Of a DNA stretch of 64,000 nucleotides, positions 1 through 64,000 are shown piece after piece (position 1 is the first letter of the stretch; each line of letters opens with the position of its first letter). The stretch is from Acidimicrobiia bacterium (GTDB taxonomy: Bacteria > Actinomycetota > Acidimicrobiia > Acidimicrobiales > Poriferisodalaceae). The stretch covers positions 5,174 through 69,173 of the forward strand of contig DUBN01000073.1 in NCBI GenBank assembly GCA_012960315.1, given 5' to 3'. Below the pieces are notes generated by a model. It was not told the origin of the DNA, made no database searches, and worked only from the letters and a program-made list of their open reading frames with translations. Made by a program: the position numbers and the translations under genes.

Positions 1-1665
1 CACCAGTTGCTGCGAATGATCAATGACAGCAAAGGGGTGCGTCCGGATCGCCCCTTCTTCGCCTATCTGCCGTTCGGAGCCACACACGCCCCCCACCAAG
101 CGCCCGAGTATTACCTCAGGAAGTATCGAGGCCGATACGACGAAGGATGGGACGTCGTTCGGCAACGTTGGTACGAACGACAGCTTGAACTTGGGGTCAC
201 CTCGCCAAGCACGCAACTTGCACCCAGGAACCCCGGGGTTGAACCTTGGGAAGAGCTACCGTCCACTCACCGTGAATTTGCCTGCCGACTCCAAGAAGCT
301 TTCGCCGCTTTTCTCGACCACACCGACGACCAAATAGGTGTCTTTGTTGATGGACTCCGCTCAATGGGTCAATTAGAAAACACCATCTTTGTCTTCCTCG
401 CCGACAACGGAGCTTCACAAGAAGGCGGCCCGTTCGGCGTAATGCACGAAATGAAATTCTTCAACGGTGTTTTCGACTCTCCTGAAGACCTCATCGACCA
501 GATTGAAGAAATCGGTGGACCTCACAGCCATACCAACTACCCATGGGGTTGGGCCCAGTGTGGCAATGCCCCATTCAAGTGGTACAAGCAAAACACTCAT
601 GAAGGTGGCGTACACGTCCCACTGATCTTTCATTGGCCTGCAGGCATCGATCACGAACAGGACGGGACATTGCGTAGGCAATTCGTCAACGTCTCAGATA
701 TAACGCCAACTATTTACGAACTTCTGGGGATCGCCGCACCCGACACTTACAACGGGCTTGAACAACTGCCCGTCACTGGGTCGTCGTTCGCTTCAATCCT
801 CAACGCTCCTGATGCCCCAGCAACCAACACGCTTCAGTACTTCGAACAATTCGGTTCGCGGGCCCTCATCGCAGAGGACAGCGGGACATGGTGGAAGGCA
901 GTAACGCGGCACATCAAAGGACAACCATTCGAGGAAGACCGTTGGGAGCTATACAACCTCTCTGAAGACCAATCTGAATGTAATGACCTCGCAGACACAG
1001 AACCAGACCAGCTCGAACTATTAATCGACCGGTGGTGGGAAGAAGCAAAAATCCATGGCGTTCTTCCACTAGACGACCGCACGATCGAACTCTTTGGTTC
1101 ACGCCTTGACGATCACTCACCGCACCCCACTCATCGGCGGTACCGCTATCAGCCACCGATGTCTCCGATACCAGCTCAGGCCGCACCATCGCCTTCGGGT
1201 CGACTATGGGACATGACTGCACGGATCAGCTGTGGAGAAAACGACGAAGGAGTGCTCTACGCGACAGGTAACGAAAACTCGGGATTAACGGTGTTTGTTC
1301 AAAACTCCCGTTTGGTAGTTGACTACAACGCCTTCAACGATCACTCCATCGTTGAATCGGAAATCAAGGTACCGCCAGGTGAAAGTGTGTTGTCCGTCAA
1401 GGTTGCGCGTACGAGCTCCACGACCGGACGAATCGACCTTGCCGTGGGCGAAACCGTCTGCGGGACGATCGAATTGCCGTTCATGATGAGAATGATTAGC
1501 TCGATTGGAGCGAGCGTCGGGCGAGACCATGGTTCAGCGGTCTCAGCCAGATACACAGCGCCATATGAATTCACTGGCGAGCTGCATGAACTCGTTATCG
1601 AACTAGGTAAAAGAACGGCTACCGAGACGCAGACAACCGCTAAGGCCGAAATGTCTCGTCAATGA
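1..1665 (+). CDS. Type I (arylsulfatase-family) sulfatase, 5' end cut by window edge
   Basis: Frame 1 is open from nt 1 (track ORF 7..1665). The translation carries sulfatase-family blocks FFAYLPFGATHAPHQAPEYY, NTIFVFLADNGASQEGG and HTNYPWGWAQCGNAPFKWYKQNTHEGGVHVPLIFHWP. The FGly (C/S-x-P-x-R) block would lie upstream of the window. Stop TGA 1663-1665. Confidence 0.85.
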   Translation, partial: HQLLRMINDSKGVRPDRPFFAYLPFGATHAPHQAPEYYLRKYRGRYDEGWDVVRQRWYERQLELGVTSPSTQLAPRNPGVEPWEELPSTHREFACRLQEAFAAFLDHTDDQIGVFVDGLRSMGQLENTIFVFLADNGASQEGGPFGVMHEMKFFNGVFDSPEDLIDQIEEIGGPHSHTNYPWGWAQCGNAPFKWYKQNTHEGGVHVPLIFHWPAGIDHEQDGTLRRQFVNVSDITPTIYELLGIAAPDTYNGLEQLPVTGSSFASILNAPDAPATNTLQYFEQFGSRALIAEDSGTWWKAVTRHIKGQPFEEDRWELYNLSEDQSECNDLADTEPDQLELLIDRWWEEAKIHGVLPLDDRTIELFGSRLDDHSPHPTHRRYRYQPPMSPIPAQAAPSPSGRLWDMTARISCGENDEGVLYATGNENSGLTVFVQNSRLVVDYNAFNDHSIVESEIKVPPGESVLSVKVARTSSTTGRIDLAVGETVCGTIELPFMMRMISSIGASVGRDHGSAVSARYTAPYEFTGELHELVIELGKRTATETQTTAKAEMSRQ

Positions 1666-1755
1666 ACGAGCCGAAACCTGTGTTACTGGGTTTGAAGAGG
1701 CGAGAGCGTTGTTCTGAGACGGACCGATGACTAGATACAAAAATGAGAGGTGCTG

Positions 1756-2172
1756 ATGGAAGTCACTAATGAAGTGCTGCCAACTAGTACAGAACGCATG
1801 AAGGAGATGATGCAACCCGGTCCTGAAGGACCGATCTACATGGTGAATTTGTTGAAATTCAAGGACCGTGCGCAATACGAAGATAACCGTCGAAGCGAAC
1901 TCACCGGACGGGAGGCCTATCAATTGTACGGACAAGCTGTCTTAAAGTTGATCGGCGAATACGGAGGGGAAATAGTTTTCCATGCCGATGTCACCTTCCT
2001 GGCCCTTGGGCAAGTGGAAGAACTATGGGACGAGGTTGCGATAGCAAAATATCCGAATCGGGCGGCACTGCTCGCCATGAGCTCATCTCAGGAGTGGAGA
2101 GACGCAGCGGTGCATCGCACTGCGGGACTTGCCGGGCAACTCAACATAGAATCGGTTTCTCCACACTGGTAG
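1756..2172 (+). CDS. DUF1330-family small alpha+beta protein
   Basis: ATG 1756 lies 5 nt after GAGAGG (1745-1750); the longest ORF starts at GTG 1750. DUF1330-like pattern: IYMVNLLKFKD, YGGEIVFHADV, WDEVAIAKYPNRAALLAMSSSQEWRDAAVHR. There is a 22-nt gap to the next gene. Confidence 0.6.
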   Translation: MEVTNEVLPTSTERMKEMMQPGPEGPIYMVNLLKFKDRAQYEDNRRSELTGREAYQLYGQAVLKLIGEYGGEIVFHADVTFLALGQVEELWDEVAIAKYPNRAALLAMSSSQEWRDAAVHRTAGLAGQLNIESVSPHW

Positions 2173-2194
2173 TCCGACGGCGTCGGGGGACGCG

Positions 2195-3706
2195 ATGACT
2201 CGACCCGACCGCAGACGGCGGGGACGCACAGCAGCAGAAACAAGGCGCGAAACGTCGCCGAACCCGGCCCCTCCAGGCCTCACAGGAGGCCGCTATCAGC
2301 CGCTTGCCATTCCACAAGTCAACGAAATAGTCGACGGAACGTACACCCTGTTGGAAACGGTGGGTGTGAGCGAAGCACCCGACTTTGTAATTGACCTCGT
2401 CGTCGAGGCTGGCGGACAGGTGGTCAACGGAAGGCTGCTGTACCCGCGCGAACTAGTCCAATCTTTGGTCGAGCAGGCGCCGTCAGGTTTCGTCCTTTGC
2501 GGTAGAGACAGCAAGTACGACTTAGATCTCTCCGCACACCGTGTCCACCTAGGAACTGGAGGCGCGGCACCGATGATTATCGACATCAACAACGGCCAGT
2601 ACCGCCCTTCCACCCTTCGAGATCTCTACGACGTAGCTCGGCTTGTTGAAGGTTTGCAACATATCCACTTTCTGAGCCGGCCTCTTGTCGCAGGAGACAT
2701 GCCCGATGAGGAAACACTTGACATAAACACTGCCTACGCATGCCTAGCCGCAACTAGGAAACATGTCGCCACTAGCGCCACGAACGGCGCGACAGCAGCA
2801 GAGGTCGCGGAACTGTGTTTCGAGATAGCGGGATCTCAAGAGTTGTTTATTCAACGTCCGTTTCTCTCATTTAACGTCAACCACGTCACGCCGCCCTTGC
2901 GGATGAGTGAACATGCAATGGAGGTGCTTCGCGTCGCAGCGCAACTCGGAATCCCCGCACATGCAAATGTGTTTGGCCAAGTCGGTGCTTCGTCTCCGGC
3001 TGGGCTTGGTGCTGCGATCAGCCAGGCCATGGCAGAAGCATTGGCGGGAATGGTCTTCAGCTGGCTTGTAAATCCTTCAGCCAAGGTAATTTGTGGACCT
3101 GAGCCAATGATCGTCGACTTACGTACCGGAGGTATGAGCGGCGGCGGGGGCGAACAAGCATTGGTGATGGCCGCTGCGACACAAGTTGCTCGATCACTGG
3201 GTCTGCCCAATCGGTCGATTGCTGGGGCCAGCGACGCTAAAACCTCCGATGTCCAAAGTGGAGCAGAAAAGGCTTTAACCGTAACATTGGCCGCTCAGGC
3301 GGGTAGCAATCTGGTCACACAAGCTTGCGGGATGCAGGCCGCACTTATGGCTGCCTCATTCGAAAGCTACGTTGTTGACAACGACATGCTCGGTTCCATC
3401 ATGAGCTCCTTGCGGCCGGTAGAGACTGAAGAAATCGATCCGGCAATGATTCACGAAGTAGTTGCGGGGGCCGGACATTTCTTAGGTGAATCCGACACAC
3501 TCAAGAGGATGACCACCGACTTCGTCTATCCGAGCGTGGCGGATCGAACAGACTTCAAGCTCTGGGAGCAAACCGGACGTCCCACGCAACTCGACACGGC
3601 TCGGAGCGAAGTGGAGCGGATTCTGAAGGAACACCCGGGTTGTTTCTTTGAAGACAGTCTTGACCAAAGAATTCGTTCGCGGTTCGACATCCGACTTAAC
3701 TGGTAA
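2195..3706 (+). CDS. Trimethylamine methyltransferase (MttB) superfamily protein, non-pyrrolysine type (quaternary-amine methyltransferase-like)
   Basis: ATG 2195 is preceded by GGGGGA (2184-2189). The product is 503 aa with an Arg-rich N terminus (RPDRRRRGRTAAETRRE). Length and sequence pattern match what I recall for non-Pyl MttB homologues. No in-frame TAG. Recognition is by recall, not by search. Confidence 0.72.
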   Translation: MTRPDRRRRGRTAAETRRETSPNPAPPGLTGGRYQPLAIPQVNEIVDGTYTLLETVGVSEAPDFVIDLVVEAGGQVVNGRLLYPRELVQSLVEQAPSGFVLCGRDSKYDLDLSAHRVHLGTGGAAPMIIDINNGQYRPSTLRDLYDVARLVEGLQHIHFLSRPLVAGDMPDEETLDINTAYACLAATRKHVATSATNGATAAEVAELCFEIAGSQELFIQRPFLSFNVNHVTPPLRMSEHAMEVLRVAAQLGIPAHANVFGQVGASSPAGLGAAISQAMAEALAGMVFSWLVNPSAKVICGPEPMIVDLRTGGMSGGGGEQALVMAAATQVARSLGLPNRSIAGASDAKTSDVQSGAEKALTVTLAAQAGSNLVTQACGMQAALMAASFESYVVDNDMLGSIMSSLRPVETEEIDPAMIHEVVAGAGHFLGESDTLKRMTTDFVYPSVADRTDFKLWEQTGRPTQLDTARSEVERILKEHPGCFFEDSLDQRIRSRFDIRLNW

Positions 3707-3727
3707 AGGTCTGCTGGGAGGGGGTTC

Positions 3728-5773
3728 GTGGTGTTTCGACTAGGCGCTGCGTTACGTCGTCTTAGTTGGATGGTGTGGCCAGCAGCCTTGCTTGTCACTC
3801 AACAGCTGCTGTTCCCTGCCCCTGCAGGGTCGTTCGTCTCTGGGCTAGTACTCGGCAGTATCACCTCCCTAGTAGCAGTGGCTATGTACCTCGTCTACCG
3901 GGTAAACAACGTTCTGAATTTCGCGGCCGGGGAACTGGGACTGCTTCCTGCCGTTTTCGCGATGTTGTTGATATTGGAATCAGGTTGGAATTGGTACTTG
4001 TCTTTCTTTTTAGCTCTGCTGTGTGCGGCAGTCATTGGAGTGGCCACCGAGTTCCTTATCGTCAGGCGGTTCTTTCAATCACCGCGGCTTGTGTTGACGG
4101 TGGCCACTTTGGGAATTGGTGAACTATTAGCAGTGTTTGCGTTATATCTTCCTGCCTGGTGGGACAGTTATCTCCAATCGCAGCGCCTTCAAGCACCTTT
4201 CAGTTTTCGATTCGATATTGGGAGTCGGGTTTTCGATGCCGACCATTTACTTGCTCTTGTTCTTGGGCCTGCGGCGATGGTGGCTCTTGTGCTGGTGTTG
4301 CGATGGACGCGCATCGGGATTGCCATCAGGGCTTCGGCTGAGCTGCCAAGCAGGGCGGGTCTATTAGGTATTCCGGTGAAAGCCGTCAGCAGCATTGTGT
4401 GGGGGATAGCAGCGGTGTTTGCGTTTCTCGCTCTGTTCCTTCGATCAGGCGTTTATGGCTTACCGATAGGAGGATCACTTGGTTTGCTGCTCCTGTTGCG
4501 GGCGCTGGCAGCGCTCACTTTGGGACGACTGGATCACCTGCCGACCATTATTGGCGTGTCCTTTGCACTTGGTGTTCTGCAAGAAGGAATTGTCTGGAAT
4601 TCTCAAGCCAACGAAGCCGAAGCCAAAATGGCAGCATTAACTGGCTTGGCGATTGTCCTTGGATTGGTATTTCGCCGCAGTCGTGGATTCCGTTCTGCGC
4701 TCGATGTGACTAGCTGGCAGGCAGTTGGACATGCTCGACCTATCCCACGGGTGTTCCTTCAGATACCGGGCATTCAAGTCGCTCGTGGAGTGGTCTTTCT
4801 AGTCATCGTGATCTTCTTTGCCGGATTTCCGTATTGGGGTGTTTTCGATACCACGGTCGTGGTACGGATGGGATTGGTGCTTCTGTATGCGGTCATCATG
4901 CTTTCGTTAGGGGTGCTCACCGGGTGGTCGGGGCAATTATCTTTGGGTCAAATGGCTTTTGCGGCAGTTGGTGGCGCGACCGGTGCGTGGTTGACGCAAA
5001 AAGCTGGGGTTGGCTTTGTTGCGGCGACGGCATTGGCGGGGTGTCTGGGGGCATTGTTTTCTTTGGTCGTGGGAATTCCAGCGCTGCGAATGCGTGGCAC
5101 ATATTTGGCTGTCACCACCCTGGCCCTTGAACTCACCACGGTTCAGTATTTTTTGAACCCTCAGTTCTTTAGTTGGGTGCCGGTGGAACGGATTACCCGG
5201 CCGCCGTTGTTCGGCACAATCAACTGGGAGAGTTCCCAAGCAGCGTATTACGTGTGCCTTGTGACTCTAACGATCGCATGTGTAGCTGTCGCCGGACTAA
5301 AGAATGGGCGTATTGGGCGCGTCTTGGTCGCGTTAAGAGACAATGAAATTGCGGCTGAGGCATATGGGGCGCGAGCCTCACAACTAAAATTGGTGGCATT
5401 CGCAATTTCTGGTTTTCTTGCGGCCGTTGCTGGTTCGGTGATCGCCCACCACCAGCAAGCGTTCAATGTGACCCCAGCTGGATTCAGCATTGTGGTGTTT
5501 ATGGGGGCTGTCGTGGGTGGACTGGGGTCGATCAGCGGGGCAATTATCGGCTCCCTGTTCTGGAACGGGTCTTGGTATTGGCTTCAAGGGTCGTGGAGGT
5601 TGCTGGCAACTGGAACAGGTGTGCTTGTAGTGCTCCTCATTGCTCCAGCAGGCATAGTCGGGTTGTGGGCTGATTTGAGGAATCTTGCCTTAAGAAAGTT
5701 GGGTGCTCGTTTTGGACTTCAAGAAACGGATTCGGCTGAGGACTTGTTAGGAAACGAGGACTTGGAACGATGA
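3728..5773 (+). CDS. Fused LivH-like + LivM-like permease of a branched-chain-amino-acid-type (HAAT) ABC importer
   Basis: 681 aa, polytopic. The N half has the LivH pattern (YRVNNVLNFAAGELG). The C half has the LivM pattern (GWSGQLSLGQMAFAAVGGATGAWL). GGGAGGGGG lies just upstream of GTG 3728/3731. Stop TGA 5771-5773 overlaps the next start (ATGA). Confidence 0.85.
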   Translation: MVFRLGAALRRLSWMVWPAALLVTQQLLFPAPAGSFVSGLVLGSITSLVAVAMYLVYRVNNVLNFAAGELGLLPAVFAMLLILESGWNWYLSFFLALLCAAVIGVATEFLIVRRFFQSPRLVLTVATLGIGELLAVFALYLPAWWDSYLQSQRLQAPFSFRFDIGSRVFDADHLLALVLGPAAMVALVLVLRWTRIGIAIRASAELPSRAGLLGIPVKAVSSIVWGIAAVFAFLALFLRSGVYGLPIGGSLGLLLLLRALAALTLGRLDHLPTIIGVSFALGVLQEGIVWNSQANEAEAKMAALTGLAIVLGLVFRRSRGFRSALDVTSWQAVGHARPIPRVFLQIPGIQVARGVVFLVIVIFFAGFPYWGVFDTTVVVRMGLVLLYAVIMLSLGVLTGWSGQLSLGQMAFAAVGGATGAWLTQKAGVGFVAATALAGCLGALFSLVVGIPALRMRGTYLAVTTLALELTTVQYFLNPQFFSWVPVERITRPPLFGTINWESSQAAYYVCLVTLTIACVAVAGLKNGRIGRVLVALRDNEIAAEAYGARASQLKLVAFAISGFLAAVAGSVIAHHQQAFNVTPAGFSIVVFMGAVVGGLGSISGAIIGSLFWNGSWYWLQGSWRLLATGTGVLVVLLIAPAGIVGLWADLRNLALRKLGARFGLQETDSAEDLLGNEDLER

Positions 5774-8652
5774 AGGGCAAGCCGAGCATCATGCGAAGGA
5801 TCGCAGGGGAAGGGCCTATAGGCGCGCTCCTGATCATCTTCGGTCTTAATGCGGTAGATGAACTTGATCGGAGCGCCTTTGCGATCTTGGCGCCTGAAAT
5901 ACGGGACGAGTTTCAGTTGGGTTTCACTGGTCTACTCACTTTCATAGCTTTCGTCGTAGCGTTCTCTCTTTCGTTGCAGGTACCTATCGCTGCTTTGGCA
6001 GATCGGGCGCCCCGGGTGAGGTTGGCCTTAATCGGCGCAACTTTATGGGCTTGCTTTTCGTTTGGGACCGGTCTGGCGGCCGGCGTCATCACTCTCGCTG
6101 TCGCCCGGAGCGGATCCGCTATCGGCAAAGCCGTTAACGATCCGACACACAACTCGCTGATAGCGGACTGGTTCGCACCTAAGGATCGACCCCGGGCCTA
6201 CGCTTTTCATCGCGCAGCTAACGCTGTGGGAGCAACGCTGGGTCCGCTGCTAGCGGGCTTTACCGCGTACTACTGGGGGTGGCGTACACCTTTTTTGTTG
6301 TTTGCCGTCCCAACACTGCTTGTCGTGGTGATGGGGTTGAAGTTGCGAGAACCGGTCAGGGGTTCACATGAGCGACGTCTTGCAGGAGGTGACGCATTGG
6401 CAGTGGCGACGGAAGAAGCGCCACCGTCTATCTCTGAAGCATGGCGCATGTGTTGGAAAATTGAGTCTCTTCGCCGGATATTTGCCGCGACTCCTTTTTT
6501 GGCGGCCTCGCTGATTGGCTTTGGCACCTTGGCGGGACTGCTTTATGAGGAGGCATATGGGCTCGATGAACGCGCTCGCGGGATTGTCGCCGCGGCATCA
6601 GAACCTGGCCAGCTCATTGGTTTAATTATTGGTGCCCAGGTCGCGTCTCGAGTAGTTGAACGCGACCCCGGACGCATCTTGCGGTACTTAGCTGTTGTTT
6701 CCAGTGTCACCGCTGTCCTTTCGGGAATTTTCGCGGTGGTACCAAACCTGGGTGTTGCGATCGCTGCCAATGTACTCATAGCGCTATGTCTGGCCATCGT
6801 TGGACCCGGAATCATTGCTGCCCTGTCACTTGCAATTCCACCGCGAGCTCGATCTGTCGGATTCTCCATGGGATCGCTGTGGGTTCTTCCAGGCCTTCTC
6901 ATACTTCCTTTTATTGGATGGATCGCGGACAACTGGGGGATACGAGCAGGAATGGTGATGATGGTTCCTGTGTTTTTTATTGGAGGTCTTGTGATCGCAA
7001 GCGGCGCGAATGTCATCGGCCGCGACGTGGAGCAAGTACGAAAAACAGCTTTGGCAAGGTCTGAAGTTTTTCAAGAACGACGAAACGGCCGCGTCAAATT
7101 GCTGCTGTGTCAGGACCTCCAAGTTAGTTACGACGGAATTCAAGTTCTTCACGACGTGAACTTCGAAGTGGAGGAAGGTGAAATCGTTGCGCTCTTAGGA
7201 ACGAACGGATCAGGAAAGTCGACATTGCTCCGCGCTATTTCAGGCGTAGTGGCGGCGGATCATGGTGCGGTGATCTTTGATGGACGGGACACTACCTTCG
7301 CCCCACCTAACGAGATAGCGAGGCTTGGGATCATTCAAATGCCTGGAGACGCCGGGGTTTTTCCGAGCCTGACTGTCGCAGAAAATCTGGAAGCGGCTGG
7401 TTGGATACGCCGAGGAGATCAAGCTGACCTTCAATCGGACCAACAACAAATACTTCAAACCTTTCCTGAACTTCGCGATCGTAAAGAATCGGTGGCCGCA
7501 GACCTCTCCGGAGGACAGCAACAGATGCTCGCATTGAGTATGACGCTGCTCACCCGTCCCCGGCTTCTAATGATTGATGAGCTGTCTCTGGGGTTGGCAC
7601 CCGTGGTCGTGGAGCGGCTTCTTCGGATGGTTCGAGACATAGCCGCATCGGGGGTCAGCATTGTTCTAGTTGAACAATCCGCCAATCTTGCGTTGGACAT
7701 CGCGGACACGGCTTACTTTCTTGAACGGGGGAGGGTGCGCTTTCGCGGGCCTGCGGAAGAACTTCGGGAGCGGGCTGACCTGTTGCGCGCCGTGTTTCTC
7801 GCTGAGCCCTCTTCTTCGGCAACCAGGGTGAAGCCAGTAACGATAGATGATGAACAACCTCCGGTTCTAGAAGTTCGGTCGCTTACTCGTCACTTTGGAG
7901 GAATTCGGGCGGTCGACAACGTCTCCTTTAGAGTGCACTCAAACGAGGTGGTCGCGTTCATCGGACCTAACGGCGCAGGCAAAACAACCCTTTTCGACTT
8001 GATCGGAGGATCCACACCCATTGAGCGAGGCCAAGTTTTCTTGGTTGGACAGGACATCACCAGGCATGCTTCGAGCGGGCGGGCCCGCCATGGCTTGGGC
8101 AGAAGCTTTCAAAACGCGCGCCTGTTTCCGACACTGACGGTGAAGGAAACCCTCGCCGTGTCGCTAGAACGCTGGATTCGATGGGGTGATCCAGTGACTG
8201 CAGCGCTGCACCTGCCGATGGCTTATGACAGCGAGCAACGAATCGACCACCGAGTGGAGGAAGTGATAGCCCAATTTGGTCTCGATTCGTTTGCCCACAA
8301 GCTCGTCGCTGAACTGTCAACAGGAACTCGGAGGATCGTGGATCTTGCCTGTGTAGCGGCTCATCAACCCTCCGTTATCTTGTTGGACGAACCCTCAAGT
8401 GGAATAGCTCAAAGCGAAGTTGAAGCCTTGGGTGGAATTCTTCTCCAAATGAGGCAAGAACTGAATGCCGCGTTGATGGTCATCGAACATGATGTGACGC
8501 TCGTCGCCGAAATAGCGGACCGAGTAATTGCACTAGACGGGGGCAGCGTCATCGCCGAAGGAACCGCCCAACAGGTCTTCGACGATGATCAGGTCATCAC
8601 CGCCTATCTCGGCCATTCTGAGGCGGCGTTGAAGCGATCTGGTCGCAGCTAA
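5770..8652 (+). CDS. Triple fusion: N-terminal MFS-type membrane domain + LivF-like ABC ATPase + LivG-like ABC ATPase
   Basis: Single 960-codon ORF. Residues ~1-425 are MFS-like (IAALADRAPRVRLALIG loop, GATLGPLLAGF, WRTPFLLF). NBD1 (~nt 7090-7800) has GTNGSGKST, LSGGQQQMLAL and LLMIDELSLGLAP. NBD2 (~nt 7867-8620) has GPNGAGKTT, LSTGTRRIVDL, ILLDEPSSGIA and the terminal VITAYLG. Confidence 0.85.
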   Translation: MKGKPSIMRRIAGEGPIGALLIIFGLNAVDELDRSAFAILAPEIRDEFQLGFTGLLTFIAFVVAFSLSLQVPIAALADRAPRVRLALIGATLWACFSFGTGLAAGVITLAVARSGSAIGKAVNDPTHNSLIADWFAPKDRPRAYAFHRAANAVGATLGPLLAGFTAYYWGWRTPFLLFAVPTLLVVVMGLKLREPVRGSHERRLAGGDALAVATEEAPPSISEAWRMCWKIESLRRIFAATPFLAASLIGFGTLAGLLYEEAYGLDERARGIVAAASEPGQLIGLIIGAQVASRVVERDPGRILRYLAVVSSVTAVLSGIFAVVPNLGVAIAANVLIALCLAIVGPGIIAALSLAIPPRARSVGFSMGSLWVLPGLLILPFIGWIADNWGIRAGMVMMVPVFFIGGLVIASGANVIGRDVEQVRKTALARSEVFQERRNGRVKLLLCQDLQVSYDGIQVLHDVNFEVEEGEIVALLGTNGSGKSTLLRAISGVVAADHGAVIFDGRDTTFAPPNEIARLGIIQMPGDAGVFPSLTVAENLEAAGWIRRGDQADLQSDQQQILQTFPELRDRKESVAADLSGGQQQMLALSMTLLTRPRLLMIDELSLGLAPVVVERLLRMVRDIAASGVSIVLVEQSANLALDIADTAYFLERGRVRFRGPAEELRERADLLRAVFLAEPSSSATRVKPVTIDDEQPPVLEVRSLTRHFGGIRAVDNVSFRVHSNEVVAFIGPNGAGKTTLFDLIGGSTPIERGQVFLVGQDITRHASSGRARHGLGRSFQNARLFPTLTVKETLAVSLERWIRWGDPVTAALHLPMAYDSEQRIDHRVEEVIAQFGLDSFAHKLVAELSTGTRRIVDLACVAAHQPSVILLDEPSSGIAQSEVEALGGILLQMRQELNAALMVIEHDVTLVAEIADRVIALDGGSVIAEGTAQQVFDDDQVITAYLGHSEAALKRSGRS

Positions 8653-8677
8653 TCAGATGGCATGACAACCTGATGAG

Positions 8678-10513
8678 ATGGAACCAGCAGGACAAGGCGC
8701 TTCCCTTCGCAAATTTGGCCCGCTTGTCGCCCTTTCGGTAGCAGCAGTTGTCGTCGTGATCATCGTCGTCACCGGCAGCGACAACGATGACGTTCAACAA
8801 CCAATTACGCAGAAATCAACTTCCGCTCAAGTAGATGGCGGGGCTGAACCGGAGAGCGAGGCGCAGGAGAAGGCATCCGAGGACGGTAGCGAGCCAGAAT
8901 CTGAGGACGTGGCTCCAACGACTACTGCGCCAAGAGCCCTAGGCACAGACTGGGGTCCTGATACCGGTTTCAGACCCGGAGTTATGTTCTTGGATCGAGC
9001 GGAAGAGCTCGGCCTAGAAATTGAGTGGGGTGAGCGTTGTGACATTGACCGAGGAACCTTGGCCATTCCCAGCTTCTTCGCTGGTGCTTGCGCTGCACCA
9101 TACGAGGGATGGAACGGTGGGGAAACAGATCGAGGTGTAACTGAAGACAGCATCCGAATCGTTTGGTGGCTCGCTCAAGATGTAGACCCAGTCATGGCTT
9201 ACCTCACTTCAGCTATTTACAACGACGACACAACTGCCGATGACGAGCACACGATCCGTGGACTGCTTGAGTACTACGAGACCTACTACGAGACCTACGG
9301 GCGAAGCGTCGACCTCACGATAATGATTGGCTCGGGCAACATTCTGGATGCAGCGGCGGCACGGGCGGATGCCGTGAAGGTCGATGAAGAACTTGACCCT
9401 TTCATGGTGATTGGTGGCCCAACTCTCACGAACGCGTTTGCGGAAGAGCTACACGCCAGAGGAATACCTTGCATCTCTTGTGGCCCTGGACAGACACCCG
9501 AGTACTACCGCGAGCGACCAGGTATGGCCTACACCCTAGGGAAAGGGCCTCAACAGTTGAACATGCTGGTCGCCGAGTACATCGGAAAGCGCTTGGCAGG
9601 AGACCCTGCTATTCACGCTGGGGATGCTTCGATGCGTGCCCGGCAACGACAATTTGGTCGAATATGGAATCTCGCGAGTCGAGCGTCGGTTGACTCCAAT
9701 GCGCAGTTCGAAGAACTCCTAGCGGGATATGACGTAGAAGTAGTCGAATCGCAGTCCTACGTTCTTGACCCGGCCACCCTTCAAGAATCAGCCGGTACGA
9801 TTATCGCGAGAATGAAAGAAGCCGGCGTAACGTCGGTCATCTTTAACGGTGATCCGATTGCGCCTCGCGATTTCACCAACGAGGCTGCTGCGCAGGATTA
9901 TTGGCCAGAGTGGATTGTGACTGGATCGGTGCTGGTTGACACAACCGCATTCGCTCGGACATACCACCAGCAACAGTGGTCTCACGCATTCGGTATTTCG
10001 AACCTGAACGCTCGAGTCGACAGAAGTGTTGCCTCTTCACATTTCCTTTACGAATGGTTCCATGGTGAGCCTCCACGGGCGAACGACAACATCGGAATTA
10101 TTGATCCGGCGCCGGGTCTGTTCTACGCGGTTCTCCAAGCGGTCGGACCGGAACTAACGATTGAAGGCTTCAACGAAGCCGTGTTCTCCGCGGACCCTAC
10201 GAGAAGCGCGGTGACGGCTCCCAGCCTTTCTTACGGGGACAAAGATCGGTGGCCTGATTCACAGGAACCCGATTACCACGGTGTTGACGATATCGCCGAA
10301 ATTTGGTGGGATCCTACGGTGGAGGGACTTGACGAGATCGACCGCGATGGCCGAGGAATGTGGCAGTTCGTAAATGGGGGTCAAAGGTATCTCCTGGGTG
10401 AAATACCAGATGGTGCTCCTCAGGCGTTTGAACTCGAAGGCGCGGTTACTATCTACCTGTCTCCGCCGGCAACTGAGGCTTCGCCGAGTTATGAGCCGCT
10501 GTCGAGCCGCTAG
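8678..10513 (+). CDS. Membrane-anchored extracytoplasmic solute-binding protein (type I periplasmic-binding-fold-like), probable partner of the Liv-type transporter
   Basis: N-terminal hydrophobic anchor (FGPLVALSVAAVVVVIIVVTG, no lipobox Cys), then an acidic Glu/Ser linker. The remaining ~500 aa loosely resemble Leu/Ile/Val-binding-type proteins (RSVDLTIMIGSGN...DPFMVIGGPTLTNAFAEELHARGIPCIS). It sits directly after the permease and ATPase genes. Confidence 0.5.
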   Translation: MEPAGQGASLRKFGPLVALSVAAVVVVIIVVTGSDNDDVQQPITQKSTSAQVDGGAEPESEAQEKASEDGSEPESEDVAPTTTAPRALGTDWGPDTGFRPGVMFLDRAEELGLEIEWGERCDIDRGTLAIPSFFAGACAAPYEGWNGGETDRGVTEDSIRIVWWLAQDVDPVMAYLTSAIYNDDTTADDEHTIRGLLEYYETYYETYGRSVDLTIMIGSGNILDAAAARADAVKVDEELDPFMVIGGPTLTNAFAEELHARGIPCISCGPGQTPEYYRERPGMAYTLGKGPQQLNMLVAEYIGKRLAGDPAIHAGDASMRARQRQFGRIWNLASRASVDSNAQFEELLAGYDVEVVESQSYVLDPATLQESAGTIIARMKEAGVTSVIFNGDPIAPRDFTNEAAAQDYWPEWIVTGSVLVDTTAFARTYHQQQWSHAFGISNLNARVDRSVASSHFLYEWFHGEPPRANDNIGIIDPAPGLFYAVLQAVGPELTIEGFNEAVFSADPTRSAVTAPSLSYGDKDRWPDSQEPDYHGVDDIAEIWWDPTVEGLDEIDRDGRGMWQFVNGGQRYLLGEIPDGAPQAFELEGAVTIYLSPPATEASPSYEPLSSR

Positions 10514-10610
10514 AAAGTGGCTCGGAGTCAAGTCATGCTTGTGGCCTTACCTGCGAAGGACCTCTAACATCGCAGAGCGCAACGAGGCCGAAAGGTAGGT
10601 AACGGGCACC

Positions 10611-11534
10611 GTGCAGAACACATCGCTTTCCCCACAGCGCCGTAGCTATCTGGATTCACTGGAATCAGAAGCTATTTACGTGTTCCGAGAAGTCGTTAGC
10701 CAATTTCGACGACCCGTCATGCTGTATTCGATTGGTAAAGACTCATCCGTGCTTTTGCATTTAGCGCGAAAAGCCTTCCACCCCGGTCCGGTCCCTTTCC
10801 CGCTACTGCATATCGACACGACTTGGAAGTTCAAAGAGATGATCGAATTTCGTGATCGAATCTGCGCCGAACTCGGTTTGGAATTACTGGTACACAGCAA
10901 TCCTGAAGGTTTAGCTGCTCAAATCAACCCGTTCGACCACGGATCCCAAACATATACCGACATCATGAAAACCGATGCTCTGAAACAGGCGTTGACTCAG
11001 GGAAACCACGACGCAGCCTTCGGTGGTGCGCGCCGAGACGAAGAACGTTCAAGGGCCAAGGAAAGAATCTTTAGCTTCCGAGACGCCAATCACCGCTGGG
11101 ACCCCAAGAGACAGAGACCCGAACTATGGAATCTGTATAACGGAAAGGTCTCAGATGGGGAAAGTATTCGTGTCTTTCCCATCAGCAATTGGACCGAACT
11201 CGACGTTTGGCACTACATCCATCTTGAAAAAATTGAGATAGTTCCGCTCTACCTCGCAGCGCCCCGGCCGATCGTGGAGCGCGATAAGAACTTAATCATG
11301 GTCGACGACGCTCGATTCCCGTTAACGCCAAGGGAGCAACCGCGCACGCGTTGGGTGCGTTTTCGAACCTTGGGCTGTTATCCGCTATCAGGAGCCATCG
11401 AATCCATGGCTTCCACCGTTCCAGAAGTTATTCAGGAAATGCTTTTGGATCGGCACTCCGAACGTCAAGGCAGAATTATCGATCATGACCAACTTGCGTC
11501 AATGGAAGAAAAGAAACGTGAAGGGTATTTTTGA
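10611..11534 (+). CDS. cysD: Sulfate adenylyltransferase subunit 2
   Basis: The N terminus [19 protein letters not shown]...[20 protein letters not shown]...[18 protein letters not shown] matches the PAPS-reductase-fold CysD pattern. Stop TGA 11532-11534 overlaps the next start (TGATG). Confidence 0.95.
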
Positions 11535-13450
11535 TGTTTGAGCGCGATCCGCTCATCGAATCTGACATCGCCGCGTATCTCGATCAGCGAATTCAAAAAG
11601 ATTTGGTGCGGTTTATTACCTGCGGAAGCGTTGATGATGGAAAGTCCACCCTCATTGGCCGTTTGCTACACGACTCACAACTCATCGCAGATGACCATCT
11701 CGAGACATTAAAAGCTGACTCTCAGCTCGGAGTGGGTAACGGCGACATCGATTTCTCTCTCGTCACTGACGGACTGAAAGCGGAAAGGGAGCAAGGAATC
11801 ACCATCGACGTCGCCTACCGGTATTTCGCGACGCGACACCGAAATTTCATCATCGCTGATACGCCGGGTCATGAGCAATACACCCGAAACATGGCGACTG
11901 GAGCATCGACGGCGGACCTGGCTGTGATTCTGGTAGACGCTCGAAAAGGAGTGGTACAACAGACGCGGCGACATTCCTATATTGCGGTGCTTTTGGGTGT
12001 GAAACATTTAGTCATCGCGGTGAACAAAATGGATCTTGTTGATTATTCCGAGGACCAGTTTTTGGAAATCATTGCCGATTACAACAAACACTCCGCAAAC
12101 CTCGGCATCGGATCGCTTGAGTACATTCCCATCTCGGCGTTGCACGGTGACAATGTTGTGGAAGCGAGTGCGGCAATGCCGTGGTTCTCTGGCCAGCCGC
12201 TGATCGATTATCTCAACGCAGTAAATGTCACTGAACCCGCTAAAGCTGTTGAGTTTCGCCTTCCCATTCAACTGGTTCTTCGTTCACACGCAGATTTCAG
12301 AGGATACGCGGGGAGTATCACCTCGGGACAGGTCCGTCCCGGCGATCGAGTCACTGCGCTCCCCTCTGGTATTTCATCCACCGTGGAACGCATAGTGACG
12401 TTTAACGGCGATCTCAAGGTGGCGTCGGCGGGTGATGCTGTCACTTTGACTCTTGGCGATGAAATTGACATGAGTCGCGGAGATCTCCTCGTCAAAGAGA
12501 ACGGGAAAGTCGAATTCGATGCCTCTGTTGAGGCCATGATCATTTGGATGGATGAGAAACCATTAGCTCTCGGGGAGCAGCTAATTCTGCAATCACATCA
12601 CGGCACCGCAAACGTGACGGTTGACGCGATTCGGTACCTATTGGACGTGAATACAGGAAAAGAAGCGAAAACAGCAGTGCTTCAACTTAATGACATCGCC
12701 CACTGTGCGATAAGTGCCGATCGCAAAATGCTTTTCGAGTCTTATGAGACTAACCGTGCTGGAGGTTCTTTTATCCTGATTGACCGGGTTCGTAACTCCA
12801 CCGTTGCTGCCGGGATGATTTCGGGTCCGGTATCTCCCTGGGATCAAACGCCCAAAGACTCGCTCGAAGTGCAGGCATCAACGATTGCGGCGGGAGAACG
12901 GCAGATTCGCTATCGACAACATCCTTGCACCATCTTATTAACCGGACTCACCGGAGCTGGAAAAAGCACGCTTGCTACCGCTCTCGAGCGCTGTTTGTTC
13001 GACCGCGGAAACTCAATCGTGCGGTTGGATGGCGAAAACGTGCGCCTTGGAATTAGCAAGGATCTCGGCTTTACAGCTGTGGATCGTTCCGAAAATCTTC
13101 GCCGTGTCGCAGAAATCGCGCACCTAATGAACAGTCAAGGACTGATCGCAATAGCAGCTTTAGTCGCGCCGCAGGCCAACGCACGCGCACGGGCTCAACA
13201 GTTAGTCGGAGCTGACCAATGGATTGAAGTGTTTCTCGACACGCCACTGGCAGTTTGCCGAGATCGGGACACAACTGGCCTGTATGAAGCGGCTGAACGT
13301 GGTGACATCGAAGAATTTCCGGGAGTTTCAGCTGCCTACGAGGCACCGGAAGATGCTGATTTGCGTTTAGATACTGCTGGCATGACAGTGGACCAGTGCG
13401 TGAACGCCATTGTCGAACTTCTGATTGAGAAGGGCTTTGTTGATGGTTGA
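11534..13450 (+). CDS. cysNC: Sulfate adenylyltransferase subunit 1 (GTPase) fused to an APS-kinase-like C-terminal domain
   Basis: GTPase motifs GSVDDGKST, DTPGHEQY and NKMD, then an EF-Tu-like beta-barrel region, then a P-loop kinase-like domain (LTGLTGAGKST...LDGENVRLGISKDLGFT...RSENLRRVAEIA). ATG 11534 (TTG 11531 is also possible). Confidence 0.93.
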   Translation: MFERDPLIESDIAAYLDQRIQKDLVRFITCGSVDDGKSTLIGRLLHDSQLIADDHLETLKADSQLGVGNGDIDFSLVTDGLKAEREQGITIDVAYRYFATRHRNFIIADTPGHEQYTRNMATGASTADLAVILVDARKGVVQQTRRHSYIAVLLGVKHLVIAVNKMDLVDYSEDQFLEIIADYNKHSANLGIGSLEYIPISALHGDNVVEASAAMPWFSGQPLIDYLNAVNVTEPAKAVEFRLPIQLVLRSHADFRGYAGSITSGQVRPGDRVTALPSGISSTVERIVTFNGDLKVASAGDAVTLTLGDEIDMSRGDLLVKENGKVEFDASVEAMIIWMDEKPLALGEQLILQSHHGTANVTVDAIRYLLDVNTGKEAKTAVLQLNDIAHCAISADRKMLFESYETNRAGGSFILIDRVRNSTVAAGMISGPVSPWDQTPKDSLEVQASTIAAGERQIRYRQHPCTILLTGLTGAGKSTLATALERCLFDRGNSIVRLDGENVRLGISKDLGFTAVDRSENLRRVAEIAHLMNSQGLIAIAALVAPQANARARAQQLVGADQWIEVFLDTPLAVCRDRDTTGLYEAAERGDIEEFPGVSAAYEAPEDADLRLDTAGMTVDQCVNAIVELLIEKGFVDG

Positions 13451-14048
13451 GGACCCGAAATCGAGCAATATCACTCGATCAGAGGGGTTGATCGATGCGG
13501 AAGCCAGGAACCTCCGATCGGGACATGGATCTTGCACCGTTTGGTTTACCGGCCTTTCGGGATCAGGAAAATCTACGCTCGCTCTTGCTTTAGAGGCAGA
13601 ACTTCATTCTCGTAAGGTGGGGAGTTACGTCTTAGACGGTGACAATATCCGGTTTGGCCTCAACCGTGATTTGGGCTTTACGGCTGCGGATAGAACTGAG
13701 AACATTCGCAGAGTTGGAGAAGTAGCACGGCTCTTCTGCGACTCGGGATTAATTGTTCTTACTGCCTTCATATCTCCATACCTTCGTGACCGAGAGCTGG
13801 TTCGGAGTCTGCACACACCTTCGACGTTCATGGAGGTGTACCTAAACACCCCGCTTGAAGAATGTGAGCGGCGCGACGAAAAAGGTTTGTACCGCAAGGC
13901 CCGCAACGGAGAAATCGAAGAATTCACCGGGATTTCCGCCCCTTATGAGCCACCGGTAGACCCTGAACTAGTTGTCGATACGCGACGACCGCTGAAAGAA
14001 TGCGTGAACGACGTATTGGCGATGTTGTCAAGTCGCCGCACTATTTGA
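13443..14048 (+). CDS. cysC: Adenylylsulfate (APS) kinase, canonical stand-alone copy
   Basis: Motifs FTGLSGSGKST, LDGDNIRFGLNRDLGFTAADRTENIRRVGEVARLF, LTAFISPYLRDR and KGLYRKARNGEI. ATG 13443 overlaps the cysNC stop (ATGGTTGA); the longest ORF starts at 13425. Confidence 0.93.
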   Translation: MVEDPKSSNITRSEGLIDAEARNLRSGHGSCTVWFTGLSGSGKSTLALALEAELHSRKVGSYVLDGDNIRFGLNRDLGFTAADRTENIRRVGEVARLFCDSGLIVLTAFISPYLRDRELVRSLHTPSTFMEVYLNTPLEECERRDEKGLYRKARNGEIEEFTGISAPYEPPVDPELVVDTRRPLKECVNDVLAMLSSRRTI

Positions 14049-14058
14049 AGAAGAGGGA

Positions 14059-15006
14059 ATGGCAATGTCGAATGGTTCATGGATGACCTCCGAACAACAT
14101 CGAGAACTTTTCGAGTCAGTCAAGAATTGGGGTCGCTGGGGGCCCGAAGATGAAGCTGGCGCCCTGAACTTGATTACTCCAGAACTGCGGGCCGCCGCGG
14201 CTGCGGAGGTCGTTCATGGCCAAGCTGTTAGTTGCGCGCGAGAATTGCCGGTCGAGCCCAATGCTGAGAATCGCCACCCCGCGCTTCACATGATGGTGAG
14301 GGGCGGTGACGATTGTGTATCGCCAAGCATAAATATGGAATCGACTGGTGACTTCGTTGGTGTCGCATTCCACGGAATGGCAACTTCCCATATAGACGCC
14401 TTGTGTCATGTCTTTGTCGACAAACGCATGTACAACGATTTCGGTGCTGAAACTGTGAAGAGCACCGGAGCCACTCGCTGCAGCATCATGGCCGCTTCTG
14501 ACGGGGTGGTAGGGCGCGGGGTGTTCTTAGATGTGCCCAGACTTAGAGGAGTCGAATGGCTCGAACCTGGAGACGCCGTCACTTCTGAGGAGTTGGAGGC
14601 TTGCGAAAAAGCCCAAAACGTCTCTGTGGGAAGCGGCGACATCTTGCTCGTTGGTACCGGTCGAGACGCTCGCAGAGCTGAACTCGGCCCCTGGCATCCT
14701 TTCCAGGTGGGGATGGCTGGTTTGCATCCGGATTGCATTTCGTGGCTACGAGAGCGTGACGTCTCCGTTCTCGGCTGCGATGGAGTGAGCGACGTGCTAC
14801 CCGGAAATCACCCAGCAGAGTGGGTGATGCCGATTCATCAAACGGTCATCGTTGCGATGGGGGTACACCTTTTAGACAACCTACGTTTGGATCGTCTTGC
14901 TTCGGCTTGCCAGAAACATTCCAAATGGAGTTTCCTTTTCACTGTGGCGCCGCTCCGAGTTGAAGGCGGCACAGGATCACCAGCGAACCCTATTGCTCTG
15001 CTCTGA
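14059..15006 (+). CDS. Cyclase-family protein (kynurenine-formamidase-like metal hydrolase fold)
   Basis: Motifs NWGRWGPEDEAGALNLIT and FHGMATSHIDALCHV (the H-x-x-x-x-H-x-D-x-x-x-H type block) are typical of putative-cyclase family proteins. The RBS AGAGGGA ends at 14058, so ATG 14065 is an equally plausible start. Confidence 0.78.
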   Translation: MAMSNGSWMTSEQHRELFESVKNWGRWGPEDEAGALNLITPELRAAAAAEVVHGQAVSCARELPVEPNAENRHPALHMMVRGGDDCVSPSINMESTGDFVGVAFHGMATSHIDALCHVFVDKRMYNDFGAETVKSTGATRCSIMAASDGVVGRGVFLDVPRLRGVEWLEPGDAVTSEELEACEKAQNVSVGSGDILLVGTGRDARRAELGPWHPFQVGMAGLHPDCISWLRERDVSVLGCDGVSDVLPGNHPAEWVMPIHQTVIVAMGVHLLDNLRLDRLASACQKHSKWSFLFTVAPLRVEGGTGSPANPIALL

Positions 15007-15023
15007 CGGTTGACCCGCAGTGT

Positions 15024-16856
15024 TTAATCGACCACAGCGCCATCTAATCGGCCGTCTTCTCTCCAGTCATGAAGAATGCGATGGAAGCGAAGAGGGCCAG
15101 CACCGTAGCTAGTTGTGAAAAAGCCGTCCGGATTGCCGGTTTTTCCTTCGTTGTTGTAATAACCGGGGGTGCATTCAGCGCGGAAACGTTCCCCGAGCTG
15201 GGACTTGTCTTCAATTTCGTCAACCCAGAACTGCTCACCTTCCGCAGTGGCTTCAATAGTGGTGCCACCTTGATCTCTAACTTGAGAAATTAAGTAAGAG
15301 ATGTGCATCGCTTGCTCGTTGAGGGCTTGTGGAACGTTGACGGTGACCGCTGTATGAGTGAAGCCAAGAAAAAAACAATTCGGGAAATCTGTTGTTTGCA
15401 TTCCGTGCAATGTGCGTGGGCCGTTCTCCCACTTTTGACTCAGCGTCAACCCAGCTCTGCCGACTATGTCGTAACCTGCTCGTCGGGTATAGCCGGTACC
15501 AACTTCGAACCCAGTGGCGAAAATAATGCAGTCAACTTCGTATTCAACCCCGTTGGCTACAAGGCCAGTCGGGGTGATGCGCTCCACGCCTTTGCCATCA
15601 GTATCAACCAGAGTCACATTTGGCCGGTTGAAAGTAGGTAGGTACTCGTCATGGAAGCAAGGTCGTTTACAAAATTGTCGGTACCAAGGCTTCAAAGCCT
15701 CGGCAGTCGCGGCGTCCTCCACCGTCTCGTCTACACGCCGTCGAACAGTATTCATCTTCTGGTAGTCAGCCATCTTCATCAGATGGCCTTTCTCGCGGCC
15801 CGTGATGCGGCGGCCAAGCTTTCGCCCAGCCAACTTGGCGGCCGTTCCAGTCAAGTTCCGGAAAATGTCAGTCCAACCATCAGACACCAGATCTTCGTCT
15901 TGATCGCCGCCACTGACGAGCGTGTTGAAGTTCTCCATCCGCCGATATTGCCAACCCGGTTCTAATGATTCCGCCCAGTCGGGGTCAGTTTCGCGATTGT
16001 TTCGCACATCAACTGATGATGGGGTTCGTTGGAAAACGTACAAATGTTCAGAAGACTCGCCAAGGTGAGGAACGCATTGGATGGCAGTAGCGCCGGTACC
16101 AATAATTGCAACCTTCTTGTCACTTAGCCCACTCAAGTTTCCGCTGTTGTCGCCCCCTGTGTAGTCATAATCCCATCGACTCGTGTGGAACGTGTGTCCT
16201 TCAAACGCGTCAATGCCGGCGATGCCGGGGAGTTTGGGGCGATTGAGGGGGCCATTTGCCATCGCGACGAATTGAGCCTGCATGCGATCGCCGCGGTCGG
16301 TTTCAATAATCCATCGAGCGATACTCTCATCCCAACTCAGTTTCGTAACTGATGTGCCGAAGCAAGCGTTCTTGTAGAGGTCATAGTGGTGGGCGATATT
16401 TTGAGTGTGCTCCATGATTTCTGGCGCGAACGAATATTTGTGTTTGGGTATGTAGTCGAGTTCTTCAAGCATCGGGAGGTAGCAGTAACTCTCAACGTCA
16501 CACATCGCTCCCGGGTACCGATTCCAGTACCAGGTACCGCCGAAATCTCCACCGCGTTCAATGACCCTGATGTCTTCAAACCCGGCTTCTCGCAGACGTC
16601 CGCCCATAAGTAACCCACCGAAGCCGCCGCCAATAATGGCGATCTGAACCTCATCGAACAGTGGTGCTCTATCAGTTACTTCCTCATAGGGATCGTCAAG
16701 GTATTTCGCGAACTCGCCACTGGTTTCCACGTATTGCCCGTTGTGATCGTCGCGGAGTCGCCTATCGCGCTCGGAGAGGTATTTCGCATGTAGTTCCTGG
16801 GGGTCAAAATCGATCTCGCCTAAGACAGCGGTAACGACGTCGTGCATCTCGTCCAT
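15024..16856 (-). CDS. Type I Baeyer-Villiger monooxygenase (long, HAPMO/CPDMO-like with N-terminal extension)
   Basis: FAD Rossmann motif IAIIGGGFGG and the block GDFGGTWYWNRYPGAMCDVESYCY. BVMO fingerprint FEGHTFHTSRWD. Second Rossmann motif VAIIGTGATA. 610 aa. Confidence 0.9.
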   Translation of the reverse strand: MDEMHDVVTAVLGEIDFDPQELHAKYLSERDRRLRDDHNGQYVETSGEFAKYLDDPYEEVTDRAPLFDEVQIAIIGGGFGGLLMGGRLREAGFEDIRVIERGGDFGGTWYWNRYPGAMCDVESYCYLPMLEELDYIPKHKYSFAPEIMEHTQNIAHHYDLYKNACFGTSVTKLSWDESIARWIIETDRGDRMQAQFVAMANGPLNRPKLPGIAGIDAFEGHTFHTSRWDYDYTGGDNSGNLSGLSDKKVAIIGTGATAIQCVPHLGESSEHLYVFQRTPSSVDVRNNRETDPDWAESLEPGWQYRRMENFNTLVSGGDQDEDLVSDGWTDIFRNLTGTAAKLAGRKLGRRITGREKGHLMKMADYQKMNTVRRRVDETVEDAATAEALKPWYRQFCKRPCFHDEYLPTFNRPNVTLVDTDGKGVERITPTGLVANGVEYEVDCIIFATGFEVGTGYTRRAGYDIVGRAGLTLSQKWENGPRTLHGMQTTDFPNCFFLGFTHTAVTVNVPQALNEQAMHISYLISQVRDQGGTTIEATAEGEQFWVDEIEDKSQLGERFRAECTPGYYNNEGKTGNPDGFFTTSYGAGPLRFHRILHDWREDGRLDGAVVD

Positions 16857-16936
16857 GCCCCGACACTACCCGAAACCTAACCGCAGTTAGTTAATTGGCT
16901 AAAAATTCAGGCCCAAGAGATCCTTGCCCACGTCGC

Positions 16937-18403
16937 TTACAGGTCGGTACTCGACACCCAGGTCGCATGAGTACCGCTTGAAATTCGCTCAGGAAGTCGA
17001 ATTTTGCACACGGGCCCCTGCATCATCGCAGATGCGTCGAATACCAGTGCTTCAGAAAAGTTGTTGTTCAGATCAGATGCGAAGGTCACTAGGTAACCAT
17101 CATCTTCCGCGCTGGATCCATCTCTCGGAGCCATCACCGTTTCGCTAATGAATACTCCAGGTTCGAACTCAAACAGTTCTTCGGTTCCGGTATCGAGGTC
17201 GTGCTTGATCAGTCCGTCAAACGCGAAGAGTCCCGGTGAACATCGAGCGTTGTAGGAGTATTTGTGCCTTCTGCCGGCGTGACGACCATTGATCATGGGA
17301 AATTCGGCGCAGGTTTCGCTGGTTGGCTCTTCGCGGCATTCGCCAGTGCGGACGTTGAACTTCCAACGATGTGCGCGGGCTTGCAGGACATTCATATCCA
17401 GGGTTTCAAAGCCCTTTAATGGGCCTGTTTGTCTCTCAACTCCCCGTGCGGTGGGGTTGTGTTGGAAGAAACCATCCAAGATGACCCAATCACCGTCCTC
17501 GTATGCGTTCGTCCAATGAAGAACGAAAGTGGGATCGGACTCGAACCAAAGGATGTCTTCAGTTGTGCCGTGCCGCGGAATGAGAGCAAACCGGCTAGGA
17601 AGGTCGCGGTCGAAGACGTTTGAGTAATAGCCATCGGCAAGGGCCTCCGGACTCCAAAAAAGAGGGAGATCATTGAGAATTGACCAGTTCTCAGTGAAGG
17701 CCATGTCATGCGGGAGTCTTGGCCCAGGTAAAGGAATATCTACATGGTCTGTGAGCTGGCCAGCGCGATTGACGACCCCATAGCGAAGATAAGGGGCCTC
17801 AGTGAAATAGCTGAAGAACAACAACTCACCTGTGTGCTCGTCAACTTTGGGATGAGCCGACACGCCTTCAACGGGAAAAAAACCATCCCAAGTGGTTTTG
17901 CCTAAATCTTCCAAGGTTCTGGGATCGAGCCGGTATAACTCGCCACATTGATAAAAGCTGGCTAACGCGACGCCTCCGTGAACGATGACGTCCGTAGATG
18001 CGGTGTCCTTCATTAAAGTTCTGGCACCCCATCCCTCGTCGGCGATCGAATTAGACGGATGTTCAGAAATGCCGGCCCAGAGACTGGCCTTGGTTTCTTG
18101 TTCAGCGAGAAACCCATCGGTTTGGACGAAACGGTTTGCATAACGAGCTTCGCCGTTTTCGAACGAGATGGCATGCATCATGCTGTCGCCGTCAAAGGGG
18201 TGGTACCGCTTTATCGGCTCGAATAGCGGATTCTCGGTGTTCCTTAAGTAAACGCCGTTCAAGTCGTCAGGTATTTCTCCTACAACATCCATGTCCCAAG
18301 CGTCGTACTCGCGGTGTTGGGGTTGCCATATCCCCGACCGGTATGGGTGGTCGTCGTCAGGAGGCAATCCTGGCTCGAATGTTCTATTTAGAGCGATAGT
18401 CAT
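16937..18403 (-). CDS. Carotenoid oxygenase family (carotenoid/stilbene cleavage dioxygenase, RPE65 fold)
   Basis: Blocks RYHPFDGDSMMHAISFENGEARYANRFVQT, VSAHPKVD, PHDMAFTENW and FVLHWTNAYE, with the family's conserved His positions. ATG 18403 lies 6 nt after GGGAG; the track's longer start at 18430 is less likely. Confidence 0.9.
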   Translation of the reverse strand: MTIALNRTFEPGLPPDDDHPYRSGIWQPQHREYDAWDMDVVGEIPDDLNGVYLRNTENPLFEPIKRYHPFDGDSMMHAISFENGEARYANRFVQTDGFLAEQETKASLWAGISEHPSNSIADEGWGARTLMKDTASTDVIVHGGVALASFYQCGELYRLDPRTLEDLGKTTWDGFFPVEGVSAHPKVDEHTGELLFFSYFTEAPYLRYGVVNRAGQLTDHVDIPLPGPRLPHDMAFTENWSILNDLPLFWSPEALADGYYSNVFDRDLPSRFALIPRHGTTEDILWFESDPTFVLHWTNAYEDGDWVILDGFFQHNPTARGVERQTGPLKGFETLDMNVLQARAHRWKFNVRTGECREEPTSETCAEFPMINGRHAGRRHKYSYNARCSPGLFAFDGLIKHDLDTGTEELFEFEPGVFISETVMAPRDGSSAEDDGYLVTFASDLNNNFSEALVFDASAMMQGPVCKIRLPERISSGTHATWVSSTDL

Positions 18404-18463
18404 CGTGTCTCCCAATGATGAGCGTAGCAATGACTTGAACTGACATGGATCTTAAGACACTCC

Positions 18464-19770
18464 TTGTCGAATACGGCAAACTACGAGAAGTTGAACGCGA
18501 CAGAGAGACCAGCGATGATCCCACCCACTCCAGAAGAGCTTTATCAACTGTGCCTCCATGATTCAGAGTTTCAAATGGCGGCCCGATATTGGACCGGTGG
18601 AGTTCGCTTCAAGATGGGGTCGGTGCTGACAGGCATCACTATCGAAGATGGCGCACTTCAAGCAGCGATTCCAGATGAGGGGCGGGGAGTCATTACTATC
18701 GAGGGGCCTCAACACGTTTGGGACCAAGTCAGATCTGCAATGCCACCGCGGTTTTTGAACGACATCAATATTGCCACCGGTCGAGGGGGGGGTTGTCTTG
18801 GGTTGGCGATCGCCTCTCGTGGTGGCAGTACCTACCTGCGATCCAACGAATCACTGAACTTCTACGGCTTTCAGAAAAGGTTGCTCCCGACAGGGTGGAG
18901 GAGGGGGGCGGAACAGGAACGTTTGATGCTCCCACCGGTCGTTATGCCCGGCTGGACTTACAAGGTTTAGAGCATCGGATTTACTTCGAAGAGGCCGGAA
19001 CTGGCATTCCGCTTTTGCTTCAACACACCGCTGGTTCACATGGTGTCCAGTGGCGCCATTTGTTCGAAGATTCAGCCAACACAAAGAATTTCAGATTAAT
19101 TGCCTACGATTTGCCCTTCCACGTCAAATCAATTCCTCTCGTCGATCGACGTTGGTGGGCTGAGGAGTATCGGCTTGAGGGTGAGCTGCTGCGAGCGGTT
19201 CCACTTGCGCTCGCTGAGATGCTCGATCTGGATCAGCCAGTCTTTATGGGATGCTCAGTTGGTGGACTTTTGGCGTTTGATTTGGCGCACAAACATCCCG
19301 AGGCTTTTAGGGCGGTGATCTCGTTAGAAGGTGCATTACACATCGGTGGAAATATTGAGATGTTGGAAGGTTTCTGGCACCCACAGGTTTCCAACGAAAC
19401 CAAGGCTCGGATGATGGAAGGTCTGACGGCACCTACCTCGCCCGCACCGTACCGAAAAGAAACCATCCAAACTTATGCGTCGGGATGGCCGCCGGCGTTT
19501 CTCGGAGACCTCTGGTATTACATCTCGGAGTACGACCTTCGCGACGGGGCATCCAGCATTGACACCTCATCAGTCGGCGTCCACATTTTTTCCGGTGAGT
19601 ACGACTACAGCGGCACGATAGAAAAAGGACGCGAAGCTCACGCTGCTGTCAGTGGGTCAACGTTTTGCGAAATGAAAGGAATGAGTCATTTCCCAATGTC
19701 GGAGAATCCGAAGGCGTTCATCGAGTACTTGTTGCCGGTCCTCGAAACAATTAAGGCGATGCCGCTATAA
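18464..19770 (+). pseudogene. SCP2-like N-terminal domain + alpha/beta-hydrolase, reading frame broken at a G8 homopolymer (frameshifted gene or homopolymer sequencing error)
   Basis: Frame 2 (18464..) encodes an SCP2-like domain up to ...FLNDINIATGRGG. At the run of 8 G (18785-18792), one extra G would continue as GLSWVGDRLSWWQYLPAIQRITELL. That is the expected terminal helix of the SCP2 pattern. It would then read on into the frame-1 alpha/beta-hydrolase (RIYFEEAGTGIPLLLQHTAGSH...MGCSVGG nucleophile elbow...) ending at 19770. An alternative independent hydrolase start is GTG ~18895, which has no RBS. Confidence 0.55.
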
Positions 19771-20574
19771 GTCTTCAACAGATGGAAAATTCGAAGGAGG
19801 CATGATGTCAACCGTCGCGGATCGCTGTTGAGCCAACATCCCCCCGTCCACTTTGATGACGTCGCCCGTGACATAACCCGCATCATTTGACGCGAGAAAC
19901 AATGCCGGACCGGTCATGTCGAAGGGTTCTCCGATGCGACCCATAGGGACGTTCTCGCCTCGCAAGATTCGTTGGTCGGCATCTAGCCCACTCGTGTCTA
20001 TTGAGCCCGGCATCAGAGCGTTGACTCGTATTCCGTACGGTCCCAAATCAAGCGCAAGCGCTCGTGTGAATGCCTCAATGCCACCCTTCGTGGCGTCGTA
20101 AGCCGTGAACGATCTATGCGCCCGCGTCGCGCCACCTGATGACATGTTGATAATGACTCCTTCCCCAGCGCGAGCCATTGGCCTTGCTGCGCGATGGGCG
20201 CAGAGGAAGTGCCCGGTCAAGTTCACGTCAATAATGCGCCGCCACCACTCTTCAGTGGCTTCGAAGAAATGCAACATGGGTCCGACAAGGCCAGCGTTGT
20301 TTACCAAAACTTGAACGTGTCCCCATTGAGATTCCACCTGATCGAACATGACACCAACCTGCGCGCTGCTAGCTACATCGCACGGAACCGCTATAGCTAA
20401 ACCGCCAACGTCCGCAATTTGGGCGCATGTCCTTGAGGCAGCTTCAATGTCGACGTCGTTTACTGCGACCCGGGCTCCTTGATCTGCGAAACGATTCGCT
20501 AAGGCTTGGCCGATGCCACTACCGGCACCAGTAACCAAAACGACCTTGTTGGATAAGTCTGGGTAATGGGACAT
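19765..20574 (-). CDS. Short-chain dehydrogenase/reductase (SDR)
   Basis: VVLVTGAGSGIGQALA Rossmann motif, NNAG, and a catalytic Y-x-x-x-K region (FTAYDATKGG). ATG 20574 has GGAGG 4 nt upstream. The 3' end overlaps the convergent hydrolase gene by 6 nt. Confidence 0.9.
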   Translation of the reverse strand: MSHYPDLSNKVVLVTGAGSGIGQALANRFADQGARVAVNDVDIEAASRTCAQIADVGGLAIAVPCDVASSAQVGVMFDQVESQWGHVQVLVNNAGLVGPMLHFFEATEEWWRRIIDVNLTGHFLCAHRAARPMARAGEGVIINMSSGGATRAHRSFTAYDATKGGIEAFTRALALDLGPYGIRVNALMPGSIDTSGLDADQRILRGENVPMGRIGEPFDMTGPALFLASNDAGYVTGDVIKVDGGMLAQQRSATVDIMPPSNFPSVEDL

Positions 20575-20607
20575 ATGTCCTCCGGGATCTGCCTCAAAGG
20601 CTCAGGT

Positions 20608-21624
20608 CTATGTGAAGAATTTGGGCGTGTGCCCAAGGTCGGGACGTGCGGATCCGTCAACGTCGCGATCCGAGACTATGTAGCGGCATATGCGTTGACC
20701 GTGATCGGAAAGCGTCTGGTAGACGGAACTAGGCATGGACAACGCCATTGGCTCTCGAAACCAAGGTGCGTAGTACTCAATGTTGGGGATGGCCCTGAGT
20801 TCGTTGGATAAATTGGGGGTACCCCCGTGCCAGGCTCTCGGGTCCCTGATGAGCACACTCCCAGCCGCAGCAGGGCAAATGGTACTGAATTTCATCCAGT
20901 CGGGTTCCTCATCAAGTCCCGGGATCTGCTGGCGGGAGTGCTGGGTACCCGGGATTTGTCTAGTGGGACCATTTTGGCTCGTGAAGTCCGTCATCAAAAA
21001 GTTGCAACACACGTACGGACACGGGAGGTCCCGAATCGTCATCAACCCTCGTGGATCCCAAAAAGCACCAGATGTCTTGCTGTCGCTGTTGTCGGCCGCA
21101 GCTGAGTGATCGGCTATTTCTCGTCGGTCGCCAACGTCGCTGTGTAGAGGCTGGTAATCAACGGCACCGGGCAAGCAAAAGTCCCCGCCTCCACCACGAC
21201 AGATGTAATCAGGAGATTCGAAGATGGCCTCGAGGATGGGAGTGACCGTGGGCAGGTCGATAAGCATCGCCCACTCCGATTGATGGACCTGATGACCGCT
21301 TTTGCTGGCAGATCCCAAGCTATAGCGGTGCGAGCCACGGTTACCTTGCCTCTCGGTGTCTATCGCCATAATTTCGCCGATGACTCGAGCGCACCCGTCA
21401 CGCATGGTTAGGAGTTGTGGGCCAGTGAGCGCTTCGCTAACCACTACAAAACCGTCCCGATAAAAAATTCGCTTTGCGTCTTGGACGCGGTCGGGCGTGA
21501 CGATTTCGAGTCCCGTAATACCATTCTTGTGGGCGAGTAACTCTCTCTGGCGCTGCAGCTCCGGCGATTCAGAGTCAAGACCGACCCACCCGTAACGCAT
21601 CCCGAGGTTCAACGAGTCACTCAC
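20608..21624 (-). CDS. Phytanoyl-CoA dioxygenase (PhyH) family Fe(II)/2-oxoglutarate dioxygenase
   Basis: FYRDGFVVVSEAL, facial-triad H-x-D in YQPLHSDVGD, and distal His in RAWHGGTPN. The start is uncertain: GTG 21624 overlaps the upstream stop, and TTG 21612 / ATG 21600 are alternatives. Confidence 0.78.
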   Translation of the reverse strand: MSDSLNLGMRYGWVGLDSESPELQRQRELLAHKNGITGLEIVTPDRVQDAKRIFYRDGFVVVSEALTGPQLLTMRDGCARVIGEIMAIDTERQGNRGSHRYSLGSASKSGHQVHQSEWAMLIDLPTVTPILEAIFESPDYICRGGGGDFCLPGAVDYQPLHSDVGDRREIADHSAAADNSDSKTSGAFWDPRGLMTIRDLPCPYVCCNFLMTDFTSQNGPTRQIPGTQHSRQQIPGLDEEPDWMKFSTICPAAAGSVLIRDPRAWHGGTPNLSNELRAIPNIEYYAPWFREPMALSMPSSVYQTLSDHGQRICRYIVSDRDVDGSARPDLGHTPKFFT

Positions 21625-22618
21625 CTCCAGCTGCTTTCACGAGATTTCGCAGCAACCGGATCGCTTCATCATGGGGGACGCGACCACAACCACAAGAGGT
21701 TGATAACAACAATCTGTCTTCGTCTACGACGTCTAGGAGAGCCGCGATTCGATCACTGAGCTCGGACACAGATTGAGGTTCGCGTTTCACGTCCGCGATT
21801 CCAGCGACAATTTCAATCGAGGGCGGAATTTCGGCGAGGAGGGCGCGATCAGACCATTGCCCGGCGTGGCTGCACTCAATGTGGGCTCGGTCAATAAAGC
21901 CGTCTAGGGCTTGGAAAAGTGGCATCAACGAAACCAAATTTTGGACTTCGGTGCCAGCTTTTCGAGAAATGTCACCTAAACAAAAATGAACCGTTCGAGT
22001 GATTCCAGATACACCGTCAAATGGCGCAGTTAAAGAATCAACAAGTTGATCGGCTTGATGTGTGCCGTTAGCTAGAGCCATCGCTTCTGCTGGAGCATCA
22101 AGCTGTATCTCGCTTGCGCCAGCTTTAACCATGTCCTCGACTTCGGCTTTAACAATCCTGATGTAGTTCGGCAGTTGCTCTTCGATTCGCGGGTCTGTCT
22201 CTAATCCGAGTGTCATTGTTCGAGGGCTGGGCACGGCGCCCTTGTCGAGTCGAGGTTCAATCTTGCGTTCACGTCGAAATCCCAAGGCGTGGCCCGTGCC
22301 TATAGGAGCGGACACATCACCAATGATTCGATATCTTCCGATTCCCTGGTAGCCCTTAGCTGGATCTCGGCGTTGCATAGTTTCGAGACCCGCGAGCCTC
22401 GGCGGTACATGGTGAACGAAATCTGGCCCCCACACCTCGCCACCCATGATTTGCTCGACGCCGCATGCGATCATTTCGTCCATAGCGATGCGTGCCGCAC
22501 GACTGAGAAGTCCGTCCGCTTCACTATCGGTGAATGTCCCGGCATAATAACTTTTGAGAGCGAGACGCAGCCCGAAGGGGATCGGCCATGAACCGACGCA
22601 TGTTGTCCGGATAGTCAT
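21617..22618 (-). CDS. Cobalamin-independent methionine-synthase-like (MetE C-terminal domain / methionine synthase II family) Zn-dependent methyltransferase-fold protein
   Basis: MTIRTTCVGSWPIP N terminus. Putative Zn ligands are H-x-C in TVHFCLGD, Glu in AHIECSH and Cys in STSCGCGR. ATG 22618 is preferred over the track's GTG 22645. Confidence 0.75.
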   Translation of the reverse strand: MTIRTTCVGSWPIPFGLRLALKSYYAGTFTDSEADGLLSRAARIAMDEMIACGVEQIMGGEVWGPDFVHHVPPRLAGLETMQRRDPAKGYQGIGRYRIIGDVSAPIGTGHALGFRRERKIEPRLDKGAVPSPRTMTLGLETDPRIEEQLPNYIRIVKAEVEDMVKAGASEIQLDAPAEAMALANGTHQADQLVDSLTAPFDGVSGITRTVHFCLGDISRKAGTEVQNLVSLMPLFQALDGFIDRAHIECSHAGQWSDRALLAEIPPSIEIVAGIADVKREPQSVSELSDRIAALLDVVDEDRLLLSTSCGCGRVPHDEAIRLLRNLVKAAGGE

Positions 22619-22625
22619 GCGTTGA

Positions 22626-23615
22626 TCACTTGGCGACGCCCCCACTGGAGAGTTCTTTCCAGAGGGAGCGATAGTTAGGCCATGTTATTTCAGGTGTGAT
22701 GTAACCCTCTTCTTCGAGGATCTGGGTCAATTTGGGCAAATTTCGGAACGGAATTCCACTATCAACGTGATGCGCGAGGTGGTGGCCGACACCGTGTGGC
22801 ACGAGAATTAGTCGAGCAATCAAGCCCTGCTTGACATGGTGAGCAGTGTTTCGACGATCTAAAGACCGCGTCATTCCCCCATGCTCAGCAATTCCTCTGA
22901 GGCGGTTGAGAACTTGGTACGCGGTTGCAAAAGGCAGCACCCACAAGAAGAGATACGCCCATGGGTGGCCAAAAACTGTGAAAAGAGAAAAAACAATCAG
23001 CTGCCCGAGGTAAAAGCGAAAACTGTTCGCCCAGTAACGCCGTTGAAATAGACCAGTTAGTCGCGGACGTAACGTTCTATACGCAGAAACACCGGTGCTG
23101 TCCCGACGGAGTTTTCTTCGCATCGATTCCCGAGTTATCGGGTAGAACGCATAAAGGAGGAAGTCAGGTTCCTTGGGTCCGAATTCATCGCGATGGTGAT
23201 GGGCGTGTGCCCGACGGTATGCGTGGGTTCCAGTTCCGAACGACAACCAGCCAAAGATTGTTACTCCGAGGAGATCGTTCAATCGTCGATTGGAAAATAA
23301 AAGGCGGTGCGCTCCCTCATGATGAAGAATGAACATCCGATTTTGAACAACGCCCATTATTGGAATGGCGGCAAGAGTTGCCGTCCAATGGTCGAGGTAA
23401 AACGCTCCGGCGAGAATGGCAATGGGCAGGGCGAGCGAAGATAGACAAGCCCACAAGTTCCGTAGGTCACTTATGGAGCGAAGCTCTGCGCGAAGCTCTG
23501 GAGACGGCTTGCCATCGGGTCTGCAGACGTCACTACCAGCAAACGCTGCGGGCGACGAAACCATGCCACCTGTCATCGTTTCGACAAGAGCTTCGTGAGT
23601 CGGAGCTTTGCTCAT
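22626..23615 (-). CDS. Membrane fatty-acid-desaturase family protein (di-iron His-box enzyme)
   Basis: Three His boxes (HHEGAHR, HAHHHRDE, HHLAHHV) with hydrophobic segments between them. ATG 23615. Confidence 0.88.
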   Translation of the reverse strand: MSKAPTHEALVETMTGGMVSSPAAFAGSDVCRPDGKPSPELRAELRSISDLRNLWACLSSLALPIAILAGAFYLDHWTATLAAIPIMGVVQNRMFILHHEGAHRLLFSNRRLNDLLGVTIFGWLSFGTGTHAYRRAHAHHHRDEFGPKEPDFLLYAFYPITRESMRRKLRRDSTGVSAYRTLRPRLTGLFQRRYWANSFRFYLGQLIVFSLFTVFGHPWAYLFLWVLPFATAYQVLNRLRGIAEHGGMTRSLDRRNTAHHVKQGLIARLILVPHGVGHHLAHHVDSGIPFRNLPKLTQILEEEGYITPEITWPNYRSLWKELSSGGVAK

Positions 23616-23667
23616 AGCTCAACGGTAGTGGTTTCTACCATTTGGGTTGCTATCACACCCTCACTAA

Positions 23668-24291
23668 GTGAAAGGCTGTCTGTTCTTGCAACGAATAATC
23701 GCGTTAGATATGGAGGGTGTCGTAACTCCGGAGATTTGGATTGCTGTGGCATCGCGTACCGGGATTTCCGAGCTACGGCGCACCACACGCGAGGAACCGA
23801 ACTATCAGAAACTGATGAATAGGCGAATTGCCATCCTCAATGAATACAAGATCCCGTTGTCGCTCATCCGTGATGTCATCTCAGAGTTAGATGTTTTGGA
23901 AGGATCACGTGCTTTCCTGGATGGTTTACGGCGGAACTACCAAGTAGTGCTGTTGTCCGACACATTTGAGCAATTCGCGGATCATTTCATGACGCAATTG
24001 GGATATCCACACCTGTTGTGTCACCGGTTAATTGTTGAAGCCGGTCAGATCACACGCTTTGTTCCTAGGGTTGAGGACGCTAAACGGCGAGCGGTGCTTG
24101 GTTACCAAGAATTGGGCTACCACATCACCGCAGTCGGTGACTCTCACAACGACGTCAACATGTTGCAACAAGCAGAAGCTGGGTGCCTGTTCCGGGCAGC
24201 GCCGGGCCTTCCAGACAAATATCCGGACTTAGTGTCCCTAGAGGCCTACGATGAACTCACTAAATGGATTGACTTCTCCGCAGGCAACTAG
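23668..24291 (+). CDS. thrH: HAD-family phosphoserine phosphatase / homoserine phosphotransferase ThrH-like
   Basis: The translation IIALDMEGVVTPEIWIAVASRTGISELRRTTREEPNYQKLMNRRIAIL...VVLLSDTFEQFADHFMTQLGYPHLLCHRL...AVGDSHNDVNML runs colinear with Pseudomonas ThrH as I recall it (ACLDLEGVLVPEIWIAFAEKTGI...VVILSDTF...AAGDSYNDTTML). The start is GTG 23668 or TTG 23686. Confidence 0.75.
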   Translation: MKGCLFLQRIIALDMEGVVTPEIWIAVASRTGISELRRTTREEPNYQKLMNRRIAILNEYKIPLSLIRDVISELDVLEGSRAFLDGLRRNYQVVLLSDTFEQFADHFMTQLGYPHLLCHRLIVEAGQITRFVPRVEDAKRRAVLGYQELGYHITAVGDSHNDVNMLQQAEAGCLFRAAPGLPDKYPDLVSLEAYDELTKWIDFSAGN

Positions 24292-24308
24292 CGACACAGG
24301 AGGACAGC

Positions 24309-24830
24309 ATGGCTAAACCCGCCAAGCTCGCACATTTTGTTTTACGCACAAGTGACATTGATCGTTTGGCCGACTGGTACTGCTCAGTGCTCGAAGCGCG
24401 GGTAGTGCATCGCAACAAAATGATTTCCTTCGCCACGTTCGATGATGAACACCACCGAATCGCTTTTATAGATCGCGGGTTTAAAAGCGGTCCAGAACCT
24501 GAGAGCAACGGCGTTGATCACGTGGCGTTCACCTATGAGAACCTCGAAGACTTGTTGTCCACCTACGTACGCCTACGCGACCAAGGAATTGTGCCTCAGA
24601 GGACAATTAATCACGGTATGACAACCTCGATGTATTACAGCGACCCAGATGGCAATCGCATCGAACTGCAGGTCGAGAACTTTACTGACGCACAAGAAGC
24701 GGTTGACTTCATGAACGGCCCAATTTTTGAGGCGAACCCTATTGGAGTGTTGTTCGACGCGGACGAGTTAGTCGAGCGATTTGATGCGGGCGTGCCTGAA
24801 GAGGAACTAGTTCGCCAAGGCGAAAGCTAA
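24309..24830 (+). CDS. VOC (glyoxalase/bleomycin-resistance/extradiol dioxygenase) family protein, single-domain BphC-III-like
   Basis: LAHFVLRTSDIDRLADWYCSVLEARVV, DDEHHRIAF, VDHVAFTYENLEDL and YYSDPDGNRIELQ. The RBS AGGAGGA lies 5 nt upstream of ATG 24309. Confidence 0.8.
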   Translation: MAKPAKLAHFVLRTSDIDRLADWYCSVLEARVVHRNKMISFATFDDEHHRIAFIDRGFKSGPEPESNGVDHVAFTYENLEDLLSTYVRLRDQGIVPQRTINHGMTTSMYYSDPDGNRIELQVENFTDAQEAVDFMNGPIFEANPIGVLFDADELVERFDAGVPEEELVRQGES

Positions 24831-24836
24831 ATTCCG

Positions 24837-25907
24837 TTACGGCTTTTTGCTGAGGAAATAGTTGTTGGATCTATCGTCGCGGACACCGGTGATTTCGATG
24901 TCTGCGAAGCCGGCGGCAGTCAGATATTCAGTCGCGGTCTGATGACCCCACGCTGTGCCGAGCCCTTCACCTCCGTAAGCCAGGGAAACGGTCATGCAGT
25001 GCATGGTCGACACTGTGTACATGAACGGGGCCATGGGGTCTTGCATATTTTCTTCCAGAAGACTGGAAGCCTTCGGCTCAACGCAGAGATAGGTGCCACC
25101 GCTACGAAGCATGCGATTAACGCCTTCCAGAACTGCCATGGGGTGAGCTTGATCGTGGATTGCATCGAAGGTGGTCACCACGTCGAAACGGTCACTGGTA
25201 TCGAGTTGAGCTGCGTCGCATAACTCGAAAGTCACGTTATCTAGCTCTGCCGAATTTTCGCGAGCTGCTGCTATGCCCCCTTCGGAAACATCAAAACCGA
25301 CGAACCGGCTGTTTGGATACGCCGAACCAAGGATGCCTAGAGCCTTCCCGCTACCGCAGCCGACGTCGGCCATATCGATCCCACTTGTTAGTTGATCGTT
25401 GATGCCCAATAGCGGCACGATTTGGTCGATCAATGTGCGGTCGAACCTATTGCCGCTGGTTTCGGACATGAGAGCTTGGAAGCGCGGGAATTTGTCGTAA
25501 GGAACGCCCCCGCCGGATTGGAAAGCTTCGACGATGTCGGCTTCGACTTCGGCTAGCAATCCGATTTGTTGCATCGGAACTGTCAGATTGAGAGGACCAC
25601 TTCTTCTGGTTAACAAACCAGCATGTTCAGCGGGAAGCTGGAACTGGTCCGTCGTGGAGTTGTAGTTGATGACGCCGCCGCAAGCCATGGCCGAAAGCCA
25701 TTCGCGGACGTAGCGCTCGCTGAGCCCGCTTCGTTCTGCGATGTCAGTCGAAGAAGCCGGCTCCGCTCCGTCCATCGCGTCGAACAACCCAGTTTTGTGT
25801 CCGATGCTCATCATGAGCGACAGAGCGCCGCCGTTCATGATTCCAAGCATTGTTTGGGTAAAGGCACGCGCTTTGTCTTTGTCGTATGTCACATCGATTT
25901 CAGCCAT
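24837..25907 (-). CDS. Class I SAM-dependent methyltransferase with N-terminal winged-helix-like domain (Rv2258c-like)
   Basis: SAM motif I DVGCGSGKALGILG, followed by FVGFDVS and FDVVTTFDAIHD. The N-terminal ~100 aa resemble a wHTH dimerisation domain (STDIAERSGLSERYVREWLSAM). Confidence 0.85.
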   Translation of the reverse strand: MAEIDVTYDKDKARAFTQTMLGIMNGGALSLMMSIGHKTGLFDAMDGAEPASSTDIAERSGLSERYVREWLSAMACGGVINYNSTTDQFQLPAEHAGLLTRRSGPLNLTVPMQQIGLLAEVEADIVEAFQSGGGVPYDKFPRFQALMSETSGNRFDRTLIDQIVPLLGINDQLTSGIDMADVGCGSGKALGILGSAYPNSRFVGFDVSEGGIAAARENSAELDNVTFELCDAAQLDTSDRFDVVTTFDAIHDQAHPMAVLEGVNRMLRSGGTYLCVEPKASSLLEENMQDPMAPFMYTVSTMHCMTVSLAYGGEGLGTAWGHQTATEYLTAAGFADIEITGVRDDRSNNYFLSKKP

Positions 25908-25925
25908 AACTAAATTGTTCCATGA

Positions 25926-27383
25926 TTAGGGTGAAGTTTGCCTCGGAAGTTGTTCGCGTGGATACAGAAACCACATAAGCGGCGCAACCAGCAACTGCAG
26001 TACTCCCAGTACGAGCCACATGAGGTCGTATCGCGCAACTGTGTGTGTGCCGTTTAATACGGTGATTGCTACAGCAACCCCCATGCCTCCGACTGCGTAC
26101 CGGAGACTTTGATGTATGCCGTTCGCGGTAGCAATGGACTCGGCAGGAATATCGCGTAGTGCTGCGCTGTTGAGCTGACTAGCGAGGATTCCCATACCGA
26201 GTCCAAACAGGACTGAAGCTGGAAAAAAGGCGAGCCAGTACTCGAGTTCCTCGTCGAGGAGAAAGTAGAGCCAAAAGAAGCCTGCAGTTCCAGTTAAGGA
26301 AGCAAGCGACATTATTCCTCGGAACCCGTGCTTGTCCGCCCAGCGCCCACCCATGACAGCGACGGCAGCGGAAATTACTGGGGATGGCGTGAAAGCCAAT
26401 CCGACCTTTGTTTTGCTGTACCCCCAAATTTCTGTGAGGAAAAGGGGCCATAAGAACCAGCTAGTGAATGCGCCAACCATGGCGAAGGTCACCGCGATGT
26501 TGGAAACGGTAAAGGAGCGAATACGAAACAAGGCTGGATCGAACAAGGGTTCTGGATGATTGGATGATCGGCGGATAAATACCGGGAGCAGTAGTGCTGC
26601 GCCCACGAAACAGGCCAAGGTGTACGGAGAAGCCCAGCCCCATGACCTCCCTTGGAGGGTTCCAAGAACAAGCAAAAATACGGACCCGCTGCCCATCAAA
26701 ACACCGAGGAGATCCAGTGACTGCTTTGTTGACGGCTCGGCAGTTTCTTTCAAGAAGAGTTTGGCGCCAAGCAGACCCAAGCCAATGATCGGGACGAGCA
26801 CCAAATACACCCATCGCCAGGAACTGATTTCGAGCACGAAAGCTGCAAAACCTGGTGATAGTCCAGAAGCAAACATTCCAGCTGCCGCCCAGAGCCCGAT
26901 CACGCTGGCTTGCTTTGCTTGGGGAAACTGTGGAAGTACCAGAGCGAGGGAGGAAGGCACCGTGAGCGCTCCGAACATGCCCTGGAGTGCCCTTGCCAAA
27001 ACGAGGATTAATGGGTTTGGGGCGAGACCAGCTCCTAACGCGCCTAGGAGCAGGCCGAACAATCCGATGCGAAATATCGTCAACCGCCCATAACGGTCGG
27101 CGAGGCGACCTCCAGCCAACATGGTCGTGGCAAAAGCGAGTGAGTAGCCCGCAATAATCCAGCCGGTCATGCCGGTACTGACACCAGGAAACGACCGCAC
27201 TATCTCGGGAAATGCGACGTTGGAAACTGTCACATTTACCGTACCGAGCACGAAGGCAAGAGAGCCAGTTGCTAGGGCGAAATACGGCCGAACTGGCCGC
27301 GGTTTCCCCATATGGGATGAGCGCTCGCCGTGTCGCACCGCGAACACCATTGGGGTTCGCTGATCCAACTGGGCGTCATTCAC
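25926..27383 (-). CDS. MFS transporter, DHA2/EmrB-like (about 14 TM)
   Basis: Polytopic, with the motif GGRLADRYGRLTIFRIG. Length and hydrophobic pattern fit a 14-TM drug/H+ antiporter type. The start is uncertain: GTG 27383 is the longest, and ATG 27350 or 27311 are possible. Confidence 0.82.
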   Translation of the reverse strand: MNDAQLDQRTPMVFAVRHGERSSHMGKPRPVRPYFALATGSLAFVLGTVNVTVSNVAFPEIVRSFPGVSTGMTGWIIAGYSLAFATTMLAGGRLADRYGRLTIFRIGLFGLLLGALGAGLAPNPLILVLARALQGMFGALTVPSSLALVLPQFPQAKQASVIGLWAAAGMFASGLSPGFAAFVLEISSWRWVYLVLVPIIGLGLLGAKLFLKETAEPSTKQSLDLLGVLMGSGSVFLLVLGTLQGRSWGWASPYTLACFVGAALLLPVFIRRSSNHPEPLFDPALFRIRSFTVSNIAVTFAMVGAFTSWFLWPLFLTEIWGYSKTKVGLAFTPSPVISAAVAVMGGRWADKHGFRGIMSLASLTGTAGFFWLYFLLDEELEYWLAFFPASVLFGLGMGILASQLNSAALRDIPAESIATANGIHQSLRYAVGGMGVAVAITVLNGTHTVARYDLMWLVLGVLQLLVAPLMWFLYPREQLPRQTSP

Positions 27384-27445
27384 CGGCTTGAGGGTACGCT
27401 GCGGCCGTCTCTAAAAGTGCTTTGACGAACGCTAGTGGGAACAAT

Positions 27446-28201
27446 ATGGAAACCGATCTTGTTGAGACCGACACAAAGGGCCACATAACGATCATTACGC
27501 TGCATCGTCGTGAGAAACGAAACGCGTTTGACCCAAACCTGACGGCTGCTCTCAATCAGGCACTGGATTCATTTGAAGACGATCCCGACCAGTGGGTGGC
27601 GGTTTTGACGGGTGGGATCGACATGTTTTCCGCCGGAAGTGACCTCAAAGAGGGAAGCGGTAAGTCGGATCGTGGCGGCGAGTACGGCATAATTCGCCGG
27701 CGTCGCGTCAAGCCACTCGTAGCGGCGGCGGAAGGCTTGGCTCTTGGCGGAGGAATGGAAATATTGTTTTGCTGTGACCTCATTGTCGCTTCAACCGATC
27801 TTCGCTTGGGGCTGCCTGAAGTTAAGCGCGGTGTGTTACCCACCAGTGGCGGGCTTTTCAGGGCCCTTCGGTCACTTCCGTTGCATGTGGCGAAAGAGGT
27901 TGTGCTAACGGGTGAAGAGCTATCAGCGGAGCGGGCGTTGCAGTATGGCCTAATCAACAGGCTCGTCGAGCCGGGACATGCGTTAGAAGTTGCTGTCGCA
28001 TTAGCCGAAGAGATCGCGTCGAATTCTCCCACCTCCACGCGTCACTCTGTGCAGGCAATGGAACGAATCCTTGCAAGCGGAGACGAACTTGGCTGGTCTG
28101 TCACTGACTACGCTCGATCTGAAGTTTTCGCGAGCGAAGATCGCAAAGAGGGGATCAAAGCGTTTTTTGAACGCCGCGAACCAGAATGGAAGGGTCGCTA
28201 A
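27446..28201 (+). CDS. Enoyl-CoA hydratase/isomerase (crotonase) family
   Basis: ITIITLHRREKRNAF, VAVLTGG...FSAGSDLKE and AAAEGLALGGGMEILFCCDLIVAS. ATG 27446 lies 5 nt after GTGGGA. Stop TAA 28199-28201 overlaps the next ATG. Confidence 0.9.
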   Translation: METDLVETDTKGHITIITLHRREKRNAFDPNLTAALNQALDSFEDDPDQWVAVLTGGIDMFSAGSDLKEGSGKSDRGGEYGIIRRRRVKPLVAAAEGLALGGGMEILFCCDLIVASTDLRLGLPEVKRGVLPTSGGLFRALRSLPLHVAKEVVLTGEELSAERALQYGLINRLVEPGHALEVAVALAEEIASNSPTSTRHSVQAMERILASGDELGWSVTDYARSEVFASEDRKEGIKAFFERREPEWKGR

Positions 28202-28767
28202 TGCGGTTGTCGATTCCTAACGAGGATGAACTTTCTGAATCGCAGGTCAAGCTTCGCGATGCGGTTGTAGGCAGTAGGAAAGGCCTGGGTTCCGAAATTT
28301 GGGGACGCGGCCCGTTTGGAGTGTGGCAGAACGCTCCCAATGTGGGCCATCCTGCATTGGACTTAGGTGGTGCTGTTCGGTTCAGCACCGAGATCCCCGC
28401 CGATGTCCGGGAAGTGGCCATCTGTACGGTTGGGGTTCATTATCGAGCAAAGTTTGAATTCGCCGCGCACAAAGCAATCGGTATCAAAGCTGGCCTTGAA
28501 GCGGATGCGCTCGACCGTCTCGCTCGAGGGGAAAGTCCGGGATGGACCGGGGCTTTAGAGGTGACGCATCGATACACGAAAACTCTTCTGGAGGAACACC
28601 GAGTGACTCAAGGGTTACACGACGAGCTCGCGGCAGCGTTTGGTGAACAAGGTGTTGTGGAAATTGTTACAACCATCGGCTATTACTCCTTGATTTCTCT
28701 AACGCTCAACGCCTTCGAGGTCCCGCTGTCCACTCAAATGGACGATCCGTGGCCGGAAGAAGGTTGA
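28201..28767 (+). CDS. Carboxymuconolactone decarboxylase (AhpD-like/CMD) family protein
   Basis: TAATG coupling at 28199-28203. Pattern LSESQVKLRDAVV...REVAICTVGVHYRAKFEFAAHKAIG, typical of CMD family members that lack a CxxC motif. Confidence 0.75.
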   Translation: MRLSIPNEDELSESQVKLRDAVVGSRKGLGSEIWGRGPFGVWQNAPNVGHPALDLGGAVRFSTEIPADVREVAICTVGVHYRAKFEFAAHKAIGIKAGLEADALDRLARGESPGWTGALEVTHRYTKTLLEEHRVTQGLHDELAAAFGEQGVVEIVTTIGYYSLISLTLNAFEVPLSTQMDDPWPEEG

Positions 28768-28908
28768 ACGCCTCGAGCATCAGGCAGGTTTCCTTTACCT
28801 GAGCGCAACTCCGGTTTATGTCACAAGTGAGGGGGCCAGCCGTTTTCGCAATGGCATCGACAAAGACGACGAGAGACCTCCTTTGCCGGTTGTTAGAACT
28901 TGGCTGGA

Positions 28909-29244
28909 CTATTTGATGAACAGCACTTGACCGATCGACCCACTGACGTTTTCTGCAGGCGCATCGGGCCCGAGTGCATCGCTGCCAAATAGTTCTTCAA
29001 ACTCAGGATCAGCAAAGAAGGCGTCGGTTGCTGCGCCGTATTCGGCGAAGGAGGGGTAACCGAACGTGTGATGGAAAGTCAAAAACCCGCCGCTAGGCCC
29101 GCCGAGTTGTTGAACCAGAGTGTGATACGACGGCCTGATATCTAGTCGCGTCAAAATTTCGTCAAATCTTTCCATTACCCCCACGAAGTCTTCAGCTCGA
29201 CCCGGCTTCACTTTCCAAGTATCGGTCCATACGTGTGCTGGCAT
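28909..29244 (-). CDS. Hypothetical small protein (possibly ferredoxin-like alpha+beta fold)
   Basis: The ORF is open from TTG 29277. ATG 29244 has AAGG about 9 nt upstream. I recognised no family; the amino-acid composition looks protein-like. Confidence 0.4.
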   Translation of the reverse strand: MPAHVWTDTWKVKPGRAEDFVGVMERFDEILTRLDIRPSYHTLVQQLGGPSGGFLTFHHTFGYPSFAEYGAATDAFFADPEFEELFGSDALGPDAPAENVSGSIGQVLFIK

Positions 29245-29398
29245 AATCGCCGCCTTTGTTTCTGGTTTAGTTGTCAAACCATGTCACAGCGCCCCTGTCG
29301 ATGACAAAGCGGAGTGGCAACGGACCGTCCTATGGGATGCTCTGCCACGGGCCGGGTCGTAAACATGAGAAGTTTCGCCGTGATCTACGCTGTGGGCC

Positions 29399-30043
29399 AT
29401 GTCTTCCGAAGCCGTGCAGATAACCGTTTGGTCCGATTACCTCTGACCTTGGTGTTGGGTTGGGGCCGTGCGTCTCGACGAATTAGCTGAACAAGAAGGG
29501 GACGGTATTGCTATCGAATGGAAATCGTTCTTGTTGCGGCCTGAACCTGAGGAGAGGACCCTCGCAGAATTTACTGAATATACGAAAAGTTGGGAGCGTC
29601 CAGCTGGCCTTGAGCCTCTCGCTGGTTTCAACACCCCGTGGTCTGGTGCCAGCCCACCGCCCTCACACTCTTTGCCAGCAGCCATCGCTGGCAAAACCGC
29701 TGCCACGTTCGGCCAAGCGACCTGGCGGCGCTATCACCAAAGGCTGTTGCGTGCCTATTTCATCGAGAACCGCGATATTTCGAATTCCGATGTTCTCTTA
29801 GAAGTAGCTGGCGAAGCAGACATCGATACGAATGTTTTCGAAGAGACTCGGATAGCTAATGGGAAAGACTTTGAGAGTCAGGTGTTCGCTGAGTACAACG
29901 AAGCGCTAAGCAGCGGCGTGAATGGTGTGCCCGCTGTAGTGATTGATCACAGGTATCTAGTGTCTGGTGCAGTCGAAGTAGAGCATTACCAAAAAGCTCT
30001 TGCGCACTACCGAGAAATTCGAGACGATGAAAATAGTGGCTAG
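29399..30043 (+). CDS. DsbA/FrnE-like thiol:disulfide oxidoreductase with in-frame TGA (29444-29446) at the first Cys position of CPWC: candidate selenoprotein (alternatively a nonsense pseudogene)
   Basis: The same frame as track ORF 29468..30043, extended upstream, reads MSSEAVQITVWSDYL[TGA]PWCWVGAVRLDELAEQEG.... The downstream part has DsbA-family blocks (IEWKSFLLRPEPE, NGVPAVVIDHRYLVSGAVEVEHY). I saw no other lesion. Confidence 0.65.
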
Positions 30044-30272
30044 CCGGGGTCTTTGGCCTGTGTCCTCCGTTGGGCCGAGCGTTACGGAATCGTTGTCATC
30101 GAACTAACCAGTGCTGAACTCCAAGAGGTCTTGAGCTCACAGATCAAAGCCATTTCAGCACTCACCAAACTCATTGACGGGACACCCCAATCAGCTCAGA
30201 TACAGGGAACGCAACCAGCATCACTCTCAAATAACCGCTGCTATACATCCACCAGCTAAAAGGATTTTCATT

Positions 30273-31826
30273 ATGAGTTGGGAACAAGAAGTTGTAGAAC
30301 TAGAACGAAGGCTTGGACTCATCCAACAAATGGGTGGTGAGGAAAGCGTCGACTTTCATCATGGGCGAGGAAAGCTAACAGTCCGCGAACGAATCAAGTG
30401 CCTACAAGATCCCGGAACCTTTCGCGAAATTGGGGCGCTCGCTGGGACCCCCATTTTTGACGAAAATGGGTTACTGGAAAGCCTCACTCCGGCCAATTAC
30501 GTGATCGGCACAGCCGAACTCGGCGGCCGACGGGTTGTGCTGTGCGGAGGAGACTTCACCATTCGTGGAGGAGCCGCTGATGGCAACATTGGGCAAAAGT
30601 ACATAGTCGCCGAGACTTTGGCCCGAGATCATCGACTACCGCTGGTACGCCTACTGGACGCAACAGGAGGAAGCGTCAAAACATTCGAAAAACTCGGTCA
30701 CACATATTTGCCGGACACCGAGTCGCCAGATATTTCAACGGAGCTTTTAGGTCAAGTACCGGTCGTGTCCGCAGTTCTGGGATCGGTAGCGGGCCTCCCA
30801 GCGGTGCAGGCATGTCTGGCTCATTTCAGCATCATGGTGAAGGACACGAGCCAGGTATTCGTTGCCGGACCTGCAGTAGTGAAAGAAGGCATAGGGGTCG
30901 ATATCACTAAAGAAGATCTGGGCGATGAACGAGTTCAAATCCCTAATGGCGTCATCGACAACCTGGCCGAAACTGAACAAGATGCTTTTGAGCAAACTCG
31001 AAAATTTCTGTCATATCTGCCCTCGAACGTTTGGCAGATGGCACCACGGTCTGAACCCAAAGATCCGGTAGGTCGTAGAGACGAAATGTTGCTAGAAGTG
31101 ATACCGCGTATCAAAAGACGAATTTATTATCCTCACAGGATCCTTGACGCTGTCCTAGACATCGACTCTTTCTTCGAGATAGCTCCCCTGTCAGGGCGAG
31201 CTCACATAACAGGCTTGGGCCGAGTTGACGGTTACCCCGTCGGCGTAATGATCAACAATCCGCTGTATTACGGCGGCGCCATGGGCCCACTTGAAGCTGA
31301 GAAAGCAATGCGACTCGTTCAGCTATGCGACACTTTCCACCTTCCACTCGTCTGGTTGTGTGACGAGCCGGGCTTCCACGTCGGGCCGGAGAACGAAGTT
31401 CAAGGAATCCTCCGTGGCGGAGCGCGAGCCGTGACGGTCTTCTCAGCTTCGAAAATGCCCTATATCTCTTTTTTGATGCGTCAGTGCTACGGCGTGGCGG
31501 GTGGTCTTCACGTGCGACACAGCGGTATGTACCAGAGATACGCCTGGCCATCCGCTCATGCAGGCTCTATGCACATCGAAGGTGGAACGATGGTTGCCTA
31601 CAAACGAGAAATTCAAAATGCTGAGGACCCGAAGGCGAAACGAGAAGAGATAGAAGCGCGTTTGGAAGCGATCGCGTCTCCGTTTAGGAACGCTCATGCA
31701 ATGGATATCGAGAATCTAATTGATCCACGAGACACGCGACCCTTGCTCTGCGAATTTGTGCAACAAGCTCAAAGCGTTCTACAAACCCAGCTCGGGCCCA
31801 CAGCGGGAGCCTCTTTTAGGCCATAG
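30273..31826 (+). CDS. Acyl-CoA carboxylase carboxyltransferase (beta-subunit-type) domain protein
   Basis: ATG 30273 lies 8 nt after AAAAGGA. Blocks GKLTVRERIKCLQDPGTFREIG, GGDFTIRGGAADG, RLLDATGGS and CDEPGFHVGPENE. Confidence 0.88.
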   Translation: MSWEQEVVELERRLGLIQQMGGEESVDFHHGRGKLTVRERIKCLQDPGTFREIGALAGTPIFDENGLLESLTPANYVIGTAELGGRRVVLCGGDFTIRGGAADGNIGQKYIVAETLARDHRLPLVRLLDATGGSVKTFEKLGHTYLPDTESPDISTELLGQVPVVSAVLGSVAGLPAVQACLAHFSIMVKDTSQVFVAGPAVVKEGIGVDITKEDLGDERVQIPNGVIDNLAETEQDAFEQTRKFLSYLPSNVWQMAPRSEPKDPVGRRDEMLLEVIPRIKRRIYYPHRILDAVLDIDSFFEIAPLSGRAHITGLGRVDGYPVGVMINNPLYYGGAMGPLEAEKAMRLVQLCDTFHLPLVWLCDEPGFHVGPENEVQGILRGGARAVTVFSASKMPYISFLMRQCYGVAGGLHVRHSGMYQRYAWPSAHAGSMHIEGGTMVAYKREIQNAEDPKAKREEIEARLEAIASPFRNAHAMDIENLIDPRDTRPLLCEFVQQAQSVLQTQLGPTAGASFRP

Positions 31827-32193
31827 ATCCGTTACTTCCTAATATCGCCTCCCATAGGCACTTATGGCTCATAGGTGCACGGACCTACCGCTGTTTGAGT
31901 GCTGTTCTCACGCAATGGTAGAGACCCGTAGTTTCTCCAGATGTAGTTGGGATTTCTGGCATGAGAGGGGAGCAATCCACTGTTCTAAATCATTCAGTAA
32001 TTACGGAATCACTCATGCCACAAAGGATATGAAAACAATCGAACAGAGCCCGTAGACGTAACGCCAGTCGCTCTTCTTTGGCGGCGGCTTCCCGGTAAAT
32101 AACTCTTTCAAACTGACTGTCACGATCGTAGGCCTGCAGAAAACGACAAAAGATCGGCCCGAAGGGCAAGCCTCGATCTTGGTAGGCGGTCGA

Positions 32194-32487
32194 TTAGATG
32201 AAGTGAGTTTGGATGGCTTCTCGCGCTGGTACGTCCGTCATTACTGGTTTGGCTCTCATGTCACACACGTCAGCCCAGGCGAGTTGAAACGCAGTACATT
32301 TCGAAAAGTCGTCTGTTTCTACAATCATGGTCCCGGTTCCTTCACCCAGGCAGTGCCAACGGCCAATTAGTTCGACACCGTGGTCGGCTAACAATGATTC
32401 GAGTTGTTCTTGAGTGAATGTTCCAAAGGCGGTGAGGGCATCGCGTCTGCTGGTTTGGAATACCGAATAGTCGATTTGAAACAGCAC
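32194..32487 (-). CDS. Small DUF3303-like protein (tentative)
   Basis: GTG 32487 lies 8 nt after AGGAG. The 97-aa product has ...IVETDDFSKCTAFQLAWADVCDMRAKPVMTDVPAREAI, resembling the DUF3303 C-terminal pattern. The track's 179-aa version adds an Arg/Pro-rich, non-protein-like extension. Confidence 0.45.
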   Translation of the reverse strand: MLFQIDYSVFQTSRRDALTAFGTFTQEQLESLLADHGVELIGRWHCLGEGTGTMIVETDDFSKCTAFQLAWADVCDMRAKPVMTDVPAREAIQTHFI

Positions 32488-32511
32488 GGAGTGATCTCCT
32501 TCTAGAGAAAG

Positions 32512-32531
32512 CGAACCCACCAGTGGGTTCG
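32512..32531. promoter_or_regulatory. Perfect 9+9 bp inverted repeat (CGAACCCAC-CA-GTGGGTTCG), candidate operator or 5' hairpin
   Basis: Read directly from the sequence. It lies 25 nt upstream of the DUF3303-like start (minus strand), inside the ~330-nt divergent region shared with the CaiB-fusion gene. Confidence 0.3.
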
Positions 32532-32820
32532 GTAGCGAACAACCTAGCCAACTACAAGTAGGGCGCTGTGCACCAGCAAAGATAACTCCGAAGCGCAGCC
32601 GGTCCTTGGCTCTGGTGAGTGGCGGATTGGGTTGACTTAGCCTTGGTGGACGTCGGAGTCGGTGTTCGCGTTGATGAAGGCCGGATCTGAGAAAGGCTTC
32701 GTGTATGTGGCTTCCCACAGTGCTCGTCCTCACGCATCTGGCTGTCGCGAGCGACTCGGTCCGCGATGGCCCTAACGAGCGCTAGTTTCTTTGCCGGTCG
32801 GACATAAGGGGGAATTGCGC

Positions 32821-35241
32821 GTGCTGTCGCCGTATCGAGTACTTGATCTCACTGATGAACGAGGCCAACTGGCGGGTGCCACTCTGGCAGACCTTGGGGC
32901 AGAGGTCATTTTGGTGGAGCCTCCGGACGGTTCACGTTCGCGCCGACTACCGCCGTTTGTTGCGGGACGAGAGGGTGACCCTGAAGCATCTCTGTGGTTT
33001 TGGTCATACAACCGCGGGAAGCGAAGTATCTCCATGGATCTTGACGATCCGGCCGATCGCGGACGTTTTCTCGAGTTGGTCGCCGGTGCAGACATTGTCC
33101 TTGAGTCGGATCGGCCAGGAGCTATGGCTGAGCGTGGACTTGGCTACGACGAGCTCGCGGCGGTGAATCCTGAAATCGTGGTGACATCCATTTCTCCGTT
33201 TGGTCAGAGCGGACCCAAAGCCGACTGGGCCGCGACAGATCTGACTGTGGCTGCAGCAGCGATGGTGCCAAAGATGACCGGCGACGAAGACCGCGCACCT
33301 TTACGTGTGCCTTTAGCGCAGTCATTTCTGCACGCTTCAGCCGAGGCTGCAGGAGCGACCCTCATCGCTCTACATGAACGTAACCGTTCCGGTAAGGGGC
33401 AACACGTTGACGTCAGTGCCCAGCAATCTTTTATGCAAGCCACTCAGTCGATGGTTCTGTGTCACTTATACAACTCACCTGAGACGACTCGGATGAGTGG
33501 TGGAGCGGCAGTGGGCCCATTTCGAATTCGCCTCCGCTCTCCGGCTGCCGACGGATTCGTCTCCATCACAATCCTTTTTGGCGAAGCGATTGCCCCGTTC
33601 AGCTCCCGACTTTTCGAATGGATCCATGAGGAGGGCATGTGTGAAGGTAGCGATCTCGAGATTGACTGGGTCAACTTCGTTGAAGGGGTGACAAACGGTC
33701 GTATCGGGCTGGGAGAATACGACCGCATCCAAGAAGTCGCTGCCCAATTCTCAGCGACAAAGAGTAAAGCCGAGTTGCTATCGGCAGCCCGTGAGAAGCG
33801 TCTGCTGATCGTGCCGATTTGCAACGTCCAGGAAGTTGCAGAGCTTGGCCAGTTCGAGGAGCGGGGCTTTTGGCGTGAAATCGAATGCCTTGATCTCGGG
33901 CCAGTTCGATTTCCGGGCCCGATGGCCAAATTTTCTGCTACGCCGCTCGATGTATCGCTGCCCCCACCTGCCATCGGTCAGGACAACGGTGAGATCAAAA
34001 CCCGGGTTGCCGAACCCACCACGGTCGTTGAAGCGATGCCAGTAGCGCCGCTTTCTGATGTCAAGATCCTGGACCTGATGTGGGTGATGGCCGGCCCAGC
34101 CGCAACTCGAGTGTTCGCTGACTGGGGGGCGACCGTGGTGCGCGTTGAGTCCTCACACAAAATTGAGGGAGCGCGTACATTTCAGCCGTTGCTCAACAAT
34201 GAAGGAGGTTCGGAAAACAGCGGACTGTTCCAGAACCTCAACGCTGGCAAACTCGGCCTTACCGTCGCGATGGACAACCCTGAAGCGAGGGAACTTATCC
34301 TCGACCTTGTGCGTTGGGCCGACGTGGTGTGTGAGTCGTTCTCACCAAAAGCCATGGCCGGATGGAACCTGACTTACGAGGATTTGAAGGAGGTGAATCC
34401 TGACGTCATCATGACAAGTAGTTGCTTGTTCGGACAAGACGGCCCGATGTCGCATCTAGCGGGTTTTGGAACCATGGGGGCCTCAATGTCGGGTTTCTAT
34501 GAAATGACTGGTTGGCCTGACCGTGACCCCGCAGGAGTCGCTGGGGCTTATACCGACTACGTCTCTCCCCGCTATCTGGAGATTGCAATCCTTGCTGCCC
34601 TTGACCATCGGCGTCGAACTGGCGAGGGCCAGTACATTGATCTCTCCCAAGCTGAGTCATCGATGAACTTTCTAACCCCGCATCTACTTGGCTGGACAGT
34701 TAACGGGCAGCTAGCCCCGAAGATCGGGAACGCCGACCCGTTGATGTTGCCCCACGGTATCCACCCCTGTTCGGGAGACGACGAGTGGGTTGCTGTCTCG
34801 TGTGAAAACGATGAACAGTGGCGCAGCCTGTGTGACCTCTTGGGTTTTCCCGCCGAGTGGAGCGAAGCCGACATCGCAGCCCGGCGGATCCTTGGACCGG
34901 AGATCGAATCCGCGATCGAAGCGTGGACATCGGTTCGACGGGGAGCCGAGGCGCACTCAAGTCTGCAGGCCATCGGAGTACCCGCCCATGTAGTGCAGGA
35001 CTCGATCGTGGTGGCTAGTGACCCACAACTGGAACACCGCAACCACTTCCGGCAAGCGCCCCATGACGAACATGGGTCGATGTGGATAGAAGGAACCAGG
35101 TTCTCGATGTCTCGCAGCACCGATGCGATCAGCGGCGCGGCACCGACTCTTGGCCAGCACACCTTTGATGTGCTCGAGGGGATACTCGGCTACGACGCCG
35201 ACCACATCGCGGAACTGGCGGTGGCCGGAGTCCTTGAGTGA
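32821..35241 (+). CDS. Tandem fusion of two family III CoA-transferase (CaiB/BaiF) domains
   Basis: GTG 32821 follows AAGGGGGA (32806-32813); the longest ORF starts at TTG 32791. Domain 1 begins YRVLDLTDERGQLAGATLADLGAEVILVEPP. Domain 2 begins VKILDLMWVMAGPAATRVFADWGATVVRVES. Each is followed by the ...G-x-G-Q-x-[VI]-D block. Confidence 0.9.
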   Translation: MLSPYRVLDLTDERGQLAGATLADLGAEVILVEPPDGSRSRRLPPFVAGREGDPEASLWFWSYNRGKRSISMDLDDPADRGRFLELVAGADIVLESDRPGAMAERGLGYDELAAVNPEIVVTSISPFGQSGPKADWAATDLTVAAAAMVPKMTGDEDRAPLRVPLAQSFLHASAEAAGATLIALHERNRSGKGQHVDVSAQQSFMQATQSMVLCHLYNSPETTRMSGGAAVGPFRIRLRSPAADGFVSITILFGEAIAPFSSRLFEWIHEEGMCEGSDLEIDWVNFVEGVTNGRIGLGEYDRIQEVAAQFSATKSKAELLSAAREKRLLIVPICNVQEVAELGQFEERGFWREIECLDLGPVRFPGPMAKFSATPLDVSLPPPAIGQDNGEIKTRVAEPTTVVEAMPVAPLSDVKILDLMWVMAGPAATRVFADWGATVVRVESSHKIEGARTFQPLLNNEGGSENSGLFQNLNAGKLGLTVAMDNPEARELILDLVRWADVVCESFSPKAMAGWNLTYEDLKEVNPDVIMTSSCLFGQDGPMSHLAGFGTMGASMSGFYEMTGWPDRDPAGVAGAYTDYVSPRYLEIAILAALDHRRRTGEGQYIDLSQAESSMNFLTPHLLGWTVNGQLAPKIGNADPLMLPHGIHPCSGDDEWVAVSCENDEQWRSLCDLLGFPAEWSEADIAARRILGPEIESAIEAWTSVRRGAEAHSSLQAIGVPAHVVQDSIVVASDPQLEHRNHFRQAPHDEHGSMWIEGTRFSMSRSTDAISGAAPTLGQHTFDVLEGILGYDADHIAELAVAGVLE

Positions 35242-35401
35242 CCCGAGTTGTGGAGGCATTGTCTCAACACCAGGTTCCTTGAGGGCAGATCTCACCGATA
35301 GTCCCGAAATTTGCCTAATCGAAGATCACTCCAACTGATGACCGATCGAAGGTGGAGGCATATTTCGCCGCGGGATTGACAGATGCCCCTAGGGTGTCGC
35401 T

Positions 35402-35845
35402 ATGACATTTGATGGAGAGTATGGTCCGAGTACCTGGGACTGGGTGGCGGAACAAGCCGAAGAATATGAGACGTCCAACGGCGAGAAGGCGAGCACGCTT
35501 CGAGACACCGGTTTGCCGATCATTGTTATGACAACTATCGGGCATCGCACAGGGTTGATTCGCAAAGTACCGCTCATGAAAGTTGAGCACGAAGGCCAAT
35601 ATGCCATCGTTGCCTCCAAAGGCGGGGCAAAAGAACATCCGGGCTGGTACCACAACCTTATGGCGGATCCTAAAGTCTTGGTCCAAGACGGTCCCGCGCC
35701 CTTCGAAACAACAGTTCGCCTTTTGAGTGGGAAAGAACGAGATGCGTGGTGGGAACGATCAGTCGAAGCCTTTTCCCCGTACGCGGAGTATCAAGAAAAG
35801 ACTGACCGAGAAATCCCGTTGTTTATCACCGAGCCTCAAGTTTGA
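35402..35845 (+). CDS. Deazaflavin (F420)-dependent nitroreductase family protein (DDN-like)
   Basis: The blocks IIVMTTIGHRTGLIRKVPLMKVEHEGQYAIVASKGGAKEHPGWYHNL and ERDAWWERSVEAFSPYAEYQEKTDREIPLF match the PF04075-type pattern as I recall it. Confidence 0.82.
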   Translation: MTFDGEYGPSTWDWVAEQAEEYETSNGEKASTLRDTGLPIIVMTTIGHRTGLIRKVPLMKVEHEGQYAIVASKGGAKEHPGWYHNLMADPKVLVQDGPAPFETTVRLLSGKERDAWWERSVEAFSPYAEYQEKTDREIPLFITEPQV

Positions 35846-35863
35846 CATTCGGTTGAATTACTG

Positions 35864-36046
35864 ATGCGCCTTCAACAAGTGCGCACATACGCAACAGTGC
35901 CCCCAACCGGTCCGGGGTTAGGTGTTGAATTAAATCACGACGTTGTCCTCGCTCATCCGTACATGACAGGTGGCCGCCTTCATCTTGAGATGACACAAAC
36001 GCCACTTGATTCAAACAACAGCCGCTTGGCCCGGGAATTGGACTGA
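35864..36046 (+). pseudogene. Remnant of the C terminus of an enolase-superfamily (mandelate racemase / dehydratase-type) gene
   Basis: The 60-codon ORF contains PPTGPGLGVELNHDVVLAHPY, the typical last block of enolase-superfamily dehydratases. The ~330 upstream residues are absent because the intact DDN-like gene occupies that space. Confidence 0.4.
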
Positions 36047-36073
36047 AGTCCACAAATCGATCACCGAATTACT

Positions 36074-37327
36074 TCACAACAAAATCGTCCTGGGTGAATT
36101 GTTGAGAGTTTCGATCGCAAATCCAGCCGCGGCCTTATAGCGAGCCATGTAATCCTCGATCTCTTCGCGCGGTATTACGTCTTCAATGTCGTCAAACACG
36201 CCACCGCATCTTTCTTCGACTAGTCCGAGGATGCCAATCGGGCCTGCACCTCGGTTTCGCAACACGAGCTCATTCACATCTTGAAGCATCGCGCTCTCGA
36301 ATGATTTCAACGCTGCAACACTCACACCCAGCTGTTGCATTGCGGCGCCCAGGACGCGAGCGTCGACGATGGCTTGGCTTGCGCCATTGGACCCGACCGG
36401 GTACATGACATGGGCAGCATCACCGATGAGGACGCAGCGCCCATCGACCCAATTCTCTATCGGGTCTCTATCGACCATTGGGTACTCATAGACCGTCGAC
36501 GCACCGCGGATCAACGCTGGAATGTCAAGCCAATCGAACGCCCAGTCTTCGAATTCACCGAGAAATTTATCTACCGGCACCTCTCTGTTCCAATCGCTGT
36601 CACCCCAATCCTGTGAGGTGTCATAAGTCAGTTCAGCGATCCAATTAATTGTCGCTAGCCCAGTGGACGGATCGGGATGGCTAATCGGGTAGCAGACGAA
36701 TCGCTGGTCAAGTCTTCCCACCAGCACGAAGGATGCACCCGTCCGGATGGGAACAGCTTCAGAAGTGCCGCGCCACATGACGGGACCTCCCCAAACTGGA
36801 GGTCCCTCGTTGGGGCGCATCTGGTGGCGGGCGGCACTGTGTAGGCCATCTGCGCCGACGAGAACTGATCCTTCAATCGATGTGACCTTGCCGGAGCCTG
36901 ATTGAAACGAAACGCGGATGTTGTCGTCATGAGACTCGTAACTCAAGAGGCGACTTCCTGTGGTGACTGCGTTGGGACCAAGACGCCTCAAGACTTCCTC
37001 ATAGAGCAACATTTGCAGCCGCCCGCGATGAACGGAATATTGGGGCCACAGGTAACCAGCGTCTAGGCCACGAGGTTCGGCCCACACGTCGTTGCCATTG
37101 CGCCCGACCAGAGCCCACTCCTTAGCCGGAACACCTATTTGGTCCAGCTGCGTTTCTAAACCCAGGTCATATAGCTCCCGGACAGCGTTGGGTTGGAGGT
37201 TGATTCCAACACCCGAAGGTTGCAACTGGCTCACCGATTCGTGGACTATCACCGGAAGTCCCAACTCATGGCAGGTGAGGGCCATGGTCATTCCTGCGAT
37301 GCCGCCTCCGGCCACAATCACCGTCAT
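36074..37327 (-). CDS. FAD-dependent aromatic-ring monooxygenase (salicylate / 3-hydroxybenzoate hydroxylase-like)
   Basis: MTVIVAGGGIAGMTMAL Rossmann motif, SGVGINLQPNAVREL, VGADGLHSAAR and LIGDAAHVMYPVGSNGASQAI. Confidence 0.9.
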   Translation of the reverse strand: MTVIVAGGGIAGMTMALTCHELGLPVIVHESVSQLQPSGVGINLQPNAVRELYDLGLETQLDQIGVPAKEWALVGRNGNDVWAEPRGLDAGYLWPQYSVHRGRLQMLLYEEVLRRLGPNAVTTGSRLLSYESHDDNIRVSFQSGSGKVTSIEGSVLVGADGLHSAARHQMRPNEGPPVWGGPVMWRGTSEAVPIRTGASFVLVGRLDQRFVCYPISHPDPSTGLATINWIAELTYDTSQDWGDSDWNREVPVDKFLGEFEDWAFDWLDIPALIRGASTVYEYPMVDRDPIENWVDGRCVLIGDAAHVMYPVGSNGASQAIVDARVLGAAMQQLGVSVAALKSFESAMLQDVNELVLRNRGAGPIGILGLVEERCGGVFDDIEDVIPREEIEDYMARYKAAAGFAIETLNNSPRTILL

Positions 37328-37365
37328 GGCAAAAGACTAGAGCGAGTACGTGTAACACTCCTGAC

Positions 37366-38628
37366 GTGTCTCCCACAAATCGCTCAAGAATTCTAAACCC
37401 GGATCTTGCACCTGAAGGGCATCGTTCAATCGAATGGGCCCGCCGTCACTCCCCATTAGTTGATGGATTTCTCAGAGAACGTCTGAAAGATGGCGCTCTA
37501 GAAGGCCGCCGCGTCGCGGTGGTGGTCCACTTGGAAGCGAAGACGGCGCTTTTGGCGACGGTGTTGGCTGATGCCGGTGCACAGGTTGTGGCTGCAGGGT
37601 CGAATCCTCATTCAACTCGAGACGAAATTGCTGCAGCTCTTGTTGAACGAGGAGTGGAAGTCCATTCAACGCGCGACAGCGGATACGACGCGTGGGAAAA
37701 AGACCTCCTCGCGGTGGCAGACACCGACCCGGAACTAATTATTGATGATGGTGCTGAACTGACGATCCGAATGGCGAGTCAGCGACCCGCCGCGTTTGAA
37801 GCGTTGAAGGGGGTGACGGAACAAACAACTACAGGAGTTGCGCGCTTAGTTGAATTGGCATCTCGCGGTCGCCTGCCGTTCCCCGTTCTCGCAGCTAACG
37901 ATGCTGCCTGCAAGCATCTCTTTGACAACAAATATGGAACAGGTCAAAGCACCGTGCAGGCCATCTTGAACCTCACCAACATGTTGATGGCTGGCAAAGA
38001 TGTCGCAATCCTCGGTTATGGGTGGGTTGGGCGTGGGATAGCAGCTCACGTGCGCGCATTGGGAGGCACTGCTTGGGTGATTGAGGTAGATCCCGTGAAG
38101 GCCCTGGAAGCGTTCATGGACGGTCACCGCGTTGGGAGCCTAAGCGATGTTCTACCTAGGGCAGATTTCATTTTGACGGCGACCGGTGGGCGCCGTGCCA
38201 TAGCACGCCAACATTTTTCTGCGATGAAAAATGGTGCAATTTTGGCGAATGCCGGCCACCATGACCTTGAAATCGACGTCGAAGCGTTGGCTGATGAAGC
38301 ACATGACTTCAGGGCGGTGCGCCCGGGTATCGACGAGTACATAATTGACGACAACCAGTCGGTGCTTGTGTTAGCGAACGGAGCGCTGGTCAACATCGCA
38401 GGTGGTCTTGGGCATCCGATTGAGATCATGGATCTTTCGTTTGCCGTGCAAGGTGTGGGCTGTCACGAACTGGCCCGAGGAACGGTGCCTCAAGGTGTGA
38501 ATGTCATAGATCCCTTTCTGGATTCGGAAATAGCCCGGGCGAAGCTTGCAGCTCATGGGATCGTTCTCGACGCAAAAGAACCTGGCCAAGCTGACATAAT
38601 TGACGATTTACTCGGACCGGAAGCCTGA
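37366..38628 (+). CDS. ahcY: Adenosylhomocysteinase (short, ~420 aa type)
   Basis: DLAPEGHRSIEWA, HLEAKTALLATVL, GSNPHSTRDE, the NAD motif ILGYGWVGRGIA, and NAGHHDLEID. GTG 37366. Confidence 0.92.
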   Translation: MSPTNRSRILNPDLAPEGHRSIEWARRHSPLVDGFLRERLKDGALEGRRVAVVVHLEAKTALLATVLADAGAQVVAAGSNPHSTRDEIAAALVERGVEVHSTRDSGYDAWEKDLLAVADTDPELIIDDGAELTIRMASQRPAAFEALKGVTEQTTTGVARLVELASRGRLPFPVLAANDAACKHLFDNKYGTGQSTVQAILNLTNMLMAGKDVAILGYGWVGRGIAAHVRALGGTAWVIEVDPVKALEAFMDGHRVGSLSDVLPRADFILTATGGRRAIARQHFSAMKNGAILANAGHHDLEIDVEALADEAHDFRAVRPGIDEYIIDDNQSVLVLANGALVNIAGGLGHPIEIMDLSFAVQGVGCHELARGTVPQGVNVIDPFLDSEIARAKLAAHGIVLDAKEPGQADIIDDLLGPEA

Positions 38629-38629
38629 A

Positions 38630-39344
38630 ATGTCGACTCCCCACATAGATGCCGAAATGGGTGATTTCGCGCCAGTTGTTTTAATGCCCGGAGACCCACT
38701 ACGCGCAACTTATATAGCGGAACAGCACCTTGAAGATGCCCGTTTAGTGACGAACATCCGTAACGCGAGCGGATACACAGGCACGTACGAAGGCGTGAGA
38801 GTTTCTGTGATGACCTCTGGGATGGGTATGCCGTCAGCGGCTATTTACATGACTGAGCTCTATCGGTTTTACGGCGTGGAGACGATCATTCGCGTTGGAA
38901 CAGCTGGAGTGTTCGATCCGAGCCTGGAGCTGCGCAGCATCGTGGCAGCAACAGAGTGCATCACTAACAGCTCGATACCGGGCCACCTTTTGCCTAACCA
39001 GGATTCCCTGCTCGCCCCGACACAAGAATTGGTGACCATGGCGGTACGCATTGCCAACCAAGAGAGCCTGGATCTGGTGATGGGCAAGGTGTTTAGTACA
39101 GATCTCTTCTATGAACCTGATCAAAACCTAACTGTAGACATGGCGGCCGACGGGGTTTTGTGTGTGGAGATGGAAACTGCGGGTCTCTACGCTCTGGCGA
39201 AATATGAAGGACGCCGGGCTTTGAGTTTGCTGACAATGTCTGACCACCTAACGACGGGGGAGAGCCTTTCGTCGGCTGAACGGCAGGTGACGTTGGATGA
39301 GATGATTGAGTTCGCGTTAAAAGTCGCGGTGGCTGACTCAGAAG

Positions 39345-39355
<11 letters not shown>
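38630..39355 (+). CDS. deoD: Purine nucleoside phosphorylase, DeoD type
   Basis: ATG 38630 lies 1 nt after the ahcY stop (TGAAATG). Blocks MSTPHIDAEMGDFAPVVLMPGDPLRA, VMTSGMGMPSAAIY, IRVGTAG and VEMETAGLYALA. Confidence 0.9.
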
Positions 39356-41907
<2,552 letters not shown>

Positions 41908-42831
41908 TCAGAGAGCAGAAGAGCGAATCGCCACTCGCTGTTGAAACCAATCTCCGAGCATGTTGAGTGATACGACGGTCAGAGTTAAGAATAATCCAGG
42001 CCAAAAAATCGGCAAAATAGTTCGCCTGATATCCCGTCTACCTTCGTTAATCATGTTGCCCCAGGTTGGTTCCGGAATTTGAACACTCAGGCCAAGGTAA
42101 GACAAGGTGCCCTCGATCACGATTACGAACCCAGCGTTAATCAGCGCATATGCGAAGAGCGACGGAAGAATATTAGGGACGATTTCCCTAAAAAGGATCC
42201 AGATTCGTTTTGTGCCGATCGCTTCAGCTGCTTGCACAAATTCCCGACTTGCGACCCCCAATGTGTTTGCTCTGGCGATCCTCACATATGTGGGAATGCC
42301 GAGCACTCCAAAGACCAACGCGATGACAGGAAGGCTTCGGACCTTGTAGATAGCGACCAACGCAAGTAGTAGAACGAGCGGAGGAAAAGCCAGGACAACG
42401 TCCATGATGCCCATGACGAGGGTTTCCCAACGCCCCCTCGCGTATCCAACGAATGCGCCGAGCAAACCCCCAAAAACAATGCCGAATGAAACGACGGTGA
42501 TAGCTACGGCAAGTGACACCCATGCTCCGTGAAGGAGCCTGGAGAGGTTGTCTCGCGAGAGAATGTCAGTGCCGAGTAAATGGTCAAGAGATGGTCCTTC
42601 AACAGGAGACGCACCACCAAAAAGGAATCCTTGGTAAAACGGATCCTGTAATGGCAGCGCTTGCCCAAAGAGTCGGTCAAGTCGTGTATAAATCGCAGCG
42701 GAAACGATAAAGACCAACCAAAACAGGGCGCACTTAACGAAAAACGGCATCTCTTTGACTGCGGACAACCGACCATTACCTTTTGATTTGGCATCCGGTG
42801 AACCTGTGATGTCTTTGGATTCGGACATCAT
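41908..42831 (-). CDS. ABC peptide/nickel-type transporter permease (DppC/OppC-like)
   Basis: The EAA-loop region FVQAAEAIGTKRIWILFREIVPN and a polytopic profile. It overlaps the upstream permease by 4 nt. Confidence 0.9.
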   Translation of the reverse strand: MMSESKDITGSPDAKSKGNGRLSAVKEMPFFVKCALFWLVFIVSAAIYTRLDRLFGQALPLQDPFYQGFLFGGASPVEGPSLDHLLGTDILSRDNLSRLLHGAWVSLAVAITVVSFGIVFGGLLGAFVGYARGRWETLVMGIMDVVLAFPPLVLLLALVAIYKVRSLPVIALVFGVLGIPTYVRIARANTLGVASREFVQAAEAIGTKRIWILFREIVPNILPSLFAYALINAGFVIVIEGTLSYLGLSVQIPEPTWGNMINEGRRDIRRTILPIFWPGLFLTLTVVSLNMLGDWFQQRVAIRSSAL

Positions 42832-43781
42832 TGTCTCCGGATTCGCGGATCGAGTAGCAAATAGAGCAAATCGACAAGCAAATTGACCACCACGTAGACA
42901 GTGGCAACGAAAAGAGTGATGCCTTGGATCATCGTGACGTCACGTTGATAAATACCGCTTATGAGGCGGGTACCTAACCCTGGTAGCGCGAAAATTGTTT
43001 CGATGACAACAGTGCCGCCGATGAGAGCACCGAATTGAAGCCCGAATATAGTGATCGCGGTAAGAGAACTTGGCCGCAGAGCATGCCGCATAAGGATGTA
43101 TCTGCTTCGTAGACCCTTTGCGCGGGCTGACAGTATGTAGTCCTCTTTGAGGGTTCCGATCATGTCCGCTCGGATGAGTCGCGCGTTAATCGCTAATGGC
43201 GCTAGAGCTAACGCGCTAGCGGGCAAAATTGCGGTTTTGAGGTTGGCTAAGAGACCCTTGTCGGTGATGCGATTCCAGCCAGTAGATGGAAGCCAGTTGA
43301 ATTTCAGAGTGAAAAGCCAAATGAAAAAGATCGCCGCCACGAAGGCAGGGATCGAGAGTGAAGCCGTCGTGAAGCCCGACATCACCCGGTCGAAACGTCC
43401 GCCTTCTCTGTAGGCAGAGAACGCACCAATTGGTATTGCAAGTACCGCGGCGATAACGGTCGCTAATAGAGCGAGCTCCATAGTGACAGGAATGCGGTCC
43501 CTGATGGCATCAGCGACCCGCTGATCGGTGATGTATGACTTTCCGAGATCGCCTTGTAAGGCGTCAGTCACCCATCGCCCGTAACGGACGAGGGCCGGAT
43601 CATCAAGCCGGAGCTCAGTTCGAATGCGTTCCATGGTCTCAAGATCATGGAGCGCTTCTGGTGGCAAAAGAGCAGTGACCGGATCCCCAGGTAGTTGTTC
43701 CACCAAGAGAAAGGTAAGAAGTGAAACCGCAAAAAGTGTCGCTACAAGTCGCGCCAGTCGTGCGGCCAAAATCTTTCCCAA
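42828..43781 (-). CDS. ABC peptide/nickel-type transporter permease (DppB/OppB-like)
   Basis: YILSARAKGLRSRYILMRHALRPS EAA motif. TTG 43781 lies 8 nt after AGGAG. Confidence 0.9.
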   Translation of the reverse strand: MGKILAARLARLVATLFAVSLLTFLLVEQLPGDPVTALLPPEALHDLETMERIRTELRLDDPALVRYGRWVTDALQGDLGKSYITDQRVADAIRDRIPVTMELALLATVIAAVLAIPIGAFSAYREGGRFDRVMSGFTTASLSIPAFVAAIFFIWLFTLKFNWLPSTGWNRITDKGLLANLKTAILPASALALAPLAINARLIRADMIGTLKEDYILSARAKGLRSRYILMRHALRPSSLTAITIFGLQFGALIGGTVVIETIFALPGLGTRLISGIYQRDVTMIQGITLFVATVYVVVNLLVDLLYLLLDPRIRRQ

Positions 43782-43815
43782 TGGTGGAACTCCTACCTAA
43801 GGATCGCGGTCAATG

Positions 43816-43841
43816 ATCAGTGTTGATTATCAGTGTTGATT
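43816..43841. repeat. Perfect tandem duplication, 2 x 13 bp (ATCAGTGTTGATT)
   Basis: Read directly from the sequence: copies at 43816-43828 and 43829-43841. The second copy overlaps the stop codon (43840-43842) of the binding-protein gene. Confidence 0.8.
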
Positions 43842-45696
43842 AGTTTTGGATGAAGACCTGGCCCCAACGAGCTATTGCTGCTGGGAAACCAGCCCCCAAG
43901 CTACCGTCTGGAAGTACCCAGCCGTTCACCCCGTGGATGTTGGTTTCTGCTGCCAATAGCGTAGCGGTATGGCCCGAATACCAAACTGGGACATCTCGCG
44001 CAAGCCGCATCATCACCATCTCGTATAGGGCATAGCGCTCCTCAAACACATCAGTGCTGATCGCTCCAACTAGCCAACCAAACATTTCGATGTCGAAGTA
44101 GTTGGGGAAGTTGATCGGAGAAAAGATTCCGTCCAAACCGTATGCAGCGGCTATACCCAAGGTGGGAGGCGCAAACTGAGTGTTCAGGAACGTTGACGGA
44201 TCGTCGTTGCTCGACCACCGCCAGCAGTGCGCACCGTGTGAACCATTGAAATCAGGTGGAGCGCCCAACGCGTAGTTGATGTGTGTCTGCTGATCGTAGT
44301 TCGTCAGATTTACGTCAACCATCCCGCTAGCACTCCACAACTGTTCGATCACCTGGATAGCGAGGATCAGCGTGGGATCAGGTGGGCAGGAAAGCTCAAC
44401 TTCAATCTTGTCGCCAACTGCTCGGCCATCGGACCTGTCCGGATCGTTCACGTATTCCGCAAGAAGAGCCTTGCCGGCGTCAAAGTCAAATTTTGGCCAA
44501 GCAGCGGCAGCCTTTTCTGAATACCAGGGGCTGTCAGGGCTGAACCACTGGCTTCCTGGAAGAGAAATTCCAGTACCACCAAGAGCTTCAATCACCGCGT
44601 CTTGGTTGTTCATGTGGGTCAAGCCCTTCCGAACTCGAACATCATCGTATGGTGGGATGCTGTTGTTGAACATACCGCCGCCGACGTTGTTGCCCTGGAA
44701 CTCAAAAAGAGTGATGTCTGCACCATCTGCCTTAGCGGCACGGGCATCGCGAATCGTGCCCTGACGCAAGGTCTGCATCATTGTTGTCGTGCCGGAAAGC
44801 AACGAGTCAAGACGAGTCCCTTCGTCCGGGATGGGACGGAACGCCACTGAGTCGAGATACGGCAACTGATTGCCGTCCTCGTCGCTCATCCAGTAATTGG
44901 GATTGCGAGCAACGATGGTCTCGTTGTCCAAGTCGCGTTTATCCATCATGAACGGTCCGGTGCCGATCGGATTCATCGAGAACCCGTCGAAATCTTCGTT
45001 GGCCGCGTTGGGTTCGAAGACCCCACCAAGGCCTACCCCGTAGAGGAACGAAGGAAATGCCGAATGTGCGCCACTCAGGACGTACTTCACTGTGTAGTTA
45101 TCAACAGCGACTACTTCTGCAACCTTTGCCGCCGAGACTATTCCGGCCGCAACTGCTCCAACCTTCTGAAGTTCAAACATGTCGACCAAGGTCTTGGCGT
45201 TGAAGGAGTAACCGTTATGGAACAGGACACCTTCCTGAAGTTCAAACGTCCACTCGGTGTAACCCTCGTTGGCTGACCATGACTTAGCAAGCCACGGACC
45301 GTAGGTGCCGTCTGCTCGCCTTTCCACCATGGTGTCGATCATTGCCTTCATCATGACGAGACATGGAGAGGAACAAGCATCCTCCCACGGGCGCAAACCC
45401 GTAGCCTCTGCTTCAAGACCAATGATGACGCTGCCGCCGTAGCTACTTTCTTCTACGACTGCTTCCACCTTAGTATCGACGTCCCCTTCGGCTTCAGTGC
45501 CGGCCTCGATGACTTCCTCGGCCTTTTCCGTAGTTTCGGTTTCGGCTTCGGTTTCTTCTTCGGCTTCGGTTTCTGTGCTGCTCGCAGCGTCCGAGCTACT
45601 GCTCGACCCCGAGTCGCTGTCGCTACCTCCACAGGCAGCGGCGATCAAGGCAACCGTAAACAACGGCGCGATGATCTTTAGCCAGCTTTTATTCAT
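43840..45696 (-). CDS. ABC transporter substrate-binding lipoprotein, family 5 (peptide/nickel type)
   Basis: Signal peptide with lipobox LIAAACGG, a long Ser/Thr/Glu/Ala acidic linker, then SBP-family-5-like sequence. It sits between the ATPase and permease genes of the operon. Confidence 0.9.
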   Translation of the reverse strand: MNKSWLKIIAPLFTVALIAAACGGSDSDSGSSSSSDAASSTETEAEEETEAETETTEKAEEVIEAGTEAEGDVDTKVEAVVEESSYGGSVIIGLEAEATGLRPWEDACSSPCLVMMKAMIDTMVERRADGTYGPWLAKSWSANEGYTEWTFELQEGVLFHNGYSFNAKTLVDMFELQKVGAVAAGIVSAAKVAEVVAVDNYTVKYVLSGAHSAFPSFLYGVGLGGVFEPNAANEDFDGFSMNPIGTGPFMMDKRDLDNETIVARNPNYWMSDEDGNQLPYLDSVAFRPIPDEGTRLDSLLSGTTTMMQTLRQGTIRDARAAKADGADITLFEFQGNNVGGGMFNNSIPPYDDVRVRKGLTHMNNQDAVIEALGGTGISLPGSQWFSPDSPWYSEKAAAAWPKFDFDAGKALLAEYVNDPDRSDGRAVGDKIEVELSCPPDPTLILAIQVIEQLWSASGMVDVNLTNYDQQTHINYALGAPPDFNGSHGAHCWRWSSNDDPSTFLNTQFAPPTLGIAAAYGLDGIFSPINFPNYFDIEMFGWLVGAISTDVFEERYALYEMVMMRLARDVPVWYSGHTATLLAAETNIHGVNGWVLPDGSLGAGFPAAIARWGQVFIQN

Positions 45697-45790
45697 GTGA
45701 ACCCTCCCTGAGTTCTTGCTGAAATGTGTGATTCAGCGGAGGGCGAATGCCCAACCGCTAGAGCTTCTGCGGCGCAGAAGCAATGATTAA

Positions 45791-46813
45791 TCAGACGCTC
45801 ACCCCCGCCGAGTTGGCGACAGAGGCGAGCGGGTGATGACACGCGACGTAGTGGTCATCAGAAATCTTCTGCATTTGAGGTTCTTCATCTATACATCGAT
45901 CGGAGACATAAGCGCATCGAGTGTGAAAACGGCAGCCGGTCGGCGGATCGATTGGAGATGGCACATCCCCCTGCTCGACCAAATCGGTACTCAGTGCGAC
46001 GTCAGGGTCAGGTATTGGACTCGAGTTCAACAACAGCTCGGTGTATGGATGGGCTGGGCTCTCATAAAGCGCGTCGGATCCAGACACTTCGCAAAGTTTA
46101 CCGAGATACATCACGGCTACTCGATCTGAAATATTTTTTACCACTGCAAGGTCATGTGCGATAAACACCAATGTCAGCCCGTATTCGGCTTTGAGATCCT
46201 CAAGCATATTAAGAATTTGAGCTTGCACCGACACATCCAGTGCCGAGACCGGTTCATCGCAGATAATGACCTGTGGGTTAAGGACTAAAGCTCGGGCGAT
46301 AGAAATTCGTTGACATTGCCCGCCGGAGAACTCGTGAGGTCGTTTGTCGCGTGTATCGTCAGGGTTTATGCCGACGGCTTCGAGCATCGCGTTTACTTTC
46401 TCAACTTGCGATGCGGAGTCGCTCGGACCCCAAACCTTAAGCGGTTCGGCAACCACATCTCCAATTCTTCGACGTGGATTGAGTGAAGAAATTGGGTCTT
46501 GAAAGATGATTTGCAGGTCAGTGCGTGCTTGACGGAGGGACTCTGCGTCAAGCTGCGTTAGATCTTCGCCTTTGTAATGTACGGTTCCCGAATCAGGCGG
46601 CGGTAGCTGAATCAACGCTTTAGCAGTTGTCGACTTTCCACACCCGGATTCGCCTACAAGCCCTAGTGTCTCTCCTTCTTTTACGTCGAGACTGATCCCG
46701 CTCACTGCCTTGACGACTCGGCCGCGTGACGCTGGAAACTCAACCACCACATCTTGAGCAGAAATGAGAACGTCCTCAATTGGGCGAAGGTGAGCCTTGC
46801 CGCCGCCTGCCAT
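45791..46813 (-). CDS. ABC oligopeptide/dipeptide-type ATPase (OppF/DppF-like)
   Basis: GESGCGKST, FSGGQCQRISIARAL and IICDEPVSALD, with a C-terminal oligopeptide-ATPase extension containing Cys (CRFHTRC). The start overlaps the upstream stop (TGATG). Confidence 0.92.
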   Translation of the reverse strand: MAGGGKAHLRPIEDVLISAQDVVVEFPASRGRVVKAVSGISLDVKEGETLGLVGESGCGKSTTAKALIQLPPPDSGTVHYKGEDLTQLDAESLRQARTDLQIIFQDPISSLNPRRRIGDVVAEPLKVWGPSDSASQVEKVNAMLEAVGINPDDTRDKRPHEFSGGQCQRISIARALVLNPQVIICDEPVSALDVSVQAQILNMLEDLKAEYGLTLVFIAHDLAVVKNISDRVAVMYLGKLCEVSGSDALYESPAHPYTELLLNSSPIPDPDVALSTDLVEQGDVPSPIDPPTGCRFHTRCAYVSDRCIDEEPQMQKISDDHYVACHHPLASVANSAGVSV

Positions 46814-47964
46814 CAGGAAGTTCCCGACGGTAAGTGCACCGATACGTCATCAACGATTTGACCGTTTGCTATTGCAAGTGTGGAAGGCCGCCCGGCCAAA
46901 AGGTTCTTTTCCCAGGCCTCCTGGTTTTCGGGCGTTCCTACTGGATACCAGCAGGCCGACAAGTGGTCTGTTGCTAGAGCTTCCAGCTCTGGTTCTTCTT
47001 CAAAGCAGCGCTCCTGAGCATAAGGGCATCGCGGGCTGAAAGAACAGCCTTCAAGCGAGTCGGCGAGATCCGGAGGGCGACCCGCTATAGCGGCCAGGCG
47101 CGTGTGGCTTGGTTGATCGATTTTGGGAATAGATCGCAGTAACGCTTCGGTGTAAGGGTGAGAAGTGCGATGAAAGATCTCTGAGGTGGTGGCTTGTTCA
47201 ACAATTTTTCCTGCGTACATGACAATGATTTCATCGGTGCGGCCAGCCACCACTCCTAAATCATGAGTGACCAACACCATCGCCATATCTCGTTCTTGTT
47301 GCTGCATGCCAAGTAGGTTCAGGATCTGATGTTGGACTGTTACATCTAGCGCTGTTGTGGGTTCATCGGCGAACAGCAGTTTTGGATTGCAAGCAAGAGC
47401 GATCGCGATCGAAACTCTTTGGCGCATTCCACCAGATAGCTCATGAGGAAAGCTGTCGAAGCGAGCTTCCGCTTCAGGGATGCGCACACTTTGCAGTAGT
47501 TCGATAGCTAGGTTCCGTGCTTCGGCCTTTGATATCCCAAAATGTTTGCGGACGTGTTCCGTGACTTGTCGACCGATCTTCACAACGGGATTCAACGAAG
47601 TCATTGGATCTTGGAAAACCATGGCGATTTCTCGGCCCCAGATTTTTGTCATATCGGAGATCGGAAGGTCGAGCAGACTTTGATTCGAAAAACGTACGCT
47701 CCCTGAAGTCCGAACGTTTCCCCCAAGATTCAAACGCATAATTGTTCGAGCCAGCACGGTTTTCCCTGAACCGCTTTCACCAACAATGCCAAGGGTTTGA
47801 CCTGGATAGAGCTCAAAGCTCACGCCATCAACGGCGCGAACAAGTCCGGCATCGATCGCGAAATGCGTCGCTAAGTCCTCAACTACCAGAAGCGGGGCGT
47901 CGCCAGGATGGGTTGTCGCGTCTGCCACAGTCGTTCCGGTCCCCTTGCTGAGATACCCGCCCAA
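46813..47964 (-). CDS. ABC oligopeptide/dipeptide-type ATPase (OppD/DppD-like)
   Basis: [23 protein letters not shown] and [11 protein letters not shown], with C-terminal [14 protein letters not shown]. The start is uncertain (TTG 47964 or GTG 47928). Confidence 0.9.
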
Positions 47965-48099
47965 ACATCAGATGTGTCGTACCGAGCCTAACGGTCGTTC
48001 AGTCGCAAAAAAACTAAGTCACTGTCCGTTGTGATAGCAAGCACAAAGCAAGACAATTTCGAAACAATTTATTGCGCCGGCCTCATGCCATAACTTCAG

Positions 48100-49524
48100 T
48101 TACCACGTGTCAATCGTGTGCTTCTTTTTTGGTTGCCCTAAACGACGCTCGGCCGAGCTCGTGAAATGCCTCAAAAGGCGGGATAAACCGGACCGCGTCT
48201 CCGCCGGTTCAATGACATCATCAAAGGAATTAAAATTTCTCGTGGCAGCGAAAGGGTCGCTCTCGCCAAGGTGTGCTGTGGGCCAGGCAACTTGCCAAAG
48301 AGGCACCATATGTCCGGTGGGAGAGCCGGCCATGAGATGCCCACTAAACCCTCCTGCGTTTCTTAACTGAATCGATGCCATTGGTACCGTGCGCCGTTGT
48401 TGGGTTTGGAGTACTCGGGTGTGCCATCGACTAAGCCCTGGTTGTAGACCTGATTGGGTCTCGATAGCGGTGTATGGACTATCGATCAGAGAAACAATTG
48501 GGTATTCGTATGTGTTGCATAGCTCTACGAAACGACCGATTTTGGTAGCAGCTGCTTCAGTGATCACTCCGGCATCGATAGCGGGGTTATTGGCGAGTAT
48601 CCCAACCGTTCGTCCATTGATGCGCCCAAGCGCAGTAACGACGCTAGGTCCAAAGTTCGGACGGAGTTCCAAAATAGGTTCGTTGTCCACTAAGGCTTGA
48701 ATCACTGGATGGATGTCGTAAGACCCTGATTCCGGCACCAGATCGCCGATCCTGTCGGCCGATTCGCTTGGTCGCCCATTGGGTTGATCCCACAGAAAGT
48801 TGAGATATTGCTTTGCAGATTGAATTGCAGCGGGCTCATTGTCAACGAGGAGATCTATCCCGCCAGTTCGGTCGTGCATTTCGACTCCCGCGAGTTCTTG
48901 AGGAGTGAGAGTTAGACCAAGGGCAGCCTCAACCATCGGTGGGCCACCCATGCCGATGGCTGACCCGCGTGTTGCAATGACGACGTCAGAAAATCCGGCG
49001 AGGCTTGCGTGCCCAGCGAAAGACGGGCCGGACACGATAGCTACGGTTGGAACCCATCCAGATAATTCCGCCATTCCATCGAACAAAGTGAACCGCCCGA
49101 TCTGGCCGCTGAGTTCTAGGTGACCGAGACCTGTTCTCGGATGTCGTGCTCGACTTCCGCCCCCATCAACAAAGAACGCAACGGGCCAACGATGTTGGTG
49201 CGCAAGCGATATCAAATGCTCGAGTCGTGCAGCGCCGTACCCTCCACCGCGATCGGTGTAGTCGGTCGAGGAAGTGATAACTGGGTGGCCATCAATGGTC
49301 CCAACAAAATCCACTCCGCCACTTTCTGGGACCCACTCGCCATCGCTATCTCTGGCTGCGATGGAACCGAATTCCACCTCCGAGCCAGGATCGAGGAGAG
49401 TGGCAGTGCGCTCACGAGCCGTAAGGTGGCCCATGGAGCGGACTTTTTCCACGGCTAAAGGGCGCGAAGCGTCTAGTCGAAGGGCTTTGGCATCTCGAAG
49501 TTTCTTGATCAGGAAGTCCCGCAT
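48100..49524 (-). CDS. Divergent carboxyltransferase-domain protein (acyl-CoA carboxylase beta-type), paralogue B
   Basis: GHLTARERTATLLDPGSEVEFG, DYTDRGGGYG, FFVDGGGSRA and ILANNPAIDAGVI. 474 aa. Confidence 0.82.
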   Translation of the reverse strand: MRDFLIKKLRDAKALRLDASRPLAVEKVRSMGHLTARERTATLLDPGSEVEFGSIAARDSDGEWVPESGGVDFVGTIDGHPVITSSTDYTDRGGGYGAARLEHLISLAHQHRWPVAFFVDGGGSRARHPRTGLGHLELSGQIGRFTLFDGMAELSGWVPTVAIVSGPSFAGHASLAGFSDVVIATRGSAIGMGGPPMVEAALGLTLTPQELAGVEMHDRTGGIDLLVDNEPAAIQSAKQYLNFLWDQPNGRPSESADRIGDLVPESGSYDIHPVIQALVDNEPILELRPNFGPSVVTALGRINGRTVGILANNPAIDAGVITEAAATKIGRFVELCNTYEYPIVSLIDSPYTAIETQSGLQPGLSRWHTRVLQTQQRRTVPMASIQLRNAGGFSGHLMAGSPTGHMVPLWQVAWPTAHLGESDPFAATRNFNSFDDVIEPAETRSGLSRLLRHFTSSAERRLGQPKKKHTIDTW

Positions 49525-49530
49525 TGTTAG

Positions 49531-51003
49531 CTACCTGGTATCGATGTGGTGGAGTTTTTCGGGCGGCAGGACACGTTCTGATCGGCGAAGCATCGATGCG
49601 ATTAAGGGCCGCGTCTCTTCAGGCAAGATCACATCATCAAATGAGAAAGTGCGTCCCGCTCGAACTCCCGAAGCGACATCTCGCATTGCTTCTGCGTACT
49701 GATCTCGGATGGCTCTGGCTTCAACCGGGTCAGCGGCATCGCGAATTTCTTTTCGTTTTACCAAGGACGCAGCACCTTCAAGGCTCATACCCCCGCTCTC
49801 AACTGTTGGCCATGCGATACGTAGTTCCGGCATTTTCCGACTCGTCCCATAGCCTGACATTGCATAGGGACCCAATCCATACGCCTTCCTGATCTGAACG
49901 GTGTATAGCGCAACTGTCCGATGGTGGATCGCTGAGAGGGGACGAGCATGGTGGCGAGCAATGCCCTCCCGCTCGGCGTCCGGACCGACCATGTAGCCCG
50001 GATTGTCGACGAAGGAGATGAGCGGTAAGCCGTAGGCGTCGCACCATTCGACAAATCTGCTGGCTTTATCAGCAGCGGCGCTGTCTATCGCTCCAGCACG
50101 CGGGGAGAGCGGTTGATTGGCGAAGATCCCTACGGACCGTCCTTCTAAACGAGCAAAGACGGTGATCAAGGACTGCGCCCGCTGAGACCCAACTTCGAAA
50201 ACACTGTCCTTGTCAGCGAAAGCCTCAATGACCTTGCGCATGTCGTAGGCCCTTCGACGATTACTCGGAACGATTTGTCCGATCGTTGATGCAGAGGTGG
50301 AAGGTGAGAATTCCGGGGAGTCGTCATACCAGTACTCAAGGAACTGTTGGGTGGCAGTAACTGCCTGCGGGGTATCTTCGACGATGAGGTCAACGTCGCC
50401 TCGTTCCGCTGCCATCGCCGGAGATAGCTTGACTTGGGGCTCGATGAGGCTCCCAAAGTCGGAGTTATTCGTGGCGATAACAAGGTCACACAAAAAGGCA
50501 AGAGCGCTGTGACTGTCACGGGCCGATCCGACTACGAGGGCAACAGTCGGAGCCCAGCCAGACATTTCCGCTAACCCTTCTAGGACATCCCAGCGAGCCC
50601 GCGTGTAGTTCACAATTGGCGGTGCAGGACGCGGGTCGGATGGTCGCGATCCGTCACCCTCAATGAACAGAACCAGCGGCCAGCGGTTTGCCACGGCGAT
50701 CGTTATGAGTTTCGCCAGCTTGCGCATGTTGCGGTCGCTGTGGGTGCCGTCTTCAACTGACCTGTCGTGCGCTGCGACGACGGCCGGTTGCCCACCAATA
50801 TCACACACCCCGCCGACCAGCCCGTCCGATGGACCGTCATCGTCGACTGATGTTGTGCGCCCGGCGAGTAAGCCGTACTCAGTAAAGGATTCTGAGTCGG
50901 CTAGAAGCTCAATGGCTTTGCGAGCACTGGGGCACCCTGCCAGGGCGCGGGCTCTGGCGGCGATGATTTGTTGTCGCGGGTCAATGTCAGCTGCGTCGGT
51001 CAC
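49531..51003 (-). CDS. Divergent carboxyltransferase-domain protein (acyl-CoA carboxylase beta-type), paralogue A
   Basis: VAAHDRSVEDGTHSDRNMRKL, LFIEGDGSRP, IFANQPLSPRAGAIDS and VDNPGYMVGPDAEREG. 490 aa. GTG 51003 lies 5 nt after the icd stop. Confidence 0.82.
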   Translation of the reverse strand: MTDAADIDPRQQIIAARARALAGCPSARKAIELLADSESFTEYGLLAGRTTSVDDDGPSDGLVGGVCDIGGQPAVVAAHDRSVEDGTHSDRNMRKLAKLITIAVANRWPLVLFIEGDGSRPSDPRPAPPIVNYTRARWDVLEGLAEMSGWAPTVALVVGSARDSHSALAFLCDLVIATNNSDFGSLIEPQVKLSPAMAAERGDVDLIVEDTPQAVTATQQFLEYWYDDSPEFSPSTSASTIGQIVPSNRRRAYDMRKVIEAFADKDSVFEVGSQRAQSLITVFARLEGRSVGIFANQPLSPRAGAIDSAAADKASRFVEWCDAYGLPLISFVDNPGYMVGPDAEREGIARHHARPLSAIHHRTVALYTVQIRKAYGLGPYAMSGYGTSRKMPELRIAWPTVESGGMSLEGAASLVKRKEIRDAADPVEARAIRDQYAEAMRDVASGVRAGRTFSFDDVILPEETRPLIASMLRRSERVLPPEKLHHIDTR

Positions 51004-51008
51004 CGAAG

Positions 51009-53228
51009 TCAGGAAGCAAATTGATCGATAATTGAGTTAAAGGCTTCGCTCGGACGCATGGCTTTCGAAGCCATCACAGAATCGGGGAAGTAGTAACCAC
51101 CTATATCCATGGGTACACCTTGACAGTCGATTAGGTCTTGCACAATGGTCGCTTCGGCTTTAGCTAACGCAACTGCCAGCGGTACAAACAGGGATGCCAG
51201 TTCGCTATCTTCATCCTGGTTCGCCATCGCTTCAGCCCACCATAAGGCGATGTAGAAATGGCTTCCCCGGTTGTCAAGCTCTCCTACTTTTCGGCTCGGT
51301 GATTTACCTTCGTCAAGAAGGCGACTGGTGGCTTGATCGAGAGCGCTTCCCAGCAACGAGGCTGTGGGATTGTTAGTTGAAGAACCCAAGTGTTCAAACG
51401 AGACCGCTAGCGCGAGGAATTCTCCGAGGCTGTCCCACCGCAAATGATTTTCGGCTTCGAACTGTTGGACATGTTTGGGGGCTGAACCGCCAGCTCCAGT
51501 CTCGAAAAGTCCACCACCATTCATGAGGGGAACGATTGAGAGCATCTTCGCTGAAGTTCCGACCTCCAGGATTGGGAAAAGATCTGTGTTGTAGTCACGC
51601 AACACGTTCCCTGTAACGGAAATCGTGTCTTCGCCGCGCCGTATGCGTTGCAGCGAAAGTCGCGTAGCGTCTACCGGCGACAAAATTTTGATCTCAAGTC
51701 CATCTGTTTCGTGTTCGCCTAAATATTGTTCGACTTTTCGAATGAGTTGAGCATCGTGGGCTCGATCACCATCGAGCCAGAAAACCACGGGTGCACCCGT
51801 AGCGTGCCCTCGAGCAACGGCAAGCTTGACCCAGTCTCTGATGGGTTCGTCTTTGACTGAACACATACGCCAAATATCGCCCGCTTCAACGTGGTGTTCT
51901 AACAGCACGGTGTCGTCTGCTTGGATTACACGAATGGTTCCCGTTTCGGCCAATTCAAAGGTTTTGTCGTGACTTCCGTATTCCTCAGCTTTTTGGGCCA
52001 TAAGGCCGACATTTGGCACTGAGCCCATGGTCGTCGGATCATATGCGCCATGCTCAATGCAGTCTTCGATCACTGCCTGGTAGATGCCTGCATAGCTGCT
52101 GTCGGGGATGACTGCCTTTGTGTCTTGTGGGGAACCTGCGGAGTTCCACATCTGCCCCGAGGTGCGCAGCATGGCGGGCATGGATGCATCGACAATGACG
52201 TCGCTAGGCACGTGAAGATTTGTTATTCCTTTATCTGAGTCGACCATTGCTAGCGCCGGCCCCGATTCGTAGGCGGCTGCAATGTCGGCTTCAATATTTT
52301 CGCGATCTTCGGCTGGAAGTTCCTGTATTGCTTCCAACAAGTCGCCCAATCCGTTGTTGACGTTTACGCCGATGCTTTCGAAAACGTCGCCGTGGTTTGT
52401 GAAGACATCAGCGAAATAGGCACGTACCCCGTGGCCGAAGATGATCGGATCGGAAACCTTCATCATCGTGGCTTTGAGGTGGAGTGAGAACAGTACGTTC
52501 TGTTGTTTACTATCTCGAATCTGCTCGTCCAGGAAAGTCCTCAAATGTTTGGCCGACATAAATGTTGCATCAACGATCTCTCCAGCGATGACAGCGACTT
52601 CTTTGAGGACAGTAAGTTGCCCTGCTTCGCTCTGGTGTTCGATTCGAAGCGTTGAGTCCGACTGAATAGTCGTCGACAACTCGTTCGACCGAAAGTCATG
52701 TTCGTCCATCGTCGCCACGTGCGTTGCTGAGTCAGGAGACCACACACCCATAGGGTGAGGAAACTTTCGAGCGAAGTCTTTGACTGCTCGAGGTGCGCGC
52801 CGGTCGGAGTTACCTTCACGCAAGACCGGGTTTACCGCCGAACCTTGGATTCGGTCATATCGCCGGCGGGTCTCCTCTTCCTCTGAAGTGGAGGGATCTG
52901 CTGGATAATCGGGAACGCGGTAGCCAGCAGCCTGCAATTCAACGATTGTTGCCTGCAGTTGTGGCAGCGAGGCGGAGATGTTGGGAAGTTTGATGATGTT
53001 CGCATCCGCTGAGTGAGTCATTGCTCCCATCTCAGCCAACGCGTCGTCGAGACGTTGTTCTTCATCGAGAAGCTCAGGGAACGACGCAATCATCCGGCCG
53101 GCAAGAGAAATGTCTCGAGTTTCGATAGCAACACCGGCGGCCCTGGCAAATGCCTGAATTATTGGCAAAAAGGAATAGGTTGCCAGCGCTGGTGCCTCAT
53201 CGGTATGCGTATAAATGATCTTGGACAT
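51009..53228 (-). CDS. icd: Monomeric NADP-dependent isocitrate dehydrogenase (~740 aa type)
   Basis: [28 protein letters not shown] terminus and 739-aa length are characteristic of monomeric IDH. GGAG lies 5 nt upstream of ATG 53228. Confidence 0.95.
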
Positions 53229-53357
53229 TCCACTCCACTGGGCGCGTTATCGGACGGTCTAACGGTACATCCTCGCGGTGGGTGCACATCGGGTCACTCG
53301 CCGGTTCTTAGTGGCTATCGTCTGCTTCAGATCGTTGTGCCTAAGAAGTGAGGCGGG

Positions 53358-54839
53358 TCAACTAGTCCCATGTGTTCCGGCGCTTTTGCCCGCCAATCTG
53401 CCAAATACGGCACCGGCCATCAAACCGGTGCCTCCTGGGTAGTTACCGTAGAACAAGCCGCCCACCAGTTCGCCCGCAGCGTGCAGTCCCGGAATTGCAT
53501 CAAGGTCGGTATCCAAGACCTGACCCTTTTGGTTGATTCTGAGCCCGCCGAAGGTGAAGGTGAGTCCACAAGTCACGTTAAAGGCCTGAAATGGAGGTTC
53601 ATCAACCGTGTTTGCCCAGTTAGATTTGTTGATCTCAAGGCCGACTGTTGAACGGTTGTCTTTTACGTTGGGGTCAAAATCAATGGCCGTGTTTACCGAT
53701 GCGTTGTAGTCCCTGATGGTCGCGATCGCTGCATTTGTATCAACGCCCTCCATGCGGGCGCACAGTTCCTCGATTGAATCTGCTTGAACCTTCGTTACTT
53801 GCTTGATCCGGTATTCATCTCGGAGCAGATGGTCAACCTTTGAATCAAAGATTTGCCACGCAGAATGTTGTGGCTGGGCCAGAATTTCGCGGCCATATTT
53901 TGCGTAGGTGTAGTTCCTAAAGTCGGCTCCTTCGTCCACGAATCGTTCGCCGTTATTGTTGAGCACGATTCCAAAGGGATAGCTGTGCTTTTGAAAGGCA
54001 TCACCAACCGCCAGGTCACCGAACTCTGGCGCGTTGTATTCCCAAGCAACAGCATGGGCACCACTCCAGTTCCCATATGGCATCGCCCCGATGTCGAGCG
54101 CCATGCGTATGCCATCGCCGGTGTTGAATCGCGTGCCGCGGACTTTTGCTAGATCCCACCCGGGACCCAAATATTTGGTGCGCCATTCGGTGTTGGCTTG
54201 AAAACCACCGGCAGCTAACACAACACATTTCGCAGGAATGTCCACCATGTTGCCGGATTGGCGGGCACGGACCCCGGTAACTGACTGTCCATCAAACAGC
54301 AGGCTTTTGGCCGCGGTGTCGTACCGTATTTCCACGGCGTTGTGTTCTAAAGCACCGTGCAGGGCGTCGACAAGTCCTTCGCCACCACCCCAAGTTTCGA
54401 CGGTAAGTCCACCCCAGAATTTGAATTGCCCGTCGACTTGGAACGCTTGCCGACCCCAGATGGGAGCGAATCGAACCCCATGGTCGCGCATCCACATCAC
54501 CGTCGGTTTACTTTCGGACACAAGCAAGCTCGCCATCTCGGGGTCGGTCCGGTAGTCAGTGACGCGACCCATATCGTCATAAAACTGTTCTTCGGTATAA
54601 GTCCCAAAGTCAGTACGGCTGACTTCGCTTTCAGTTAGGTCAGGCATTAGCGCTACTAAGTCATCGACACCTTCATATGCGAAGCGGATAGCTCCGGCCG
54701 TAAAACGACTATTGCCGCCAGATTCGTGACGTCGAGCCCGCTCGAGGACAAGAACCCGGGCACCTTCCTCGGCCGCTGCTAGAGCGGCACAACAGGCGGC
54801 GTTGCCGGCACCGACAACCACGACGTCAAAGTCGTTCAA
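53358..54839 (-). CDS. FAD-binding dehydrogenase, TcuA / fumarate-reductase-flavoprotein-like
   Basis: DVVVVGAGNAACCAALAAAEEGARVLVLE...GGNSRFTAG, and C-terminal GLHAAGELVGGLFYGNYPGGTGL. Confidence 0.8.
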   Translation of the reverse strand: MNDFDVVVVGAGNAACCAALAAAEEGARVLVLERARRHESGGNSRFTAGAIRFAYEGVDDLVALMPDLTESEVSRTDFGTYTEEQFYDDMGRVTDYRTDPEMASLLVSESKPTVMWMRDHGVRFAPIWGRQAFQVDGQFKFWGGLTVETWGGGEGLVDALHGALEHNAVEIRYDTAAKSLLFDGQSVTGVRARQSGNMVDIPAKCVVLAAGGFQANTEWRTKYLGPGWDLAKVRGTRFNTGDGIRMALDIGAMPYGNWSGAHAVAWEYNAPEFGDLAVGDAFQKHSYPFGIVLNNNGERFVDEGADFRNYTYAKYGREILAQPQHSAWQIFDSKVDHLLRDEYRIKQVTKVQADSIEELCARMEGVDTNAAIATIRDYNASVNTAIDFDPNVKDNRSTVGLEINKSNWANTVDEPPFQAFNVTCGLTFTFGGLRINQKGQVLDTDLDAIPGLHAAGELVGGLFYGNYPGGTGLMAGAVFGRLAGKSAGTHGTS

Positions 54840-54863
54840 CAGACACTCCTTACGGGTTGTTAC

Positions 54864-55265
54864 TCAGCCGACGACCGTGGGGTCGCCCACCCTTGATCGC
54901 ACAAGCCATTGAAACACGTTGTATCCGTGATTCTCGGTTCCCACTGAACGGTGTACCGCGTCGGCGGCTTCAGAGCTAATTATCCGGCCGTTTGGAACCT
55001 TCACACAAACTTCGGCGGCGCGTTCTGCATTCAAATAAAACCCGATTGCCGAAGCGACTGTCGTGCCAACGGTTAACAAACCGTGATTGGCGAGTACAAC
55101 GAGTCTTCCGAGGCCGAGTGCATCAGCGATTCGTTGCCCAGTTGCTAAATCGGTGGCGCCGACTTCCCGTTTACGTTGAAGGCGGTCGGTTTGAGGGTCG
55201 GAGGGCGGTACGGGCTCGGAGTTGAGGGCGAAACCACGGTGTTGTCGGTTACGGGTAACAGTCAT
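54864..55265 (-). pseudogene. C-terminal half of a class II aldolase/adducin-family gene (N-terminal ~100 aa missing): truncated remnant or unusually short ORF
   Basis: GQRIADALGLGRLVVLANHGLLTVGTTVASAIGFYLNAERAAEV aligns with the second half of FucA-type aldolases. The metal-binding His region is absent. The upstream space is occupied by the intact 3' end of the ACAD-like gene (stop at 55297). Confidence 0.5.
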
Positions 55266-55296
55266 TGACGGCTCCGGGGTCGAACTCAGAAGACCT

Positions 55297-56469
55297 TTAT
55301 AGCCCAAGAGCGTCGTTCTCTATATCACTCATTACGCGACCAGCTAATTCCATAACGGGTTCGGCGACCATCATGTGCTGTGATGCGACATGAACATCTC
55401 GAAAGTGTCGTTGTAATGGCGACTCTTCGTATACGGATGTGCCACCTGCTGCCGTGTACATCCGATCGACGACATTGATTGAAGTGGAGACCGCGTGAAC
55501 AGTCGACGTTCGCAACAGTCGACGAGTCTCGAGCCCACCTATCTGCTGCTGTGCCTCGTCCCATGCGGTTTGAATATCGGCGTAGAAGCTAGATCTAGCG
55601 GCACGAAGTGAAGCATCAGCAACTGCGACTTCTCGGTGGAAGGCGGGTCGCGCTGAGAGCGTGCGCCCCGATCCCGTGGGTGTCTTGGCTTTAGCGACTA
55701 TCAGAGCCTCGTCGATGGAGCCTCGCGCCATGCCTAAGGCAATGGCGCCAATCGGTAACGCGAGATACCCGAAACGAGGAAACCGATAGATGGGCAACCC
55801 GGACAGAGGTGAGGCCCGCAGGGCGTCGACCGTAGCTACTCGGTAGTCGTCCAGCTCGACGTCGTGAGCAGTGTAGGCATTCGATCCGGACCCGCGGAGG
55901 CCACTGGTGTTCCAGTTGTCCAAGATGTTGATCTCTCCTGGTCGAAAAAACGCGCGAGCCTCTGTCGGTCGGTCATGCCGGTCGGGAATAGGCACGCCTT
56001 CGACATCACACAAGATCACTCCGCCAGAAATCCATTCCGCATTTCGGCAGCCGGAACCCCAATCCCAGCGACCATTGATCTTCCAAGTAGATGATGTGCC
56101 AAGAGAAAGCTGGCTGGCGGTCCCGGAGTAGGCAAAGACGCCGCTCGTGATGACATTGGGGTTATCTAACAATTGTTGAAGTAGCTGCGACGATGCTGCC
56201 GGAAACATGTATTGAGATGTTGCTCCTATGAAAACGCACCAGGCCGTGGATCCGTTCCCCATGGCAAGAATTTCGCATACCTCGGCAAGGAGTCTGGGTG
56301 GAGCGCCGATACCGCCAAGTTCTGTCGGGGTGCACAGTCGATAAAACCCGTCCGCGGCGAGACGGTCGGCTATGTCTTGAGGAAGCGCTCGGTTCGCGTC
56401 GATCTCAACTCCGCGTGCGTGCAACTCATCGAGATACCCGCTGGCTACTTCACAAAAGTCGATGCCCAT
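55297..56469 (-). CDS. Acyl-CoA dehydrogenase-fold flavoprotein (ACAD type 2 / flavin monooxygenase-like)
   Basis: GGIGAPPRLLAEVCEILAMGNGSTAWCVFIGATS, WDWGSGC and the C-terminal RHFRDVHVASQH. Confidence 0.82.
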   Translation of the reverse strand: MGIDFCEVASGYLDELHARGVEIDANRALPQDIADRLAADGFYRLCTPTELGGIGAPPRLLAEVCEILAMGNGSTAWCVFIGATSQYMFPAASSQLLQQLLDNPNVITSGVFAYSGTASQLSLGTSSTWKINGRWDWGSGCRNAEWISGGVILCDVEGVPIPDRHDRPTEARAFFRPGEINILDNWNTSGLRGSGSNAYTAHDVELDDYRVATVDALRASPLSGLPIYRFPRFGYLALPIGAIALGMARGSIDEALIVAKAKTPTGSGRTLSARPAFHREVAVADASLRAARSSFYADIQTAWDEAQQQIGGLETRRLLRTSTVHAVSTSINVVDRMYTAAGGTSVYEESPLQRHFRDVHVASQHMMVAEPVMELAGRVMSDIENDALGL

Positions 56470-56478
56470 CAGCCATTG

Positions 56479-58554
56479 TCAGTTCGCGTACGTGCTTAGA
56501 GAACCGCCGTCTGACACCTGATTTTGGATCAACGGAGAAATTTCCCAATGATCGCCACCGAGAGTAGAAGCGTAATGTTGGATTCGTTCTGCTACTTCTT
56601 GAAGGCCAATCGTGTCCGCCCAAAACATTGGTCCACCTGTGTACATCGGCCACCCATAACCGTTGATCCAAACGACGTCGACATCACTGCCTCGAATCGC
56701 TATACCTTCATCCAAAATCTTGGCGCCCTCGTTGACCATTGGGTAAAGGCACCGCTCCAGTATTTCCTGGTCTGTTATCTCGCGTCGGACGATCCCTTGG
56801 CGCTCTGCGAAGGCCTGAATCATTTCTTCTACTTCGCTATCTGGTGTAGCTGCACGCGTTTTAGGGTCGTAGTTGTAATAGCCGCTACCGTTCTTTTGGC
56901 CACGCCGGCCGCTTTCGCAGAGGAGTTCGCGTACGGTTGAGCCAGACGATGTGGCTGCGTCCCATCCAATGTCGAGACCGGCAAGGTCGCTCATTGCGAA
57001 CGGTCCCATCGGAAACCCGAAATCAAACAGGATCTGATCTATTCGCGATGGAGGAGCGCCTTCTAGGATCATTTTTTCCGCTTCGATACCTCGCATGAAC
57101 AGCATGCGGTTGCCTACGAAGCCGTGACAGACTCCGCACAACACAGGAGTCTTGCCAATCGATCGGCCTATCCCCATCGCAGTGGCTATCGCAGTGTTGG
57201 ATGTCGCGTCTCCGCGTACAACCTCGAGCATCTTCATCACGTTTGCGGGGGAGAAGAAATGCATGCCGATTACAGCGTCGGGACGACTTGTCGCCGACGC
57301 AATTTCATTTATGTCTAGAGCTGAAGTGTTTGAGGCCAGCACGGCCCCGTCTTTGCAGATCCCATCTAGCTGTTCGAAAATTTCTTTTTTTAAAGCCATA
57401 TTTTCGAAAACAGCTTCGATGATGAGATCACAATCGGCGAAGTCTCCCATGTCTGTCGAACCAGAAATTAAGCCCATACGAGTTTCAACGTCGTCGCTTG
57501 AGATGCCACCCCTAGCTGCCGTCCGTTCATAGTTGGAACGAACCACTCCGAGACCACGTTGCAGCGCTTCGTCATCTCTTTCGACGATTGTGACCGGTAT
57601 CCCTGAGTTCGCGAAGTTCATGGCAATGCCCCCGCCCATGGTGCCTGCGCCTAGTACACCGCATCGGCTGACTTCAACCGTAGGAGTGTCCTTTGGTAAG
57701 CCAGGAATCTTGAGAGCAGCTCGTTCCGCAAAAAAATAGTACTGCTGGGCTTTCGATTGCGTTCCTTTCATAAGGTCGCGAAACAGTTCCTGTTCTCGTT
57801 TGAGCCCTGCCTCGAAATCGAGTTCCACTGCTGCCTCTATGCAACGAATGTTGTATTCGGGAGCCAGAAAACCGCGAGTTCGCCGAGCGATACTTGTACG
57901 AAAATCGTGGAACAAAGATTCCGGTGTATTCGCGACCTTGTCGTTTCTATCTCGAATCCGTAGCAGCGGCATTTGTTCGGTTACTGCCCGCCGAGCGAAA
58001 GCGACGGCACCGTTTTCTAGGTCCTCGACCAGTTCGTCGATAAGTCCGCACTGGAACGCCTCCTGGGCGTCAATGGGCTCACCGCTTGTCATCATCTCTA
58101 AGGCCTTGGCGGCACCAGTAATTCGAGGAAGTCGCTGAGTGCCTCCCGCACCGGGCAGCAAGCCAAGTTTCACTTCGGGTAAACCGTATTTGCTGCCTGC
58201 AACTCCAACTCTGTAGTGAGCGCAGAGTGCGACTTCAAGGCCACCGCCAAGAGCAGTGCCATGTACCGCGGCGATTATTGGTTTTGAGCAGTTCTCCATA
58301 GCGTCTTGTACCGACTGGAGATCTGGAGGTTGAGGCGGTCCTGAAAACTCCGTTATGTCGGCTCCCGCAATGAAAGTGCGCCCGTCGCAGATAACCACAA
58401 TCGATTTGGCGTCACTGGATTCAGCTTGAGTAACGCCGTCGAGTAAGCCCTGGCGGACATGTTGACTGAGGGCGTTGACTGGTGGATTGTCGATTCGAAT
58501 CAGAGCGACGTCGTCATCGAATTCCAATCGGACTGATTGAGTGAGTTGCGTCAT
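56479..58554 (-). CDS. Bifunctional enoyl-CoA hydratase / 3-hydroxyacyl-CoA dehydrogenase (FadB/FadJ-like)
   Basis: ATG 58554 (MTQLTQSVRLEFDDDVALIRIDNPPVNAL). Crotonase block FIAGADITEF...HGTALGGGLEVAL, then NAD Rossmann VLGAGTMGGGIA and the HACD domain. The track's 840-aa version adds 149 unlikely residues. Confidence 0.92.
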   Translation of the reverse strand: MTQLTQSVRLEFDDDVALIRIDNPPVNALSQHVRQGLLDGVTQAESSDAKSIVVICDGRTFIAGADITEFSGPPQPPDLQSVQDAMENCSKPIIAAVHGTALGGGLEVALCAHYRVGVAGSKYGLPEVKLGLLPGAGGTQRLPRITGAAKALEMMTSGEPIDAQEAFQCGLIDELVEDLENGAVAFARRAVTEQMPLLRIRDRNDKVANTPESLFHDFRTSIARRTRGFLAPEYNIRCIEAAVELDFEAGLKREQELFRDLMKGTQSKAQQYYFFAERAALKIPGLPKDTPTVEVSRCGVLGAGTMGGGIAMNFANSGIPVTIVERDDEALQRGLGVVRSNYERTAARGGISSDDVETRMGLISGSTDMGDFADCDLIIEAVFENMALKKEIFEQLDGICKDGAVLASNTSALDINEIASATSRPDAVIGMHFFSPANVMKMLEVVRGDATSNTAIATAMGIGRSIGKTPVLCGVCHGFVGNRMLFMRGIEAEKMILEGAPPSRIDQILFDFGFPMGPFAMSDLAGLDIGWDAATSSGSTVRELLCESGRRGQKNGSGYYNYDPKTRAATPDSEVEEMIQAFAERQGIVRREITDQEILERCLYPMVNEGAKILDEGIAIRGSDVDVVWINGYGWPMYTGGPMFWADTIGLQEVAERIQHYASTLGGDHWEISPLIQNQVSDGGSLSTYAN

Positions 58555-58670
58555 ACGCACAAAGTAGGTGACGGAACGACCTAAAGTCCCGCTGAGATGA
58601 ATAGTGACATCGCAATCTTTTCGGCTGTGACACGCGTTGGAGTAGAGTCTCGCCTTCGAAGGGAGTTGTC

Positions 58671-59696
58671 GTGAGTGAGAAACCCGACCCGATGACGGTC
58701 CCATTTGGAACTGTTTTTTGTGACTGGATGGCCACGGCGCGGAGTCAAGATGGCGTCTATGAATATTCGGGCCATGTTGAGGAGTACGGAGATTTTTCCC
58801 TAAGTCCAGCTGCGCATGCTCTCCATTATGGGAGTGCCGTCTTCGAAGGCATGAAGGCTCACTGGCAAGCTGATGGTTCCTTGGCAATTTTCCGGCTTGA
58901 TGATCACGTGGCTCGGATGCGACAAAGTACTGCGCAGCTTCGCTTGCCGATTCCAGAATCCTCGACATTGAGGGAGATGATCGTCGATGCTGTCGAAGCA
59001 AATGTGGCAGAGGTTCCAGCGGCGCCCGGATCGCTGTACATAAGGCCCACCATCATTGGTACCGAGCCCAATATCGGTGCCGCAGCCACACCGAGCTGTG
59101 AGGCATTGCTATTTGTCGTTAATTGCCCGGTGGGGGACTACTTCAAAGGTGGGGTGCGGCCGTTAACGTTGCTAGTTGAGGAAACGATTCCTCGAACCAC
59201 GCCACAATTTGGCATGGTGAAATCTGGCGCGAACTACGCGATGGCTTTAGCTCCAACTCTGGACGCCATGGAAAAAAATTCTGCTGTAGACCAAATTCTC
59301 TTTGCTACAGGCGGAGACATTACTGAGACTGGTGCAGCGAACTTTTTCTTAGCCGATGAGGATCGGGTGGTCACCCGCCAACTCGATAGTTCTTTTCTCC
59401 ATGGTGTCACTCGAGCCTCAGTGCTAACTCTTGCCCAAGACCTCGGATACAACGTGCAAGAGCGACCCATTGAACTCAACGAATTAGCAGAATGGGCGAA
59501 CCGAGGTGAAGCGTTTCTGTCAGGAACAGCTGCTGTGCTTTCTCCTGTCGGAACTATTCTTCGCGGCGATGAGAACATCGTGTTTGGTGACGGCGAACCC
59601 GGGCCGAACACCCTTCGGCTGAGGGAACGCCTGGTCGCTATCCAAAGTGGACACAGCGAGGACCAGCATGGTTGGCGAACAACCGTCGGCTCGTAA
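58671..59696 (+). CDS. ilvE: Branched-chain amino acid aminotransferase (class IV PLP)
   Basis: GTG 58671 lies 5 nt after GGGAG. Blocks LHYGSAVFEGMKA, LYIRPTIIGTEP, AKSGANYA-like (VKSGANYAMAL) and ETGAANFF. Confidence 0.9.
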   Translation: MSEKPDPMTVPFGTVFCDWMATARSQDGVYEYSGHVEEYGDFSLSPAAHALHYGSAVFEGMKAHWQADGSLAIFRLDDHVARMRQSTAQLRLPIPESSTLREMIVDAVEANVAEVPAAPGSLYIRPTIIGTEPNIGAAATPSCEALLFVVNCPVGDYFKGGVRPLTLLVEETIPRTTPQFGMVKSGANYAMALAPTLDAMEKNSAVDQILFATGGDITETGAANFFLADEDRVVTRQLDSSFLHGVTRASVLTLAQDLGYNVQERPIELNELAEWANRGEAFLSGTAAVLSPVGTILRGDENIVFGDGEPGPNTLRLRERLVAIQSGHSEDQHGWRTTVGS

Positions 59697-59726
59697 CACT
59701 GTTTTGTACGGGACCGGGGTATGTGA

Positions 59727-60614
59727 GTGAATGATCATCCGAGTTGTCCGAAATTTGGTTGGCTATCTCCAGTTATTGGCAACAAGTGGAGCGACTTTCA
59801 ACCGATAGTGCAGTACCAGTGCGAGCACATCCTTCCCGCGGTAACTCCAGAGTTTGACAGTTTGTGGATAGCCGATCATTTCTATGGCTTCGACCAAAAA
59901 ACAGACCCATTCCTCGAAGCGTGGACGACTTTGACCTGGTGCGCTGCGAAATTCCCGGATATTGATCTATGTCACCACGTACTGGGTGCTGGGTATCGCC
60001 CGCCTGCTCTGACGGCCAAAATGGCGAGCACCTTGCAGTTTTTGAGTGGAAACCGGTTCATTTTAGGAATCGGCGCGGGCTGGAGAGAAGATGAGTACCT
60101 GGCCTACGGCTACGACTTTCCTCGACCTAACATCCGATTTCGTCAGCTTGAAGAAACGATCAAGATCTGTCGCCTCATGTGGTCTGAGGAGGAACCGAGC
60201 TTTGATGGTGAATTTTTTCGTATTGACGGGGCGTCGGCTCCTCCGTTACCCAGCGTGCCGCCGCCTATTTGCATCGGTGCATCAGGTGAAAAGATTGGAT
60301 TGCCACTCGCAGCGCGTCACGCCGATATTTGGAACACCGTTTGGCGGGGCAGCACTGAGTCACTGATTCAGAAACAAAATGTTGTTTTAACCGAGCTTGA
60401 TCGTTTGGGTCGTTCGCGTTCAGACATCGAGTTTTCCTTGACCATAGAGCGGGCACTTCCAAATGATGGCGCTGAATGCGCTCAGTTCTTTGAGCTTCTA
60501 AGCGAACTCATTGAGCTTCAGGTGAATCATTTCGTTTTGGACTTCGGTAACCCCCAGTCGGCTGGAGAAGCGGACCGGTTTATCGCCGACGTTATGACAC
60601 CGTTACGCTCCTAG
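59727..60614 (+). CDS. Luciferase-like monooxygenase (LLM) class oxidoreductase, possibly F420-dependent
   Basis: FDSLWIADHF, RFILGIGAGWREDEYLAYGYDFP, RFRQLEETIKICRLMW and PPICIGASGEK. The cofactor (FMN versus F420) cannot be decided by eye. Confidence 0.82.
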   Translation: MNDHPSCPKFGWLSPVIGNKWSDFQPIVQYQCEHILPAVTPEFDSLWIADHFYGFDQKTDPFLEAWTTLTWCAAKFPDIDLCHHVLGAGYRPPALTAKMASTLQFLSGNRFILGIGAGWREDEYLAYGYDFPRPNIRFRQLEETIKICRLMWSEEEPSFDGEFFRIDGASAPPLPSVPPPICIGASGEKIGLPLAARHADIWNTVWRGSTESLIQKQNVVLTELDRLGRSRSDIEFSLTIERALPNDGAECAQFFELLSELIELQVNHFVLDFGNPQSAGEADRFIADVMTPLRS

Positions 60615-61219
60615 TGTTTTATACGGTGGTTGACCGAATTGAGTGGCGGGCACCTACTGTTAAGGCATCGAAATTTATCGCGACTTGCTTTCCGATAGGT
60701 AGCGAACAACACGCACGAGATGAACTCGCCACCATTCGTCGTCAATGGCCCAACGCGTCACATCACTGTTGGGCTTGGCGTCTTGCCAATCCGCGAATCG
60801 ACCGATGCGCTGATGACGGTGAACCGTCAGGAAGTGCTGGCTCTTCCATCTTGTCCCAACTGGTGGCCAACTCGATGGTTGACACAGCCGTCGTCGTAAC
60901 TCGCTGGTTTGGTGGCACGAAACTAGGGGTTGGTGGTCTTTCGCGGGCGTATCGCGGTGCTTGTTCGGGTGCCCTTAATGCTTCGTCGATGACTGCGTGT
61001 GAACCGAAACAGTTGTGGATGGTGGAGTATGAGCACAGAGACCACCAGAAAGTGGACAGGGTTCTGAGCAGGCACGACGCCAAATCGATCAGTGCCGAAT
61101 TCGATGCTAAAGCGCGTCGCGTAGTTGAACTATCCACGGGTTGTGTCGATGACGTTAAGGGCGCCATTGCCGACGCTACGAGCGGTCGGGCCGTGTGCTC
61201 ACTTTTTGTCGCACGCTAG
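60614..61219 (+). CDS. yigZ: IMPACT/YigZ family protein (UPF0029)
   Basis: The GTG start overlaps the LLM stop (TAGTG). Blocks KASKFIATCFPIGSEQHARDELATIRRQWPNASHHCWAW, DDGEPSGSAGSSIL and VVVTRWFGGTKLGVGGLSRAY. Confidence 0.85.
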   Translation: MFYTVVDRIEWRAPTVKASKFIATCFPIGSEQHARDELATIRRQWPNASHHCWAWRLANPRIDRCADDGEPSGSAGSSILSQLVANSMVDTAVVVTRWFGGTKLGVGGLSRAYRGACSGALNASSMTACEPKQLWMVEYEHRDHQKVDRVLSRHDAKSISAEFDAKARRVVELSTGCVDDVKGAIADATSGRAVCSLFVAR

Positions 61220-61515
61220 AAGGTGTTTTGGTTCGGCTTGTTCGGTGATGTACGCAGCAGCAAACGGGTACTGGGGGACAATCAAACTTGCGGTCGCTTC
61301 GATTTGGCGAGGAGACCGGCCATTAGTTGGTCGGCCAAACCTTCCCCTCAGCGTTGTGGATCAGTTTCGACGTGAGGCACTATCACAGTATTTCCGTGCC
61401 GCTCGTAGCTTGCGAAACTGATGATGTTTTCATGATTCGCACCTTTCTTGCGGAGCTCAAATCGGCCGTCAGTTATGTTGTCATGGACGAAAAAACTCGA
61501 CGCGTTTTCGGTCAT
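61199..61515 (-). pseudogene. Decayed YjdJ-type small GNAT acetyltransferase gene (one in-frame TGA + one frameshift)
   Basis: The minus strand from ATG 61515 reads MTENASSFFVHDNITDGRFELRKKGANHENIISFASYERHGNTVIVPHVETDPQR[TGA 61348-61350]GEGLADQLMAGLLAKSK. After a 1-nt frame change near 61295, it continues ATASLIVPQYPFAAAYITEQAEPKHLLACDKK, with stop at 61199-61201. This is colinear and equal in spacing with E. coli YjdJ (...[41 protein letters not shown]...). Confidence 0.6.
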
Positions 61516-61572
61516 GCTTCTAGCCTTATGGGACCCGCTGGGTAAGGCAAACTGGAACCGTGAGGTAACTCA

Positions 61573-62379
61573 ATGGTGTTACGACTCCGTCAAGTCGCGA
61601 TCGTTGGCAACGAGTATGAAGAGACCGAAGCGGCTCTTTCGGCGGTCTTCGATCTGCAGGTCGCCTACCGCGACCCTGGAAACCGCCCCGCTCGGGATGC
61701 CGGGGTCAGCATTTTCGGTCTGAAAAATTTTGTTATGCCTATCGGAAATCAGTTTCTCGAACTGGTTGTGCCACTCGAAGATGGGCCAACGTCCGCAGCG
61801 GGTCGCTATTTGCAGCGACGTGGGGGCCCCGGCGGCTACATGCTTCTTTTCCAAGTCCCACGGTTGGAATATGTTGCCCATAGTGACCACCTGACTGAAC
61901 TGGGTGTTCGCGTGGTAGCGGGCGGCGATATCAGCGAAGCAGGCAGCGAAGCGATGCACGTCCACCCTAAAGACCTACCAGGATGCCTGGTTGAGCTTCG
62001 CTGGTGTGAAAATGAAGATGTGATGGATGGTGACTGGTGGCCGGTAGAAAGAGATTGGCGAGAGCATCGCAACACTAAATTTGTAAACGCCATTTGCGGG
62101 GCAGAAATTCAAACTCCCGAGCCTCTCCCATTGGCTGAAAGATGGGCCGAAGTCCTTCAAGTGCCGATGGCAATGTTGGATGGAGTTCCGACAATTCCGA
62201 CGATGGACGGCCCGGTCCGCTTTACCGAACCGTCGGATCACCGTCCAGAGGGGTTAGGTGGTATCGATGTACGAGTTTCGGATCCCCAGATGGTCGCCAA
62301 CCGTGCAGCTAGTTTCGGTTTGCGTTGCCATGACAGAACGATAGAAATTAGCGGCTTACGTTTCCACCTCGTTGGGTGA
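61573..62379 (+). CDS. Glyoxalase-like / VOC-superfamily domain protein (tentative)
   Basis: ATG 61573 lies 9 nt after GAGG. LRQVAIVGNEYEETEAALSAVFDL and FGLKNFVMPIGNQFLELVVP resemble the glyoxalase-like domain pattern. The C-terminal half is unassigned. Confidence 0.5.
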   Translation: MVLRLRQVAIVGNEYEETEAALSAVFDLQVAYRDPGNRPARDAGVSIFGLKNFVMPIGNQFLELVVPLEDGPTSAAGRYLQRRGGPGGYMLLFQVPRLEYVAHSDHLTELGVRVVAGGDISEAGSEAMHVHPKDLPGCLVELRWCENEDVMDGDWWPVERDWREHRNTKFVNAICGAEIQTPEPLPLAERWAEVLQVPMAMLDGVPTIPTMDGPVRFTEPSDHRPEGLGGIDVRVSDPQMVANRAASFGLRCHDRTIEISGLRFHLVG

Positions 62380-62381
62380 CT

Positions 62382-63509
62382 TCACCCTAAATAGAATTCG
62401 GTGTGTTGCCCCAAAAGAGGTGCTGCGGTCATCGTCCACCAGTCAGCGTTGGTTCTGAACGGGGCACCGGGAACCGCGACTGAGGAGCCATCAGGCAACT
62501 GGGTCTCAGACCAGAACCTGGCGGCCTTCAGATGTGGGTCGTCGAGCAGCGCGTTGACGGTATTGACGGGAGTAACCGGGATGCCCCGCCGTTGGCCTTC
62601 TTGAAACAACTCCTGCCTGCTCTGTCCGACGGTCAGTTCCTCCACCCATGTGTCGATGAGGTCCTGCGTTTCCATCCGAACACCAAGATCTTCGAACACT
62701 TCTTCTGTAATGGTTTCATTTCCGGTCGCTTCCGCTACCCATGAGGCCATTGCAGTCCAATGACGAGGTAATAACACGATGATGGAAACGAAACCGTCGC
62801 TGCACGGGTACAACCCGAATGGTCGACCAAGGTCTCGTCTATTGCCTGAGCGTTCTCGGTGAACTCGGTCATCAAGAAAAACTGGTACCCCAGTTTCTGG
62901 AGCGATGGCAAGTGCGGCTTCTTGCATCGAAATTTCTACCTGTTGCCCTTCGCCACTTTTGCGTCTGGCGCGTAGCGCCAACAGTGTCCCTACGAGCGCA
63001 GAAGCGGCAGATGCGTGGAGTGCGAGTTGAACGTGCCCTGCAGGAGCAACTGGGGCTCGGTCTCGAAAGCCGGTGGCGTAGAGCACCCCAGAGGCCGCCC
63101 ACGCGACAAGGTTTGAGCTCTTCCAAGAGCGCTTGGGTCCTGTTAGGCCGAACGGCACAATGCTGGTTCGAACCGTGGTGTCAGGGAGAAGATCAGGACT
63201 AATCAATGAGTCTTCGGGCAATCGATCTTCAAAAATCACGTCAGCACTAGACAGGATCTGTGCGAGCGAGTCTTTGTTGTCAGGTTCAATCACCACGCTC
63301 CGCGTACCCATTGCGAGGTAACTCCACCAGAGGCTGTTCTCGGGCGGAGCTATCGACTCTGCAAAGGGAGCTAGGTATCTAAGGGGCGAGCCATCAGGAG
63401 GTTCTAGTCGAATTACCTCAGCTCCCAATCCAGCAAATAGGCGAGTTGCGTAAGCCCCTGCGAGCCCGGTTGTGTCGACCACTCGAAGGCCGTTGTAGGG
63501 ACCCGCCAT
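62382..63509 (-). CDS. Family III CoA-transferase (CaiB/BaiF), non-canonical LHASA subtype
   Basis: LRVVDTTGLAGAYATRLFAGLGAEVIRLEPP and QLALHASAASALVGTLLALRARRKSGEGQQVEIS. ATG 63509 overlaps the upstream stop (TAATG). Confidence 0.9.
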   Translation of the reverse strand: MAGPYNGLRVVDTTGLAGAYATRLFAGLGAEVIRLEPPDGSPLRYLAPFAESIAPPENSLWWSYLAMGTRSVVIEPDNKDSLAQILSSADVIFEDRLPEDSLISPDLLPDTTVRTSIVPFGLTGPKRSWKSSNLVAWAASGVLYATGFRDRAPVAPAGHVQLALHASAASALVGTLLALRARRKSGEGQQVEISMQEAALAIAPETGVPVFLDDRVHRERSGNRRDLGRPFGLYPCSDGFVSIIVLLPRHWTAMASWVAEATGNETITEEVFEDLGVRMETQDLIDTWVEELTVGQSRQELFQEGQRRGIPVTPVNTVNALLDDPHLKAARFWSETQLPDGSSVAVPGAPFRTNADWWTMTAAPLLGQHTEFYLG

Positions 63510-64000
63510 TAGAGGTCCCTCGCATCGGCTGTGCCGGGCACCAACAGGTGAATCCAGTCGTCCCAGGGCCGCGGGACAAGCGTCTCTGGTTCGAGTTGTT
63601 CGAATGCGCCCTTATCGGCCACCAGTTGAGATATTTCCTCGTCGGACATGCCAGCAACGTCTCTTAACACTTCGCGGGTGTGTTGAGCCAGCGAGGGGCC
63701 GGCGTCAGTCCATCGACCCGGGGTGCCTTTCAACTTGACGGCGCAGTCACTGAATACATCCCTTCCAAGCCTTGCGTGGGGCGCCACCTGATACCAGTTC
63801 CGGCTCATCGTGTGGGTGTCATGAAGTAAGTCTTCGTTAGTTGAAACGACATGGGCTGCAACGCCCACGCTTTGAAGTCTGTGCGCAAGGTCATCAGCAT
63901 CGAAATTAACCGTCCAGGTGCCGATCTGGCTGTCGAGCTGCTCTTGTTGAGCCAAGCGCAGATCGGGATCGTCGAAATGGTCGTCTGGTAACTCCATCAA
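63509..64000 (-). CDS. Family III CoA-transferase (CaiB/BaiF), C-terminal 163 codons only (5' end beyond window)
   Basis: The ORF is open to the window edge. LQSVGVAAHVVSTNEDLL...GPSLAQHTREVLRDVAGMSDEEISQLVADKGAFE is the typical CaiB-family C terminus. Confidence 0.85.
   Translation of the reverse strand: MMELPDDHFDDPDLRLAQQEQLDSQIGTWTVNFDADDLAHRLQSVGVAAHVVSTNEDLLHDTHTMSRNWYQVAPHARLGRDVFSDCAVKLKGTPGRWTDAGPSLAQHTREVLRDVAGMSDEEISQLVADKGAFEQLEPETLVPRPWDDWIHLLVPGTADARDL

Follow-up and report, generated by a model that had tools for sequence, protein, structure and literature searches.

A UGA codon at the active site of a FrnE-like oxidoreductase of Acidimicrobiia very probably encodes selenocysteine and is followed by a covarying SECIS-like hairpin

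Does the in-frame TGA near the beginning of a DsbA-like gene of an Acidimicrobiia bacterium mark a dead gene, a wrongly assigned start codon or a codon that is translated and, if translated, as which amino acid? The question arises from a 64,000-nt stretch of genomic DNA (GCA_012960315.1, DUBN01000073.1:5174-69173; hereafter, the window), in which a mechanical ORF list makes the gene begin at GTG 29468 and gives it a product of 191 aa. On the same (+) strand, the frame can be followed upstream of this GTG to an ATG at 29399–29401, and from there to the true stop codon, TAG 30041–30043, it is interrupted once, by TGA 29444–29446. An earlier inspection of the window (hereafter, the sequence-only reading) placed this TGA exactly at the first Cys of a CPWC motif and suggested a selenoprotein. 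As detailed below, comparison with relatives indicates that gene 29399–30043 very probably encodes a 214-residue cytoplasmic thiol-disulfide oxidoreductase of the FrnE type, with the DsbA fold, in which the attacking residue of the U16-P-W-C19 site would be selenocysteine (Sec).

Translation of the full-length coding sequence (29399–30043, 214 codons and the stop) from ATG 29399 yields MSSEAVQITVWSDYL, then the TGA, followed by PWCWVGAVRLD and the rest of the protein down to the C-terminal YREIRDDENSG. The product would contain one Sec (U16) and one Cys (C19, the only Cys among the 214 residues), and the redox motif U-P-W-C is encoded by TGA CCT TGG TGT at 29444–29455. The start is assigned to ATG 29399 by the point at which peptide conservation begins across loci: the proteins are conserved from the Met on (MSSEAVQ, MMSSETVQ, MPSDTVQ and similar), the preceding residue varies freely, and in many genomes the tblastn match extends to the first query residue.

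When the TGA is translated as Cys, residues 7–202 match positions 1–191 of the 191-position Pfam DSBA profile (PF01323; E = 6.7e-25; score 88.4 bits, cutoff 25.6), so the whole profile is covered and the TGA is spanned. Because the match to the profile begins at residue 7, a product started at the GTG would be left without strand beta-1, the start of helix alpha-1 and the redox centre; the 23 residues lost in this way are integral to the domain match, which bears out the earlier claim that the GTG start deletes the active site. The nearest solved proteins are FrnE of D. radiodurans (PDB 5cnw, 5cp1) and Streptomyces SCO1869 (3gl5). FrnE is the best PDB match by sequence (E = 1.3e-14), at low identity and in two separate stretches, and its segment IWSDIACPWCYIG (5cnw) aligns with VWSDYL[TGA]PWCWVG, putting the TGA on FrnE Cys22; coordinates, translation and this alignment agree in locating the TGA precisely at the first, nucleophilic Cys position of the CxxC motif. 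Further along the protein, Val177-Pro178 (29927–29932), both invariant in a 30-sequence alignment, presumably form the loop that carries the cis-proline in the thioredoxin fold and faces the active site.

The likeness to D. radiodurans FrnE (DR_0659), a DsbA-family protein (cd03024) that serves as a cytoplasmic disulfide reductase/isomerase (PMC8945050), includes an N-terminal beta-strand followed by C-P-W-C (here, U-P-W-C), the lack of a signal peptide, a DsbA-type helical insertion and a V-P loop. By inspection of the sequence, the first beta-strand starts so early, at about residue 6, that a signal peptide could not fit before it, and the hallmark of the FrnE subfamily (cd03024), a CP(W/F)C-type site close to the N-terminus of a protein without an export signal, is present as U-P-W-C at residues 16–19. 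The two proteins differ in that Cys22 of FrnE corresponds to Sec here, and in that the tail that regenerates the active site of FrnE, 239-CxxxxC-244, is missing: the C-terminal CxxxxC regeneration motif was not found in the translated protein. This motif, although carried by many members, is not obligatory in the subfamily, and FrnE of S. roseofulvus and of D. maricopensis likewise lack it (PMC8945050).

The codon at the first-Cys column was read in the DNA of relatives, with one genome taken per species (80 loci, one of which, L044, was left out of the count for its missing N-terminus). It is TGA in 75 of the 79 species-level genomes and TGC or TGT in the remaining four (L041, L043, L055 and L063), with protein identity across the 79 loci ranging from 97% to 44%; given the phylogenetic kinship among the sequences, these species counts, like the counts of compensatory changes given below, overstate the number of independent events. 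The carriers are Acidimicrobiales MAGs of marine origin, among them MedAcidi-G3 (JUEP01), MED-G01 and UBA2110 (DCYM01), together with Poriferisodalaceae associated with sponges, Acidimicrobiia from soil, and Rubrobacteraceae, in which the closed chromosomes OZ243918.1 and OZ243953.1 have the UGA form. All 76 non-Cys sequences (75 loci and the window) have TGA as their internal stop, and none has TAA or TAG there, whereas the terminal stops of the same loci include all three codons (37 TAG, 29 TGA and 13 TAA). The homologue alignment that the sequence-only reading had proposed as a check thus shows a column divided between TGA and Cys codons, and its judgement that a chance nonsense hit at this codon is unlikely is strengthened by the finding of TGA in this column in 75 of 79 other species. 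The doubt that it had raised over the A at 29446 is answered by six NCBI assemblies (GCA_029935915.1 to GCA_029936035.1) that carry an identical 645-nt gene including the TGA and are considered independent because their identity to the window across some 20 kb is 99.87–99.95%. At least 23 contigs encode exactly the 191-aa product.

The codons that flank the TGA show the pattern of a translated sequence on either side. Upstream, Ser(-4), Asp(-3) and Leu(-1) are invariant, Ser being encoded by six codons (AGC and AGT among them) and Leu by five. Downstream, four codons occur for Pro(+1), Trp does not vary and Cys(+3) is encoded by TGC or TGT, such that U-P-W-C is constant in the 75 Sec-type sequences. 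The entire stretch from the TGA to the GTG, P-W-C-W/Y-V-G-A/T, is invariant or conservatively substituted with several synonymous codons, and the upstream W-S-D-Y-L is equally constrained in the same frame. Purifying selection thus acts on both sides of the TGA, so that both segments are translated in frame, which excludes the annotated GTG start as well as a dead gene. In full-length relatives, the UGA column is the first Cys of CPWC, and homology continues to either side of it; the remaining ~198 codons are unbroken in all TGA-bearing loci, in line with the initial observation that the rest of the frame is intact.

The same truncation recurs throughout the public record. All public gene calls start at GTG 29468 or further downstream, with products of 158–192 aa, and the public copies examined (NCBI, JGI/IMG and Tara Oceans) are N-truncated entries without the active site, named 'DsbA family protein' or 'hypothetical protein'. 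Among the about 120 homologues listed in a protein search, nearly all those down to ~50% identity are called as proteins of 158–203 aa that cover 74–91% of the query, and full-length homologues of 205–220 aa cluster at about 45% identity. In the alignment, the short homologues begin at the same (M/V)RL just past the motif. The GTG chosen by the gene callers (29468–29470, Val24) is the conserved G-U-G of the apical loop of the hairpin described next, which accounts for the mis-annotation being systematic; in the Cys-type relatives, the codon at this position is usually CTG.

Immediately downstream of the TGA, we identified a bacterial SECIS-like hairpin, GUUGGGGC[CGUGC]GUCUCGAC, at 29459–29479 on the + strand (-7.9 kcal/mol). 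Its 5' arm occupies 29459–29466 and its 3' arm 29472–29479, and the apical loop C-G-U-G-C (29467–29471) has at positions 2-3 the G-U that would be the contact for SelB. The hairpin begins 12 nt past the UGA, and the consensus of the stacked sequences is GUY-GGG-RC [CGUGC] GY-CUC-GAC. The published bacterial SECIS (bSECIS) model specifies a loop of 3–9 nt, an upper stem of 4–16 bp, a distance of 16–37 nt from the UGA to the loop and a minimum free energy of -7.5 kcal/mol or lower, along with a G at loop position 1 or 2 and a G or U after it (PMC13188914). The hairpin conforms to this model throughout, with a 5-nt loop, a stem of 6–8 bp, a UGA-to-loop distance of 20 nt, an energy of -7.9 kcal/mol and G-U at loop positions 2-3.

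The support for this structure comes from covariation. In a gap-free alignment of 76 UGA-type sequences (A2), RNAalifold independently predicts the core pairs 18-34, 19-33, 21-31, 22-30 and 23-29. For the 8-bp helix, 89.7% of the cells are paired, compared with 35–45% when the 3' partners are slid by 1–3 columns, and 28 cells carry double-sided changes, where shuffling gives 5.0 +/- 5.7; of 500 shuffles, none reached the observed number of double changes, the pairing percentage or the covariation score. Pair 22:30 is G-C in 33 sequences, A-U in 25 and G-U in 16, and is broken in none, and pair 21:31 is G-C in 70 sequences and flipped to C-G in 3. At pair 22:30, an Ala/Thr replacement (codon position 1) is compensated by a synonymous Arg change between CGU and CGC (position 3). 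Synonymous choice within the hairpin is also narrow, with Gly encoded only by GGG or GGC, Arg only by CGU or CGC, and Leu only by CUC or CUU.

The hairpin is specific to the Sec forms. Its core pairs are formed in 439 of 456 cases (96%) in the 76 Sec forms but in only 31 of 66 (47%) in 11 Cys forms (four of the genome loci and seven further homologues that were fetched), and the loop G-U is present in 75 of the 76 Sec forms versus one of the 11 Cys forms. When constrained to the hairpin fold, the Sec forms have a mean energy of -8.7 kcal/mol, whereas the energies of the Cys forms are mostly positive. The closest Cys relative (L087), alone among the Cys forms, keeps most of the hairpin, with an A-C mismatch that was never found in the Sec forms, and, judged by its sequence, looks like a SECIS that is decaying after a switch from Sec to Cys.

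Considered in isolation, the copy of the hairpin in the window is unremarkable. It contains three G-U pairs, the single-sequence fold of 29444–29520 gives z = -0.11, and the minimum-energy structure of this segment does not include the hairpin. Among the 165 in-frame TGA junctions in the window, 32 have a Cys nearby and seven pass the bSECIS criteria, which are therefore permissive: the six junctions other than the one discussed here all lie inside or antisense to other genes and were rejected as candidates for a second selenoprotein gene. A scan of the window with Rfam at gathering thresholds returned no family matching the hairpin. Because the criteria are permissive and single-sequence folding is unremarkable, the argument for a SECIS rests on the comparative evidence. 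By this evidence, the conclusion of the sequence-only reading that there is no convincing SECIS has to be reversed, given that hairpin 29459–29479 fits the bSECIS model, covaries and is specific to the Sec forms; the G:U-rich pairings that it had considered (29447–29452 with 29460–29465, and 29471–29476 with 29499–29504) are not conserved, and the conserved hairpin is a different one. Of the checks that it had suggested, folding 29444–29520 is uninformative by itself, and comparison with the bSECIS model is positive.

In comparison with the known bSECIS, the SelB-binding hairpin of the E. coli fdhF type, the element is alike in its location within the coding region just past the UGA, its small apical loop with G-U, its upper stem of 6–8 bp, its UGA-to-loop distance of 20 nt and its energy below -7.5 kcal/mol. 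It differs in being short: the upper stem-loop alone is conserved, with no lower helix leading back to the UGA, and the binding of SelB is putative.

The search for the Sec machinery covered the window and the surroundings of the homologous loci. Neither a tRNA (ARAGORN) nor an Rfam hit was found in the window; across the 80 loci and the window, ARAGORN detected ten ordinary tRNAs and no tRNA-Sec; and SelA and SelD, searched by tblastn with approximate queries from E. coli, had no match either in the window or in the flanks of the 80 loci (about 1.2 Mb). The initial remark that the window holds no sel genes accordingly holds up. The sole tblastn match, a GTPase domain at 11768–12619, was considered as a candidate SelB and rejected, as the ORF (11531–13450, 639 aa) is a CysN-CysC fusion in a cysD/cysNC/cysC cluster. 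The absence of sel genes from random neighbourhoods is to be expected. Indirect support for Sec decoding comes from published work: in Actinomarinales, an order of the same class, selC, selA, selD and a divergent selB were reported in all 84 complete genomes (2026 preprint), and Rubrobacter xylanophilus has been listed with 5 selenoproteins (published list); for the Sec trait in Acidimicrobiales proper, our literature search brought up only the Actinomarina preprint and a sponge-MAG paper. We infer that the retention of a UGA at a single codon, together with a SECIS, in 75 species is hard to explain unless Sec is decoded in these organisms.

The gene neighbourhood was likewise inspected. The window is syntenic with UBA2110 (L001), with neighbouring proteins 97–99% identical, and the gene order is kept only in near relatives (L001, L002 and L020). 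CoA-transferase III genes are loosely associated with the selenoprotein gene, with no operon, and a scan for promoters and terminators around the gene found no sites. Gene order was dropped as a clue to function, synteny being restricted to close relatives.

Three other explanations have to be weighed against Sec insertion. If a TGC or TGT codon had been hit by a mutation or a sequencing mistake, the gene would be dead or mis-read; a single base change suffices for this, TGA is, as noted from the start, the ordinary stop used most often in the window (22 of the 43 ORFs of 200 aa or more), and sel genes were not found in the window. Against this stand the identical TGA in six independent assemblies and in 75 of 79 species, at identities as low as 44%, the ~198 other codons that are intact in all of them, the purifying selection on both sides of the TGA and the covarying hairpin that is kept only in the TGA forms; chimeras of one sequence, a variant of the same explanation, are excluded by the 44–97% divergence of the loci. 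We regard the chance that the TGA is a nonsense mutation or a base-call error as negligible. The public annotation, for its part, would be right if translation began at GTG 29468 and produced a 191-aa DsbA-fold protein devoid of CxxC, the upstream 23 codons being a leader or encoding a 15-aa peptide. This is the product given by all gene callers and databases, and DsbA-fold proteins without redox cysteines exist. Such a product, however, would have lost strand beta-1 and the start of helix alpha-1 from a domain whose Pfam match begins at residue 7; the codons between the TGA and the GTG are constrained at the protein level, and hence translated, as is the upstream W-S-D-Y-L in the same frame; and the GTG itself is conserved as part of the SECIS loop, with Cys-type relatives usually having CTG there. 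That the annotated start is correct is therefore extremely unlikely.

The remaining alternative accepts that the codon is translated and concerns the residue. The UGA could be read through non-canonically, either as Cys by a tRNA(Cys) that resembles tRNA-Sec and has a UCA anticodon or as Trp or Cys by near-cognate decoding aided by the hairpin. The Sec machinery was not found in the window or the flanks, the SelB reported for the related Actinomarinales is a divergent one, and the comparative data prove that the codon is translated and that the hairpin matters, not which residue is inserted. On the other side, the loop sequence of the hairpin and its distance from the UGA agree with the SelB-type bSECIS consensus; the position is a classic site of Cys/Sec exchange in a family already classed as selenoproteins; and insertion of Cys needs no hairpin, TGC or TGT being sufficient, as in four of the 79 species and the seven further Cys-type homologues. 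A genome-wide reassignment of UGA (codes 4 or 25) was ruled out, as TGA ends 22 of the 43 long ORFs of the window. Read-through of this kind is thus very unlikely. Defined more broadly, as decoding either by a divergent SelB acting on its own minimal class of SECIS or by a tRNA-Sec-like tRNA that inserts Cys or another residue, non-canonical decoding is still improbable; if true, it would imply that abundant aerobic marine and soil Actinomycetota (Acidimicrobiia and Rubrobacteria) keep UGA recoding mainly for one FrnE-like enzyme.

Sec insertion remains by far the preferred reading, and the proposal of a selenoprotein with a U-P-W-C redox centre is upheld by the TGA in 75 of 79 species and six assemblies and by the covarying stem-loop that is missing in the Cys-type relatives. 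By analogy with the canonical bacterial system, UGA 29444 would be decoded during translation by Sec-tRNA(Sec), which SelB would deliver after binding hairpin 29459–29479 via the G-U of the apical loop. The mature protein would then cycle between the selenol/thiol and the selenenylsulfide (Se-S) states of the U16/C19 pair, reducing or isomerising disulfides of cytoplasmic substrates as FrnE does with its Cys-Cys pair, with the selenolate as the better nucleophile. The likeness to FrnE suggests that the role of the protein is probably that of a cytoplasmic disulfide reductase/isomerase. Because C19 is the sole Cys and the C-terminal CxxxxC tail of the FrnE type is missing, recycling would depend on another reductant.

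Selenoproteins of this kind have been known for a long time. A 'DsbA-like protein' (COG2761, UXXC) was represented by nine sequences with a predicted SECIS in the Sargasso Sea selenoproteome of 2005 (PMC1088965), and 'DsbA 1' (pfam01323, UxxC), by 63 sequences, commoner in marine samples, in the GOS selenoproteome of 2008 (PMC2398784); these reports substantiate the statement of the sequence-only reading that such proteins had been predicted from marine selenoproteome surveys. In 2016, a survey that spanned over 5,200 sequenced organisms counted 45 genes for a DsbA-like selenoprotein in 41 organisms, and a 2026 review lists the 'DsbA-like protein form 1' (PMC13188914). The protein described here shares with this family the PF01323 domain, the UxxC motif with Sec at the first Cys, a downstream stem-loop whose small apical loop contains a G, the marine enrichment and the widespread Cys homologues, and shows no difference in kind; its likeness to the family, whose published representatives are AACY01178397 and NIP15863.1, is one of domain and motif. 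A cluster look-up of NCBI-sourced homologues did not recover NIP15863.1 and returned MBM46903.1, MCH1615600.1, MCP3937079.1 and others. The gene is very probably an unannotated member of a long-known selenoprotein family, with no new mechanism.

What the present analysis adds concerns the element, the records and the carriers. The 21-nt bacterial SECIS is validated comparatively, shows an amino acid change with synonymous compensation and an apparently decaying copy in a Cys revertant, and might be of use in training predictors of selenoproteins. Any function or structure inferred from the truncated database records would be wrong. Neither Acidimicrobiia nor Rubrobacteraceae are named as carriers in the published descriptions of the DsbA-like family compared here, and the marine 'DsbA-like' selenoprotein, so far vague in its taxonomy, now has a home, marine and soil Acidimicrobiia along with Rubrobacteraceae, in which the Sec form is nearly fixed (75 of 79). 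Near-fixation of the Sec form in these aerobic lineages implies that they maintain Sec decoding, and adds to the recent evidence of selenium use by abundant marine Actinomycetota.

In some assemblies, the N-terminal segment and the Sec codon of the DsbA-like selenoprotein gene (29399-30043, + strand) are covered by a 41-aa filler ORF called in a different frame, a by-product of the wrong start assigned to the DsbA-like gene. This filler ORF occupies positions 9898-10023 in the related loci L082-L085 (8318-8443 in L085), which correspond approximately to window positions 29365-29490.

Two ORFs flank the region upstream of the gene, one encoding 193 aa (28186-28767, + strand) and the other 122 aa (28909-29277, - strand); neither has a Pfam match, and both are conserved in the closest relatives only, the former in L001, L002, and L020 and the latter in L001 alone. 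In many loci that otherwise lack synteny, genes for CoA-transferases of family III adjoin or neighbor the DsbA-like gene: such genes are located at 32791-35241 in the window, at positions 1-246 in L087, about 0.55-0.67 kb upstream of the DsbA-like gene in L004-L012, and at +0.8 kb in L002. The association between the two is loose.

Elsewhere in the window, a sulfate-activation cluster (10611-14048) consists of cysD, a 639-aa cysN-cysC fusion and a second, stand-alone APS kinase gene that overlaps the end of the fusion. The cysN-cysC fusion is the source of a spurious SelB-like tblastn match in the window. An uninterrupted ORF for an MttB-family methyltransferase (2195-3706; positions 1-487 of the 500 in Pfam MTTB) contains no in-frame TAG and therefore is of the non-pyrrolysine type. 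A fused branched-chain amino-acid permease (3728-5773) is adjoined by a 960-aa ORF (5770-8652) in which an MFS_1 transporter domain at the N terminus is joined to two ABC_tran ATPase domains, an unusual fusion. The stretch 61199-61575, which covers what the sequence-only reading described as a GNAT remnant, contains several stops of differing kinds in frame 1 of the + strand.

Among the relatives of the DsbA-like gene, a Sec-type form with 50% identity and the same hairpin was found in a MAG labeled Gammaproteobacteria (L079, CAXMSE010000035.1), which reflects either a mis-binned contig or horizontal gene transfer. The closest Cys-type relative, with 49% identity and TGC as the site codon, is found at positions 301-933 of L087 (ENA ERZ27256841 k141_4213634; protein P0029). 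The SECIS hairpin is mostly retained in this locus (GUGGGGAC[CGUGC]GCCUCGAC) and includes G-G and A-C mismatches that are found in none of the Sec forms. The L087 hairpin looks like a SECIS in decay following a recent switch from Sec to Cys.

Follow-up and report, generated by a model that had tools for sequence, protein, structure and literature searches.

A two-domain family III CoA-transferase of a marine Acidimicrobiia bacterium as a probable single-chain BbsEF-type heterodimer with one active site

We describe a gene for a two-domain family III (CaiB/BaiF) CoA-transferase (32821..35241, + strand), recognised by its open frame, its two CoA_transf_3 matches and its orthologues, in a 64,000-nucleotide stretch of DNA that is called the window here. 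With a probability that we put at roughly 0.85, the encoded protein unites in one chain counterparts of the two subunits of a heteromeric, BbsEF-type CoA-transferase of family III and has one active site, at D579. The gene is a fairly ordinary representative of a known group, the two-domain (BbsEF-type) family III CoA-transferases.

The gene and its two domains

The open frame at 32821-35241 (+) encodes 806 aa from a GTG start. A longer frame could begin at a TTG at position 32791, 30 nt upstream, but the GTG at 32821 is favoured: gene calls for orthologues with 86-90% identity give 806 aa, and similarity to these loci at the DNA level begins just 12 nt before this codon, which together support it as the start. 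Two complete CoA_transf_3 (PF02515) domains were detected in the protein by Pfam with 548.9 bits, against a cut-off of 23.3, and in a profile search of the genome the two halves scored 241 and 311 bits. None of the NCBIfam equivalog models reached its cut-off with the 806-aa protein, and we have therefore withheld a substrate assignment.

Domain 1 (residues ~3-392; 32827..33996, +) has chain A of PDB entry 9fn0 as its best PDB match and, from this and from its clade, is classed as a BbsE-like protomer that lacks the catalytic Asp; on sequence grounds it is presumed to be the non-catalytic protomer. Domain 2 (residues ~411-806; 34051..35238, +) is classed as a BbsF-like catalytic protomer on the basis of its match to 9fn0_B, Foldseek and its clade. 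The linker between them (residues ~393-410; 33997..34050, +) is poorly conserved. It has pLDDT values of 64-72 in the AlphaFold model, and the segment from G386 to L411 ranges from 9 to 63 residues in length (median 30) among 123 relatives.

The AlphaFold model of the whole 806-aa chain, for which a 35-sequence alignment was the input, has a pLDDT of 87.5 and a pTM of 0.92. Each half of this predicted model superposes on a family III protomer with a TM score of 0.84-0.91, and the best Foldseek matches were chains of BbsEF, with target-normalised TM scores of 0.90 for the C-terminal half (9fn0_B/D) and 0.84 for the N-terminal half.

The catalytic aspartate is retained in domain 2

An earlier note on this DNA had stated that domain 2 keeps the catalytic Asp of the family, and our alignments bear this out. 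Both motifs that it quoted were found in the translated 806-aa protein, and the AYTDYVS motif of domain 2 contains D579 (codon 34555..34557, +), the predicted catalytic nucleophile. In phmmer alignments D579 falls opposite the Asp of 4ed9 and opposite D178 of 9fn0_B, and its column is occupied by Asp in every Asp-bearing family III structure among the alignments shown. The residue is invariant in 35 of 35 closer homologues (at least 58% identity) and in 123 of 123 diverse fused relatives (31-50% identity). PDB entry 9fol, which is of the same enzyme as 9fn0, names a 'D178-CoA adduct' in its title. Domain 2 shares its fold and its catalytic Asp column with Frc, CaiB, YfdE and human SUGCT; these enzymes, however, are homodimers with two equivalent active sites. 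At the column of Asp169 of Frc and CaiB, Asp is present in the C-terminal half (D579) and absent from the N-terminal half (F169).

Domain 1 has an aromatic residue at the catalytic column

The degenerate catalytic column of domain 1 lies at F169, within the codons for Q167-S168-F169-L170-H171 (33319..33333, +), as judged by hhalign and by conservation in relatives. F169 was placed at this column in phmmer alignments to 4ed9 and SUGCT, and again when the genome's 74 family III domains were aligned together with MAFFT L-INS-i. With hhalign the profiles of the two domains aligned without a gap, and F169 was paired with D579 and H171 with V581. In the AlphaFold model the helix of domain 1 begins at residue 168 and that of domain 2 at 578, consistent with F169 at the column. 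The alignment to Rv3272, which requires a gap, was the sole one that placed H171 at the Asp column. F169 is flanked by S168 and L170, H171 is at +2, and the nearest acidic residue, E175, is at +6. Given the four concordant placements of F169, no acidic residue lies at or adjoining the column in domain 1, as the earlier note had maintained.

Among the 123 relatives, the column of the N-terminal half is Y in 32, F in 29, W in 22, A in 7, H in 6, E in 4, S in 4 and D in 3. It is aromatic (Y, F or W) in 83 of them and D or E in 7, so not every member of the class has lost the second site. Q167 is kept in 92/123 and H171 in 56/123 (46%) of these diverse fused proteins; both residues are invariant among the 35 closer homologues.

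The asymmetry of the two halves extends beyond this column. A framework is common to both (G26/G436, A27/A437, V29/V439, E33/E443, R41/R452, K67/K477 and D91/D501), and the large domain of the N-terminal half retains most of the framework residues, namely those given first in each pair. Y577, D579, Q610, E612, N637, P644, W656, W667, R688 and D734, in contrast, are conserved in the C-terminal half and their N-terminal counterparts are not. Mean pairwise identity over the small-domain and C-terminal part is 25% in the N-terminal half as against 35% in the C-terminal half, and this part of the N-terminal half is the least conserved region of the protein.

Because the N-terminal half keeps framework residues together with Q167 and H171, which are invariant in the subfamily, ligand binding at a putative second site is possible, and from the sequence this half may bind a ligand. 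The degenerate site could then be a second pocket for CoA, acyl-CoA or the acceptor acid that gates or tunes the live site, with variation in the N-terminal half setting the choice of substrate. We regard this as unlikely. If true, the second pocket would be a built-in allosteric or half-of-sites device, and the roughly 17 fused paralogues in a 2.8-Mb genome would be a diversified toolkit in which variation of the N-terminal half sets the choice among marine organic acids.

A racemase-like second site is not supported

A different use of the N-terminal half had been raised in the earlier note, namely a His-containing site with racemase-like acid/base chemistry. In the form considered here, H171, perhaps with Q167 or E175, would for example racemise or isomerise the CoA ester that the C-terminal half produces, and the protein would be bifunctional, with two chemically different sites. 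The invariance of H171 and Q167 among the 35 homologues with at least 58% identity is in keeping with such a role, as are the framework residues kept in the large domain, and racemases and an intramolecular transferase of family III are among the PDB matches.

The catalytic pair of the Mycobacterium tuberculosis enzyme MCR is His126/Asp156. Two MCR-like paralogues are encoded in the genome and carry the motifs AAGHDINY and GDFGGGG, which we take to be the alpha-methylacyl-CoA racemase motifs that contain the His and the Asp. MCR and AMACR belong to the same superfamily and give weak partial sequence matches to domain 1; however, when the racemase His and Asp columns are set by these two paralogues, they are occupied in domain 1 by T139 and F169. 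H171 sits two residues beyond the catalytic column, occurs in only 56 of the 123 diverse members and is replaced by Met in 9fn0_A. The residues at the two racemase columns, the position of H171 and its partial conservation argue against racemase-like chemistry, and the low conservation of the small-domain and C-terminal part of the N-terminal half also speaks against a second reaction there. We consider a bifunctional enzyme of this kind quite improbable. Given its alignment and conservation, we also rejected a role of H171 as a replacement nucleophile or base as the main interpretation.

The two halves correspond to the two subunits of BbsEF

Benzylsuccinate CoA-transferase BbsEF has two subunits, represented by chains 9fn0_A and 9fn0_B; their roles are taken here from PDB titles and from our own alignments. 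The best PDB match of the N-terminal half was 9fn0_A (E 2e-51, versus 1e-20 for 9fn0_B), and that of the C-terminal half was 9fn0_B (E 5e-62), with identities to the BbsEF subunits of 32-33%. 9fn0_A has Tyr at the column of D178 of 9fn0_B, and Met at the position of H171. Like the fused protein, BbsEF thus consists of two unlike protomers, one without the Asp (Tyr, chain A) and one with it (D178, chain B). The difference is that BbsEF is made of two separate polypeptides, and the protein described here is one chain with a linker of ~18 residues. Literature searches by PDB code and keyword found no paper on the BbsEF structures, and searches on Rv1866 and on phthalate CoA-transferase subunits likewise returned nothing.

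A maximum-likelihood tree was built from the family III domains of the genome and the two BbsEF chains. All N-terminal halves grouped with 9fn0_A and with three Asp-less single-domain proteins (support 99/94), and all C-terminal halves grouped with 9fn0_B and with the partner single-domain proteins (support 100/100). The canonical single-domain enzymes of the genome fell outside both clades, and BbsEF nested among the fused proteins. The branching orders of the two clades mirrored each other, which indicates that the split between the protomers is old and that the two halves evolved together. By its reciprocal best PDB matches and by these two clades, the fused protein belongs to the BbsEF-type heteromeric lineage. 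The view in the earlier note of a single-chain pseudo-heterodimer with one canonical site thus gains support, the N-terminal half resembling the Asp-less subunit of BbsEF and the C-terminal half the Asp-bearing one.

No bss or bbs genes were found near the fused gene, which shows neither the benzylsuccinate operon context nor close similarity to BbsEF. As such genes are lacking nearby, the substrate is almost certainly not benzylsuccinate.

The architecture is the normal state of a large, known class

We examined how common the arrangement is. The genome (2.82 Mb, 96.6% complete) contains 77 CoA_transf_3 matches in ~57 ORFs, and 17 of these ORFs are two-domain fusions. In all 17 fused paralogues the column is Asp in the C-terminal half and F, Y, W, G, H, Q or S in the N-terminal half. 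Three single-domain proteins of the genome also lack the Asp, and the genes for two of the three adjoin a gene for an Asp-bearing single-domain protein; one such unfused pair lies inside the window (62382-64000, - strand). In the unfused pairs the Asp-bearing gene comes first, the reverse of the domain order in the fused proteins.

A full HMMER search of 1.84 billion cluster representatives yielded 5,529 matches at E <= 1e-30, and ~120 of the best 150 were full-length proteins of ~800 aa. At E <= 1e-150, matches were found in at least 2 of 121 genomes, a search in which no more than 8 candidates per genome received a score and which therefore understates the distribution.

The unfused pairs in the same genome, one of them in the window, could suggest that the fusion is an artefact in which two adjacent genes were joined by an assembly or sequencing error. 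Those pairs, however, have the opposite gene order, with the Asp-bearing gene first, and the genome carries 17 fused paralogues. Homologues of the full 800-aa length number in the hundreds, come from independent assemblies, reach down to 31% identity and each match as one uninterrupted stretch. They refute an artefact, to which we assign a virtually negligible probability.

The two-domain class has in fact been described already, with its conserved Asp in the C-terminal domain (Dong et al. 2018, PMC6006322). PtmU4 and DddD are its characterised two-domain members, and mutation of the Asp in the C-terminal domain of PtmU4 lowered activity 125- to 400-fold (PMC6006322). The protein studied here has the features of this class: tandem domains in one chain, a poorly conserved linker and an Asp in the C-terminal domain (D579). 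The rarity implied by the earlier note is accordingly not borne out, since the architecture is already described (PMC6006322) and the genome holds about 17 such genes. In a large enzyme class, an Asp-less N-terminal half joined to an Asp-bearing C-terminal half is the usual condition.

Gene neighbourhood and possible role

An enoyl-CoA hydratase gene (27422-28201, +; ECH_1, E 2.6e-47) and, next to it, an ORF of 193 aa (28186-28767, +) lie on the upstream side of the fused gene. In three orthologous loci (L004-L006, 87% identity) the order is a divergent MFS transporter gene, an enoyl-CoA hydratase gene, an ORF of 188 aa and the fused gene, closely spaced. The window is syntenic with the orthologous loci on both sides (blastn), and an extra 4.0 kb in the window (28783-32808) separates the 193-aa ORF from the fused gene. 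This segment encodes a 122-aa ORF, a DsbA-like protein, a carboxyltransferase and a DUF3303 protein. The neighbours of the fused gene in the window are the hydratase, the carboxyltransferase, the DUF3303 protein and an F420H2 reductase. A further orthologue (L007, 86% identity) has an acyl-CoA ligase gene directly upstream in place of the hydratase. The gene context is thus unstable, with the 4-kb segment in the window and the ligase upstream in L007.

The hydratase and the 193-aa ORF are probable functional partners of the fused gene because the orthologous loci carry both directly upstream of it. The 193-aa ORF had no Pfam or NCBIfam match, and its AhpD-like PDB match was not significant (E 0.076). 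Judged from the hydratase gene conserved upstream in the orthologues, the likely role of the enzyme is to activate a carboxylic acid, with hydration or dehydration of the resulting CoA ester as the next step. Loci of more distant homologues (L001-L003, 60-66% identity), with amidase, 2OG oxygenase, Zn-ADH, ligase and AlaDH genes as neighbours, contain orthologues of a paralogue in the same genome (C63, 66% identity) and not of the fused gene, and were for this reason left out of the inference of function.

The context also bears on the two characterised two-domain enzymes. PtmU4, which transfers sulfur to form thioacids and is paired with an acyl-CoA ligase, has the same two-domain architecture and C-terminal Asp. 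The L007 orthologue is directly preceded by the AMP-binding ligase gene, in the same orientation, and has a rhodanese gene ~6 kb away, an arrangement that could point to a thioacid-forming enzyme. The thioacid cassette of PtmU4, with an adjacent acyl-CoA synthetase and a sulfur carrier, is however absent beside the fused gene in the window and in L004-L006, where the hydratase is the conserved neighbour, and a ligase is present in L007 only. The Asp of PtmU4 is residue 430 and that of the protein described here residue 579, a difference implying that the domains are laid out differently. The thioacid-forming group is a restricted subset of the 2,401 two-domain proteins, reported from Actinobacteria, Beta- and Gammaproteobacteria (PMC6006322). 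That the fused protein is PtmU4-like is, in our judgement, very unlikely.

DddD, a transferase/lyase that acts on DMSP, is similar in size (~820 aa) and has two CaiB domains, at 1-416 and 439-821 (PMC7174347). A DddD-like enzyme would suit the marine Acidimicrobiia lineage, and the sources of homologues include Tara. DddD is, however, reported to be an outgroup to the one-domain and the other two-domain enzymes (PMC6006322), whereas the protein described here falls within the BbsEF-type clade, and no homologue is named DddD by any source. The ddd operon includes a LysR regulator and a BCCT-type transporter (PMC7174347), and neither was seen beside the fused gene. We therefore hold a DddD-like function to be exceedingly unlikely.

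A single-chain heterodimer with one live site

For the single-chain BbsEF-type enzyme that we favour, we propose the following mode of action. The N-terminal half would descend from a non-catalytic, Asp-less subunit and the C-terminal half from a catalytic one, and the two would fold around each other like the protomers of a family III dimer. A single functional active site would be built on D579. This residue is expected to attack the donor acyl-CoA, forming an acyl-aspartyl mixed anhydride, and would then bear CoA as an aspartyl thioester and hand it to the acceptor carboxylate. The mechanism proposed for D579 is the one used by formyl-CoA transferase, and BbsEF shows the same intermediate in its D178-CoA adduct. 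The symmetry-related site in the N-terminal half, occupied by the aromatic F169, would be catalytically dead. The N-terminal half would nevertheless be an obligatory structural partner, whose small domain probably contributes to the live site.

For annotation, a protein of this kind is best treated as a single enzyme with a single active site, here at D579, rather than as a pair of transferases. Its Asp-less half is the partner subunit to be expected, and neither a decayed nor an exotic domain. The genome, that of a marine Acidimicrobiia bacterium very rich in CoA-transferases, contains many modules like the fused gene, which taken alone adds little beyond this genome-wide scale. More notable is the scale itself, with ~57 family III genes, 17 of them fused, in a small marine Acidimicrobiia genome, and these ~57 genes point to a large uncharted capacity for ATP-free activation of organic acids.

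Indels flanking the fused transferase gene

A segment of 4.0 kb (window 28783-32808) precedes the fused CoA-transferase gene, and only 116 bp are found in its place in the 87% identical orthologous loci of relatives (L004-L006). The segment encodes a DsbA-like protein with a thioredoxin fold, an MmdA-like carboxyltransferase that scored below the model cut-off and, on the reverse strand, a 122-aa ORF and a DUF3303 protein. It separates the fused transferase from the enoyl-CoA hydratase and from a 193-aa ORF (28186-28767, forward strand) that is conserved alongside the hydratase in the orthologous loci. No match to this ORF was obtained in Pfam or NCBIfam, and the PDB search returned only a non-significant AhpD-like match (E 0.076). 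Comparison of window 35248-35388 with L004 9428-10790 identified a second indel, on the 3' side of the fused gene, where the gap to the F420H2-dependent quinone reductase is 140 bp in the window, whereas it is ~1.36 kb in relatives. Three small unannotated ORFs are present in this longer stretch.

Unfused and fused family III genes in the genome

An unfused counterpart of the two halves of the fused gene is present at the window end, on the reverse strand. Of its two genes, the Asp-bearing one (63509-64000, family III) is truncated at the edge of the window, and the other (62382-63509) encodes a 375-aa Asp-less subunit with the motif HVQLALHASAAS. Unlike the fusions, which have the opposite domain order, the Asp-bearing member comes first. 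The Asp-less gene lies immediately downstream, the two ORFs touch, and Leu occupies the catalytic column of the Asp-less subunit.

Elsewhere in the genome, an Asp-less (C55:17105-18466) and an Asp-bearing (C60:91-1209) single-domain gene each branch in the tree as sister to the corresponding half of the C90 fusion. The Asp-bearing gene is at the very start of its own contig, and the two may be pieces of a single locus, either a fusion or a gene pair, interrupted by an assembly break.

The closest paralogue of the fused gene, 66% identical, is on C63. Family III CoA-transferases of this 2.82-Mb genome (for example C63:1012-3444, C18:1505-3922, C68:148939-151368, C46:8738-11146 and C11:24704-27112) form a very large expansion, with 77 domain matches in ~57 ORFs, 17 of which are two-domain fusions.
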